Source of the DNA: Macrostomum lignano
Taxonomy: Eukaryota
Reading direction: 5' to 3'
Length of the DNA: 64,000 bases
Assembly: GCA_002269645.1 (NCBI GenBank)
Contig: NIVC01001165.1
Location: forward strand, 282,261 to 346,260
Shown here: piece after piece, positions 1-64,000 of the stretch
How positions within the stretch are numbered: the first letter of the stretch is position 1
Layout of the letters: every line of letters begins with the position of its first letter
The notes under the pieces: generated by a model
What the model was told of the DNA's origin: nothing
Databases searched by the model: none
Seen by the model: only the letters and a program-made list of their open reading frames with translations
Translations under genes and position numbers: made by a program

Positions 1-510
1 ACAAAAGTACATGTGGCTGTCTCAGCGTACTGCAGGGCGCACTGGGGTCAGTGATACGCAGAGCAGCATAGAAAAAGTCAGCCAAGCATCTTAAAGCTTC
101 ATCTGCCACAGCTAGGGAACGCCTCAGACAGTCAATTTAACAATGCAGGCTGACTGGGAGCTGTTTGTGGACAAAGAATTATTGCAAAAATCAAAGAGCC
201 GTAATTAATTTCAATTAGATGTTTTATACAATATCGGCCATATTTAAAAGCGTACTAACCACGATAAGATTTGCTTAACCTACTTGAACATAACGATAAC
301 ATATCAGATAGTTGTGTTATTAATAACTGCACTGTCATGTGGCTGTCTCAGCGTACTGCAGGGCGCACTGGGGTCTGTGATACGCAGTCGAGCAGCATAG
401 AAAAAGTCAGCCCCAGCATCCTTAAGCTTCATCTGCCACAGCTAGGGAACGCCTTAAAACAGCTATTTGAGAAGCTGACTAGGAGCTGTCTGTGGATTGG
501 TATGCCTGCA
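1..510. repeat. Interspersed repeat family X, copies 1-2
   Basis: Core CATGTGGCTGTCTCAGCGTACTGCAGGGCGCACTGGGGTCAGTGATACGC...CTGGGAGCTG at 10 and 336, with the GCGTACTAACC spacer between them. Confidence 0.85.
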
Positions 511-858
511 GTATGTTCCTTAATCCTTAATGCAGGGGTCAGGTAAACATCTTCACATCAAGAGCCAGATGAAAATAGAGGAGAGGCGAGTGATGGGATT
601 CGAGAAGAGATAAGAGGGAAGAGAGAGACTATTGTAAAGTTTCAAAAGACGCGAAGGCCACATTGAAATAAGAAAATAGAGATTTTGCATGACTAACTAC
701 ACATGCACAGAAACTCAGTAACGGTCAGGTGCAAATTTAACGCACATCAATGGAACACATAGAAAAGGTCAGCTCAGGATCCTTAGCTTTTCAGTAGTTA
801 CTTACATACCCCAGTTTTCAATCGCAAAACAAGTAATAAGGTACCCGTCAAAAATTTC

Positions 859-863
<5 letters not shown>

Positions 864-889
<26 letters not shown>
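864..889. repeat. (CA)n microsatellite
   Basis: Direct reading. Confidence 0.95.
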
Positions 890-942
890 CATATTTTTCT
901 ACTATAACCACGCTGGGAAAATATCTCACTAAGTCGGCTCAC

Positions 943-1199
943 CTGATCCAGGTGCTTCTCGAACTCGGCCTTTTGTTCAGCCAGGGCTCGTTCCCGTTCA
1001 GCCTCCAATTCTTTGCGCAGAGATTCGCGAGCATTGCGCAAGTCCCGGTCAAATTTGGCCTGGGCCTGCTGCAACAGGCTGTCAATGTCTACACGGGAGC
1101 CGGCGGCTGGCTCCGCCACTGCTGGCAGGCTGTCATCGGCTGACACGTAGCGATCGCCCAGCTCTGAGCAGGCGAGGATGAGGATGATGAGAGACCCAG
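943..1199 (-). CDS. Exon of an unidentified gene (hydrophobic segment followed by a coiled coil)
   Basis: atgcag|...CAG|gtgagc. Open frame GSLIILILACSELGDRYVSADD...ELEAERERALAEQKAEFEKHLDQ in GC-rich coding-style sequence. Other exons not found. Confidence 0.5.
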
Positions 1200-1974
1200 C
1201 TGCATTGACTTGGGATTTTAAAAAGACTTTAAACTACTCTTGACATAACATTGCTTCTAGAATTACGCATACTTTCGATACATATCGTTAGTCTGGTCTT
1301 AAAACCTAAATAAACCGAATTTCAAAGTCGACCATTGCAAAACAGAATTTGCACAGAAAACTGATCCAAAAATGCATGTGGCTGCCCTACATAAACTATC
1401 AGTGCCCTAGAAATTGATAGAAATAATAGAAATAATATCATATCCTTGTTTATGTAGATTAAGCAAACCTAATCGCGGTTAGTAGGCCAGTCAAATAAGA
1501 ACTTGTATTTTGTGTCGCACCAGCGCTGGAATTGCTAGAATAGTTTTTTTAATCATTTATTTTGCCGATATGTATCGAAAATGTAACTAAAATTAATTAC
1601 AGCTCTTTTGTTTTTGCAATAGTGAATTAGTAGGCAACTGCTACTAACAAGTACATGGGTTTCCAGCTGCTGGCTCACCCAGAATGTCCCGATGCGTGGC
1701 CCGCTGCACAGAGAGCACAGTTCTATTGAGCATAGACTCAAGCGAGGCCAGTTGTTGCTGTCGAATAAACTGCGGCTGTCTGGCAGTTTTCTGTCTGGCT
1801 GGCACCAGGTGCGGCGGCAGGCGGGTGCGGGCAGACATGCTTGCTGGCTGCGGGATGCGAGATTGCAATTAACATACAGACCTACTGCAAGTAGTGCGCC
1901 ACGGAAATACGATGCATTTTTTATCAAAGCGTCAAGTAACTTTTTCGACTTTCTTGATGGAATTTGAGAATCAA

Positions 1975-2470
1975 ATGTGTTTATGAGGCTTCAATCAGAT
2001 GTGTTTGAGGCTTTAACCAAATGTGTTTACGAGTTTGAGGCTTCAATGCGTTTATATAGGGCTTCAATCAAATGTGTTTATGGGGCTTTAATCATGTGTG
2101 TTTATGGGGCTTTAATCAAGTGTATTTATGGGGCTTTAATCGAATGTGTTTATGGGGCTTCAATCAGATGTGTTTACGAGTTTGAGGCTTCAATCGAATG
2201 TGTTTATGGGGTTTTAATCATGTGTGTTTATGGGGCTTTAATCAAATGTGTTTATGGGGCTTTAATCAAATGTGTTTATGGGGCTTTACTTAAGTGTTTA
2301 TGGGGCTTTAATCAAATGTTTATGGGGCTTTACTTAAGTTTGTTTATGGGGCTTTACTCAAGTGTGTTTATGGGGCTTTAATCAAATGTGTTTATGGGGC
2401 TTTACTCAAGTGTGTTTATGGGACTTTAACTAAAAGTGTTTATTTCAGGGCTCTAATCAAATGTGTTTAT
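1975..2470. repeat. Minisatellite, ~23-24 bp unit
   Basis: AATCAAATGTGTTTATGGGGCTTT repeated. Confidence 0.9.
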
Positions 2471-2689
2471 GTTGTCGTTGCTAAACACTGTTTCACTATG
2501 CGTACCTTGAAGCGGCGATAGCAGAACAATTATAATTCAGCTGCCACTCGAGGCTAATGTTAGCGATTTTTTATTTACTATTGCAACAATACACCTGCCA
2601 GATGCAGGCATGTGACCAGAATGCACTGGAGTGATTAACAAAATGTCACTTAAATTGTTGCGGTAAGTTCGCTGATCAAGACTGAATGG

Positions 2690-3920
2690 AATTGCTATCT
2701 TGCTGACGTGAGAGGGGGGGATTGCTATCTTGCTGATGTGAAGGGGGAATTGCTATCGTGCTGATGTGAAGGGGGAATTGCTATCGTGCTGATGTGAAGG
2801 GGGAATTGCTATCGTGCTGATGTGAAGGGGGAATTGCTATCTTGCTGATGTGAAGGGGGAATTGCTATCTTGCTGATGTGAAGGGGGAATTGCTATCTTG
2901 CTGATGTGAAGGGGGAATTGCTATCGTGCTGATCTGGGGGAATTGCTATCTTGCTGATGTGAAGGGGGAATTGCTATCGTGCTGATCTGGGGGAATTGCT
3001 ATCGTGCTGATGTGAAGGGGGAATTGCTATCTTGCTGATGTGAAGGGGGAATTGCTATCGTGCTGATGTGAAGGGGGAATTGCTATCTTGCTGATGTGAA
3101 GGGGGAATTGCTATCGTGCTGATGTGAAGGGGGAATTGCTATATTGCTGATGTGAAGGGGGAATTGCTATCGTGCTGATGTGAAGGGGGAATTGCTATCT
3201 TGCTGATGTGAAGGGGGAATTGCTATCTTGCTGATGTGAAGGGGGAATTGCTATCTTGCTGATGTTAAGGGGGAATTGCTATCGTGCTGATGTGAAGGGG
3301 GAATTGCTACCTTGCTGATCTGGAGGAATTGCTATCTTGCTGATGTGAAGGGGGAATTGCTATCTTGCTGATGTGAAGGGGGAATTGCTATCTTGCTGAT
3401 GTTAAGGGGGAATTGCTATCGTGCTGATGTGAAGGGGGAATTGCTACCTTGCTGATCTGGGGGAATTGCTATCTTGCTGATCTGGAGGAATTGCTATCTT
3501 GCTGATCTGGAGGAATTGATATCTTGCTGATGTGAAGGGGGAATTGCTATCTTGCTGATGTGAAGGGGGAATTGCTATCTTGCTGATGTGAAGGGGGAAT
3601 TGCTATCTTGCTGATGTGAAGGGGGAATTGCTATCTTGCTGATGTGAAGGGGGAATTGCTATCTTGCTGATGTGAAGGGGGAATTGCTATATTGCTGATG
3701 TGAAGGGGGAATTGCTATCTTGCTGATGTGAAGGGGGAATTGCTATCTTGCTGATGTGAAGGGGGAATTACTATCTTGCTGATGTGAAGGGGGAATTGCC
3801 ATCTTGCTGAATTGAAGGGGAATTGCTATCTTGCTGATGTGAAGGGGAATTACTATCTTGCTGATGTGAAGGGGGAATCACTATCTTGCTGATGTGAAGG
3901 GGAATTGCTATCTTGCTGAC
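2690..3920. repeat. Minisatellite, 28 bp unit
   Basis: TGCTGATGTGAAGGGGGAATTGCTATCT, about 43 copies. Confidence 0.95.
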
Positions 3921-4149
3921 TTGTTCAAATCGATCAATCAACAAGCAAAGAATTGCCTATAAAAATAGAAACCCGTTTATTTACTTTAATTGCAGTTGAT
4001 AGTAACTATACAGTAATTATAATTGATGAAACGCTCAGTACAGAGCAATATAAGAATGTTAAACTGTGCACACAGCAACAGTAAACTGGACAATGCATTG
4101 AGCCGAGTGTGATTAAGCTAGAAATGCATAGCTGACACAATCAGGCAGC

Positions 4150-4755
4150 TCATCTCCTGGCTTTCTTAGACGCCAGGCTGCTGCCGCCAGCGCTGCCGCC
4201 GGCCACTGAGTCGCCAGCGTCGCTGCTGGGCGCCGGTGAGTGGCTCCGACTAGAGGGGGCCGCCTGCGGCGACGCAGTGCCACGGGGAGGTCGGCCGCGC
4301 TTCCTCGGCTGAACCGACGGCTCGGCGAGGGCGCCCGCAGGCGACGCGGAGCGGGCGGAGCCGGCAGCGGACAAGCCGAACACCCTTGGAAAGTCCATGG
4401 CTAGCACGGGTTTCCAATCCGGCGAATCAATTGGCAGAGAAAATTCAACGTCCTTGTTAGGGAAGGGTAGCACCTCGGAGTCGTGCAGGGCCGGCATGGA
4501 GTACAGGCCGTCCAGGAGGGTCCACACGGACCGGATGGACACCGGCGGGAGGCCGCGGTCCCGCTGCGCAGCGTTCAGCTTCTCGGTGATGTACAGCATC
4601 TGGAAGTGCCGGTCAACACCTACGGGTTTGTGGCCGCGGAGTGCCACGAACAAGTTCATCTCCTGCTCGATGGGCCAGGCCGGCTGCTGCTGTTGCTGCT
4701 TCTGCTTTTGAGCATCGGCTCCCGCAAGCGAACCCGAGCTGCTGCCTTTAGTCAT
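4150..4755 (-). CDS. MRGBP: MRG/MORF4L-binding protein (Eaf7 family, NuA4/TIP60 subunit), single exon
   Basis: WPIEQEMNLFVALRGHKPVGVDRHFQM and LYSMPALHDSEVLPFPN match the Eaf7/MRGBP signature (GHKPVG.NRHFHM; LHESEILPFPN). AT-hook-like RKRGRPPR in the tail. Confidence 0.92.
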   Translation of the reverse strand: MTKGSSSGSLAGADAQKQKQQQQQPAWPIEQEMNLFVALRGHKPVGVDRHFQMLYITEKLNAAQRDRGLPPVSIRSVWTLLDGLYSMPALHDSEVLPFPNKDVEFSLPIDSPDWKPVLAMDFPRVFGLSAAGSARSASPAGALAEPSVQPRKRGRPPRGTASPQAAPSSRSHSPAPSSDAGDSVAGGSAGGSSLASKKARR

Positions 4756-4879
4756 GGCACTGGATAGCTGAAATGTATCAGTAGTAAAATACCCTTCGTT
4801 AAATATACTTTCGATACATATCGGCTTAAAAAACTAATTCTCTACTTATACTACTGAGAATATAAAAGTAGTCTTATTT

Positions 4880-5790
4880 GAATGTGACTGTCTCAGCGTA
4901 CTACAGAGCGCACTGGGGTCAGTGATACGCAGTGCAGCATAGAAAAAGTCAGCCCCAGCATCCTCAGCTTCATCTGCCACAGCTAGGGAACGCCTCAGAC
5001 AGCTATTTGAGAATTTAACAAGCTGACTAGGAGCTGTTTGTGGACAAAAGAGATTTGCAAAAACAAAGACCATAGGAAAGCTATTGATTACAGCATTGGT
5101 GCCACACAAAATAAAAGCCCCTAATTGACTGCGTACTAACCGTGATTAAGCTTGCTTAACCTACTTAAACAATAACGATATGATATTACTACTTTGATTC
5201 TAGGGCACTGGTAGTGAGAAACAAAAGTACATGTGGCTGTCTCAGCGTACTGCAGGGCGCACTGGGGTCAGTGATACGCAGAGCAGCATAGAAAAAGTCA
5301 GCCAAGCATCTTAAAGCTTCATCTGCCACAGCTAGGGAACGCCTCAGAGAGCCAATTTAACAATGCAGGCTGACTGGGAGCTGTTTGTGGTTAAATTATC
5401 ATTTAAAAAACAGAGCCGTAATTCTTTTAGGTTAATTTTTTTATACATATCGGTAGAATAAAAAAATTACAGCAAGCCTACCGATTCCATCGTTGGTGCC
5501 ACATAAATTAAAAGGCCCTATTTGACTACGTACTAACCGCGATTAGGCTTGCTTAACCTACTTAAACATAACGATATGATATTTATTACTTTTGATTTTA
5601 GGACACTGATATGAAGACACTAGAGTGCATGTGGCTGTCTCAGCGTACTGCAGGGCGCACTGGGGTCAGTGATACGCAGAGCAGCATAGAAAAAGTCAGC
5701 CCAGCATCCCCAGCTTCATCTGCCACAGCTAGGGAACGCCTCAGACAGCTATTTGAAATTCAGCTGACTGGGAGCTGTCCGTGGTATGCT
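4880..5790. repeat. Interspersed repeat family X, copies 3-5 in tandem
   Basis: Cores at ~4882, 5230 and 5628, separated by the CGTACTAACCGCGATTAGG spacer. Confidence 0.85.
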
Positions 5791-6588
5791 TCAGTTGTTT
5801 CAGTCTACCTATGCAGCTAGCTAAGGTGCAAGTTACAAAAAAATGATTTATAATATTAAAGACAAACGCAGACTTGAATGACGCTAATCACCGCGATGAA
5901 GATCTACTAGAAACTGATGACAGTTTTATTAGTTAAATCAGTTTTGTTTCAGTTCTGAATAACAGCAGACAATAGATAATAATATGTTAAAGTAGTAAGA
6001 GTAAAGAACCAAAATTCCAATAAAGTATTTTCAGTTTGAGAGAATAATAAAAAAAACGAGTTAACACCGCGCAAGAAAATCAGGTGCAGTTCTATATTAC
6101 TTCAAGTAGCTTGATATAGTAGTCTAATCTAAATATAAATTGTGTGTTTATGAAATAGGACAATTAAGCGTAAAAATTGAGGGATTAATAGCATCGCTTC
6201 TAGAGAGAGTGCTTAGATAGAATAAAACACAAACGAACAAAACTAGTAGGTAAATAAATATCTAATAAATTAATAATAAATATAGTAATAAATATTGCAA
6301 TAAATAGGTCAACACAGTTGATTATAAATAGAATAATGGAACAAGCAGTCGAATTTGTTTAATACTATCTCGCTTATATTAACTGATTATTGCTGATAGA
6401 TTTTTGTTAAATAAAATTTTGAGTATAATTTAAACAAAATTTCGAACAGCTTTTTTAATTTCCATTATTTTGCAATTTTGGGTTTGAAAATGGCGCTAAA
6501 GAATCTATGATTAAATAGTTAGTATTTTGTTATTAATATATAAGGATGAGTTATAAATATGATTATGATCCATACTAGTCAGTTAAAA

Positions 6589-9500
6589 TCAGCCCAGCAC
6601 AGAGGCGGTGACGGCCACGCCCCGCTCAAAGAACTGCGTAGCCGTGTTTGGCTCCTCAGTGGGGAAGGTGAGGGTGAACAGCAGCTGAGCCCTGGTGGAG
6701 TTCAGGTACACAGGCAGACTGACTGAGCTCTCAGGCGGCGGCTTCTTGTAGGCCTCGTGCCTCACCCAGCAGATCTCGGTGCGGGCCAGCTCGCTGCTGA
6801 TGCTGTTCACCAGGCGGAGCTTGTTGTCGGCGCACTCGGCTCCCATGAGACGCAAGCCGTGCACCACGAAGGTGCTGGCATCGGGCGGCGGGCCGTCAGC
6901 AGCTGGACGGACCTTCACGTCCAAAGTGAGCTCCTCCAGGGCCCAGCGGTTGCTCTGGGCAACGGTCTGCCTGGTGGCGGTGATGTAGGCCTCGGGCATG
7001 AAGAGGCCGCCAAGCCACACGGGAGCCAAGCGAAGCGACTCAATGCCGCCCTTGGCAACCAGATCAGAGATTCGAGCCATCTGCCGGACCCGCTCGGCAA
7101 AGTCGGCAACCCACTGGATGGCGGTGAGCCCAGCTGGCACTGTGTACTTCTTCCAGCCAGCCGGTATGAGGCTCTTCTGCAGGTCCGCCATCATCTTGCG
7201 GTGATGATTTGTCGGCTTGCGCTCCGCCGCGCACACTGCCGCCACCTCGCTGAGATCTTTGCGCACCGCGGCAAGCAGGTTGGCAGCTGAGGTGACCTCG
7301 CGCTCGAAGCAGCGGAACAGCGGATCCTTGATGTTCTCGGCTGTGCGGGCCATGCGGCGCAGGTCCTTGGGCAGCTGGCCCAGCCAGTCATTGGCCTGGT
7401 TGCACAGCTGCCGCATCCAGGCCGGCCTGGCGTCGCCCGCGTTGCTGATAGTGCGCTGGCGACCGCTGACCACCAGGTCTTCGTCATCTTCAACGTGCTG
7501 CATCTGCATCACCTTGCCCAGCATCTCTTGGCCTGAGTTAAAAGGGGGAAGAAGAACACAAGACTGACATGGACTTTTGGTTTACTATTTTTGTTAGTAA
7601 AGTTTAAATTGGCGCAATAAATTTTTACCAGTAATTCAAATTCGCGCCAAAAATTACGCTGTCTGGATTTTTGTTTTACATTATAAAAAGGTGATAGCTA
7701 TATAGAGAGGAAAAAAACAAATATTGATTTATCAAGTTTTAAATTTAAAACAATTTTTGTTAAACTACTTGAGAAACTTTTTGGCGCGAATTCAAATTTT
7801 TGAAAAACAATGTTAAAACCAGAGGAAAAACTGCCTTCCAGTGTGTACATAGTATGTACAATTGCATTGATTTTTGACGAAAGAACTTGTACCGCACCTC
7901 AGAAGGAATATACGGAGAAAAACTGCATTACCTACCATGAAACTCCTTAAGAACTACAGAACATAGGATCGTATAAATATGGTAATGAGAGGAAAAACCG
8001 CTTCACCAGTCGAACTCCACCTTGAGTATAAATATATACAGGTGTTTTCATATTATCCCAAATAGACTGTGAATAAGACAGGAATGCGTGACTGTACCGC
8101 CTTCATCTTTCTCGTCCTCCTCCAGCAGGTCAAGTTTCAGCAAGTCTTTCACAAGTCGAGCCGCTGTACAGAACAAAATTCAATTCAATTCAAATTCAAA
8201 TTCAATTAGTGTAAGTGCGCATCTTGACAAAACTTAATTAAAATACAAAAAGGCGCATATTAAACAATAAAATGTGGCTGTCTCAGCGTACTGCAGGGCA
8301 CACTGGAGTCGGTGATACGCAGAGCAGCATAGAAAAAGTCAGCCCCAGCATCCTGAGCTTCATCTGCCACAGCTAGGGAACGCCTCAGAAAGCTACTTAA
8401 GAAGCTGACTGGGAGCTATACGTGGACAAATTCAAAGAGCTGATGATAGTTAAAAAGAGATTTAATAAATTTAAATTTGATTTTCGATACATATCCGCAG
8501 AATGAATAAATTGAAAAATAACAGCCCACCTACTGATTCTAGCGTTGGTGCAACTCAAATTAAAAGGCCTTGTCTGACTGCGTACTAACCGCGATTAGGT
8601 TGGCTTAACCTGCTTACAAAAACGATATGATACTTTATTTGATATGATAACTAATACTTTAATTTCAAGGGCACTGACATTGAGAAATCAGAGTGCATGT
8701 GGCTGTCTCAGCGTACTGCAGGGCGCACTGATGTCAATAATACGCAGAGCAGCATAGAAAAAGTCAGCCCAGCATCCTCAGCTTCATCTGCCACAGTTAG
8801 GGAACGCCTCAGACAGCCAATTTAACAATGCAGGCTACTGGGAGCTGTCTGTGGACCACATGGAATCTCATTCATTACACTTGGCTACTCACACTACTGC
8901 AGCTCAGTAGTATCTGAGACTGTGAGCGATCTGATCCCCAGCCCCACTAGCTACTCGCACTACTGCAGCTCAGTAGTATCTGAGACTCTGTGAGCCCCGC
9001 AGCGGACAGCCGCAGACACGCAGGCAGCGAGTCTCTGAGGCAAAAATGCCGCACAGGGCCGCCAACCGTCTGCCACAGAAGGAAAGCCTCGCTCGGCCAC
9101 TGGGCGGAGATGCTGCTGCCGCGGTGCCGGCCAGGGGCAAAATGTGGCCTAGCTTTTTGTTATTTTCAAGTTACAACTAAAAGAGCTTGAGCACGGGGAA
9201 GGGGGATCTAGAACACGGGAGTATGGGGATCTAGAACACGGGAGTATGGGGATCTAGAACACGGGAATATGGGGATCTAGAACACGTGAATATGGGGATC
9301 TAGAACACGGGAGTATGGGGATCTAGAACACGGGAGTATGGGGATCTAGAACACGGGAGTATGGGGATCTAGAACACGGGAGTATGGGGATCTAGAACAC
9401 GGGAGTATGGGGATCTACAACACGGGAATATGGGGATCTAGAACACGGGAATATGGGGATCTAGAACACGGGAATATGGGGATCTAGAACACGGGAGTAT

Positions 9501-12500
9501 GGGATCTAGAACACGGGAGTATGGGGATCTAGAACACGGGAGTATGGGGATCTAGAACACGGGAGTATGGGGATCTAGAACACGGGAGTATGGGGATCTA
9601 CAACACGGGAATATGGGGATCTAGAACACGGGAATATGGGGATCTAGAACACGGGAGTATGGGGATCTAGAACACGGGAGTATGGGGATCTAGAACACGG
9701 GAGTATGGGGATCTACAACACGGGAATATGGGGATCTAGAACACGGGAATATGGAGATCTAGAACACGGGAATATGGGGATCTAGAACACGGGAGTATGG
9801 GGATCTAGAACACGGGAGTATGGGGATCTAGAACACGGGAGTATGGGGATCTAGAACACGGGAGTATGGGGATCTAGAACACGGGAGTATGGGGATCTAG
9901 AACACGGGAATATGGGGATCTAGAACACGGGAATATGGGGATCTAGAACACGGGAGTATGGGGATCTAGAACACGGGAGTATGGGGATCTAGAACACGGG
10001 AGTATGGGGATCTAGAACACGGGAATATGGGGATCTAGAACACGGGAGTATGGGGATCTAGAACACGGGAGTATGGGGATCTAGAACACGGGAGTATGGG
10101 GATCTAGAACACGGGAGTATGGGGATCTAGAACACGGGAGTATGGGGATCTAGAACACGGGAGTATGGGGATCTACAACACGGGAATATGGGGATCTAGA
10201 ACACGGGAATATGGGGATCTAGAACACGGGAGTATGGGGATCTAGAACACGGGAGTATGGGGATCTAGAACACGGGAGTATGGGGATCTAGAACACGTGA
10301 ATATGGGGATCTAGAACACGGGAGTATGGGGATCTAGAACACGGGAGTATGGGGATCTACAACACGGGAATATGGGGATCTAGAACACGGGAGTATGGGG
10401 ATCTAGAACACGGGAGTATGGGGATCTAGAACACGGGAGTATGGGGATCTAGAACACGGGAGTATGGGGATCTAGAACACGGGAATATGGGGATCTAGAA
10501 CACGGGAATATGGGGATCTAGAACACGGGAGTATGGGGATCTAGAACACGGGAGTATGGGGATCTAGAACACGGGAGTATGGGGATCTACAACACGGGAA
10601 TATGGGGATCTAGAACACGGGAATATGGGGATCTAGAACACGGGAATATGGGGATCTAGAACACGGGAGTATGGGGATCTAGAACACGGGAATATGGGGA
10701 TCTAGAACACGGGAATATGGGGATCTAGAACACGGGAGTATGGGGATCTAGAACACGGGAGTATGGGGATCTAGAACACGGGAGTATGGGGATCTACAAC
10801 ACGGGAATATGGGGATCTAGAACACGGGAATATGGGGATCTAGAACACGGGAGTATGGGGATCTAGAACACGGGAGTATGGGGATCTAGAACACGGGAGT
10901 ATGGGGATCTACAACACGGGAATATGGGGATCTAGAACACGGGAATATGGGGATCTAGAACACGGGAGTATGAGGATCTAGAACACGGGAGTATGGGGAT
11001 CTAGAACACGGGAATATGGGGATCTAGAACACGTGAATATGGGGATCTAGAACACGGGAATATGGGGATCTAGAACACGGGAGTATGGGGATCTACAACA
11101 CGTTAATGGGTATCTAGTACAAACAAGGCCTCTATCACAAACAAAGACCTCATACGCCATCTTACCCAAGTTCCTCAATAGCACTTTCTCAGCATTATTC
11201 GGCAGTCCAAGCCAGGAAGGTGTCTGCGTATCCGGCAGCTTGTTGATCCAGGCGAAAATCTCGTTGCGCTTGGAGCCCTCAGGCGGCATGATGCGGCCGC
11301 CCTCAACCCCGTCGACGTGCTCCACAATGGGCCTGTCACCGTCAAAGCTAGCGGCGTCGAACAAAGACTCAAGGAACGTCTGCAACAGGCGGGCATCGAA
11401 GGCGTTATCAATTTTGCCGCCGTAGATGCACTGCGACATGAGGGTGCGCAGCGCGTCCCACGGGATCTTGTCTGGGGGCAGGTTGGCGCGGCCCATGGCG
11501 GCTCCGTCAACCCAGGTGTCAATGGTGTCGCAGGCGCATTTCAAATCCGACTCGTTGAACTCGTAGCGTTTGGCCCAGCCAAGCGGAGTGTAGCGGAGGC
11601 GCTCCTGTCAGATAGGGTGGAACCAATTGTCAGTTTAGATTGGGCTGTAGCGAATTCAACATTTTTATACTACTGCTAATTTGCCTTGGTTGGTGAGTCA
11701 AGAAGGACTAGCTGTGCGGGTCAAGGTGGTTAGAGCCCAGTGGGTCAAGGTGGTCAGTCTAGTGGGTCAATGTGATCAAGAGTCAGGTGGGTCAAGGTGG
11801 TCAGAGCCGTGGGTCAAGGTGGTCAGAGCCCAGTGGGTTGAGGTGGTCAGAGTGCAGTGGGTCAAGGTGGTTAGAGCGCAGTGGGTCAGGGCGGACAGAA
11901 TTCAGTGGGTCAGGTAGTCAGAGTCCAGTGGGTCAGGTAGTCAGAGTCCAGTGGGTCAGCTAGTCAGAGTCCAGTGGGTCAGGTGGTCAGGGTCCAGTGG
12001 GTCAGGTGGTCAGAGTCAGAAGAACAAAGAAACAGATAAGAGTAAAAAAACACCAAAAGCGACTCACCTGCACAACAGCGTGGAACCAGGCCAGCAGGAA
12101 GTACAGGCGACTTCTCTCGGCGGGTGCCTTGGACATCCGCTGCGGCGGTATGGCACTGAGGGTGCGCATCAGCGACGCCTTCAGGCCAGCGGGCGGCTCG
12201 AATACGAACACCCTGGCGGTGCGGATGATATTAGTAGGCAGCTTAGGCGAGATCTCAGCGGTGAGGAACAGCCGGAAATTGGGATGCGGCGCCAGCGTGT
12301 GCAGGCGTTTCTCCAGCTGGCCGAGCCAGGCCGGCGCCAGGTGTACATTCTTGAGCGCGATCCAGCCGCCAGTCTTGGCGCCGGAGTTGACGGCTTTCTC
12401 GGCCGCGCTGAAGCCTTCAGCGGAGCCGATGGCGATGCCAGTGAGCTGTTTGCCGCACTCGGAGGCCAGCTCCTCGACTCGGCCGGATGCGTCGTAGCCG

Positions 12501-15500
12501 GGCGGTGAGCAGATTAGCAGCGGAGTGGCCGAGGTCACCTCCTCCAGTACGGATTTGGCCAAGTCGCCGGCCAGGATTTGGCAGCTCTGGGGGAGAAAAT
12601 TAGGGATAAATATGAAAGATGGGACTCTGAGGCGACTCAAGTGACTCTGGGGCGACTCAAGTGACTCTGGGCGACTCAAGTGACTCTGGGGCGACTCAAG
12701 TGACTCATAGGCGACTCAAGTGACTCATAGGCGACTCAAAACTCTGAGGCGACTCAAGTGATCATATGCGACTTAACCAACTCTGTCTAACGACTAAGGA
12801 ATGGTCTAACGACTCTGAGGCGACTATCGGATAGTTCTATAACGATTGAGGCGTGATAGCGTCGCATTAGTCAGTGCATGTGGCTGTCTCAGCGTACTGC
12901 AGAGCGCACTGGGGTCAGTGATACGCAGAGCAGCATAGAAAAAGTCAGCCCAGCTTCCTTTAAGCTTTATCTGCCACAGCTAGGGAACGCCTCAGACAGC
13001 CAATTTAACAATGCAGGCTGACTGGGAGCTGTCTGTGGACTGTATGGAATCTCATTCAATACACTAGCTACTCACACTACTGCAGCTCAGTAGTATCTTA
13101 GTCTGTGACCCAAATGAGTGAGGGGCGACTCAGATGACTCCGGGGCGACTGAGTGTCAGTCGGATTGTTTTATAACGATTGAGGCGTGATAGCTTCGCAT
13201 TAGAGCCAGTCAGTGAGAGACGACTCTCGCAACTGCGCGTGAGCTTTAGTCAATTCTCTATTATACCAGTGTCGTAGACTTAAGTCAAACAAAAGTATTG
13301 CTACATGGTGGAGTGTCAATCAATGAAAACGCTATAATCCAGCGTAATCCAAACCTGCAGAAAGTCCTCGGACAGCAGAGCGGCAACGAAGTGATGTGCG
13401 GCAGCCAGCAGCCGATCTGGCCGGAAGGCCTGCACAAGCAGCAGGCTGTAGATGGCTTGGCCGCGCTCCTCCTCGGCAGCAGACGGAGCCTGCCAGAGTT
13501 TCGGCACGGAGATCTCCGGGCTGACCTGGTTAACCCAGGCTGAGAATTTGTCATTCTTAGCCACCAGACCGGGCAGGTTCTTGAAGCAGGCCAGCTCGGC
13601 CAGTTTGTTAGCCGCCTTGGCGGTGTCCAGCTCCTGGGCGCCGGTGACAATCTGGGACCGGAGGAAGTGCTGGAACTCGGCATCGAACGGAGTGCTGCTA
13701 GAGCGCAGGTAGATACGGGCGAGCAGCACCGCCAGGGAGATTTGGTCCTGGTTGTGCGAGAGAGGAAGAAAAACCATGTTTGCTCTTTACTACTTATCAT
13801 GACGTGGTGATTAATATATAAATCGTTTCCAGCGAAAGGGGAAGGAGTTATGCCAATTGAGCTGATAGCTGAACACGGTATGCTCTGCTAATAATACTGC
13901 TGTTACTGCTGCTACTATTGTACTACCACTACTACTACTACTACTACTGATAATGCTAAAACTACTACTACTACTACTGAAACTGCTAAAACTACTACTA
14001 CTACTACTGATAATGCTAAAACTACTACTACTACTACTGAAACTGCTAAAACTACTACTACTACTACTGATACTGCTAAAACTACTACTACTACTACTAC
14101 TGATACTGCTAAAACTACTACTACTACTACTGATACTACTAAAACTACTACTACTACTACTGATACTGCTAAAACTACTACTACTACTACTACTGATACT
14201 GCTAAAACTACTACTACTACTACTGATACTACTAAAACTACTACTACTACTACTGATACTGCTAAAACTACTACTACTACTACTACTGATACTGCTAAAA
14301 CTACTACTACTACTGATACTGCTAAAACTACTACTACTACTACTACTGATACTGCTAAAACTACTACTACTACTACTGATACTACTAAAACTACTACTAC
14401 TACTACTGATACTGCTAAAACTACTACTACTACTACTACTGATACTGCTAAAACTACTACTACTACTACTGATACTACTAAAACTACTACTACTACTACT
14501 GATACTGCTAAAACTACTACTACTACTACTACTGATACTGCTAAAACTACTACTACTACTGATACTACTAAAACTACTACTACTACTACTGATACTGCTA
14601 AAACTACTACTACTACTACTACTAATACTGCTAAAACTACTACTACTACTGATACTACTAAAACTACTACTACTACTACTGATACTACTAAAACTACTAC
14701 TACTACTACTGATACTACTAAAACTACTACTACTACTACTGATACTGCTAAAACTACTACTACTACTACTAATACTGCTAAAACTACTACTGATAATGCT
14801 AAAACTACTACTACTACTACTACTACGAGCTACTACTAGCTCACCTGCTGCAGCATGCCGCGGCCAACCCGGGTGAAGGTGACGCGGAACAGCGCACCGG
14901 TGATGACCTCCAGTCGTTTGGAAGGCTCCGTTAGGCCAGACAGGTCCTGCGTGTGCAGAGCGGCGTTAAACATTGACAGGAAGAACTGCAGAGAGTAGTG
15001 GTACAGCGAGTGCAGCTGGCTGAGTCCTTCCAGAGTGAAGAAGATAGCTGAGCAGCTCTGGGCCAGGGGCTGGTATTGCCGGCTGACGTTCTCCACCTCC
15101 TCCATCACCTGTGAAATTCAAAAAATGTTGTGAGTATAATTATAGAAAAGAACTTATTAAAGGCACTAACTCTGTTGCTGTAGCACCAATAGCCTCCCAG
15201 ATCCTCATTTCTGGGCCAGCCTCCCAGATCCTCAGTTGCTAGGCCACCAGCCTCTCAGATCCTTAGTTGCTGGGCCAGCCTCCCACATCCTTAGTTTCTG
15301 GGACAGCCTCCCAGATTCTCAGTTGCTGGGCCACCAGCCTCTCAGATCCCCAGTTGCTGGGCCACCAGCCTCTCAGATCCCCAGTTGCTGGGGCACCAGC
15401 CTCTCAGATCCCCAGTTGCTGGGCCACCAGCCCCTCAGATCCCCAGTTGCTGGGCCAGCCTCTCAGATCCCCAGTTGCTGGGCTCGAAATGCCGGTTGGC

Positions 15501-18500
15501 CTCACCTGGTCGGCCTCAGCAGCCTTAGCTGACACCTCGGCAGCCTCCTTCTTAAGCGTCTCCAGCTGGGTGATGATGGCATCATCGTTAAGAATGTTGC
15601 CCTGGGCGGCGCTGAGCGCCCTGAGCAGCTCCTGCTCGAGCTGGCGCAGCCTAGCCTGGAACTCGCCCTGCATGCGCAGCAGGTCGCCCCGTTTCTTGTC
15701 AACATCTGGCCGCTCAGCCTGCAGCACGGCATTGAGGCACTGGTTCTGCAGCGAGCTGCGCGTCACTGTGAAATTGACGAACGTGACGCGAGAGCACAGG
15801 TCCGGCGAGAAGTCCACGGACGGATCGCGGGTTGATAGGAAAATAGTGAAGGTTGGCGACAGGTCGATGTCCTGCGAAATTGGGTCGATTCATTGATTTA
15901 GACAGCTGCAGAAATATTTAGAAATGAAATTTTAAATACTCGCCTGGGTCAAGTTGGTTTAAGTAGATGGGTCAAGGGGGTCAAAGCTGATAGGTCAAGG
16001 ATGTCAAAGCCGGTGGATCAAGGTAGTCGAAGCTGATAGGTCAAGGAGGTCAAAGTCGGTGGGTCAAGGTAGTCAAACCTGATAGGTCAAGGAGGTCAAA
16101 GTCGGTGGGTCAAGGTAGTCAAACCTGATAGGTCAAGGAGGTCAAAGTCGGTGGGTCAAGGTAGTCAAAGTTGATAGGTCAAGGAGGTCAAAGTCGGTGG
16201 GTCAAGCTAGTCAAAGCTGATAGGTCAGGGAGGTCAAGGTAGTCACATTGGTCAGCGAGTCCTGGTGGATAGTGTACATGACCCGAGCATCATACCTGGT
16301 CTCCAAGCGTCATGAGGGTGCGGCCGCCGGTACGCCGGACCTCCCTATTGAGCACAGGATTGAGTATGGGATCGTAGCTCTCCACATCCTGCACAAGCAG
16401 AGGTGTGCCGAAACGCAGAGCGGATTCCAGTGTCTTGCGGAACGAATCATCAAGGAAGCTGGTCCGGGTGATCTTCTTGCCCTTGTACTCGTTGGTGATG
16501 AACTCGGTGGCCTGGCCAGACGGGTCAACGATGAGCGGGTAGCGGTTGAATCGCTTCAGAATGATTGCGTTCTCTGTGCACAGGTCGTCGGAAGGCAGAG
16601 CGTTTGACGTCCAGCGAAGCCGTTCGTCTGGGTTGGACAGGTACTGCGCAATGGGAGCGGTTGGGTTAATGAAATGAGTATTTTAAATTATACATACATC
16701 AACAGAGTTTTGAAACCATGAAGGTTTTCAGAGTTTCTAATAAAGATTTTGACCGCATTTTATTGGCATCTGTTGAGCCAACAATTGGTCCACTACTTTA
16801 TGGCATCATTTGGAGTTCGGCGAACTTGAACTGAAACTAATTAAAGAAAATTTGCTCCGTCTATGGGGATCTGGGATAAGCTGCCTAGTCTATGGGGATC
16901 TGGGATCTGGGAGAAGCTTCCCAGTCTATGGGGATCTGGGATCTGGGAGAATCTGCTCAGTCCATTGAAATCTAGGATCTGGGAGAAGCTGCCCAGTCTA
17001 TGGGGATCTGGGATCTGGGAGAATCTGCTCAGTCCATTGAAATCTAGGATCTGGGAGAAGCTGCCCAGTCTATGGGGATCTGGGATCTGGGAGAAGCTGC
17101 CCAGTCTATGGGGATCTGGGATCTGGGAGAAGCTGCCCAGTCTATGAGGATCTAGGATCTGGGAGAAGCTGCTGTCTATGGGGATCTGGGATCTGGGAGA
17201 AGCTGCCCAGTCTATGAGGATCTAGGATCTGGGAGAAGCTGCCCAGTCTATGAGGATCTAGGATCTGGGAGAAGCTGTCCAGTCTATGGAGATCTGGGAT
17301 CTGGGAGAAGCTGCAGATCTGGGAATTGGGAAGAATGTAAGTTGCTGAGGAGAATCAATAACAAGGTGCTCACCTCAACCCTAGCCAGGTCGCTCCTGTA
17401 CTTGATATTAGCCTGCTGCAGATGATGCGACCAAGTGGTGAACAGAGTAGTTCTCATGTGCTGATCAAAGTAGCCAGCATAGGCCATGAAAGCTGAGCTG
17501 ATCAGGCAGTCGCCAACAATAGTCTCCATCTGAGCTTTGAAAGCATCTGAGCCACTCTCCCAGCGTTTCTTCTCGTTGCTAAGCGAGGACAGCAGCGCAA
17601 CGGACCGGCTGACCTTGGCTTCAACCGAGGCCAGATCGGATTTGATAGCCTGAGCCTGGCTAATCAGAGCCGCGTATTCCTCTTTGTACTTGGCGATGCT
17701 TTTCTCCAGGCGGCTGATCTCGGCTTGGCATTCCTCAGCATTCCGCCTGTTGGATCCGGCCTCAACCTCCAGGGCTTTGAGCTCGGCACGGAGCGGCTCA
17801 ACCTTCTGCAGCATCTCGGCGTAGCTGATCTGGGCGATGGCCCACTTCACCATGGGGCCGCAGGCTATGCTGGCCCGGTTGACTTTCTCGAAGTTGTAGT
17901 CGGGATTGGACAGGTACTTCTTCTTCATGGTCTCGCGGATGGAGTCGCTGCATTTTGTAATTAAATTTTGCAGTTTTTTTGCTAAAGCGATTTGTCTTTC
18001 ATAACTTGAGAAAATGTGAAAGCAAAAGCATGTTGATCCTTGATCACCAATATAAAGATGGAGGTAATTAATTAAGCGAACCAGCTTAATCATAAAGACA
18101 ATGCCAGGTGTAGGAAAGATTTATATGCGATCGTACTACTGATTGGAATACTACTGATTGATATTGCGAATTTGGCGGCTAGCAAAGATTTTTTTCTTTA
18201 CGAAATTATAAATAAATTTATAGCCTAATCAACTTATACTACTTTTAGTAGCTTAGTACTGCTTGAGATGCAAAAATCCAGCTGAATACAATTACGAGAT
18301 AACTGTCGAGAATACCAGTATCTTGAACGCAAACATACTACTTAACAAGTTAAGTAGTTTTCAGATTTTTTATAAATCTTTCGAATCTTTACAGTGGTTT
18401 TTGAAATCGTAAAAATCGAAGTGCGTCACTTATTGACCCATAATAAATAGAATAAGGAAACTCGGCCACCTGTTTAACTATATAGAGGAGTTCGCTCTCT

Positions 18501-21500
18501 GATTGAACTTACGGCATCTCCAGTGTCTTATAATTAACAATACTTGGCACAAAGGTGTCTTTAACAATTACACCTTGAATCTGCTTCCAATCTGAGGACT
18601 TCTCTCCCAACAGTAGGCAGATGGATTCCACGGCCATTTTCACCGCCGTCGGCGGGTTCTTCATCGCTTTGATCTCCTGAATATCCTTCCGCTTGATGCC
18701 CTCAACGGCTGGTTAGCGGCGGATTTAAGGAAAGTATGGGGAGGGAGGGGCGAATCGGATTAGCAAAGCAACGAATTGAGCCGCTGACTCACCTGAGATC
18801 TTCAGTCTGATAATTGAGCAGCTGAGATATGAAATTGTCTCGCATTAGAATGGTTCGGATGGACTTCCAGTCTTGAGTAGGCTCGCCTAGCATGGTGCAC
18901 ACGGACTCCAGGGCCAGCTTCACTAGCGGTGGCGGGTTTGGCAGGCTGCGGACTTCCACCAGCTGCTGGCGGGTCACCGCGTTCACAGCTAGATAGCAGC
19001 GAAAGTAGTGCATAGCGGATGGGGAAGTTGCGGTAATGCCAGTGGTATGCATGGAGCTTGGCAGCGGTCGGTTCAGCCATCGAGTTTTATAATTATAAAA
19101 TTAAATTAAGTGAGCCAGAATACCAAGACTTCAGTAGTATGGTGAGTAAAATCCAACACCTGTTTCTAGTTGTACACTACAGATTCTAATTACATCCCAC
19201 ATCCCCAAACAGCACATACTAAATCCCAAACCGCACATCCCACATCCCAAACCGCATATCCCAAATCCCAAACTGCACATCCCACATCCCAAACCCCAAA
19301 GCGCACATCCCAAATCCAAAACCGCACACTCTAAATCCCAAATCGCTCATCCCAAATCCAAAACCGCACATCCCACACCCCAAACTGCACATCCCACGTC
19401 CCAAACCGCTCATCCCAAATCCAAAACCACACATCCCAAATCCAAAACCGCACATCCCACATCCCAACCCCATATTTCAAATTCCAAACAACACATCCTC
19501 AATCCTAAACCGCACATCCCAAGTCCTGAACCGCACATCCCACATCCCGAACCACACATCCCACATTCCGAACTAGAGATCTCATAATCATAACTGATAT
19601 GAAACAGTCGAATATTTGAGCAAGCAAAAACGAAAACAAAGCAACTCACCCTGCTTGGCCTCTGACACGGCTGGCTCCACCTGACTAAGCTCGGCCGTGA
19701 CCTCCTTGGTCTTCTCAGCGATGAAGATCTCTTTCTCGGCCAGACTCTTCTGCAGCATCTCGCCCTTCTTCTTGCTCTCCTCGGCCACCTGTTGATCATG
19801 CACCATCTGCTTCAGCTTCTGGTTGGCCTGCTCGTTCATTCGCTCCAGTTCGCTGCGCTTCTGACTGAGGGACGACTGCATCACCTCCACCTGTTCCACT
19901 GTCTCGCGTATTTTAGTCAAACCCTTGTTCAGATGCAGCTGCTGCTCTTCAAGGTCGGCCCGCTTCTCATTGGTCAGCTTCACGTAGTGATGAATGAAGT
20001 CCAAAAAGTGCCGCGGCGTGATGGCTGCCACTCTGCCGCCGCGCTTGGCAACCCGCTGGTTGGCCTGGTGCAGGGTCTGGTGCACGAACACGAAGGCGTT
20101 GTTGACCATCTCTCGGTGGTTGGGCCGCGATGGGAGGCCTTCCAGGGCCATCGGCGGGTAGTCCGGCACAGAGTAGTCCGCTTTGTCCAGGTCCACCCTC
20201 TCGGTAAACTCCTTGCCAACCTGTGCGAGGGTCAGCGATACGCATTGCGTGATTTATGAATAAAGGGTCACTAGAGCGAGATGCCCCTGGACTAGGGATC
20301 TGGTAACTGAAATAGGGATCTGGTCACACTGAAATGGGCATCTGGTCACTGAAATGGGGACCTGGTCACTGAAATATACGAATTCGGTCACTGAAATAGG
20401 AATCCGGTCACTGTAATAGAGGAATCTGGTCACTGAAATAGGAATCCGGTCACTGTAATAGAGGAATCCGGTCACTGTAATAGAGGAATCCGGTCACTGT
20501 AATAGAGGAATCTGGTCACTGAAATAGAGGAATCTGGTCATTGAAATATATGAATCTGGTCACTGAAATAGAGGAATCTGGTCACTGAAATAGAGGAATC
20601 TGGTCACTGAAATAGAGGAATCTGGTCATTGAAATATATGAATTTGGTCACTAAAATATAGGAATATGGTAACTAACATATAGGAATCTGGTCAATGAAA
20701 TAGAGGAATCTGGTCAATGAAATATACGAATCTGGTCACTGAAATAGAGGAATCTGGTCATTGAAATATATGAATTTGGTCACTAAAATATAGGAATATG
20801 GTAACTAACATATAGGAATCTGGTCAATGAAATAGAGGAATCTGGTCAATGAAATATACGAATCTGGTCACTGAAATATACGAATCTGGTCACTGAAATA
20901 TACGAATCTGGTCACTGAAATATAGGAATCTGGTCATTGAAATAGAGGAATCTGGTCATTGAAATATAGGAATCTGGTCACTGAAATATAGGAATCTGGT
21001 CTGGTCACTGAAATAGAGGAATCTGGTCATTGAAATATAGGAATTTGGTCACTAAAATATAGGAATCTGGTCACTGAAATATAGGAATCTGGTCACTAAA
21101 ATATAGGAATCTGGTCACTGAAATGGGGATCTGGTCACTGAAATGGGGATCTGGTCACTGAAATAGGGATCTGGTCACTGAAATGGGGATCTGGTCACTG
21201 AAATAGGGATCTTGTCACTGACAGGGATCTGATCACTGAAACGATAACCTAGGATCACTGTAATTGGTATTTTGGTACAGAAGTGATGGACAAGACAAAA
21301 TCAATTACCTGGAAGTAGGCCTCAAGCGACCAGTCGCCAAACCAGTTGAGCACACACCGATTGAACAGAGCAGGAGACGTGGACGCCCTGTCCTTCAGGC
21401 CGTCAGAGCTGGGATTCATAGTGAACACAACGTGCAGATTGCGGCAAATCTGCTGAGTGAACCAGCGGTACAGCTCCTCGTGCGAGTCCAGCATCAGGCC

Positions 21501-24500
21501 GTCGCGGGCGGCGCCCTCTTTGCACTGAGTCATGAGCGTCTGGAACTCGTCACCTTCGAACAGACCGGGCACCTCGCCATTGGCCAGCAAGGTGTTCATC
21601 CGCTCCAAGAAGCTGCTGTCCTTCACATTGGACTCGTCCATGATGAAGGTGACTTTCTCGCCTTTGCAGCCGGTACGGCGCAGCACTGAGCGCAGATCTT
21701 CGTCGAAATCTTCGCCGGTGTATTTGTTGTGCACTTTCACCTGGGGATTGACAGGTGAAGTATTTTATAGGATTATCATCACTATAGTAATTCCTCTCGT
21801 TAATTAGCACCATAGCCCATAGGGAATCCCCTTAGTATAAGCAATATAGTAATTCCCCCATCCATCAGCACTATATAGTAATTCCCTGATCCATCAGCAC
21901 TATATAGTAATTCCCTGATCCATCAGCACTATATCGTAATTCCTCGATCCATCAGCACTATATAGTAATTCCCTGATCCATCAGCACTATATAGTAATTC
22001 CCTGATCCATCAGCACTATATAGTAATTCCCCCATCCATCAGCACTATATAGTAATTCCCTGATCCATCAGCACTATATAGTAATTCCCTGATCCATCAG
22101 CACTATATAGTAATTCCCTGATCCATCAGCACTATATAGTAATTCCCTGATCCATCAGCACTATATAGTAATTCCCTGATCCATCAGCACTATATAGTAA
22201 TTCCCTGATCCATCAGCACTATATAGTAATTCCCTGATCCATCAGCACTATATAGTAATTTCCTGATCCATCAGCACTATATAGTAATTCCCTGATCCAT
22301 CAGCACTATATAGTAATTCCCTGATCCATCAGCACTATATAGTAATTCCCTGATCCATCAGCACTATATAGTAATTCCCTGATCCATCAGCACTATATAG
22401 TAATTCCCCGATCCATCAGCACTATATAGTAATTCTCCAATTCATCAACACTAGAGAAATTCCCTCACAGCAGTGAGCAGACCTCTCACCTGGAACACGG
22501 ACAGCCCGTTAATCCAGCTGACAAAGCGGGACAGGGTGGTCTTGCCAGCACCGCTAACTCCAATCAGCAGCAGGTGACCCTGCGGCTGGCGGAACACCCG
22601 GTCAATGCGCAGCACGTGCTCAAGCACCTGGTTGAACAGCACCAGCGGCACGTCGAGCTCCTCCTCGTAGAAGACCTTCAGTCTGGCGCGGACATAGTCG
22701 CGCAGAGGCTCCCGTTCAACGGGTCCGTACTCTTTGGTGAGCCAATTGCTGAATAGGATTGGACGGCGGAGGGCCTCTTGCTTGTTGATGCCCGGGAAGT
22801 GCTTGTCGGCCACCTGGGGGGAGGTGAAAAGGTGACAGTATTTACATTCGAAATTCTGGCCATTGATGCAAATATTTAGGGCAACTTAAAGTGCATATCA
22901 CGTGACCATCTAGAGTGCCTATCACGTGACTATCTAAAGTGCCTATCTCGTGACTATTTAAAGTAACTGTCACGTGACTATCTAAAGTGCCTATCTCGTG
23001 ACCATTTAAAGTAACTGTCACGTGACTATCCAAAAGTGACCTTATCACGTGACCATCTAAAGTGATTCTATCATGTGACTATCCAAAGCAACTATCACAT
23101 AACAATCACGAATCAAAAGCGACCAAGATAATGTGACAACATACTCTAAAATAACTAGACTGCCATCACCTAAACGCATTGTTTCACAGACTTAATCATG
23201 CTCCAACCGCAAACGCACCTGGTCAATAGTGTCATCAGTCCATTTCCTTTCGCCATCTTCCACCAGACGATCTTGGAACAGTCGCAATGCCTCGTGCGCC
23301 CAGATTCTAACCAGGCCTTCAATTGGTAGCGAGTCCACCTGAGTCAGGGCCTCGTGAATGCCGCGCACCCAGCGAGTCATCTCGCGCGGACTGTACACAT
23401 AGTGCGGCTGCTGGTCCACTGTGAATCGCTCCTGCGACATCAGGAAGAAGTCAACCATGGCGTTGGTGATGGGATCGGCGTAGGGGCGCAGCGGAGGCAG
23501 CTGGCGCAGCATGGCCCGGTTGAACGAGCCGTAGATCTGAGTCAGCGAGGTGCGTCCGGGATAGTCAACGTAGACTAGCGGCACGTGGCGCATGAACCGA
23601 GCTGACAGCGGCTTGCGGCCCGGATCGGTTGGCGGGTTGCAGGCGCCGACAAACTGCACCCGTTCGAGCGTCACCCACTGCAGATCGCCGGGAGTGCACC
23701 GATGAAAGCCGCCGTGCTCAACCATCTGGCGGATGAAAGAAATGACGCGTTGAGTACCGTAGGAGTCCTCGTCTGGCAGGTTGATCTCGTCGCAGAAGAA
23801 CACGAGCCATTTGTTGAGCTGCTGCGGAGCCAGCACCAAACCGTTGGGCGTCTTCTTGTACTCGCAGTACTGATCGAACGATTTCAACAGCAGCTCTGGC
23901 GTGGTAGCGCTGGAGAAGTTCAGACCGACAACTTCCATGTCGGGCAGAGAGCGCAGAGCGGCGAACAGGGTCATGGTCTTGCCGGAGCCGGGCGGGCCGC
24001 ACAGCAACACAGGCCGGTGCTCGGCCAGCCAGCCGCTCAGCAGGCACTCGTGTCTAACAGTGTCCAGAGTCGGTATGACCACATCAGTAGCAGTGATCTT
24101 GTGCGATTCAACCTCCATCTGCGGCACCTTGTTACCCCAAGGCGCCCATTCGCCCTGGATGGTGACCTCATAGTCGATGATTGGCGAGTTGCCGGGCGGC
24201 AGCGGGATGGTGCTCACTCCGCGAATGAATTCGCCAAGCTGTTCGCGGATTTTCAGCTTGCCATCGCCGGACATGGCCCACAGCACTGACACAACGATAG
24301 TCTTGCTGGCGTACAGCTCGATCTGCTCGTCAGACATGGGGAAGTCCGGATGCGAGGCATTGTAAGCGATGACATTCCTGGCGCTCTGGTTGAGCATGGA
24401 GAACAGAGAGGACAGGGCGCGCATCCGGCTGAAGTCCATAATGTGGTCCAGCTTGGCGGCCTCGTCAAGGCAGCGAATCACGATGCCGTCCGACTGCAGC

Positions 24501-27500
24501 TGCGCCTCCCAGACGGCCGCCAGCTTTCGCTGCACGTCCAGCACGGAGCCTTCGTCGGACTCGTCAACCGGGACATTGCGCAGCGACCTCAAGTAGTTGT
24601 GCATCACCATGGTGGTTGTGAGCACTTCGTCGGAGAACCAGACCATGCCGCAGCGGGACACGGTGGCCAGGGTGGCGTACTTCAGGTCCTGCACTTCGAA
24701 CATGATTCGAACATTCGGTGGAATGCCCAGACGCTCGCCATTGGGCAGGGTGAGCAGCTTGTTGTCGTCCAGCACAGAGTTGAGATTCTCCACCCATTCG
24801 GGGTCCACATCGCCGTCGAAGATGATCCACTGACGCTTTCCGGCCTCGCCGCGAAGGCTGTCGACAATCTTGCGGAGAGTGTGGGTGAAGATACCGTCAA
24901 ACCATTCGCGCGTGTTCGGGTCCATGAAGCCGTACAGGTTGTCCTTGCTGATGGATTTCGGATCGATGACGTGAGCAACGCCTTCGATGCCTTCCAGACG
25001 TTCGAGCGCTTTGAGCAGCACTCGCCAGGCCTTGGTCTTGCCGGAGCCGCTGGGACCAACCAGCATCAGGCCGTGCTGGATATTGGTGATCTGGTACACC
25101 TGCAGCACTTTCTCTACCCAGCGTTCGCCTTCGTCGCCGGACTCGCCGTAGACCAGGTGCATCTCTTCGCACACCTTGCGAATTTCGGCACGCAAAGCGG
25201 ACATCTCGGCTGGCACATACTCGATGCCAGGGAACACGTCAGATAGCAAGGAGAACAGCAGGGGAATGTCCTCGGCAACCAGCTTGGGCACCATTGTCTC
25301 CATCAGCGATTGGATAAGAATCTCCTGTTCGGGCAGTCGCGAGGCCACATCGGCTTCGTTATAATCGTCGCCTGCGGAGGCTTTGATCTGCTGGATTCGG
25401 TCGCGCTTCACATTGCCAGCGCTAGTGAGCACGCTCTTCAATGCGCGCAGACCGAAGTCGTAGTGACTCTGGGCGGAGAGCTGCTCGGCGCACAGTTTGA
25501 AAAATGGCACCACCTTGGCGGCGAGCTTCTCTGCGGTGCGGAAGCCTTGTGAGTACAGCATGACCTGAGCAATGAGCTGCCTGTCAGGCTGAGTCATGGC
25601 CAGGGAGCGGAACAGCTTCTTCAGATTGTCCGGCAGATTTGACCGACCAGCGTAGCCGGGATTCATGGTGATGAACACGGCCATGTCCTGGTGCACCAGA
25701 ACTTCGCGGCCAAGGAGCTCAGCTTTAGGCTTCACACTGCTATCACCTGTAAGGTATTCGCGCAGCGCCATCTGGATGCCCTGGATCTGCTGGGACACGG
25801 CCGACAGCATGCGCTCCTCCAACCGGTTGAACTCGTCGAAGCAGCCCCAGGCGCCCACCTGGCACAGGCCGACAAAGATGCGGCCCATAGCCTGAAAGTC
25901 GAAGGTCTCATCGCAGTTGAAGACCAACACGAAACGGCCCAGCTGATTGCCCAGCGCCTTGACCGATTCCGTCTTTCCTGTGCCGGCAGGACCGAATGGC
26001 GAGCCGCCGAGACGGCCTTCGAGCGCCTGCGTCATGGTGAGGTAGCAACGATCGGTGAGCGGCGTCTGCACCAGGCGCTCGGCCACGCCCAGATACTCGA
26101 AGCCGTAGTTGAAGCTTGCATTGGCAATGCGAATAATCAGCTGCTTGAGCGGATCTGTCTGCTTAGGATCGAAGTAGAATCGCATCTGGGCCAGCCACTC
26201 GAACGACTTGTTGGAGCCAATCTTGTCGGTAATGAGCTGACGGGTGACGTCTCTCTGGTGAACGTACTCAATAATAAGCTGCTCGAGTTTCTTTCTACGC
26301 ACAGGCGGTTGTTCCTTGAGCACGGAGTCGGCTAGCAGATTGAGAGTGCCTTCAACAGACTTGAGCACATCCTCAAGCGGCGCCATATCCGGGTCACCTT
26401 TGGCGCCAGCTTTGTCAATCGATGCAAGAGCAGCCTCGACGCTCTCGGACCAGATGACCTGAGCAGCCAGGATCACCAGCTGAGCCTGATAAGTGTCCGC
26501 CCACTCCATGAACTTTTCATCGCGATTCTCTGAACTAGCGGTTACATCTTTGAGTCCGAGAGTGGCTTTAGCCAGCAGCTTAGCTAGGGTTACGCGCATC
26601 TCCTTCTCAACCATTGTTAGCCAATCGTTAATCCGTGGATTATCCTTGATTGAGACCGGCGTTACAAACGGCACCTCTTCGCCCTCTTTGGAGCACAAGC
26701 CAAACACTGTGGTGGCTTCCTCGTCCAGCTTGAGCGTGTGCACTCCGGCGAACATCTTCTTGAAGTGCTTCTGCAGCCGGTGGACATTCTTGCTGTTGCC
26801 GATAATCTCCAGCAGATCTTCGTCGCCAACGAAGTAAAATCTGGCAAATGAGGCTCGCTGGCGCTCAAGGTATTCGCCAAGGGATTTCTGGATTTTAGCC
26901 AGCAGATCGGCCAGTCTCTCCAGCTGCTTTTGAGCATTCGGTATGTTGAGCACATCCATAATCAATGGCGACTTGGCAACCTTCTTCATTAGGCCTAAGA
27001 ATTCTGAGCTGACGCTGGCGAAGCGCTGCGACTCAACTGGTAGCAGAGTTTTGATATCGGCAGAGCCGGAGAAGATGCCCTCGAGGTACACCCAGCGGCG
27101 CTGCACATCGATCCAGCAGTCGAACAGAGCGTTGATGCGGTTCAATCGGTCCTCCCAGGCTAGGGCTTCCTCTTCGAACTGTTTAAAGTATGGCGACAGT
27201 TTCATAGCGTTCAGACTGGCCATGTGCTCCTTGACCTTGCTGAACAGATCGTCCCAGCCGCGGATGAGGCGGCACTTGTTCTGGAAGCTGACCAGCTCGA
27301 GCTCGTAGCCTTTCCAAGTTCGGTTACCTGGCGCAGGAATTCTTCGAGGGCCTTCTCGCCCTGAGCAACGGCTAGTACATCGCGAATGACAGTCTCATTC
27401 CTCTGCAGGTCAAGATCCCACAGCTGGCCGAGTGACAGGTCATTCATGTTCCAAGAGACGCCAAGCTGCTTCTGCAGAGTTTTCCAATGACGCTCCTTCA

Positions 27501-30500
27501 AAGCCTCAGATTTGAGCTCGGTAACCAGCATGTTAGCCTTGGTTAGACTGCTAAGGCGACCTTTTAAGTGAGTGTAGGCGGCGTATTGGCGGAATCTGGC
27601 CGGCAGCTCCTTCAGCCGGGCGCCCAGAGCGTCCAAGTCCTGGCGCAGCTTCCTTGGCTGCACAGTCTGCCATGGCGAGTCGCGCAGGCCGCTCAAATCA
27701 TCGTGCACACTGCCCAGTGAGGTCCACACGGCCTTGAGATCGGCCAGCTCCTCTGTGGCCACTTTCACGCGCTCTTCGCTTGGCGGCGGGCCACCCTCGG
27801 ACAGTTCGAGCGCCTCCTTGGCTGTCTGGACGTTGCGGCGTTCCTCCTGCAGTCGGCCTAGCTTGCCTTCCAGAATAGCGAGAGTCTGCAATGCTTCATC
27901 CGGCTTGCAGTCGCCTTCCACAGGCTTCTGTTTCTCCCATTCAGCAAGCAGATCCGAAGTCTTAGCTTCAATAAGCCGGTCCTCGGCTACAATCTTGACC
28001 TGAAGAGAAGCCACCTGGCCAGATATGGCCTGAGTCTTGCGGTTGAGAATGTCGGTGAGCGCGGACCACTCGCCAGTGACCTGGTCGCTGTCAAGCCAGC
28101 CAGACGGGAACTGGAATCGATCGCGGAATAGCAGAGCTTGTCCAGCTTGGCACTGCTCTACCGTCTTCTCCCAGGTTTTCATTTTGCGCTTGAGACTTTG
28201 CGAATAGGTGATCAGCGCTACGGCGTCCTGGGTGCTGGCGCCGGGCGAAGCGCCAGGCTGCTGCTCCAGATTGTTGCGCGCCTTGGAGATGTCGCTGAAC
28301 AGGGTGTTCATCTGAGTAGCCATCAGGTTGCCGAACTTACCCAGCACATCCTTGTGCCAGGTGTCGTACTTCATGGATACCTTGCCCTGAACCTTGCCGA
28401 ATAGGATCACTAACGGTCCGAATTCTTTCTGCGTCTCCGCAACGTCGAAAGTCTTGCGCATGGCTTTGATCTCGTCGAGCACGTTCATCCAAACGCCAGG
28501 ATTGTTGCCCAGTTTAGGATACACCTGATCCGGCTGCAGATCCCACAGAGCCTGGTAGCGAGTCCACGTAGTGACGTACACCTCGGCCTCTTGGACAATT
28601 TTCTGTATCTCAGCGTGAGCAGTCTCAAGCACTTCGCCGGCATTGGACAGGCGGCTGAACACCGAGGCGTAGGTCCGATCGCGTTCCTGCTGTACAACCT
28701 GGGCTGGGCCGACCTGGTAGCGCTGGTGGCTCAGACGAGGCAAGCTGGACACGTTCTCTTGCCACAGTGTCAGCTGGTGCATGAGCTCCTGCTGAGCAGC
28801 TTCCAGACTCGGGTGCAGGTGCATCTGCTGATTAGTGATGCGCAATTCGTGCACAATTTTCTTAATCTGCGGCTTGCCAACTGTAGCGTCCACTTCGTCA
28901 TCTTCTGGATTCACGTTGCCCTTCAGAATCCTAATCCAGGCCTTTAGCGCGGACTCCAGCCGAACGGCTAACTTGGTCTCAACAGCTTTGTCCAGCTTGG
29001 ATACCCACAGCGACAAATTGGCATATTCGTGCAGACTCAGAGCGTCGATCTGCTTCTGAATCTTATTGATCACTTCAGTAAAGTTCTGCTTGGAGAAGCC
29101 GCAAGTGTCTAGGGAAACCATCTCAGCATCAATCTGGCGAGTGATGGCCAACAGATCGTCAGTTTTCTCCTGGTAATTGTTAACGGAATCGGCCAGTTTG
29201 TGAACGAATGGATCGAGTCGGTAGGATTCCCACACCAATGTGGCGCCTTCCATGATGATCAACTGGACTTCACGCCTGAGACCGGCGCACAGCAGATTGA
29301 CGTCCTGGCCGTGCTCGGAGTCGATTCGAGCGCAGGTGCTCTGGTAGGACTTGACGGACTCGCACAGGGAGACGGCATAAGGATAGAGCTGGTTAGCCTG
29401 ATGCGCCTTGTTCACAATGCCAAGCGGCACTCGGAATCCGAGCCAGCGCATGTTCCTGGCCTCCTTAGACAGCGTGATTACCTCTGGCTGGAAGTTCACC
29501 CTCAGACGATACAGAGTGCCGCCGCCACCGGCCTGCTTCTTGACGCTTTCAACGCTGAATATCTTGCCAGTCATGGACAGCTGCTTCTGGTTGATGTTCT
29601 GCGACCACTGTTCAAACAGCTCAGTGGTGTTCAGCTTAGCTTTGAAACTGTCGCCCTCATTCTTCAACTGCTGGCCTTCAAGATGATGCTCCCAGCCTTT
29701 GCCAAGCACATCTTCAACCCGTTTTAAGTAGGCATTCAACTGGCGCTCAATCTGCCTAGCCCAGATGATGGAGCCGGCAACTGGCGGGATGTCCCTAACC
29801 CTGCTCATCTTACAAGCGGTAGTGTCCGAGTACTGCTCCTTAAATTTGGTGTGCAATTTCTCAATATCGTCTTTCACGCGCTGAATCAGCTGGGTCTGGT
29901 ACTCGCGAATAGCGCCGCGAATGTGCGGCCGCACCAGCAGGGCGTTGAATCGGCTGAAGATGCGGAACATCTCGTTGGCATTCTTGGCCGTGCCGAGCAG
30001 ATCGCGCAGTCGGGTGGTGATTCGAGCCTCAACCCGATCGATGCGCTCCTCGTATCGCCTGATCGCCGCGTCCCACAGCGTCGTGCCCTCCTTGGACACG
30101 TCCAAGCAGTCGACCTCTTTCACAATCTCGTAGGCTAGATTGACCTCTTCGAATTGGAATCGGCCGTCTCGGGAATGGCGCCGTCTTGCACGGGGCTCGC
30201 GTCGCCTCCGGCATCTTCGGCTCCGGCGCCAGCGGCAGCGGCGGCCGCTTCGAGTTTCGATGGGCCGCGCGGGCGAAGCACGCGAACGATAACCTAGAGG
30301 TTGGGGGGTAGTGAAAATAGTTAGTATTTCACAGAAATTAGCCTAAAGTTATTAGAATTGCACAGAGATAGACAAATTCGAAGAATTTGTTGGTGGAGGT
30401 CGACTGTCACTTTAAGGCGCGTCTCCAAATCTCTGTAATATCGGTGAACAGCCCTAATTCAAATAAAAACGGTACCTAGACCAAGGAGGTGTCGCCCCGG

Positions 30501-33500
30501 AGTCTTTGCAAGAATCACAAGCTAAGTATAGAAAATGACTCTAGTCTACCCAATAAAACGAGTTATCAGGTTACAAATCGCCTGTAACAGTTACCTAGTT
30601 GTCAATTTGGAACATGTGTATTGTCTGCGACTGTGAAACTACTCTAACAGGGGTGCTTCTATAATGACCCTGGGGCCGTATAGTTGTACGAGTATCTGAT
30701 AAGGCCCGCTAGAGTCGCTGAAGAATCACCGAGTTGCTAACCGATTTGTTTATTTGGTCTACTTGAGTTAGTAGAAAGTTAAGCGCTAACTCTTGTGCCA
30801 CCTTTTTCGCAATTCTTTTATGACTCCACAGCTCACGTGATGCTGTCGTGACTCCACAGTCGCCCCAGAGTCGGTAGTGCTTGGTGTGCAATGACTCTTT
30901 AGCAATTCTTGTCACAGTAACCTTACTCAATGAGATATGAGTCATTGCCTAAATAAAGCATCATAAGATATATAATCAAACACACCTGTCTCAGCTGTTC
31001 ATGCTGATGCCGGAACTTGCGCATCTGATCCAACCTAGTCTGCAGCCGCTTATGCGCAGGATTAATACGCCACACAGTCTTCATCATCTCTTCGCGCTTC
31101 TTCTTAACCAAATCTCGCAGCAGGCCTTGCAGCTTGTCGTATTCGTCATCCCAAGACGTGAACACGTCGAAGCAGGCGGTCATGATCTCTTCGAATTCGT
31201 CGTGTTGAATGTGCATCAGGCGTCGCGTGCCGAGCACTTTGAGCAGCTGGTTGCTCAGATCGCGCGAGATGGCTTCGATGAGACGGAGAGCGCGCTGTAT
31301 CGGATACTTGGTTGATCGGATCTTCTTCAGGTGGCCGAAGATGGCAACCACAGCCTGCTTGATCTTGTCCAGCTCAGTAGCTGACAGCAGCTCATTCAAC
31401 GGGAAATCCTTCATCAGCGGATTGTAATCGTTGACAACGCCCAGAGCCGACTTCAGGCCGGTGTCGGAGTCAAACGACACGGTGGCATGGAATCGCTTGG
31501 CATGCTTGAGAATGTCAAGAGTGAGCGTCACCTCGATGCTCTCCCGTTTCTCTTGGATTTTAAATAGGGCGCGCTCCAGATTGAGCCAGAAGCTGATCTC
31601 CTGCAGGGCATTGCCGGAGGCTGGGTCGCGGTCCAGCTTGGTCACCTGTTGATGATAGATCGATTGATTTAAAATATAACTAGTAAGATTTAAATGCAAA
31701 TTTAACAAAAAACGTAAAAAACTCGAATGCTTACTAAAAGTAGGATAGACGCATATCTAGGTAGAAAAACTATTTTTATGGAAGCATTGCTTTTGTATGA
31801 GTTGAAAATACAAGTACGTAGGCGTAATTTTGAACGCATACAGAAAAAATACAGAAAAAACACACAGCATAAAAATGTATTCAACTTTGCCAAAGTTTGC
31901 AAAGATTCTGAATGACCAAAATTTCAACAAAATTATAACTTAAGTTATGGCTTCAAATCCTGGTTTCTTTGTATGTTGATTTCCATGTTATTTTTCATAG
32001 TTCATATTTGATCATCATATCAGATACAAATGCTTAAAACAACGAACAAAATATGTACCATATAAAAATATAGCACGTAGTATTACAAGTGACTGCATAT
32101 GCATAAAAGTACACAGTTAGCAGACTGCAGACGCGCACTTGAGACGCTAAAGTATTACATGGCGCCATTCCGCTTGCAGCACACAATATGCCCTGTGCAC
32201 AGCTTTGCTCAGCCTAGCTGTAGTTAATAATCGATATTGGGTGCCGTCTGCAATCGTTTTTCTTTCTGTTTCGATTTCCTTTCTACTCAGAAATCCAGGG
32301 TAAGGGTAAGGGGCTACCCGAGGACCTGAGTGGCAGAAAACTTTAAACACCTGCGGGCACGGGGATTTGCGTGGACTAGGCTACAGGACTAAGTGGGGGT
32401 TGAGCGGAGATCAATGCAAATATTGCATTGGCATGACTACACTACTGAATGGCAAAAGTCAGAGCTAACAGTACCAGAGCAAATTATTTTGCATGAACCT
32501 CATACCTTAAACTGGAGTTATAGATTACAGAATTTTTGACAATTGATAAAGAAATATTTGATACTGTACATAAGATACAAATTACGAAAGACAAAAAATA
32601 GACATTAAGTAGCAGGGGCGTCGCTAAAAAGCAATGGGAGGAGGCAGGACAATGCTAGGTCTCCTCCACCCTACCATGTGACTCGTAGTTGAAATAAATA
32701 ATTTTATTTCAGGGCGCTAAAATATAGCACCTGCGGCGCTAAAATAAGTGCCTGCGGCGCTAAAATGAGTGCCTGCGGCGCTAGAATGAGTGCCTTCAGA
32801 GCTAGAATGAGTGCCTGCGGCGCTAAAATGAGTGCCTGCGGAGCTAGAATGAGTGCCTGCGGCGCTAGAATGAGTGCCTGCGGAGCTAGAATGAGTGCCT
32901 GCGGCGCTAAAATGAGTGCCTGCGGCGCTAAAATGAGTGCCTGCGGCGCTAAAATGAGTGCCTGCGGCGCTAAAATGAGTGCCTGCAGCGCTAAAATGAG
33001 TGCCTGCGGAGCTAGAATGAGTGCCTGCGGCGCTAAAATGAGTGCCTGCGGCGCTAGAATGAGTGCCTGCGGCGCTAAAATGAGTGCCTGCGGCGCTAAA
33101 ATGAGTGCCTGCGGCGCTAAAATGAGTGCCTGCGGCGCTAAAATGAGTGCCTGCAGCGCTAGAATGAGTGCCTGCGGCGCTAAAATGAGTGCCTGTGGCG
33201 CTAGAATGAGTGCCTGCGGCGCTAGAATGAGTGCCTGCGGCGACAAAATGAGTGCCTGCAGCGCTAAAATGAGTGCCTGCGGCGCTAAAATGAGTGCCTG
33301 CAGCGCTAGAATGAGTGCCTGCGGCGCTAAAATGAGTGCCTGCAGCGCTAGAATGAGTGCCTGCGGCGCTAAAATGAGTGCCTGCGGCGCTAAAATGAGT
33401 GCCTGCAGCGCTAAAATGAGTGCCTGCGGCGCTAAAATGAGTGCCTGCGGCGCTAAAATGAGTGCCTGCAGCGCTAGAATGAGTGCCTGCGGCGCTAAAA

Positions 33501-36500
33501 TGAGTGCCTGTGGCGCTAGAATGAGTGCCTGCGGCGCTAGAATGAGTGCCTGCGGCGACAAAATGAGTGCCTGCAGCGCTAAAATGAGTGCCTGCGGCGC
33601 TAAAATGAGTGCCTGCAGCGCTAGAATGAGTGCCTGCGGCGCTAAAATGAGTGCCTGCAGCGCTAGAATGAGTGCCTGCGGCGCTAAAATGAGTGCCTGC
33701 GGCGCTAAAATGAGTGCCTGCGGCGCTAAAATGAGTGCCTGCAGCGCTAGAATGAGTGCCTGCGGCGCTAAAATGAGTGCCTGTGGCGGCTAGAATGAGT
33801 GCCTGCGGCGCTAAAATGAGTGCCTGCAGCGCTAGAATGAGTGCCTGCGGCGCTAAAATGAGTGCCTGTGGCGCTAGAATGAGTGCCTGCGGCGCTAAAA
33901 TGGGTGCCTGTGGCGCTAAAATGAGTGCCTGCGGCGCTAAAATGAGTGCCTGTGGCGCTAGAATGAGTGCCTGCGGCGCTAAAATGAGTGCCTGCGGAGC
34001 TAGAATTAGTGCCTGCAAAGCTAGAATAAGTGCCTGCGGAGCTAGAATGAGTGGCTGCACAGCCAAAATGAGTCCCTGCGGCGCTAAAATGAGTGCTAAC
34101 AATACCAATTCTCAAAAAATTTAAAAAATGTGCAAACTCCTTGGCTTTGTCCTCTCCCCACCATAAAACTCATGGAGACGCCCCCGCTTAATGACATACA
34201 ATGTTCAAATTCAGTAACCCAATAAATCATGTAGTCGGTCAGGCACTACTCTCACCTTCTGTATCTCTTTAATCCACCTGGTAACGCCAGATTGCAACGC
34301 GTTGAGAAACTGCGAGTCCTCAATTTTATCTTCAAAATCCGTCACCTTGGGCCGGCGGCCTTCTTCGTTGCACTTTTTAATGATTGCGGCAACAATCGGG
34401 TGCGGAGTGAGGGTGATCTCAGGTATGTCAATATTCTGCTGCAGGTGAAGCAGGTTGATCTCCAAGTCCGCAATCTTCTTCTCAACAGCAGGTGCGAGTT
34501 TGTCGCCGTCTCTGCATGATTCAAATTTATAGATATATGTTTAAACCACAGGTGAAGCTTAATGGAGTTTTACGTTTAGCGACCATGTCACAACCGGCAA
34601 GAGGCATTACTCTGCCTATTCAGCAGTCATACGCACAGGCACACAATCACAAAGTAGTATAAAGCGGCCCCTAACTTTATTTATCGTTAGGCATGTACAC
34701 AAAAATCGCACGACCAGAGCCAAGCCGAGACTCCAATTTAGCCCCAAATTAATGTGACTGAACTTAGGAATCGAGCCTGGGCACACTAAAACTGGAAATT
34801 TCTCAGTCTCACTTCTCACATTGCAGATATATAAAAAATTAAGGCACTACAGCTAGAAGCGATGCAGCTAGGTGAGAATGCTGGTGGTGAGAAAAGTTAT
34901 CAGGCATTATGCAAATGGGTTTGCATGCAAATGCAGTCATAATGCAATTGATAATGGATATTGTTCAAGTGCAAGAGACACTCAAATCAAATCTTAGATC
35001 AAATTAAGCCAAATTTTATGCCTATAAAATTAGGCTCTCTAATCAGCTAAAACTAGCAGAGGTGAATTCTGCACAAACAATCAATTAATAAAATTGAAAT
35101 AAAAAAAGCAGGATTAATTTTATTGCTATTTCATATTAATAATTATTAAAGAAGCAGACAACACTAGAAAGTAATGAAAGAAGAGCAATTCAAAGATTCA
35201 GCACAAATTTTATGTTAAAAAGTTTGTAAATTTTAATTTCCACTGCAGAATCTTCTTTATGTCAATGAAAATTAAGCATGCAAATAGAAAATGAGTCACA
35301 TCGATAGATAAGAAGGAAAACATAGTGTTCATTACTAATCTGACATAATGATATAACTAGACAGCAATTATAATACCTGCCAATGCCATGCCTATGAAAT
35401 GGTTGGGGTGAGTAAGGTGTCAAAGTGATTGTAAGTAAAAAATGCAATTTATTATTATTATTTTATGATAATTAAGTTGGCTACTAACCATAACTATTTA
35501 GTGTGAAAACAATAATAGTATAAACAATATAAAAATCAGGGGCACAAACATTTTTTTCTGAAAACATCGTACCAAAACCGGGCACTAAATTTGCTTCTAC
35601 CCATATAAGACACCAAATATCATTTAAAAATCTGAAAGTGGGATGGTCACATTTTTTGCGACAGTCAAAAATTTGACACTGCCTGTCACGCTTGTGATAG
35701 TCAAGTGTGACCGTGACGTGACTGTCAGTTAATATCGTGACCGTCAATGTGACATTCAAATAAAGATTCCCTCATGCGACCGTCAATGTGACCCTCAAAT
35801 GTTACAGTCATGTGACCGTTAAAAGTTACAGTCATGGACCGTCAATATGACCCTCAAAAGTTAGTCATGTGACCGTCAATGTGACCCTCAAATGTGACAG
35901 TAATGTGACTGTCAATATCAATATGACCCTCAAATGTGACAGTCATGTGACCGTCAATATCAATATGACCCTCAAATGTGACTGTCATGTGACCGTCAAT
36001 ATCAATATGACCCTCAAATGTGACAGTCATGTGACGCTCAAATGTGACAGTCATGTGACTGTCAATATCAATATGACCCTCAAATGTGACAGTCATGTGA
36101 CCGTCAATATCAATATGACCCTCAAATGTGACATTAATGTGACCGTCAATGTGACCCTCAAATGTGACAGTCATGTGACTGTCGATGTGACCATCCAATG
36201 TGAAAATTAAAACTGTCAGATCTGAGGGGTCACAATTAAGGGTCACATGTGATGCTGTTGTTTGAGTGCGACATAACGGTCACGCAGTCAAAATGTGACC
36301 ATCCCAATTATAAACGGGTCAGCTTATATCAGTTTAGCTACTAGATAATCGCATTTGACAATATTTTGATGACTTTACTACTAAGGACTGGTAGATCCGC
36401 CCTTTTTGGAGGTGGGGTGGGTGTCAACCCTCCTCGCCTCTCATTGGCTGGCGCGCGCGCCGCAGGCGCGTGGCGCTATCCAGGCGCCAATTAGGCGCCC

Positions 36501-39500
36501 ATGCCGCAGGCGCACCCTCCCGATATGTACCCGATATGTATGCCCTCCCTCCCGATATGTATGCCCACCCTCCCGATATGTACCCCGATATGTATGCCCA
36601 CCCTCCGATATGTATGCCCTCCAGAGCAGCAGGCGCCCATGCTGCAGGCGCCCATGCCGCAGGCACCCCGAGTGTACACTCTACCGAGCCGCAGGCACCC
36701 CGAGTGTACACTCTACCGAGCCGCAGGCACCCCGAGTGTACACTCTCGCGATATGTACACTCTACCACTCTCCCGATATGTAAGATATCTAGTCAGCGAT
36801 ATTAGGCTAGTGAAAACTACTTATAGTAGATGAAATTGCGTATATTTACATAAAAAGTAGATAAAACATATTGGTAGGTGTGAATAATGACGCATAATAC
36901 ATATTGGACCATATGAGCAGCAAAAACACACAATGTAGGTGCATGGGCAGAAATAGACAAAGCAGGTACTGTAGGCGCTACATAGGTGGAAATACACACA
37001 GTATATTGCACACACTCTAGATTCCAATTATGTAGGTGCATACATACACACAATGTAGGTGCAAATTGAGTATAATACAAGAAAATTACATAGCATATAA
37101 TGTAGGCGCATTTTAAACGATACATTTTTGCATAATAACCCGCAGGTACAAATTTCAGTGCATAGGATAAAATACACACACTGGAAGTTAAGTATAATAC
37201 AACATATGTATGCAAAATTAAGCATATAATGTAGGTGCAAAGTAAAATATCCAGCCCAGGATATTCGAGACACGCCCCCAGAGCCAGGGCCGGGGGATCC
37301 CAATGTACAGTGCGGGCGGAGTAACAGAGAAATTCCTCCCCAGGGCCGGGGGATCCCAAGTACAGTTCAGGCAGAGAGCATTCCAATCCTCCCCAAATGG
37401 GGGGTTATCAAGGACCCCTCACATTGCACAGGGCGGGCAGAATAACAGACCGCATACAAATAGGGGTTTTAGCGGATCCCAAGTACAGTGCGCTCCCGGG
37501 TGTCAAATGATGAAGGAATCCCGCCCCCCAATGCACAGTGCGCTCCGGGGTGTTAAATGAGGAAGGATCCCGCCCCAATGTACAGTGGAGGTAGAGTAAC
37601 AGACCGCATACAAAGAGAATTCCAGTCAAACTTTACCGCAGCTCCCACGGGGTTTTAGTGGATCCCCAGAGGGTAGCTCTCCAAGTTGAGGGATCCCCCC
37701 AGTGTGTTGCGAGGCCCAAGTACAGTGCATGCAGAGAGTAACAGAGTACAAAGAGAAATTCCCTTATCAGTCAAACTCGAGCGCGATCTTCAGCCAGGGC
37801 AGTCTCCTCCTCATCAGCGCTCTCGAAACATCTGTCAAAGTAAAAAATATTCAATGTAGACAGATTATATGTAATTTATATACGATTTATATGAAATTAA
37901 GCTTACCAAAAATCGGGTTCGCGCTGTACGGATGCGGCACGCCTCAATTAGCAACCCTCGTCAAACAGATTTCCCCAAGGGTAGGGTTTGATGCTGTCAA
38001 GGCAGTCCTGCAGATTGTCCTCTGTCTTGACTCGCTTGGCTGGAGGGGGTGCCTCAGGTGCCGGCTTGAAGAGCTTGTCCAAACGGGCGGCAAACATCCT
38101 GCGCCACAGTTCAGGCGTGAATTCGATCGTGTAGCGCCAATTAAACTTTGGGTCCTGATTGAGCCAATTGCGCAGCAAACGGATCCTCCCTCGCGAAGCT
38201 TCAACTGCCTTGAAATTGCCCAACAGGACCCGCTTGTTCACGTGAAGGCGGGCAGCAGCCTCCAGGTCAGGGCGCGCAGCTTCGAGCTTCTTCCACTCTG
38301 GCTCGCTCAAGTAGATTGCAGGGAAGCCGTCCTTCCACACTCCGGCCTCGTTGGTGTAGAGACGCCGAATTTCAATCAAGTTGTGTTCAGTTTCAAATGT
38401 GGGCTTCCGCGCCACAAAGTTTTCGTATAGAGAGATAGAAGACATGATTTAGCAGCAGCAGCAGCAGAGAGCTCTCTAACAGCCGTGCAGCGCCTTATAT
38501 ACCCCCGGATGGAGGGTGGGGTGGGTGGTGATTTTGGGGGTGATTTTTGATGATTTTGGTTGGTTTTTGGCGATTGACCAATAACAGGCGAGCTGAGCAG
38601 ATTTTTTAGTATATATACAGACCCCCAGAGCCAGGGTAGAGAGATAATCCTTCTCTCTCCGCTCGCTCTCTCACGCTCTCTGTTTGCAAAATGGCTAAAC
38701 GCAGCGCCAACGCAACTGCTTTTCTGGCTGACAAGAGGCAACGTCTTTATGGTAAGTTTTAATTAATTTCTGTCTAGACTGTAGTTGCTAGGGTGGGGGT
38801 AGGGGCTGAGCAGCAGCAGCAGCTGCAGGGTCTGTGGGACCGCAGAGTAAACAACAAAGACTGCTGCGACAGCTGCAGGGGTCTAGACTGGAGTTGCTAG
38901 GGTGGGGTGCTGCGGCAGGGTCTGTAACAGAGAGTTGCAGGGGAGGGCTAGACAAGTTACAGCCGGGTGTGTGCTGATAAGAAATTGCTGCTAGGGGGTG
39001 TTGTCCAGACAGGTTGCAGCTGGGGTGCAAATTGCTGCGACAGAGAGTTGCAGGGGTGAGTAAACAAAGACTGGGGTGGGGTGTTGTCTAGACAGGGAGG
39101 GGTGTGCTGATAAGAAATTGCTGCAAAAACAGACAGTTGCTAGGGTGCTGCGGCAGATAAGAAATTGCTGCAGAATCGTTGGGGCGGGCTAGACAAGTTA
39201 CAGCCGGGTGGGGGCAGAGAGTTGCTGGGACAGACTGGGGCTGCAGATAGGGCGCTACCCAGACAGGCTGCAGCTGGGGTGCAAATTGCTGCGACAGAGA
39301 GTTGCAGGGGTGAGTAAACAAAGACTGCTGCGACAGGCTGCAGCGGGGGTGCAGATAAGAAATTGCAGAGTTGCTGCGGGGACAGCAGAGTAAACTCTGT
39401 TAAGAAATTGCTGGGGCTAGGGCGGGGAAACACGCTGGGGCCAGGAAAATGACAGATTCTTCTGGTTTTTTATCTCCTTGTGTTTTTTCAGACGCGTTTG

Positions 39501-42500
39501 TCCCGCCAACACAGCCGGAATCTGTTACCGGACCGGGTGAGTTATCCCGCCCCCCATTTCCCACACAGACCCTGGCTGACTCACACTCCCCCATTCCCCC
39601 ATGCAGGTTTTACGGCCCGGCTGGATAATCAACGCGACCTGCCCAAGTTTAGGGCAAAGGGTGTCGAGTATGTGGTGCGTATTACCAACACCGAAGATTT
39701 GCGGGAGGTGTTTGCCGACATGCTCGAAGTTTTCAAGCAAGATTTGGCTGGTGATGACTTTATGGCCGCGAAATTCGAGAGCGACAACATGCTCAAAGCG
39801 GCCCACACTCCCCCGGTGCGTGCAGCCCGCATGACGGCTGAATTGTTGTTTAAGCACATTGACAAGATTGTGCAGTCAGACGCAAGCGTACTGTCGAGCA
39901 ACTTTTCTATCCGTCTGCTAAAAGCCTGGGTACCTCGAGGTGGATGTGCTCTCGAGAACAGGCATCTAGAAGAGAGGCACGCTTTTTCAAAGCACTATGT
40001 CCGCATCACCAACTCGGACAAGAGATGCCTGCTGCGCGCTCTGGTCGTGGCCTGCGCCTACCTGCAATTCGTGGCCAAGTCCATCACCGAGAAGGTGTGG
40101 CGCACGATCAAGGCCAATTCGCCCACGCAGACTAAGCTGGTGGCTGAGCTACAAATCGAGGCAGGCCTCTACACGGTAAGTTTCTAGTATTTTTCTGATA
40201 AGAATTTTTACGCAGTATCATGGAATACTAATATTTTCTGATAAGATTTTTACACAGTATCATGGAATACTAAAAGATATATTTTCTGATAAGATTTTTA
40301 CACAGTATCATGGAATACTAAAAGATATATTTTCTGATAAGATTTTTACACAGTATCATGGAATACTAAAATTTTCTGATAAGAAATTTTACGATAAGGA
40401 ACACTAAAAGAAATATTTTACCCTCCACACAGACTCTTCAAACCGTCTCGCAGGCTGGTCCTTTCGGCGTGGATGCACTGCCCGAAGCGATCCGTGCCCT
40501 GAACCGGCTGCATCCGGGGCGCGATTTTGGTGTACGCGTGTACCGCGCAGAGGAGGCCAACAGGTGCATCTTCAACCTGCCTGGCACCGAGATTCTGCAC
40601 CTACACCTGGTCGAGCAGCACTTTAATGTGGTCACCAAGCTGCCTGCGTTTTTCGGCTCCGATCACTACTGCCCCAAGTGCGAGATGGCCTACGACTGCA
40701 ATTATGAGAAGCACAAGTGCGCTGATGCCTGCAGTACATGCAAGACTCCGGGCTCCAACTGTAAGGCAAACCGCGCATATGTAAGATGCCATGATTGCGG
40801 GCTAAATTGCTATAATGCTCAGTGCCTAGAAAATCACAAGCGCAAGAATAAGGCCGGCAGATCGCGCTGTGATTCGGTCCACGTTTGCGGCACGTGTGGC
40901 TATCTAGAAGAACTAAAAGTAGGCCAGCCCCCTGAGCATCAGTGTGGTTATGCCAAGTGCCCAGTCTGCAAGCAGTACGACGAAACTGCCACCCACGAGT
41001 GCTTTGTCACCCCGCCCAAAGCCAAAGAGTCTAGCGCCCCGTATGTTTACTATGATTTCGAGACGTACTTGGACTCTGACAAGCAGCACCGGGTACACTT
41101 GGTTACGGCTGCCACCTCCTGCGAGGCGTGTCCCAAACTCTTCCCCAGGCCCCGCTGCAGCGCGTGCGGGGGACTACACAGCTCAGCCAATTGCATTGCG
41201 GGACGCAATCTGGCGCTGGATTTTACGAGCTGTGTCTCGCACAATGACTGTGCCTGTGGGATGCGAGAGTTTGTTTCGGTTGGGCCGCACTCTATCGATG
41301 CCTTTTACTGCTGGCTGACTAGTGTGTTCAAGCAGGGGGCAATTGCAATTGCGCACAATGGCTCTGCGTATGACGCATTCCTCCTGCTCGGCGCCCTACT
41401 CAACGGACTGGCCAAGAAGAAGCCGCAAGTGATCTTCCAGAACAGCCGCCTAATGTACATGAAGTGCGACAAGATCACCTTCAAGGACAGCCTCAATTTC
41501 ATCCCTATTGGTCTGGCGCAATTCCCAAAGGCGCTTGGTTTGGGCACCCAACTGACCAAAGGAGATTTCCCGCACGTGTTCAATCAGCCTCAAAATTGGG
41601 GGTACGTCGGTCCCTACTGCTCAATTGATATGTACGGCGGGAAGAAGAATAAGCAGCATGACTCCATCGCCGACTGGCTGGCCAAGCAGGAGGGACAGGT
41701 GTTTAATTTTAATAAGGCGTACCTGGACTACTGCCTGCAGGACACGTTAATTTTGCGGGAAGGCTGTCTAAAGTACACCCGCCTGATTAAGGACATTTGC
41801 GGACTGGACGCATTTGTCCAATCCAACACCATTGCGGGCTTGGCTATGGCTGTTTTCACCACCAAGTTTATGGAGCCCAACACTCTTGGGGTGATTTCCC
41901 GCCGGTCCGATGTACAGTCGCACAAGGCGCGGTGCTGGCTTGCGCATTTGAATGCGACCGAGTTTGGCGGCCGGTTGCGGACAGCGGACTCGGGCGGCGA
42001 GGCTTTCGCCATGGGCCGTAAGGTCGACGGCTTCGACCCAGAGACCAGGACAGTGCTGCAGTTTCATGGCTGCTTCTACCATGGCTGTCCCAAGTGCTTC
42101 CCCAACGGCGACGTGCTGCACCCGCTCAAGAACCAGCCAATGCGGGCGATTTATGAGGAGACTGAGCGCTTCACCCGGCTGCTCTCCACTGCCTACAATG
42201 TGCGTGTTCTGTGGGAGCACGACTATCAGGACGAGGGAGCGCCAGTCCAGCAGCCTATCCGCCTGGAGGATGCCCTGTTTGGCGGCCGTACCGAGGCTTT
42301 TGTCCCGCACGCCGAGGCCACCGAGACTGTAGAGCTGCGCTATCGGGATGTGGTAAGTTTGTACACTTGTACACACAGTTGACATGCGTTTGAGTTTATC
42401 TTATCCTCTAATTCTCTATTATCCTTATACTTATCCCCTAGGTGTCGCTCTACCCGACTGTCAACAAGTTTGACAAGTACCCGGTCGGGCACCCGGTACA

Positions 42501-45500
42501 CCACCCCGAGCCTCATCTACTGGATGAGCTGCAGCTGGCCCGGTATTTTGGCATCGCCGAGGTGTCGATTCTGCCGCCAACCAATCTCCACATCCCGCTA
42601 CTGCCCGCCAAGATTAACAAGAAGTTGGTTTTCGGCCTCTGCCGCGTCTGCATGGAGACCCAGTGCAGCAGCGAGTGTACACACACTGACGCTGAGAGAA
42701 TGCTCCGCGGCACGTGGTCGACCCCAGAGCTCCACAAAGCCCTGCAGTTGGGTTACAAGCTGCAGTCAGTTCATGCCCTGGCCTATTGGACCGAGACTCG
42801 CACGGGTCTGTTTGCAGATTATGTAAACACTTTTTTGAAGCTCAAAGCCGAGTCTAGCGGTTCGCCGGGGATGGCTGAGGACGCCAAGGCTGCCTACATG
42901 GCCAGCTTTTTCGAGCGCGAAGGCGTCCGGCTGGAAAAGGTGGAAGAAAATCCTGGCCTGCGCTTTGTGCCAAGATTTTTCTAAACTCGTAAGTTTTTCT
43001 ACTTGCAGTGGGGACCATGTTTTTCTACTTACAGTAGCCAGATATACAAAAATTTATTTTTTCCCTGCAGGCTCTGGGGCAAATTCTGCCAGCGCGACGA
43101 CCTGACCTCCACAGAGATTGTGGACAGCTACGAGGCGTGGCTGCAGCGCCTGACCGACCCCTCGATCAAGGTCAAGTCGTGCGAGCCAATTGGGGAGAGC
43201 TTCATGATGCTCGAGTACAAGCCCCGATTTGGCGGTGCTGGCGAGCGGGCGTTCAAGTACGCTAATGTACCTATTGGCGTTTTCACCACCTCCCACGCCC
43301 GGCTGCGACTCTACGAGGCTCTGGAGGGTCTAGGAACCCGAGTCATTTACGCCGATACCGATTCGTATGTAATTTTTTCACTGTATCTGTCTCTCTTTCT
43401 CCCCTTAACACTTTATTCTCCTCCTCCTCCCAGGGTTGTATACCGCTGCTCCCCGGGCGAGTACGAGCCTCCGGGCGGTTCGAGTTTGGGGCAGTGGACT
43501 GACGAGGTACCTGCTGGCTGCCGCATGGTACAGTTCACCACGGGAGGCCCCAAGCTCTACCGGTACGTGGTGGAGAAGCCCGACGGGTCGCTGTACTCGG
43601 TACTCAAGTGCAAGGGCATCAGAGTCACGCCCGAGATTTCCGAGCGCGAGGACGAGCTGCAGGAAATTCTGCGTCACGGCGGGACTGTACGCCTGCCCCA
43701 GGCCCAGTTCAGGCGCGATAAGGCTAGCTGTACAATCCGGACCCTCGAGATGGACAAGACTTTCCAGCGCGTAATGACTAAGAGGGTGTATGGGGCCGCT
43801 AGCCGCCCGTATGGCTTTCGGGAGTGAGTGAAAGATAAGGATCTGTCTTTTTACGCCTGGGATTCCCCTATGTGCCCACTTGGGATCCCTTGACTCGTGG
43901 GGATGAAAATGGTTTTACACCCGCATTGTACTTGGGCCTCGCAACACACGGGGGGATCCCTCAACTTGGAGAGCTACCCTCTGGGGATCCACTAAAGCCC
44001 CGTGGGAGGTGCTGTAAAGTTTGACTGGAATTCTCTTTGTATGCGGTCTGTTACTCTACCTCCACTGTACATTGGGGCATCATTTGACACCCGGGACCGC
44101 ACTGTACTTGGGATCCGCTAAAACCCCTATTTGTATGCGGTCTGTTATTCTGCCCGCCCTGTGCAATGTGAGGGGTCCTTGATAACCCCCATTTGGGGAG
44201 GATTGGAATGCTCTCTGCCTGAACTGTACTTGGGATCCCCCGGCCCTGGGGAGGAATTTCTCTATGTTACTCCGCCCGCACTGTACATTGGGATCCCCCG
44301 GCCCTGGCTCTGGGGGCGTGTCTCGAATATCCTGGGCTGGATATTTTACTTTGCACCTACATTATATGCTTAATTTTGCATACATATGTTGTATTATACT
44401 TAACTTCCAGTGTGTGTATTTTATCCTATGCACTGAAATTTGTACCTGCGGGTTATTATGCAAAAATGTATCGTTTAAAATGCGCCTACATTATATGCTA
44501 TGTAATTTTCTTGTATTATACTCAATTTGCACCTACATTGTGTGTATGTATGCACCTACATAATTGGAATCTAGAGTGTGTGCAATATACTGTGTGTATT
44601 TCCACCTATGTAGCGCCTACAGTACCTGCTTTGTCTATTTCTGCCCATGCACCTACATTGTGTGTTTTTGCTGCTCATATGGTCCAATATGTATTATGCG
44701 TCATTATTCACACCTACCAATATGTTTTATCTACTTTTTATGTAAATATACGCAATTTCATCTACTATAAGTAGTTTTCACTAGCCTAATATCGCTGACT
44801 AGATATCTTACATATCGGGAGAGTGGTAGAGTGTACATATCGCGAGAGTGTACACTCGGGGTGCCTGCGGCTCGGTAGAGTGTACACTCGGGGTGCCTGC
44901 GGCTCGGTAGAGTGTACACTCGGGGTGCCTGCGGCATGGGCGCCTGCAGCATGGGCGCCTGCTGCTCTGGAGGGCATACATATCGGGAGGGTGGGCATAC
45001 ATATCGGGGTACATATCGGGAGGGTGGGCATACATATCGGGAGGGAGGGCATACATATCGGGGTACATATCGGGAGGGTGCGCCTGCGGCATGGGCGCCT
45101 AATTGGCGCCTGGATAGCGCCACGCGCCTGCGGCGCGCGCGCCAGCCAATGAGAGGCGAGGAGGGTTGACACCCACCCCACCTCCAAAAAGGGCGGATCT
45201 ACCAGTCCATAGTAGTGACTTTATCATGAGCTCACCGATCAGACTTGCCGCTCTCTCGCATGTAGGATTTGTAGTAGGGTCCAACAGCGTGGCTAATGAA
45301 CGAGTGCAGAGTCTCGTAGGGTGAACCATCGCCAAAGCTGAACACGCGCAGTTGAGCAGAGAAGCCTTTGTCAGCTTCAACAAACGGGCCGCGTTTGATG
45401 AGGACAACACTGTGTGGAGACAATTTCGGTGCTTATTTCTTAGTTTTAAGACAGTAGCTTTTGTATTAAACTAAATCTGATACAATTGACACTGCATACC

Positions 45501-48500
45501 TCTGCATCTTTGAGCTGACATACTGCACTTCAGCACTGATGTTGTAGGAAGCTTCACCACCAATGGCATCATCTTCGCCTTCCTCATCTGTTTAAGAAAA
45601 ATATTTATCAGATCAAAATTTCCATACATTAGTACTTTGAAAAGCATGCATTTTTAACCATCAATAATCAGTGACATTTGGCATCATCATTGGTCTAAAC
45701 TGAATACAGATTACTGAAAGTTGAAAATTTATAAATATCTTTATATTCCAAAAGTAAGCATTTTTATCTATTTCATTTTTAATTATAAAATAGTTTAAGA
45801 ATTTTAAAGGTAATTAAAATTCTATAATTCAGTTTAGGTTGATGATTTAGTTGCAGTTTGATCCTAATAGATCATAACTTTAGCCTTAAATCTTGATTAT
45901 CTTAAAAGCATAGATCTTAAGTCTTACAAAAATCTTTAAAAATTGATATTGTCTAACCCTTAATGAATTTAATATGCAGTCCAAGAGCAATAGGTAGGCA
46001 ATAAGTCTTTTATTTATTGGATTTTTCCTAACATATTTATAGTTTCCATACATAATTCTTAAACCTTGGAAAGGAAACCACTGATACATTTTTCTAAATA
46101 TTAAATGTTTTGCCAAGAAACTTTTTGCTAAACATTGATTTACTAAAAACTTGTTTGAAAATCAATTTGCTAAAAATGTTATGCTAAAAGTCAATTTAAA
46201 TAACAATTCTAGCATCAACACTAAGGAATATTGGGCAATAGTTTGAAGTCTAAAATTTGAAAGTTTTAAAGTTTATTTTTTTCAGTTTGAATTAGCAATC
46301 AGAATTATTTTAAGTATGTAAACAATTGCAAAACATTTATTATTGCTAGTGCAAATTTTTTGCATGCACTTTAGTCAGGAAAATATATAAACAACACCTA
46401 ACTATGCTGACTGATCTGGCAAGGGGCCTAGCCAAAAAAAGTTGTGAAAATTCCAACTTGAAAGATATAGTACTAATTAGATAACAAGGCATTTTACCAT
46501 AATATGACCATAGTTACTCTTGCCATATACCAAAAATTATATTACTCATTTTCATACATGCGCAACTGCTGGCCGACCTGGCCGATCCGGCCACCCGTGT
46601 GGCCATCTGATCAGGTTTTTCGCCCGGTAGGCGATCGGGATTTTTGCCCGGTTTGTAATACATTTTTTCCTATCTAAAAACCCGAAAATCCTCGGGAAAG
46701 TGGTCTCGAAAACGGACGAAGACGGCAGTTTCGTCTGGTTGTTCGTCAGGAATTTCGTAGAGGACATCAGGTATTTTCTCGGGTTTCTCTTCGGCTACTT
46801 AAACTGATGAGTACCCTGAATAAAACCCGACAAATGACCGGATGAAAGTGCAAAAGCAGAACCCGGCAAATAACCGGGGCAAAATCAGACTAAAACCTAA
46901 CGAAAGCGACACGACGACCCAACCGGACGAATACTCGGAGCAAAATCAGACTAAAACCTAACGAAAGCGACACGACGACCCAACCGGACGAATACCCGGA
47001 GCAAAATCAGACTAAAACCTAACGAAAGCGACACGACGACCCAACCGGACGAATACTCGGAGCAAAATCAGACTAAAACCTAACGAAAGCGACACGACGA
47101 CCCAACCGGACGAATACTCGTAGCAAAATCAGACTAAAACCTAACGAAAGCGACACGACGACCCAACCGGACGAATATCTGGAGCAAAATCAGACTAAAA
47201 CCTAACGAAAGCGACACGACGACCCAACCGGACGAATACCCGGAGCAAAATCAGACTAAAACCTAACGAAAGCGACACGACGATCAAACCGGACGAAAAA
47301 CCCTGCATCCCTATCAAATTGTGTCTACTCTCGGAAAAATGTAGTGCCGACTTAGTAAAACATCTACAGTGCGCTTCTGTCAACGGATACCGTGAAGAGT
47401 GAAGAAGTAAGACAATTGTCAGTTAGTGTTAATACAAAATATGTAACGTTCCATCTTGCAATTCATCAAACTGTTCCAAATCACCTACAAGATCAATATA
47501 CTCCTCTGTTTTTTTATTCCAAAGATGTTGTAGAATACAGTCAGTAGGCGCATAGTCGCTAGTCATCTAGGCGCATAAATGCGGGAATTTAAAATCACTT
47601 CTGACTGGCCAAAAGTATGTTGGAATCCCACAGTAGCATGCAGCCTTCAGAAATGTGTGCGATGACAGCATTAAAATGACAATATTTTTATTCTCAGTTT
47701 ACGTGAACTACGCTCGTAATGTAACATACGAAGACGCTCATATGGTATATATAAAGACGAGCGGAAAAAATACTGCAAGAGAACAAAACAGGAGCACATT
47801 ACAGGACATGCAATTACAAGAAAATCTTCATGTCAATTGTCAATTATACACTGTGTCTCCCACACCATTTTCAACCCAATCCTGAATTAAAGGCTTTCAT
47901 CAGCTCTTTTCTCCGGCTCTTGTCCGGTCGAAGAACCAGAGAAAGAACCGGGCAAAATTCCAGGCGGAATTGTTATTTCATCCGCTTTTACTCCGGATTT
48001 GCCTGCGTTACTAAACTGGTTCCAAACCTGGCGAAGGACCGGGTAAAAAACCAGAGCACTCGTACGGTTTTTCCTCCGGAATTTCGCCTGGTTTAGAAAG
48101 GCAGAGAAAAACCGGATAAATTCGCCTGGTTTATGTTCTTCGCCTGGAAATGGGGCAAAAAACATAGCAAGCCAGAGCAAAACCGGGCGAAAAACCTGAT
48201 CGGATGGCCACACGGGCACCGTAAATCGTGGCTGACCAGGGGTAAGTCGCAAAATTGAGTCAACCAAAAACAGAAAAACACAAGAACCAAGAAAGGCAAG
48301 AGGAAAGCGAAAAAAGAGCAGTTCAGGGAAAATGGTGAAGCAAAAGAAAAACAATTCGCAAAAGAAGCAAACTAAGTTGTAAAAATAATCAGGTAAGTCG
48401 CAAAAAGGATCAGGTAAGTCGCAAAAGGGTTAGGTAAGTCGCAAAAGGATTAGGTAAGTCGCAAAAGGATTAGGTAAGTCGCAAAAGGATTAGGTAAGTC

Positions 48501-51500
48501 GCAAAAGGGTTAGGTAAGTCGCAAAAGGGTTAGGTAAGTCGCAAAAAGGATTAGGTAAGTCGCAAAAGGATTAGGTAAGTCGCAAAAGGATTACGTAAGT
48601 CGCAAAAGGGTTAGGTAAGTCGCAAAAGGGTTAGGTAAGTCGCAAAAAGGATTAGGTAAGTCGCAAAAAGGATTAGGTAAGTCGCAAAAAGGATTAAGTA
48701 AGTCGCAAAAGGGTTAGGTAAGTCGCAAAAAGGATTAGGTAAGTCGCAAAAGGATTAGGTAAGTCGCAAAAGGATCAGGTAAGTCGCAAAAGGATTAGGT
48801 AAGTCGCAAAAGGATCAGGTAAGTCGCAAAAGGATTAGGTAAGTCGCAAAAGGGTTAGGTAAGTCGCAAAAAGGATTAGGTAAGTCGCAAAAGGATTAGG
48901 TAAGTCGCAAAAGGGTTAGGTAAGTCGCAAAAGGGTTAGGTAAGTCGCAAAAAGGATTAGGTAAGTCGCAAAAGGATCAGGTAAGTCGCAAAAGGATTAG
49001 GTAAGTCGCAAAAGGGTTAGGTAAGTCGCAAAAAGGATTAGGTAAGTCGCAAAAGGGTTAGGTAAGTCGCAAAAGGATTAGGTAAGTCGCAAAAAGGATT
49101 AAGTAAGTCGCAAAAAGGATTAGGTAAGTCGCAAAAAGGATTAGGTAAGTCGCAAAAAGAAGCAACTAAGTCGCAATAAGAGGGAAGTAAGTCACAATCA
49201 GAGGCAATCAGGGGGTAGTAGGTGCAAGTGTGGCAGGAGAGCAAAAACAGAATAGAAGCCTTCAACAACAGACAAGATCTTTGAAATCAGAAGCCCGCGT
49301 CAACAGTTTCCCATTGATTTCTTAAACTCTGGAGCAGGGGTTGGCAAACTCCGGCTCGCGAAGCCCCTCTATCTGGCCCTCGCCCCTCGGGTTCTTTGAA
49401 ACTTCCTAACTACGAGGGGCGTCCGGAAAGTAGTGTTACTTTTGCTTGGTGTGGACGTGTGGACGGTCACACTTGCATGTGCTTGGTGTCATTTGAAAGC
49501 GGCAAGTCTCTTCTTTAGAATGACACCAATTGCAAGAGATTTGAATCTGTGCTTCAAGAGATATGGACGATTAAGTAGAGAAAGGTCAGTCATAGACTTA
49601 CAGAACCTCAAAAATGTCAACAGAAAACTTTTACGATTTTATCGATTTTTTCGTAATCATGGGCTGTCTATGGCCAAATGTGATGCAGTGAACGAGAGGG
49701 GCTGTCTCATAAAACTACGAGACTTGTAAAACTGCTTCTGCTGCGCCTGCAAAGTTTATTGACATTCAATTTTCAATTGTGAACTGCAAATGGATGTGCA
49801 TTCAAAGACTGGGCAGCGACATGCCATCTTTACACTTTGGAGCTCCGGAACCAAATCGGCTGACATCCACAGGCAACTCTGCACAGCTCATGGCGACCAT
49901 GCTGTCAGCAAGATGACAAGTCTGCCAACCGATGAATGATTTTAATGTTGTTCGCTTGTGTGATAATTTGCTTGTTATCTGTTTCACCTGCTTCTGTACT
50001 GTACTGTTGTGTTTTTTGTTTTTTCTGGAGTAATTACGCTCGTGATAAAAGTTTTCTGTTGACATTTTTGAGGTTCTGTAAGTCTATGACTGACCTTTCT
50101 CTACTTAATCGTCCATATCTCTTGAAGCACAGATTCAAATCTCTTGCAATTGGTGTCATTTTAAAGAAGAGACTTGCCGCTTTCAAATGACACCAAGCAC
50201 ATGCAAGTGTGACTGTCCATACGTCCACACCAAGCAAAAGTAACACTACTTTCTTAAGGTTGGTAACATTACTTAGGTTGGTGTCTCTTCAACTCTCATC
50301 TCTCTCTTCTTCTCTACCTTGCCTCCCCTCTTCTCTCTCTCCCCCCTTTTCCCTCTTCTCTCTCCTCTCTTCTCCTCCTTTCTCTCTACCCTTTCTCCTC
50401 AATGCCCTCTTCTCTCCTCTTATCTTCAGCAAAAATATGTGCATATTTTCTTACTTCAAAGTAGAGGGAATAGAAGATTAGAGATAAGCAAACAGAGGAG
50501 AGGCGAGCGATGCGATGGGAGAAAAGATAGAAGAGGAGAGAAAAGCTGAGGGAGGAAAAAGAGATGAGAGAGAAGAGGAGATGAGAGGAAAGAGGAAAGA
50601 AAAGATGATGGATGAGATCAGAAGAGAGGAAAGAGGAAAGAGAAGAAAGTAGATGAGAGAAGAGAGGATAAAGAGGAGATGAGAGGAGAGTGAGAGAGGA
50701 GAGATGAGAGAGTAGAAAAGAGAGGAGAGATAAGATGAGAGAGTAGAGTGGAGAGAGACGAGAGGGAAGATAAGATGAGAGAGTAGAGTGGAGTGGAGAG
50801 AGACGAGAGGAGAGATAAGAATGTAGAGAGGAGACAGAAGAGATAGGAGAGGAGAGAGGAGAGAGGAGAGGAAAGAGAGAAGGGATAAGGGATGAGAGAG
50901 AAAAGAAAAAGAGGATGAGAAGATTGAGGAATGGAGAGAATTTGCAAAGGCCTCAAATCTTAGTTTAACATGCATTACTCCCATCTTTGCCTTTTTCCTA
51001 ACTGTTAACAAGTTTTTGTTTGAGCATGACTTCAAATTTAGAATCTATGCAAAAATAGTTCCGGGAATTGGAATTCAGTGGTTTCAAAATCTGTGGGTTT
51101 TCACAGCTTGTATCTCTACTGGATTCGTATTCTGCATCTGATGAGCCATCTGAATCAGGGCTCTCATCTTCCATGCCAAATCGTTCTTGAGCTATAGGTC
51201 ACACTGTATTCACTTCACTTACTTCTGGACATTCATGAATCATGACTTTTGTAGTATGCTCACTACACTGTACTGACAACTTACTAATTGCTTCATGCCG
51301 CCACTAGATGACATACTGATTAGCTGTTATAAAAACGCCGAATCTGCACGCAGCACTAATTAGCTGGCGAGGCATTTAGCTTTTAAAATATGGTCATAGT
51401 TACTCCTGCCGTTTACCTAAAGTTTTTGCTAGGCTCTTTCATAGGTAAGTCGCATTTTTTATCGAAAACTAAGTCGCACGGCCAGCGTAATTTCAGAAGT

Positions 51501-53741
51501 TGCGCATGTATGCATTTTTGCAATCAGTAAATAATAAACTTGAGAGATTGGTTGTTATATAGGTTGGTTTAGATTATACAATCATTATAAATATAAATTT
51601 AACTGAGACTGGTATTGACTAACTAGAAAATCAATTTCACTGTCAATTGGTTATTTTTTTATTGTTGTTGCCTTTTAATCGGTAGCTTTGTGCAGCTCTA
51701 ACTCTAACTATAATCCTAAATATTGAATCTTCTATTTGCATATTTTTATGCACTTTAATTTACTAGAGTTTGTTTTTTTTTCAGAGCAACAATGATAATT
51801 GTTATTGAAAGTACTAATGCTAAACTTTTTCATATTAAGAAAAACTAGAGTTTGCTAGTTTTTTCTTGTATTTTTTAGATATCTTAAAAGTTTTTAAGTT
51901 AATAATACAAGTTATTAAAACTAATAAAAGTATCTTTTTTACTTTAAATCTGTTTTTTTTATATTTTTCAATTTTTTAATATTAATAACTATGGTTATAG
52001 GAATCTATAAAATGTTACAGCAACTATTATATTTCTATAGTTGTAGCCATAAGAGCAGCTATCTATACTATAGGTGTATCCATAGCTGCTATAGGCACCT
52101 ATTTGGCCATGTTTGACATAAGATCCCATAGCTTAAGCTATAGCTATGGCTATAGCATAACATTAGAAAAAGAAAATATAATGACTTTTGGCAAATTAAC
52201 TTGCTACTTTTAGAATATTATATAATTTCTATTTCTATATTTCCAAAATATTTTATTGTATAATATAGGACTATAGAGCTATAGCCTATAGGCTATAAAG
52301 CAAAATAAGTATATATTTAATTTTTTGTACAAAACAGATACTTTAACAATACTTGACAACAAAATAAATTTTATAAACTAGCTAAATTAGCTAAGCTAAA
52401 GCTCTGAAAATATCTAGGCTAGGGTTTTTGCTAGTATTATAAATACAATTTTAATTTGCATTGTAAGTCTAACTAGAGAATGCACTTTTAAAAGTCATTA
52501 TGTTATAATATCCCTATTATATTGCCTTAACTCTTAGACTATAATAGTGGTACCTTATTTCTAGGAATTATTGTTTTTGAACTAGCGCAAAAATTTATGT
52601 TCTTTTGTTATAATAAGCAAAATATTCTCAAGTTGTAAGAGTTTGTTTTAAATATACGCAATTGACTGGTATAAATAGGAGAGAGCCGAAGGGATGGAAG
52701 AATAACTCGTTCAATAGCTATAAGCTAATATAAGATCAAAACATGTTCGATAAATCGTTCTCAGATCTTTGTTCATTTCTAAGAGTATTGTGAAGAAGGT
52801 TGGAGGTTGCAATTGGGATTCATGCAAAGAGTAGTACCAAGAATAATTGCTGTGACCCTCTAATCTCAGTAATGCCCAGACTGGAGAGAGAAAGTACATA
52901 TACCAATAAGACCGCTCAGGCCATATACTAAGAACGCTACCAGACTAATACATAAGATACTACCAGACTAATACATAAAACGCTACCTGTATATTCAAAT
53001 GAAATTCTAAGAAACAGTTAGAAATACCAAAGGCAGAATTTAGTATCAGCAGTATAAATTTAATAGAGAGAAATTGAAAACCTAGTACAACTTGGTGGCA
53101 TAGTGGTGGAATCTTAATAGAGAGCCAACAGACCTGTTACAACTTTGGTGGCAATAGTGGGATAGTTGGAGGACAGAAGAAAGCCCTGCGACAACTTGGT
53201 GTCAGTGGCTGAGATTTCTAGACAGAGGAATCACGCCTGCAACAAGACAAAAAAATAAATAATTAACTTAGATATAGAGCCAGAGAGGCGGAGAGCTAAG
53301 TCTACTCATAATAACTCTTAGTCTAGGTTAGTCTTAATAACATTTGTCATAATTTTTTAAATGAATCAATTTTTCATTATTGCTATTATTAAAATTGAAA
53401 ATTGGTATTGCTACCATCATTTTAGAGTGACATAGGATAGGCCTAGGCCATTGGTGCATTTCAATGATAAATATTTAAGACAAAGTATCAGTATCACCTT
53501 TGATGGATTGTCGTTGGATAATAAGGGTTGGAACCTGCTGATCAGACAGAAACTTTTTGATGCTGTCTGCTGTTTGTTTCTCATTCAGCGCTGCAACAAT
53601 TTTCTTATCTAAATGAGCGTCGTCGTCCTCAAAGTGACATTGAGCAACCCGAAGAAGATATTTCTTAAACTTTTCAGGGTCGGCAATAGTCACATCAGCT
53701 GTAGGCGGCTGATCCAGGCTAGCTTCGGCCTGGTCTGCCAT
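6589..53741 (-). CDS. DYNC1H1: Cytoplasmic dynein 1 heavy chain (multi-exon, ~4620 aa)
   Basis: Exons traced by GT/AG sites and phase: 53741-53498, 45587-45500, 45409-45236, 34511-34256, 31645-30986, 30293-23219, 22813-22490, 21740-21309, 20220-19650, [18988-18793 or 18708-18513], 17947-17374, 16643-16296, 15871-15506, 15108-14845, 13747-13355, 12586-12068, 11604-11166, 7532-6589. P-loops [24 protein letters not shown] and GVSGAGKT, plus dynein-1 motifs [20 protein letters not shown] and ERGVAV. Summed exons are 13,867 nt; adding 2 nt for two apparent 1-nt deletions gives 4623 codons. Confidence 0.97.
8048..8163 (-). CDS. DYNC1H1: Putative alternative dynein exon (alternative terminal exon or 66-nt cassette)
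   Basis: Acceptor tttgttctgtacag. In phase 1 it reads [23 protein letters not shown]..., which resembles the start of the last exon ([20 protein letters not shown]). TGA at 8050-8048; possible weak donor G|GTACAG at 8097. Confidence 0.6.
8270..8990. repeat. Interspersed repeat family X, copies 6-7 (dynein last intron)
   Basis: Cores at ~8272 and 8696 with the same spacer. Confidence 0.85.
9190..11105. repeat. Intronic minisatellite, 23 bp unit
   Basis: GGGGATCTAGAACACGGGAGTAT, about 80 copies. Confidence 0.97.
11700..12015. repeat. Intronic degenerate minisatellite
   Basis: GTGGGTCAAGGTGGTCAGAG-like units. Confidence 0.85.
12620..12780. repeat. Intronic minisatellite, ~21 bp
   Basis: GGCGACTCAAGTGACTCTG(G) repeats. 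Confidence 0.8.
12873..13110. repeat. Interspersed repeat family X, copy 8
   Basis: Core at 12877; shares the TGGAATCTCATTCA...CTCAGTAGTATCT extension with copy 7. Confidence 0.85.
13900..14840. repeat. Intronic (CTA)n-based compound satellite
   Basis: CTGATACTGCTAAAA(CTA)n repeats; source of the spurious poly-Leu ORF 13953-14876. Confidence 0.95.
15195..15480. repeat. Intronic minisatellite, ~32 bp
   Basis: CCAGCCTCTCAGATCCCCAGTTGCTGGGCCA repeats. Confidence 0.85.
15960..16245. repeat. Intronic minisatellite, ~46 bp
   Basis: CTGATAGGTCAAGGAGGTCAAAGTCGGTGGGTCAAGGTAGTCAAA repeats. Confidence 0.85.
16862..17325. repeat. Intronic minisatellite, ~33-38 bp
   Basis: CTATGGGGATCTGGGATCTGGGAGAAGCTGCCCAGT repeats. 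Confidence 0.9.
18513..18708 (-). CDS. DYNC1H1: Dynein exon 10B (microtubule-binding domain, variant B; putative mutually exclusive exon)
   Basis: ccag|CC...CC|gtaagt, 196 nt, same phases as 10A, no stops. Encodes [65 protein letters not shown] and aligns to 10A without gaps. Not in the ORF track. Confidence 0.85.
18793..18988 (-). CDS. DYNC1H1: Dynein exon 10A (microtubule-binding domain, variant A)
   Basis: ctag|CT...AG|gtgagt, 196 nt, phase 1 to phase 2. Encodes [31 protein letters not shown]...NYQTEDL. Confidence 0.92.
19195..19570. repeat. Intronic minisatellite
   Basis: AAACCGCACATCCC / ACATCCC units. Confidence 0.85.
20270..21240. repeat. Intronic minisatellite, ~19-21 bp
   Basis: GGAATCTGGTCACTGAAATAGA variants. 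Confidence 0.92.
21845..22440. repeat. Intronic minisatellite, 29 bp
   Basis: GTAATTCCCTGATCCATCAGCACTATATA, about 20 copies. Confidence 0.95.
22890..23100. repeat. Intronic degenerate minisatellite
   Basis: ATCACGTGACTATCTAAAGTG variants. Confidence 0.8.
32725..34100. repeat. Intronic minisatellite, 21 bp
   Basis: GCGCTAAAATGAGTGCCTGCG, about 65 copies; source of the spurious repetitive ORFs. Confidence 0.97.
35640..36305. mobile_element. MITE-like element with an internal minisatellite
   Basis: GGGATGGTCACATTTT ... AAAATGTGACCATCCC 16-bp inverted termini around TGTGACCGTCAAT repeats. No clear TSD. Confidence 0.45.
36377..37728. repeat. Left terminal inverted repeat (~1.35 kb)
   Basis: Reverse complement of 43923-45216 from ACTACTAAGGACTGGTAG to GGCCCAAGTACAGTGC, with small indels. 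The ORF track shows mirrored ORFs from both TIRs. Confidence 0.93.
37948..38445 (-). CDS. PC4-like single-stranded DNA-binding protein (probably two tandem PC4 repeats) with basic NLS
   Basis: [44 protein letters not shown] parallels the PC4 core [44 protein letters not shown]. A second weaker repeat follows ([10 protein letters not shown]...IEFTPELW). PAKRVK resembles a c-Myc-type NLS. Confidence 0.7.
   Translation of the reverse strand: MSSISLYENFVARKPTFETEHNLIEIRRLYTNEAGVWKDGFPAIYLSEPEWKKLEAARPDLEAAARLHVNKRVLLGNFKAVEASRGRIRLLRNWLNQDPKFNWRYTIEFTPELWRRMFAARLDKLFKPAPEAPPPAKRVKTEDNLQDCLDSIKPYPWGNLFDEGC
38446..38690. promoter_or_regulatory. Bidirectional promoter between the PC4-like and pPolB genes
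   Basis: Minus-strand TATATAA at 38501-38495, about 50 nt upstream of ATG 38445. Plus-strand TATATATA at 38610-38617 preceded by CCAAT near 38578. Confidence 0.55.
38691..43827 (+). CDS. Protein-primed family B DNA polymerase (Polinton type), spliced, ~1270 aa; one 1-nt frameshift near 42969
   Basis: Exons 38691-38751, 39492-39536, 39607-40175, 40433(or 40454)-42352, 42442-42988, 43071-43364, 43434-43827. Exo I YDFETY, Exo [10 protein letters not shown], Exo III YCLQD. FGGRTE; motif A YRDV|VSLYP; motif B K..LNS|LWGK; motif C YADTDS|V; KxY and KCKG. N-terminal OTU-like NSDKRC...EQHFNV, Cys-rich region, and VSR-like insert VDG...[13 protein letters not shown]. Confidence 0.92.
43923..45216. 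repeat. Right terminal inverted repeat (~1.29 kb)
   Basis: Ends ...CTACCAGTCCATAGTAGT and mirrors the left TIR. Confidence 0.93.
46881..47300. repeat. Tandem repeat, 61 bp unit
   Basis: AAAATCAGACTAAAACCTAACGAAAGCGACACGACGACCCAACCGGACGAATACTCGGAGC, about 7 copies. Confidence 0.92.
48390..49170. repeat. Minisatellite, ~20-22 bp
   Basis: GGTAAGTCGCAAAAGGATTA repeats. Confidence 0.95.
49413..50244. mobile_element. Mariner-like non-autonomous element with ~210-bp inverted repeats
   Basis: Starts TA|CGAGGGGCGTCCGGAAAGT. About 49427-49635 is the reverse complement of about 50042-50244. The outer right end is missing. Confidence 0.65.
50290..50940. repeat. CT-rich followed by GA-rich low-complexity tract
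   Basis: Polypyrimidine 50290-50420 then polypurine 50500-50940. Confidence 0.85.
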
Positions 53742-54599
53742 CTCTACTTTTAAACTGCTTAATTTAGAGCTCGTCAAGCGGGTAAGCCAAGGGCTTTAGA
53801 AATAATGTAAAGAAATTGCAAAGGATTATTTTAATTATTTTGAAGAGTGAATCACTGCAGATTAAGTTTCTGCTCAATTTTAAAGCGATCAGAGCGATCT
53901 GGCTTAGTTGATTATAACTAAAACAAGTTAAGACAACTTGTTTCATTCAGGGAATACTTCTGCAAACTGACACAACAGATTATAATTAAAAAGAATCAAA
54001 TCAAAACTGTTTTGCATTAAAAGCAAAAAATGCATTTTTTAAACTACCTGAAGTTTCCCATTCAATTTGTTCTAGTTGCATATAAGAATAAAAAAAGAAG
54101 AAAAGACGTAGAACAAAAAATTAACATTGAATACAATTTTTCTGAACGAAAAGCGTTATGAATATCGATAGAGCTATGAGAAAGACACAGCATATCAAAA
54201 GATGAACAAACACTGCAGATCTGCCTCCTATCAAACAACAATAACAATTTTTGTGCTGAAAAAAATACAAGCAATTGCTATCTCCGTAGTGTATTTTTTC
54301 GGAAAAATCTGCCTTCAAAAATTTCTAAGAAACGGGGTTTCCCGTACTTCTACTTAAGTCGTCCTTGAATTTGGCATAAAAGGTATTCATTATCTTGTAA
54401 CAAATATACATGTAGTACAATTTCAAACAAATTTATAAATTAACTTTAAAGCCTGTGCTGCGTGCAGGAAAGTTAATAGCATAGCTCCCCGTAACATTGA
54501 GTATTAAAAAATCGAGCTCAGCAGAGACTATTGGAGAGCAATGATTTACTATGGCTACAAAATTAAAGTGGGGGGGGGGGGAAGGCAGCAGGTGAGCAT

Positions 54600-55240
54600 T
54601 GAGCGACTTTAAACGGCTTCGTCAGTGAATGCAGACCTTCCGTGCAGCTGGACCACTCCGCGGTTTTTAAGTGGTTTGCCGAATCTCGATGTGGCGGACG
54701 GAGGCTGGATGATAAAGAGCGCTGCAGCGGCGGGCGGGCCCATGCCTCCGCAGTAAGCGAAGTGAATGTTGCACCCATTTTATATTCGGACCATATACGA
54801 GCTAAATGATTAGGATGATGCCTGAAGGTATAACTGTGCCCAGTAGAGGCAGAAGTGGGCATCTCATCGGGAGCCATGTTAATTCGCACGATCCTGCACT
54901 CAAGGCTTAACCTGAGCAAAATTTCTGAACGCTGGGTGCCTCATTACCTGATGGAGGAACAATTAAGAATTGGCTCGGGTGGCTTCGTGCCAAGCCATGC
55001 TCGATCGACAGATTCGATGGTGGCCGCTCAAACTCAGTCTGAGCAATCGTCAGTGGTGACGAATCCTAGATCCACGTACAGTTTTGACTTGGAGCTAGCG
55101 AGCAGCAGTCGGCCTAGTGGACACCAGTTGGCGGCGTCCCACCATATTAAGCTGCAGCGAGAGCGCAGCGTGACAAAGCAGATGTTGGCCGTTTTTGTGA
55201 CGAAATTCGGTCATCTAGCGACCGTGCCACTTGTGCAGCA
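54600..55240 (+). mobile_element. Degenerate mariner-family transposase fragment
   Basis: TILHSRLNLSKISERWVPHYL (WVPHEL-like motif), followed by a GDES-type segment (ggtgacgaatcc) and KQMLAVF; frameshifted. Confidence 0.7.
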
Positions 55241-55569
55241 GCCAGGGGTGTCGGAACCGCCCCCCCCACTTTTTAGCATGATCCGCAGTGCCTTTTTTTA
55301 ATTTCAAGCAAGTGTCGGCCAGTTTTCGGCTTTGGCTTTCTTAGTCTTGGAAGCTGTGGGTACCAGCTGATACTTCATGTTGTTCTTAATCCCATTCCAC
55401 TACAGTTTTTATCTAATGTGCCTAAGCGTAGTGCTTTTAGTCCAGATGTCAGCAAACATTTACCTCAAGGGCCAGATTGAGAACAGCGCATGACTGCCCT
55501 TCTGGGTCAGCCTCGCTGGACCCCCTAAGCGAAACGCGCGCCCAGGAGTCCCTGATGACTGCGGGCTAT

Positions 55570-56705
55570 AGGGAGAGAGGATAGGGAATAGAGAAGAGAA
55601 ATACGAGCGCAGGAGAAAGGAGAGGCGAAGAGGTAAAGAGAAGAGAGTAGACGAGAAGAGAGATAAAAAAGGAGAGGAGAGAATGGAGAAGAGAATGGAG
55701 AGGAAACGGGAAATGAGAGGAGAGGAGAGAGGTGAGGAGACCGGAGGAGAGGAGAGGAGAGAGGTGAGGTGATAAAAGGAGATGAGAGAGAGGAAAGGAG
55801 AGAGGTGAGGAGATGAGAGGAGAGGAGAGAGGTGAGATGAGATGAGAGGAGAGAGGTGAGATGAGAGGAGAGGAGAGAGGTGAGATGAGATGAGAGGAGA
55901 GAGGTGAGGAGACCGGAGGAGAGGAGAGGAGAGAGGTGAGGTGATAAAAGGAGATGAGAGAGAGGAAAGGAGAGAGGTGAGGAGATGAGAGGAGAGGAGA
56001 GAGGTGAGATGAGAGGAGAGGAGATAGATGACGAGATAAAAGGAGATGAGAGGAGAGAAAAAAGGGGAGGAGATTAGAAGAGAGGAGAGAAGTGAGGAGA
56101 TAAGAGGAGAGGAGAGGAGGGGAAAGGAGAGGAGAGGAGAGGAGAGGAGAGGAGAGGAGAGGAGAGGAGAGGAGAGGAGAGGAGAGGAGAGGAGAGGAGA
56201 GGAGAGGAGAGGAGAGGAAAAGGGAGAGGAGAGGAGAGGAGAGGAGAGGAGAGGAGAGGAGAGGAGAGGAGAGGAGAGGAGAGGAGAGGAGAGGAAAAGG
56301 GAGAGGAGAGGAGAGGAGAGGAGAGGAGAGGAGAGGAGAGGAAAAGGGAGAGGAGAGGAGAGGAGAGGAGAGGAGAGGAGAGGAGAGGAGAGGAGAGGAG
56401 AGGAGAGGAAAAGGGAGAGGAGAGGAGAGGAGAGGAGAGGAGAGGAGAGGAGAGGAGAGGAGAGGAGAGGAGAGGAGAGGAGAGGAGAGGAGAGGAGAGG
56501 AGAGGAGAGGAGAGGAGAGGAAAAGGGAGAGGAGAGGAGAGGAGAGGAGAGGAGAGGAGAGGAAAAGGGAGAGGAGAGGAGAGGAGAGGAGAGGAGAGGA
56601 GAGGAGAGGAGAGGAGAGGAGAGGAGAGGAAAAGGGAGAGGAGAGGAGAGGAGAGGAGAGGAGAGGACAGGAGAATATGAGAAGAGAGAGGTGAGGGAAG
56701 AGAGC
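55570..56705. repeat. (GGAGA)n polypurine satellite
   Basis: Direct reading; source of the RGEE/LLSSP ORFs. Confidence 0.95.
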
Positions 56706-57328
56706 TGAGAAGAGACACGAACATCGAGCGGGCCGGATTGCTATTGTGAAGATTCAAAGGACTCAATCCCTTTTACTTTGGCATCTCTGATCAAATTCCG
56801 AGTCCACCGCAAATCCCAAGACTTAAACCGCTTCTGGCGCTGCAACTAAAAGCACTAAAAATGGCGTCAGATAAAAGAATAAAGAGACAGCGCCAAGAGG
56901 AACTGAAGGAGGCAGCCAAGAGATCCAGAAAATTACTGGTCTTGCCCTGGATATTTTATTCATTTGAGATATTTACTAAATAAACTGTTAGTGCAGTGCA
57001 TTTGTGCATTTTTCAGACTTTTGGCCACTTCCAACACAGAATTGAATATTGGCCTGGTTGTCTCAATTAGTGTCACTACATAACTGACATAACAGCAGGA
57101 GTTAGGGTGCCCGTAAATTAAAAAAAAACATGTGCAATGTCAATGTGCCCTCCCACCAATAGCCCCCCACCAAGGACTCAAGCTCGGTGTGTGCTTCTTT
57201 ATCACAACGCCCCGCCGACAAGTCCAGACACGTGGTCGAATTCCTGGCTGGAGAACACATTTATAAGAAGTTAGCCATCCACCCTACAGCGCAGACATTC
57301 AACTTTTACTAAAGAATATAAAGAGTTT

Positions 57329-60300
57329 TGTTGTGGGTTGATGGCTTTGCCATAGACATTTTTGTTACGCGACTGCGTTGATGAATTGAACCATGCTATT
57401 AAGTTATGAAATAAATAATAGACGCGTCAGAGGTCAACAGACCGCTAGACTGACAATTGCTAAAGGCTAAAGCCAAAAGCACAACAGTGGCGTCGGCAAG
57501 CATAGGCTACGAAAATGCCTGGAAGTACGCCAGCATCGCCAACTAAAGGAGTTGGTAAAACGGTTTCGAGCGACAAAGCACCACCGCTTGCGATCTCGTC
57601 GAAATCAGTCCAAGCGACAAAGTCGGCAACAGCGACTAGTACCCAAGCGCACAAGTATCGAGAGGACAGCAAGTTGACATCGAAAAACTTGATGAAAGTT
57701 CGAACTTCCAGAGGTGGTTGGACCGATTCACACTGTGCAGCGAACTCAACGGCTGGCAGGACGACACGAAAAACAAGCTGCTGCTGATGAAGCTCAGCAC
57801 CAAGCTGTACGACGCATTGGCAGATCGAGCCGCTCCCAAGAAGCCGGGAGATAAGAGCTTCGATGAACTGACCAAACTACTGGCCAGCATCCTGGAACCA
57901 AAGACGTTCGTCATGGCTGAGAGATTCAATTTCCAGCATATCACTCGCACGGCATCAATGAGCATTCGTGAGTATGCACAGCAACTCTGCATGCAGGCAG
58001 ACAAGTGTCAGTTTGGCCTATCCAGAGATGAGAGACTGAGAGATCAGCTCGTATTCGGTTTGAATGACAAGGTGGCCATCAGCAAGTTTTTGGAACTTGG
58101 CGCACCAGAACCTATCACAAACGCAAATACTAAAGGGTTGCACCAGTCAGCCGCAGTCTTCTGAAGTAATGAAAATTTCAGCATCGGTGACCAGAGGCTC
58201 CCACTCTACAAGCTCCAAGTGTGGCAGATGTGGCACAATGCATGGCTCCAATGGAGGGTGTCCTGCGAAAGGAAAAACGTGCAACAAATGTGGCATGCAA
58301 AACCACTTCGCAACAGTTTGCAAAACGAAATCAACTGGTTTTGGCAAAGGCCGAAAATCGTTCAAAAGCCCGCCAGCATCTGGTCAATTTAGGCGAGCTG
58401 CAGTGTGCCAAGGACCACAAGCTTTGTAGATGCAAGCGAAGCTGAACAGGAGGATTGTTTTCACATTCGACATCCCGTTGATAGCTACACCGTGCCTGTT
58501 AGGCTCAGACACACGAGCGGGTCGATGCTTAGCGTGAACGCACAAATCGATACTGGGGCAGGAGTTTCGGTAATGTCAAAAACGATCTGGAAACGATTGG
58601 GTTGTCCAAAGCTGACACCTACAGACACTGTTCTGACAACATACGCTGATACGCAGATGAAGGTCTTTGGAACACACGACACTGAGTTGGAGTACAATGA
58701 TGAGTTCATTCCAATCACATTCTTCATTGTGGAATCGCAGAGGAACTTTGTTCTGTTTGGCCGAGACAAGCTCAATTTCACGCTAAACGCTGTAGACAAC
58801 AGCTGCACATCGGCAACCCAGTCATGCGAATTTCCACCAGTAACTCTTAAGATCAAGGAAGGAACCACTCCAATTCATTGCAAACCCAGGCCGCTACCCT
58901 TCGCACTCAGACAGGGAGTCAAGGATGAAATCGATCGGTTGCTTGAAGAAGACACCATCAAGCCCGTCAAGTTCAGTGAATGGGCCTCACCAATTGTCGT
59001 GGTCAAGAAACCTTCTGGAAAGCTCAGACTTTGCGTCGACTACAAGGTGACAATCAATTCTCATCTTATCAACGATTCATATCCGATGCCTGCACCTGAC
59101 GAAGTGATTGCAACTGCTGCTGGCAGCCGGATATACACTCGTCTGGACCTAGAGAAAGCTTATCACCAGATCCCACTAGATGAAGCTTCCAAAGAGCTGA
59201 CAGTAATGTCAACACCATTTGGGATGTTCGCTTTCAACAAGCTTCCGTTCGGAGTGAAAACAGCACCTGCGATCTTCCAGCGGTACATTAGCCAAGTCCT
59301 ACAAGGAATTCCTGGCGTCATTGCCTACGTAGACGACATATTGATATGCGGCAAAGGCGTAGAACAATTGGCAGTTCGTGAGACGGAAGTATTGCATCGA
59401 CTAAACCAGCAAGGATTGAAGATCAACACGGCGAAAAGTGAATTCCGCAAGACTTCGATCAAGTTTCTAGGCTACTTATTGGAAGGAGATCAGCTCAAGC
59501 CGGACCCAGCCAAAGGAAGGCAATCCAGGACATGACACCACCGCAGAACGTTGGCGAGCTTGAATCCTTCCTGGGTCTCGTAAATTTTAGCGGCAAGTTC
59601 ATCAGAAACCTAGCTGCACTGACCAAGCCTCTCAATCGACTAAGAAAGAAAAATGAGGACTTCGTGTGGACAAAGGAGTGTCAAATAGCATTTGACGAAA
59701 TCAAGGTCACCTCTCTGATCAATCGAGTCTTCAAATATTTGATCCGGAGAAGCCCATTGAACTGGAATGCGACAGTTCTCAGCGAGCTCTGGGCGGAGTG
59801 TTGACACAAAGCGGTCAAGTCGTGCTGTACATGAGCAAGACTCTGTCTGACGCCGAAACAAAATATTCGCAAATAGAGCGTGAAGGCCTGGCACTGGTTT
59901 GGTGCATTCAAAGATGCCATCGGTTCTTGTATGGCCGGAGGTTCACACTGATAACTGATCACCGGCCCCTCACATGCATATTCGCGCCAGACAAACAGCT
60001 GCCCACCAGAGTTTCAGCTCGACTACAACGATGGGCAATCATGCTAGCTGCTTATGACTATGTCATACAGTATCGACCATCAAAGCTAATGCTGTCGGAT
60101 GCGCTATCTCGACTGGTGCCCGCTAAGCCGAATGCACAGACAGCATCGATTGGACTCCTCGAAGCTGACAACCCGGGAGTAATTCAGCTGGATCGCATTG
60201 CACACGCAACCAGAGAGGACCCGGAGTTCAGATGCCTGGGCGCAGCCATAATTAACAATAATCTATTTGACGACCCACACCTACTCAGCTACTCGAAGGT

Positions 60301-61617
60301 TCAAGATGAGCTAACTGTCAATGATGGAATTATTTACAGAATGAACAGAATTGTATTGCCTCGTGTCCTGAGAGAAACTGCCCTGGCAGCTGTACACTCA
60401 ACGCACCTTGGGGTGGAAAAGTCAAAGTCAATTTTGAGGGAACAGTTCTGGTGGCCACAGATGGACCGTGACATCGCTGACTACATTGGACGATGCAACG
60501 TGTGCAACGCGTACAAGTCCAGAAATAAGAACTTTCGGCACTCGTGGCCAGAACCTGACAACCCCTGGAAGCGAGTGCACATTGATTTTGCCGGTCCGAT
60601 AGAGGGCAAGTACCTACTCATCATTGTGGATGCGCACTCGAGCTACCCGGAAGTCTTCATCACGAGCGACATGAAGGCCGACACAGTCATTTCCAGACTT
60701 AGAAGATTGTTCTTACAACAGGGGGTGCCCAAGTGTCTCGTGTCAGACAATGGCCCTAGTTTTGTGAGCGAAGCGGTGACCGGCTGGCTCACCCAGATTG
60801 GCTGTTCGCACATCACAACGCCCGCCTACCATCCACAGAGCAACGGCATTGCAGAGCGAATGGTGCGAACCGTCAAAGAGACAATCAAGACCAATGGTTT
60901 ATCCCAAAGAAGTATTGACAGATTTCTACTGTTCTACAAAGCTGCCAAAGGGAAGCAGCAAGCATCACCGTCCGAGTTGTTGAACGGCAGGCAAATAAGA
61001 CTCCCCATCTCGGAGAGCAGCACTCAGTTCAAGTGGATCCCAGAAGAATCACTCATCTACCGTGCATCGAGTTCTCATGAGCCACGAACTGTGAGATTCG
61101 CCAAAATGCTTGGCAGCAACACAGCAGTCGTCACCACAGAGACTGGACGAAATCTAAAGACCCACCTCGATCAACTACGAATCGGTGAGGTACCTGAGGC
61201 TCACGGAACTACGGAAATGGGGGATTCCAAGCCCGGTGGCAACGGTCCAAGTGACGACGGCCAACAGACGCGTCCGTCATCGACAGACACTGAGATACTA
61301 CCGGGAACAGAACAAGCTGAGAGAGCACAACAGCAACAGACTGAGGTTGGAGTTCAATCCAAGCCGTCACCCAGGCGAAGCGAACGCTTGGCCAAGAAAA
61401 CTAGAATTTTTTATCGCACCTGAGTGATAATTGTACACCTACCTATAGAAGAGGGAGGGTGTTGTGGGTTGATGGCTTTGCCATAGACATTTTTGTTACG
61501 CGACTGCGTTGATGAATTGAACCATGCTATTGAGTTATGAAATAAATAATAGACGCGTCAGAGGTCAACAGACCGCTAGACTGACAATTGCTAAAGGCTA
61601 AAGCCAAAAGCACAACA
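57329..61617 (+). mobile_element. Ty3/Gypsy LTR retrotransposon, Mag-like, full length
   Basis: 158-bp LTRs (57329-57486, 61460-61617) with TGTTGTG...CACAACA ends and one mismatch. 5-bp TSD AGTTT. PBS-like TGGCGTCGG at 57488. PPT AGAAGAGGGAGGG at 61447-61459. Confidence 0.95.
57515..61423 (+). pseudogene. gag-pol polyprotein of the Gypsy element, broken by about 5 frameshifts
   Basis: Gag Zn-knuckle region CGRCGTMH...CPAKGKTCNKCGMQNHFATVC, protease IDTGAG, RT YVDD, RNase H CDSS, integrase HLG/CxxC/IDFAGP/SDNG/SNGIAER, distributed over ORFs at 57515, 57718, ~58200, 58405, 59532 and 59798. Confidence 0.88.
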
Positions 61618-61850
61618 AGTTTACTAAATAATATACTGCATGTAATTTGAGGATTTGAGCAAAAATAGGCATGGATGCCACACTCTATATCTGCTTGTAT
61701 AATAATTTGTTTGTGGTAAAACGTACCAGACATTTATCTACATGTACATGAGCATGAAGCGCTGAAAATCTAGTATTTATCTCTGAAAAACTTGCATGCC
61801 AATTGAAAAAAATTATTTCGATTTTTCAATCATTTCACAGATAAAAAGCC

Positions 61851-62195
61851 ATGAGCAAAGTCGAGACCGAATCAAAAATTTCAACAGTGAGCCAAGTAGA
61901 TGACTTCTTCGTGAATGTCCAAATCCACTTTAGTCCGGCGTTTCGAGACCAGTTCGACCTGCTAGTGCACGGCATCTACGTTGAGAAAATCACAGGCAAC
62001 ATGTCCATCCAGGGGTTCGAAGTCGACCGGGACAGGTTCGGGCACAACCGGTTCGATGTGCTGGTGAACGACCGGATCATCTTCACGCGCACTCTGCGGC
62101 CCTACCTGAACACTCCAAGAACGGACGACGTTGTTAGACAGGTGCGCAATCAGTATGGCGGCTCGCCTGTCTTTGAAATTGACCGGTCAAATTAA
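61851..62195 (+). CDS. Small protein resembling the Rdx/SelW/MIEN1 thioredoxin-like family, without CxxC/CxxU
   Basis: RFDVLVNDRIIFTR...PRTDDVVRQVR resembles the Rdx pattern FEV.VNG.LIFSK...FP..EEV...I. Coding-like GC content in AT-rich flanks; acceptor ttcacag just upstream of the ATG. Confidence 0.45.
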   Translation: MSKVETESKISTVSQVDDFFVNVQIHFSPAFRDQFDLLVHGIYVEKITGNMSIQGFEVDRDRFGHNRFDVLVNDRIIFTRTLRPYLNTPRTDDVVRQVRNQYGGSPVFEIDRSN

Positions 62196-62819
62196 TGACA
62201 TTTGTGTAAGAAGATCGAATTAAGTTGGACTTACAGGCTCAAGGTCACGAAACGAACGGAAGGAACGAATCAGTAAAAACAGTTTGAACAATTTAACTTG
62301 ATTGGTTTGGCTTGTCGTTTAATATAATGACAATGTATACATACATGTATTTATTTGTTGTAATTTTTTGTGATTACTGCATATTGTTTCCAAATGCTGT
62401 ACATTCATAACTCACAATTTAATTTACAAGCGCATAGGAGCGTGCAGTGAAAGGTACCATGCAGTAATTAAGGTTTTACAGTTAAGAAAATTTTGATTGT
62501 ATGAACGCCGATCATAAAAAAGACTCATCGGGAGGAACTGCAGAAATTTCTTAGGGCTACGAGTACTGTAGGGAGGGTACGTGTTGAACTTTTAAAGAAT
62601 CGCTGTGTCAACACTTTATGATTTATGGGGAAACTGCTAAAGATGTCAAGGGGAATAGCGAGCTGCCAAGTGTCAATCGGGAGTTTTTGGTAGGCCAAGC
62701 ATAGGAAGGGACAGTTAGGGGTTAAGCCATGGCTTAAGGAGAAGAATTGATGCTAAAGCTCAAATGGGATGCTGTAATCTTCGGCTAGTAGCTGCACTTT
62801 TTGCTTTAAACATAATTTT

Positions 62820-63044
62820 CCCTAAGAAACTAACAATATACATGAAAATGAATACGACATCCATACGACATTGCGACATACATACGATGTAAAAACGACG
62901 TAGATACAATATCGAAACGACATACATACGACGTCGAAACGATATAAATACGATGTCGAAACGACGTAGTAGGGCGGGGACAAACCACGACGTCGAAACG
63001 ATATCGCAAAACGACGTCGTTTCGACATCGTTTTTCCCAGTGGG
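62820..63044. repeat. CpG-rich quasi-palindromic repeat (ACGACGTCGAAAC), MITE-like fragment
   Basis: Repeated ACGACGTCGAAACGA motifs and their inverse GTTTCGACATCGT. Confidence 0.5.
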
Positions 63045-63917
63045 AGTGACGGTGCAAACTCAAAAGCTACATATAGTTTATTAAAAATTCCACTCCTTTC
63101 TAATTGTTGCCTTCCTAACGTGAGCCGCGAAGATAGCTACACTAGCCAGTCACAATTCTAAAATTTGGAGCTTGTGCAAAGGCGACTCGTTTCAATATGA
63201 AATATGTGCAGCACGTTCAAACACGGGAAATATGCAGTATTTAATGAAAAAAGATTTCTTAAATCTGAAAATTAGATTTCTTATCAACAAAGCCATCAAA
63301 TTAGTTTGGTAATGCGTAAGCCACAAAATTATTTGAAACATTTGTCTATAATATATTTGTATTTATAACTGCATGTATTCGCGCTGCTACAGGACCAGTG
63401 CGGTTTGTGAGAGTTCATTTCGTTTTCGAGAAGCAACACGGTGATTTTTGCAATTTTGTATTTTGTTATTGTGCTTCTTGGTTGTAGACGATGCAAAATA
63501 CAAAATGTGTTTAGAGTACAAAGTTCTGCAGAGAGTAAGCAAGATTATGCAATAAATTTCAACAGCAACCGTAAATTATAGCAAAATGAGGCTGCAAGAA
63601 TTAGTTGGTTTGCAAATTTCTATGCAAGAAGCACTCCAAGCAAGCTGATGAATGTGACTGTTTGAGTAGAGTTTGCCAGAGCAGAGTATAGAAAACAATC
63701 TGATAAATTTATTGAGAACAGCTATGAGTAACAAGCAGAGTAAGAACTGTGACTCATGTGAGCGTACCACAGGACAAGTGCAAGCCAAAGGCCTGAGAGA
63801 GCGAATGAGCTTTAAACTTGAGTTAGCCGTGCACTGATATTCGCACTTCTCCCAAACGAGTCGGGCACAAAGCCTGTCTGTCAAAGTTGAATGTAATTTA
63901 GTTTGCAACATCTCGCA

Positions 63918-64000
63918 ATGGAAGCTGGAAGGATTAGCATGGACCGACAGAATCTGCTAGCGGAGATCAACAAGCTGGTACAGTGGCGGTCATTTGGTGC
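63918..64000 (+). CDS. Possible start of a further gene, truncated by the window end
   Basis: ATG GAA GCT... open to the end: MEAGRISMDRQNLLAEINKLVQWRSFG. Confidence 0.25.
   Translation, partial: MEAGRISMDRQNLLAEINKLVQWRSFG

Follow-up and report, generated by a model that had tools for sequence, protein, structure and literature searches.

The flatworm gene for the cytoplasmic dynein-1 heavy chain probably carries a conserved pair of mutually exclusive exons, here called A and B, that yields two variants of the microtubule-binding domain (MTBD). The pair lies on the minus strand of the 64,000-nt stretch of DNA analyzed here, which we call the window. As an explanation, we propose that a single 196-nt exon of this gene underwent an ancient tandem duplication and that both duplicates have been kept since then as mutually exclusive alternatives. 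The two resulting dynein-1 motors would be identical except at the surface that meets the microtubule and in the CC1/H1 element, which links binding to the registry of the stalk. In the prevailing view, cytoplasmic dynein-1 is a single motor that owes its many roles to adaptors and not to isoforms of its heavy chain. An exon pair of this kind would be a built-in way of changing the motor itself, at the segment that touches tubulin and relays binding to the stalk. We infer that exons A and B are used in a mutually exclusive manner, that both are used in this species, and that their use is regulated. In the protein collections that we searched, all B-type matches were genomic ORF fragments, and in no protein did an A- or B-type segment continue into the sequences of the neighboring exons.

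The host gene was mapped on the minus strand from 31456 down to 6589 by the order of its Pfam domains and by collinear tblastn matches, with the N-terminal exons lying further upstream. Along that strand the domains run DHC_N1, DHC_N2, AAA_6, AAA_5, AAA_lid, AAA_7, DYN_lid, AAA_8, MT, and Dynein_C, which is the full dynein heavy-chain order of tail, linker, AAA1-AAA4, stalk/MTBD, AAA5-6, and C-terminal domain. When the dynein-1 genes of the closest relative found (L001, found on a metagenome contig from ENA, with a motor region of about 77% identity) and of the nematode Soboliphyme baturini were used as tblastn queries, their exons matched collinearly from about 31456 down to 6589. The gene contains ORFs that run without a break for 1343 and 970 codons, and all mapped coding exons are open except at one frameshift site that is discussed below. 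With either exon in place, the MTBD segment matches mouse and human dynein-1 structures with E values of 1e-56 to 1e-58, compared with 1e-17 to 1e-19 for dynein-2 and 1e-16 or weaker for axonemal dyneins. From sequence, we thus assign the gene to cytoplasmic dynein-1 (DYNC1H1 orthologue), the identity given to it in an earlier note on this DNA. The flatworm context assumed in that note also holds up in two trees. The closest homologue of the 1343-codon ORF in the searched protein collections is 75% identical, and a neighbor-joining tree built from its 1343 residues, which span linker to AAA3, places the window with Dibothriocephalus latus (cestode) and Paragonimus kellicotti (trematode) at 99% bootstrap, in a cluster that also takes in two environmental or SRA-derived sequences. 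The flatworm group is recovered again, with 70% support, in a second tree that was built from the stalk region.

All features of the pair described here are on the minus strand. The constant upstream exon (19650..20220) encodes the end of AAA4 and stalk CC1 and ends at its donor at 19650 as AGCAGG/GTGAGT (a slash marks the exon boundary) in phase 1, contributing the first base of an Ala codon. It is followed by a phase 1 intron of 661 nt (18989..19649), exon A (18793..18988, 196 nt), an 84-nt intron (18709..18792), exon B (18513..18708, 196 nt), which encodes a B-type version, 66 residues long, of the segment encoded by exon A, and an intron of 565 nt (17948..18512). The constant downstream exon (17374..17947) begins as tgcAG/CGACTC in phase 2, supplies the last base of the split codon, encodes H5, H6, and stalk CC2, and ends with the donor GAG/GTGAGC at 17374/17373. 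The acceptors are ...tatctAG/CTGTG for exon A and ...taaccAG/CCGTT for exon B, and the corresponding donors are CAG/GTGAGT and GCC/GTAAGT. The 661-nt intron before exon A also holds an array of 21-nt tandem repeats, G-rich on the sense strand, at 19192-19563.

We translated the four possible splice products. The upstream exon joined to A and the downstream exon, and the upstream exon joined to B and the downstream exon, each gave an open dynein reading frame, and the products containing both alternative exons or neither were frameshifted and ran into stops within a few codons. Exons A and B align without gaps at 25 of 66 residues and at 100 of 196 nucleotides. A residue identity of 25 was reached by none of 100,000 shuffles, where the maximum was 16, and tblastn of exon A against exon B gave an E value of about 1e-18. 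The minus-strand reading and the translated splice products thus agree with what had been noticed in the letters of the sequence, namely two adjacent 196-nt exons with shared phases, an 84-nt intron, and 25/66 identity, with a shift of frame if both or neither are included. Set beside the criteria of Pillmann et al. 2011, the pair consists of adjacent internal exons of equal length with matching splice phases (1/2); the two are homologous, since both model as the end of CC1 plus H1-H4 in addition to their 25/66 identity; and neither double inclusion nor double skipping is compatible with the protein. Searching with tblastn, we found no third copy of the exon within the window, and an Rfam scan of the window returned no match. 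An unfiltered self-tblastx of the gene for further duplicated exons gave output dominated by intronic minisatellites.

What the exchange would alter was examined in AlphaFold2 (AF2) models of the two variants, both of which are confident (pLDDT 89.7 and 91.1) and have the layout CC1-H1..H6-CC2 in common. The best structural matches of both models are dynein-1 stalk/MTBD entries, and from sequence and modeling together both forms are predicted to be functional MTBDs. In the models, the residues of the alternative exon make up the last turn or turns of CC1 together with H1, H2, H3, and H4. H5, H6, and CC2 are encoded by the constant downstream exon in both variants, so the exchange is not one of the whole MTBD, as the earlier note had it, but of the CC1 end and H1-H4. 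H6, a main microtubule contact, belongs to the constant part.

To compare the two types site by site, we aligned them to mouse numbering and took the sites at which every A exon consistently differs from every B exon. At the CC1-proximal end, the A-type or canonical residues Q/A at 3300, Q/H at 3301, L at 3302, and V at 3303 are replaced in the B type by K/R, D, I, and Q, respectively. Position 3309 is G/P/T in the A type (A in mouse) and K/R in the B type, and 3317 changes from L to M. The remaining sites are 3337 (R in the A type, L/Q in the B type), 3342 (R to K), and 3344 (N to D/S/T). The B signature is therefore concentrated in H1 and the H1/CC1 junction, plus one H3 arginine. Within the MTBD, movement upon microtubule binding is confined to CC1/H1, and K3299 adjoins beta-tubulin D427 (PMC6629372); in H3, the basic residues that correspond to 3334 and 3342 make salt bridges with beta-tubulin (PMC7042235). 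Basic residues at 3298/3299 and at 3342 are kept in both exon types, and 3334 is basic in all exons except the B exon of one flatworm locus (L005), which has N.

It had been proposed that exon B is the more basic and that this would set the direction of a change in affinity. The first part is true of the window (net charge +2 for B and -1 for A) and of L001 (+1 and -1), but in five other flatworm loci the net charge of B is -1, within an A range of -2 to 0. A difference in net charge is not conserved across flatworm loci, and we therefore rejected it as what distinguishes A from B in function; the proposed direction of affinity change thus loses its support, and the conserved A/B differences themselves predict no direction. 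A functional difference between the two forms is nonetheless plausible. Properties that the swap might alter are affinity for the track, processivity, the response to force, or a preference for tubulin isotypes or modifications, and we infer that the two forms would differ in affinity, processivity, or tubulin preference.

In L001, both exons are present and their order is unchanged. Its A orthologue is 65% identical to window A and 48% to window B, and its B orthologue is 73% identical to window B and 38% to window A. Further relatives of the pair were found by searching with B-type sequences and then retrieving the contigs that contained them. Altogether, the A+B pair is present in three further loci that group with flatworms (L001, L005-7, and L008), where the orthologues of the canonical-like exon A are those of L001, L005, and L008. 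Three other loci (L003, L004, and L014) have a B-type exon alone between the same flanking exons, and a fragment (L015) likewise has only B. Every one of the 15 exon copies examined is exactly 196 nt long with AG/GT boundaries and the same phases. Orthologues of exon B (L001, L005, L008, L003, L014, and L015) are 66-77% identical to it at the protein level. In a tree of the exons, the flatworm B clade has 99% bootstrap support and the A exons group at 53%, such that each exon groups with its own type from other species; the duplication is therefore older than the divergence of these lineages. Between lineages the synonymous sites are saturated (pS 0.7-1.0 overall and 0.79-1.0 for B), and pN is 0.13-0.24 for B orthologues and 0.14-0.32 for A orthologues. 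With pN lower for B and pS saturated, these values show purifying selection on both exons, with B at least as constrained as A, which is the outcome of the dN/dS comparison of exon B across flatworms that had been suggested as a check. Codon bias at third positions (GC3) was considered as a sign of unlike expression of A and B and was dropped, as it showed no consistent A/B difference across species.

The loci that have B alone are informative about exon B itself. Their closest match is the cestode reference (about 85%), and their similarity to the trematode, to L001, and to the window is 74-80%. The introns flanking their B exon are 98-222 nt long, and we found no remnant of exon A in them. 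The simplest reading of these sequences is the loss of exon A in a tapeworm-like lineage that carries out all of its dynein-1 functions with the B type. Because B is the sole exon there, it encodes a fully competent domain, and exon B is thus more than a specialized extra. A lineage with the B type alone also offers a reciprocal natural experiment. The loss of one copy, which appears to have happened at least once in this way, lends some substance to the idea that the species of the window uses just one of its two exons and that the other is an intact-looking relic nearing loss, as exon A would have been in the tapeworm-like lineage. We consider this unlikely. Both exons of the window keep an open frame, the exact length, and consensus splice sites, and both belong to types that are strongly constrained between lineages with saturated synonymous sites; a relic would need to be very recent.

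The preferred reading, that of a working pair, also presupposes an intact gene, and here the frameshift site has to be considered. At 27309..27321 on the minus strand, in the coding region of DHC_N2, the window reads GAA CT- TGG AAA where orthologues have E-V-W-K, an apparent 1-nt frameshift. If it is real, this copy of the gene would be non-functional, and the window might hold a pseudogene or redundant paralogue in which the exon pair is a fossil, even if the pair works elsewhere in the genome. The site resembles TTT shortened to TT, and homopolymer miscounts are typical of assembly error, which is the probable cause of this break at about 27.31 kb. Given that this single break stands against mapped coding exons that are otherwise all open, including the ORFs of 1343 and 970 codons, we regard a pseudogene as improbable.

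How might exclusive use of the two exons of an intact gene be enforced? The frame itself imposes a rule. Since 196 is not divisible by 3, a productive transcript must contain exactly one copy, and the rule holds in all copies found, which are 196 nt long or, in one nematode copy, 199 nt. Transcripts with both exons or neither would meet early stops, and frame-shifted transcripts of this kind are generally removed by nonsense-mediated decay (NMD), which would be expected here as well. The same rule could be read differently, as the purpose of the arrangement: regulated production of A+B or skipped transcripts that are removed by NMD would tune dynein levels, and it would be incidental that A and B encode different residues. 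Both/neither products are indeed out of frame in every species, with copies of either 196 or 199 nt. Dosage control as the main role would, however, leave the long-term conservation of the B-type signature at H1/CC1 and H3 unexplained, and we give it little credence. Less credible still is a defunct exon B, a duplicate turned pseudo-exon that splicing always leaves out. The slightly weaker exonic side of its donor (GCC/GTAAGT) and the frequent neglect of such exons by automated annotation lend this idea some color, but against it stand the 66-77% protein identity of its orthologues despite saturated synonymous sites, its place as the sole exon of one lineage, and its modeling as a normal MTBD.

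For a mutually exclusive pair, several mechanisms of exclusion at the level of splicing were examined. In the 84-nt intron of the window, the sole well-placed branch-site match is gCTAAT, which puts the motif-predicted branch A at about 18760, 33 nt from the donor of exon A and 51 nt from the acceptor of exon B, and is followed by a C/T-rich tract. In L001, the A-B intron is 69 nt long and contains TACTAAC 28 nt from the donor and 41 nt from the exon B acceptor, again with a pyrimidine-rich tract after it. A branch site some 30 nt from the exon A donor may sterically block A-to-B splicing in these two genes, a suggestion that we make tentatively. Exons 2 and 3 of alpha-tropomyosin are the steric-interference type of mutual exclusion, and the likeness lies in a branch site that sits close to the donor of the first exon and well away (41-51 nt) from the acceptor that it serves. 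The window and L001 differ from alpha-tropomyosin in that their branch points come from motifs only and their layout is not conserved in relatives. Relatives with A-B introns of 234-291 nt have no such close donor-branch layout, and therefore steric interference is no general mechanism for this pair. Docking/selector RNA pairing of the Dscam or 14-3-3xi type was rejected. Candidate inverted repeats in the window pair 17952-17992 with 18753-18772 and with 18270-18300, but the duplex energies in the window are no better than those of shuffles and none of the window candidates recurs in L001, L005, or L012. Incompatibility between U2 and U12 spliceosomes was ruled out as well, as there are no U12-type splice sites and all four donors are U2-type, GTGAGT or GTAAGT.

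Tandem copies of the exon with the same boundaries also occur beyond the loci that group with flatworms. Soboliphyme baturini (L016) has copies of 196 and 199 nt that lie 221 nt apart, and a metagenome contig (L009) has such copies too. A further case comes from a heavily sequenced non-flatworm metazoan (L012/L013), in which the second copy is B-like and joins the flatworm B exons at 65% bootstrap; in the stalk-region tree L012 falls outside the flatworm group. It is conceivable, though we hold this only tentatively, that the front half of the dynein-1 MTBD (the CC1 end and H1-H4) is a recurrent tuning module in animals, that the A/B split predates the flatworm radiation and is possibly wider, and that in several invertebrate phyla one gene gives rise to two motors with distinct mechanics, by way of changes in CC1/H1 registry coupling. 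If true, such a multi-phylum reading would contradict the usual view of a single dynein-1 heavy chain isoform, with diversity arising solely via adaptors and accessory chains. A practical consequence is that gene predictors mishandle the pair, as in the Soboliphyme protein in GenBank, which wrongly includes both copies in tandem. The A and B exons offer natural chimeras for in vitro motility work, and the system can be tested in schistosomes, planarians, and macrostomids by RNAi and with cell atlases.

This kind of feature is already known. A schistosome precedent is mentioned in the earlier note, and we found it in Pillmann et al. 2011 (PMC3228551), where the Schistosoma mansoni gene SmDHC1 is a test case for WebScipio with a mutually exclusive exon of identical length and split codons at both ends. 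The adjacent, strongly homologous exons of SmDHC1 were judged mutually exclusive by alignment with other dynein heavy chains (PMC3228551). Kollmar 2016 (PMC5100056) returns to the S. mansoni exon and describes some dynein heavy chain genes as having alternative splice forms in the motor domain. Beyond PMC3228551 and PMC5100056, the literature that we searched yielded no other treatment of an alternatively spliced dynein-1 MTBD, and the supplementary files of Pillmann et al. do not include the dynein example. What appears undescribed in the searched literature is the H1-H4 content of the swapped segment of the MTBD, the ancient conservation of both types, the tapeworm-like lineage with B only, and the pairs in other phyla.

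Compared with known systems, the window pair is closest to SmDHC1, which is likewise a flatworm dynein-1 heavy chain with two adjacent, homologous exons of equal length and split codons. The text of PMC3228551 gives no coordinates, and the two pairs are very probably orthologous; the difference is that PMC3228551 is silent on which part of the protein the exon encodes, on the age of the pair, and on flatworms that have one type only. The muscle myosin gene Mhc of arthropods resembles the window gene in that one motor gene swaps homologous exons for sub-modules of the motor domain and thereby tunes its mechanochemistry (per PMC3228551). Mhc belongs to another motor superfamily, however, and has several clusters with many alternatives and both transcript and functional evidence, whereas the window has one cluster of two exons that is known from sequence. 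The MTBDs of dynein paralogues, such as DNAH7 compared with dynein-1 (Lacey et al. 2019, PMC6629372), share with the pair that changes in the MTBD helices alter how the microtubule lattice is engaged. In the paralogues this diversity comes from separate genes, whereas the window pair would provide it within a single dynein-1 gene.

When superposed on the crystals of the free mouse stalk and microtubule-binding domain (MTBD), 5AYH and 3WUQ, the AF2 model of the B variant (m0d661aac6ee9) gives a TM score of 0.96 at 1.1-1.2 A, and that of the A variant (me761f1436f8e) gives 0.78-0.79 at 3.5-3.6 A. Against dynein chains bound to microtubules, the models score nearly equally (B, 0.76-0.82; A, 0.76-0.83). 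The gap on the free structures could hint that the variants, as modelled, differ in the preferred position of CC1/H1, or it could be modelling noise due to a shallow alignment.

Nearly all of the dynein-gene introns in the window contain their own minisatellite array, with a unit that differs from array to array, a unit length of 20-36 nt and a copy number of up to 83. Arrays lie at 9202-11102, 11718-12017, 12623-12773, 13931-14834, 15191-15483, 15947-16237, 16866-17314, 19192-19563, 20293-21241, 21844-22453, 22887-23088 and 32713-34096. The sense strand of the array immediately upstream of exon A (19192-19563) is rich in G triplets, and several arrays give rise to long ORFs that are spurious, the one at 32717-34108 among them. 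Where the gene codes for DHC_N2, the minus strand at 27309-27321 carries a one-base frameshift relative to orthologues, reading GAA CT- TGG AAA in place of the expected E-V-W-K. This looks like a homopolymer miscount of TTT to TT, the alternative being a real lesion in this copy of the dynein gene.

Two mobile elements also lie in the window. The first (36367-45226, ~8.9 kb) is identified as Polinton/Maverick-like by sequence features, namely near-perfect terminal inverted repeats of ~1.3 kb (36367-37700 versus 43950-45226, 97-100% complementary) and, in the core between them, a plus-strand ORF for a protein-primed type-B DNA polymerase (40469-42382; Pfam DNA_pol_B_2); it looks like a recent insertion. 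The second, a retrotransposon assigned to the LTR type, has plus-strand pol ORFs (58405-61423) for aspartyl protease, reverse transcriptase, RNase H and integrase; an extended (GAGAG)n tract (55638-56704) lies upstream of it.

Tandem MTBD exons are also found outside flatworms. At the dynein-1 locus of the clade-I nematode Soboliphyme baturini (L016, UZAM01007919.1), the exon is present as two tandem copies of 196 and 199 nt (23176-23373 and 23595-23795). The deposited protein (P0128) has both copies one after the other, almost certainly an artefact of annotation in which an alternative exon pair went unrecognised. Tandem copies of 196 nt also occur in two other non-flatworm metazoans (loci L012, L013; L009), at 4555-4750 and 5008-5203 in L012 and at 160-355 and 446-641 in L009. 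A member of the 90% protein cluster of L012 (P0262) is found on 833 assembled contigs, which marks the host of L012 as a heavily sequenced organism. The second L012 copy has the B-like features KKKD, VKM and KDSFVP.

Follow-up and report, generated by a model that had tools for sequence, protein, structure and literature searches.

The genome of the flatworm Macrostomum lignano contains two families of small mobile elements that carry a Polinton-type replication module and encode neither an integrase nor a capsid, and whose polymerase, as judged from its substitution pattern, is under purifying selection. We consider it probable, at roughly 0.6, that these elements, here called minis, are self-replicating satellites that are integrated in trans by the integrases of resident Polintons. 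One copy lies in the 64,000-nucleotide stretch of DNA analysed here (the window), and its features and those of the surrounding host gene are as follows.

34214..34540, minus strand: next host dynein exon, from about residue 174 (phmmer E=2e-36, residues 170-260)
36371..36376, plus strand: left TSD copy, GACTTT, single copy at empty sites
36377..37728, plus strand: left TIR, ACTACTA start, internal short tandem repeats
37948..38445, minus strand: PC4-like gene (165 aa) for a probable single-strand DNA-binding protein
38446..38690, no strand: 245-bp gap separating the two divergent start codons, putative two-way promoter
38691-43827, plus strand: pPolB, seven exons
38691..38751, plus strand: pPolB exon 1, GT donor in 17 of 17 copies, joint in one of four runs
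39492..39536, plus strand: pPolB exon 2, splice sites kept, joint in public contigs
39607..40175, plus strand: pPolB exon 3, terminal-protein-like domain and vOTU protease Cys
40433..42352, plus strand: pPolB exon 4, vOTU His, Cys-rich region, exonuclease motifs I-III, Vsr-like insert, motif A start
42442..42988, plus strand: pPolB exon 5, frameshifted near its end in the window copy
43071..43364, plus strand: pPolB exon 6, motif B end to motif C
43434..43827, plus strand: pPolB exon 7
43923..45216, minus strand: right TIR, terminates TAGTAGT
45217..45222, plus strand: right TSD copy, GACTTT
45235..45432, minus strand: exon of host cytoplasmic dynein 1 heavy chain (phmmer E=5e-20, residues 113-173)

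The insertion unit and its genes

The unit (36377-45216, 8,840 bp) has GACTTT abutting both sides and ends that read 5′-ACTACTA...TAGTAGT-3′, and it lies about 19 nt into the intron that follows the dynein exon at 45235..45432 and is bracketed by that exon and the one at 34214..34540. Its TIRs (36377-37728 and 43923-45216) are identical at 1,284 of 1,290 aligned bases, differ otherwise by small indels and one 60-bp indel, and jointly make up 30% of the unit length. The same dynein locus is empty in two other copies (G000:C2158 and C136), each having a lone GACTTT and no element, so the duplication at the window unit is real. An earlier note on this DNA had described just such a unit, with a perfect 6-bp duplication and TIRs of about 1.3 kb, and both points are borne out.

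Two divergent genes are present in the window copy. The PC4-like product scores E=0.034 against Pfam PC4, which is below the cut-off, and E=2e-9 (BLASTP) against a PC4 protein that a resident full Polinton encodes and that itself matches Pfam PC4 at 1e-7; pooled across copies, the gene has pS 0.045 versus pN 0.020. No integrase, capsid, ATPase or protease gene was seen: 23 ORFs taken from the TIRs, from intron 1 and from further frames gave no Pfam hit of any kind; when 101 ORFs from five full-Polinton stretches were compared with the minis the sole match was one PC4; and no coding-type substitution pattern is seen in further frames outside or opposite the pPolB exons in 15 copies. Almost no coding space remains unexplained. 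The absence of integrase and capsid genes, previously proposed, is upheld, including in intron 1 and the TIRs where such a gene might have been hidden. The description of a two-gene element applies to the subfamily of the window copy, but one subfamily has a third gene and in family B we detect only the polymerase.

The polymerase is a protein-primed B-family DNA polymerase with terminal-protein and vOTU domains, as in Polintons and Mavericks; this TP/vOTU layout is described in the text of PMC11161782. Exon 3 contains a conserved Ser in IVQS at 39867, which with the predicted fold pattern suggests a terminal-protein-like domain, and the vOTU Cys in DKRC at 40017. Exon 4 matches Pfam DNA_pol_B_2 (PF03175) at E=3e-14, and the Vsr-like insert motif is at 42023. 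The predicted model of a family-B database protein has the phi29 and adintovirus polymerases as its best structural matches. In the window copy exon 5 is thrown out of frame close to its end by a single-base shift and runs into a stop at 42982-42984, upstream of motif B, a point that the earlier note had missed; the shift is found in none of 17 other copies, and is either a private mutation or an assembly error. If real, the window copy cannot make the full polymerase. The view that random decay does not explain the element is supported for a selected multi-copy family, but the window copy itself is not intact.

Families A and B

The window unit belongs to family A, with 230 end motifs and about 115 elements, mostly 8-10.5 kb; for its sister, family B, 109 end motifs were counted, and integrase or capsid genes are encoded in neither. 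Paired family-A ends span 8.0-10.6 kb in 32 of 37 cases, and the full mini copies that were read are 8.5-10.1 kb, below the 13-25 kb of Polintons. Four family-B end pairs exceed 11 kb, and the three that were read (C485 being left out) contain nested LINEs or a Plavaka-like element, probably a CACTG-ended transposon, and no helper. The minis thus seem to vary little in length, and a larger autonomous form was not seen among the paired ends.

Independent insertion, as expected of a multi-copy family, is confirmed by TSDs: 17 further family-A copies were read, and 15 of them, at 14 distinct sites, have a 6-bp TSD of their own (two copies without a resolved TSD), as do five family-B-ended elements; the TSDs are exactly 6 bp and the element ends flush in all copies in which the TSD is resolved. 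All 32 family-A ends start with ACTACTA, followed by a variable stretch of constant length (positions 8-27) and a conserved block (28-78), with short tandem repeats further inside the left TIR of the window unit, whereas the family-B end motif is ACTACGTA (ACTACG type). The end architecture of 7-8 fixed bases, about 18-20 variable ones and a fixed block is common to mini and full elements. Mirror-arm derivatives and mixed-end copies also occur, and would fit recombination during linear replication.

The third gene, ORF3 (336 aa), is confined to one subfamily, where unbroken variants differ by 10-11 synonymous versus 2-3 amino-acid changes; by this sign of selection it appears to be a real gene. 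A search of the Atlas gave no match, its relatives occur only under the same species label, and the predicted structure is helical and of low confidence (pLDDT 47). In family B neither translated search nor substitution pattern reveals a second gene. Because PC4 is not detectable there, the PC4-like gene is not essential to the mini design. Two short family-B frames near 2.2-2.7 kb have equal numbers of synonymous and amino-acid changes, and a small spliced second gene is possible.

Selection, splicing and phylogeny

An unbroken 1,276-aa pPolB frame with six motifs is present in 10 of the 17 other copies, and the remaining seven, like the window copy, have frameshifts; the splice sites are kept in all 17. 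Median dN/dS is 0.10 in family A (101 pairs, exon 4) and ranges from 0.08 to 0.12 in family B (15 pairs). The exon-4 set omits three copies, one for its compensating indels and two because their length had changed, and of 105 pairs the 4 that had no more than five synonymous differences were excluded. Between the families synonymous sites are saturated, with dN 0.29. Public contigs contain GT..AG joints at all six introns, although introns 2 and 3 are also joined in a run guessed to be DNA and no run is recorded as RNA.

In the polymerase tree A and B form one clade (support 1.0). Their polymerases are only 20-23% identical to those of resident full Polintons, and the nearest outside polymerases are 31-40% identical, the named ones being from pipefish, sea spider, sea anemone and beetle. 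The minis are therefore not deletions of these Polintons, which makes a simple internal deletion breakpoint very improbable as their origin, and the proposed retention of polymerase, terminal-protein region and PC4-like gene is supported by the substitution patterns of both genes.

The search for a helper

Polintons are defined by a polymerase together with an integrase. At least 115 Polinton-type integrase matches are present in the genome, most without stops (114 of 2,318 candidates scored; 91 of 974 in the corresponding pPolB survey), and one resident full element is 16.8 kb with a 6-bp TSD. All ten integrase-bearing loci examined end in 5′-AGTAGT (AGTAGTA), mostly with one end in view, so that the mini ends, ACTACT in A and ACTACG in B, are unlike those of every candidate helper. 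None of 13 full-Polinton loci, of which 10 had the integrase in view, proved to be an ACT-ended helper. When end patterns of the main integrase family were counted, there were 235 AGT ends and two ACT matches, the latter at chance level (control 11). DNA similarity between mini and full elements does not extend beyond nested copies, and neither TIRs nor internal sequence are shared with a resident autonomous element among the part of the residents surveyed.

Searches with the mini polymerase gave 97 matches, every one a member of A or of B (with 95 of 177 candidates scored), and a full-length fish relative recovered the two families and a single decayed copy without introns (35 of 414 scored). 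This copy, at C234, was considered as a mini parent and rejected, as it groups apart from the minis in the tree. A genome search with Pfam Pox_A32 gave no matches despite the presence of resident ATPases, and is insensitive. Among viral contigs a single-protein query found no mini relative, and an alignment query found two loci, of which the one read is a full Polinton-type contig. The larger helper with ACTACT termini that had been anticipated was thus not found. Of the original satellite proposal, a selected replication module without integrase or capsid is supported, and the matching helper is not.

Source of the integrase

We propose that A and B represent an old Polinton-derived lineage that has been reduced to its replication module and leads a satellite life. 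Its pPolB gene would be transcribed by host RNA polymerase II and spliced; spliced forms are observed. By analogy with adenovirus and phi29, pPolB would set its terminal protein free, start synthesis from it at the ACT-repeat ends and generate linear DNA copies by strand displacement, in family A perhaps assisted by the PC4-like protein. If the polymerase chiefly serves those elements that have its own ACT ends, this would account for its being kept intact. Linear copies would then be inserted, with a 6-bp duplication, by the retroviral-type integrase of the AGT-ended residents, which may tolerate the G/C difference within the common A-S-T-A-S end pattern; packaging in helper capsids is also possible. 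The minis are without an integrase of their own in a genome where resident integrases are abundant, yet the ends differ.

That difference gives some weight to an unlikely but serious alternative, in which the integrase comes from a cognate ACT-ended autonomous Polinton that is unassembled, recently lost, intron-split and so missed, or carried by an outside virus, with the minis as its long-term satellites. No resident examined has matching ends, the searches scored only part of the candidates, and AC-type ends can accompany a native integrase, since in one fish the intact Mavericks are reported to end in (AC)3A (PMC8097293). Against it, the mini-polymerase and fish queries led back to A, B and the one non-grouping decayed copy; the empty sites mark the insertions as recent, so such a helper must be active now; and it would have to serve both families although their ends differ.

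Less probable again is insertion without a Polinton integrase, through the polymerase's own Vsr-like nuclease insert, through the integrase of an LTR or Ginger element, or through host repair acting on linear DNA. The insert is indeed present, a near relative is labelled Vsr endonuclease by its source, and no matching helper was found, but the exact 6-bp TSDs and flush ends are those of the resident Polinton. Host repair would leave ragged ends, and LTR integrases require TG...CA ends, which the minis do not have; the Vsr-like insert is common to ordinary integrase-bearing Polintons, and its family-consensus Glu is Gln in both mini families. An ordinary internally deleted Polinton with the polymerase as passenger, for which the frameshifted copies and the integrase-less pPolB-plus-TIR remnants described in C. 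elegans (10.1101/2024.01.15.575659) might speak, is very improbable and largely refuted by a dN/dS near 0.10 in both families rather than neutral decay, by the kept splice sites and spliced contigs, by the separate clade, and by the want of a parent with matching ends.

Comparison with known elements

Like the minis, animal Polintons and Mavericks have a TP-vOTU-exonuclease-polymerase pPolB, long TIRs, 6-bp TSDs and short-repeat ends (PMC8097293, PMC10748475, PMC4028283), and resident full Polintons share the PC4 gene with family A. The minis differ in having neither the RVE integrase nor the capsids, packaging ATPase and protease of most members, and in being 8.5-10 kb rather than 13-25 kb. 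They have six spliceosomal introns whereas intact vertebrate Mavericks are described as intronless, and their (ACT)2 or ACTACG ends are not among the (AGT)2, (AG)3 and (AC)3A of the vertebrate motif list (PMC8097293). Nine of 72 Polintons are without capsid, protease and ATPase, which likewise points to joint loss of the virion module and a transposon way of life, but integrase loss is not reported in the main-text section concerned, while in the minis the integrase is gone and the polymerase selected (PMC4028283). For Polinton-like viruses that are integrated yet encode no enzyme for this step the authors suggest resident Polinton integrases acting in trans (PMC4642659), the same mechanism as proposed here. 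Those viruses are algal, encode capsids and mostly have no pPolB, the reverse of the gene loss in the minis, and the text cited describes no multi-copy TSD-bearing family (PMC4642659).

Yeast cytoplasmic linear plasmids (pGKL type) and transpovirons are capsid-less linear replicons derived from Polintons (PMC11161782, PMC13348850); the yeast plasmids have a TP-vOTU pPolB, and the killer plasmid needs a helper plasmid (PMC11161782). Unlike the minis, neither is known as a chromosomal insertion family with 6-bp TSDs, and because of the spliceosomal introns mini transcription must be nuclear. We tentatively entertain a further reading, with well under an even chance of being correct, in which the minis are animal nuclear linear plasmids, from a Polinton lineage that lost capsid and integrase long ago, gained host-type introns, copies itself as TP-capped free DNA and has a flipped end code, ACT in place of AGT. 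If so, this code would isolate replication from the helper, whose integrase, and perhaps capsid, would still accept it. Family B would then represent the one-gene version, and both families would have gene-less parasites of their own.

Significance

We found no description of such a family in the literature covered, subscription papers, Repbase entries and supplements being outside its scope. Polinton surveys require several core genes and intronless ORFs, as set out in the texts of PMC10748475 and PMC8097293, and elements of the mini type would be filtered out by these criteria. The minis indicate that a replication module alone can persist for a long time as a selected, expressed and actively inserting animal family, and are a living parallel to the reduction that yielded the yeast linear plasmids. 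Spliced transcripts in a flatworm lineage kept in the laboratory would make the free, protein-primed linear replication of Polintons testable with natural material, and the minis likewise make it testable which end bases a Polinton integrase reads.

Structure and distribution of the mini-elements

The unit at 36377-45216 of the window is flanked on both sides by GACTTT and ends in 5'-ACTACTA...TAGTAGT-3', with terminal inverted repeats (TIRs) of 1,352 and 1,294 bp that are identical at 1,284 of 1,290 aligned bases. The insertion point is some 19 nt into an intron of the cytoplasmic dynein 1 heavy chain gene, and the exons on either side match consecutive stretches of the solved protein. Two of the three copies of this dynein exon in the assembly are empty sites with a single GACTTT, and the element is therefore a clean and recent insertion with a 6-bp duplication; the earlier note had likewise read a clean integration with this duplication. 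The closest database proteins (90-98% identity) carry the UniRef label Macrostomum lignano. The dynein gene and neighbouring introns (window 2000-34100) are full of long minisatellite arrays, 83 x 23 bp and 65 x 21 bp among them, and the window holds further repeats:

Window 1446-1609 and 8453-8621: inverted-repeat pair, about 7 kb apart, probably another DNA transposon
Window 49426-49633 and 50046-50253: inverted-repeat pair of 208 bp, spaced 412 nt, probably another DNA transposon
Window 57640-61420: gag-, protease- and reverse transcriptase/RNase H-like ORFs resembling an LTR retrotransposon, as read by eye

The conserved end motif of this family (family A) occurs 230 times in the genome, compared with none for the control, which at two motifs per element makes about 115 elements. 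Among 100 motifs listed, 74 pair into 37 elements and 26 are left unpaired; 32 elements are 8.0-10.6 kb long, four are shorter, and one spans 40.6 kb, a full Polinton starting within intron 1 of the mini-element there. All 15 copies with both ends resolved, from 17 fetched, show a perfect 6-bp duplication of the target site (TSD), at 14 distinct sites, bearing out the expectation of a multi-copy family with independent insertions. The sister family B, about 63% identical to A in exon 4 of the polymerase gene, ends in ACTACGTA, and its end motif occurs 109 times. Among 100 of these listed there are 34 pairs, of which 18 span 9-11 kb, 12 are shorter and four longer; the three long pairs that were read contain nested LINEs or a Plavaka-like transposon. 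One feature nested in a family-B derivative is:

L128 (a contig stretch) 4647-9374: a Plavaka-like ORF and a CIDE-N ORF within a probable transposon with CACTG ends

Genes, selection and expression

The window element contains a PC4-like gene on the minus strand (165 aa), which scores under the cut-off for Pfam PC4 but is similar (E=2e-9) to the PC4 that a resident full Polinton encodes, and a protein-primed family B polymerase gene (pPolB) on the plus strand in seven exons. The two-gene layout described in the earlier note thus stands for this copy, but not for 6 of 17 family-A copies, in which a third gene of 336 aa (ORF3; stretch L047:333-1343) lies behind PC4. ORF3 has an acidic, low-complexity N-terminal part and a long hydrophobic C-terminal helix, is under purifying selection and has 92 genome matches; no relatives outside were found. 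No second gene was found in family B. The claimed lack of integrase and capsid genes in the window element is upheld: a Pfam scan of its 23 other ORFs gave no matches, the single match between 101 ORFs of full-Polinton stretches and the mini-elements is a PC4, and no coding-type substitution pattern is seen outside the known genes.

All pPolB splice sites are retained in the 17 other family-A copies, ten of which keep an uninterrupted reading frame of 1,276 aa that includes the three exonuclease motifs and the three of the polymerase, while seven have scattered small indels that may in part be assembly errors. A one-base frameshift close to the end of exon 5, giving a stop ahead of motif B, is present in the window copy and in none of these 17. 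The AlphaFold prediction (pLDDT 76.5) for a family-B protein from the database has phi29 and adintovirus polymerases as its best structural matches, and its N-terminal region has a sheet-plus-two-helix pattern with a near-invariant Ser ahead of the last strand; conserved Cys and His residues come after it. The same residues are present in the window pPolB, and pattern and residues agree with the terminal-protein and vOTU domains as PMC11161782 describes them.

Exon 4 is strongly constrained, with a median dN/dS of 0.10 in family A (range 0.04-0.22; 101 of 105 pairs, 15 copies), values of 0.08-0.12 in family B (15 pairs, 6 copies), and, between the families, saturated synonymous sites together with a dN of 0.29; constraint on the PC4-like gene is weaker than on pPolB (pS 0.045, pN 0.020). 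Introns 2-6 are joined out at GT..AG in contigs of three public runs from three studies, which are guessed to be RNA, none being recorded as such; one of the three lacks intron 1 as well, and exons on both sides of several introns are joined within individual contigs. Counting against a transcript reading, introns 2 and 3, though not 4-6, are skipped too in a fourth run, which is guessed to be DNA. Because no intronless genomic copy occurs among those read, we take the exon joints as spliced transcripts, with the RNA status of the runs guessed.

The integrase source

Searching the genome for Polinton-type integrases gives at least 115 matches, the majority free of stops. The full Polintons are 16-17 kb long and carry integrase (Pfam rve), ATPase, TBP and PC4 genes, together with candidate ORFs that position and motifs suggest are capsid and protease; in one the 6-bp TSD was verified. 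The TBP gene at L097:2367-2996 matches Pfam TBP at E=2e-23, with matching genes on contigs C393, C2466 and C2301. AGTAGTA stands at the presumed end of all ten loci with an integrase in view (mostly one end seen) and at three further full-Polinton loci with none in view, and the end pattern of the main integrase family has 235 matches in its AGT form and two, fewer than its control, in the ACT form. The helper with ACTACT termini that the earlier note predicted was therefore not found. The integrase survey covered part of the candidates, and an unseen helper with ACT ends is a less likely alternative. ACT and AGT ends share A-S-T-A-S, a 3'-terminal T, and a layout in which a variable stretch separates a fixed tip from a fixed block, and the resident integrase would tolerate the G/C swap, which is the weakest step of the account; the swap may hold each polymerase to its own template.

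Origin of the lineage

In a FastTree phylogeny of 39 polymerases (778 columns), A and B make up a single clade (support 1.0) within animal Maverick-type polymerases bearing a Vsr-like insert, to which they are 31-40% identical. Identity to the polymerases of four resident full Polintons is 20-23% and no parent was found in the genome; we therefore reject the derivation of the mini-elements by deletion of any resident element found. The mini polymerase has 97 matches in the genome, every one of them in A or B (95 of 177 candidates scored), and a fish relative used as query recovers, among candidates scored, nothing besides A, B and a single decayed gene without introns, which groups elsewhere in the tree and was rejected as parent. 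Among 1.84 billion representatives the best matches are 28-40% identical, setting aside A/B-like gene models (57% and above). From this we conclude that integrase and capsid genes were lost long ago, before the A/B split or in parallel with it.

End variation and derivatives

TIR positions 8-27 (window 36384-36403), which separate an invariant tip from a block that is almost so, are constant in length and highly variable (14 variants in 32 family-A ends), and the two ends of a copy differ there in 8 of 16 copies and match in the other 8. Family B and the AGT-ended full Polintons show the same pattern, which may come from initiation being error-prone or from exchange of ends.

On contig G000:C271 (L111-L113), a locus chosen for proximity, an AGT-ended full Polinton begins inside intron 1 of a mini-element; on G000:C106 (L122), not so chosen, one directly adjoins mini TIR sequence; and on C1485 a family-B copy with its own TSD is nested in a B derivative. 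Such nesting could reflect shared replication sites, or just tolerated insertion spots.

Two family-B-ended elements (G000:C126, L128-L129; the outer element of C1485, L084-L085) lack a polymerase and have left-arm sequence on both sides, and a full Polinton on C2301 (L116-L117) carries its integrase and virion arm twice, in head-to-head orientation. These mirror-arm derivatives resemble copy-back defective genomes.

Relation to known elements and proposed mode of life

Gene-less non-autonomous Polintons exist in Repbase. Polintons without capsid are reported (PMC4028283), use of a Polinton integrase in trans is suggested for some algal Polinton-like viruses (PMC4642659), and C. elegans harbours pPolB-plus-TIR remnants (10.1101/2024.01.15.575659); in the literature, supplements aside, we found no description of a family with neither integrase nor capsid whose polymerase is under selection. 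The mini-elements insert, and would replicate, in the Polinton manner, but differ from Polintons as characterized in PMC8097293 and PMC10748475: they lack integrase and virion genes, their genes are not intronless, and their size and end motif are different.

Spliced transcription (RNA status guessed), a selected polymerase, precise recent insertions and the lack of their own integrase are shown. In the proposed mode of life the terminal protein would prime on the short terminal repeat, free linear DNA would be copied by strand displacement, a process that fits both the mixed-end copies and the mirror-arm derivatives of B and a full Polinton, and integration would occur in trans. The mini-elements are thus most likely a self-copying, integration-dependent satellite lineage of Polintons.
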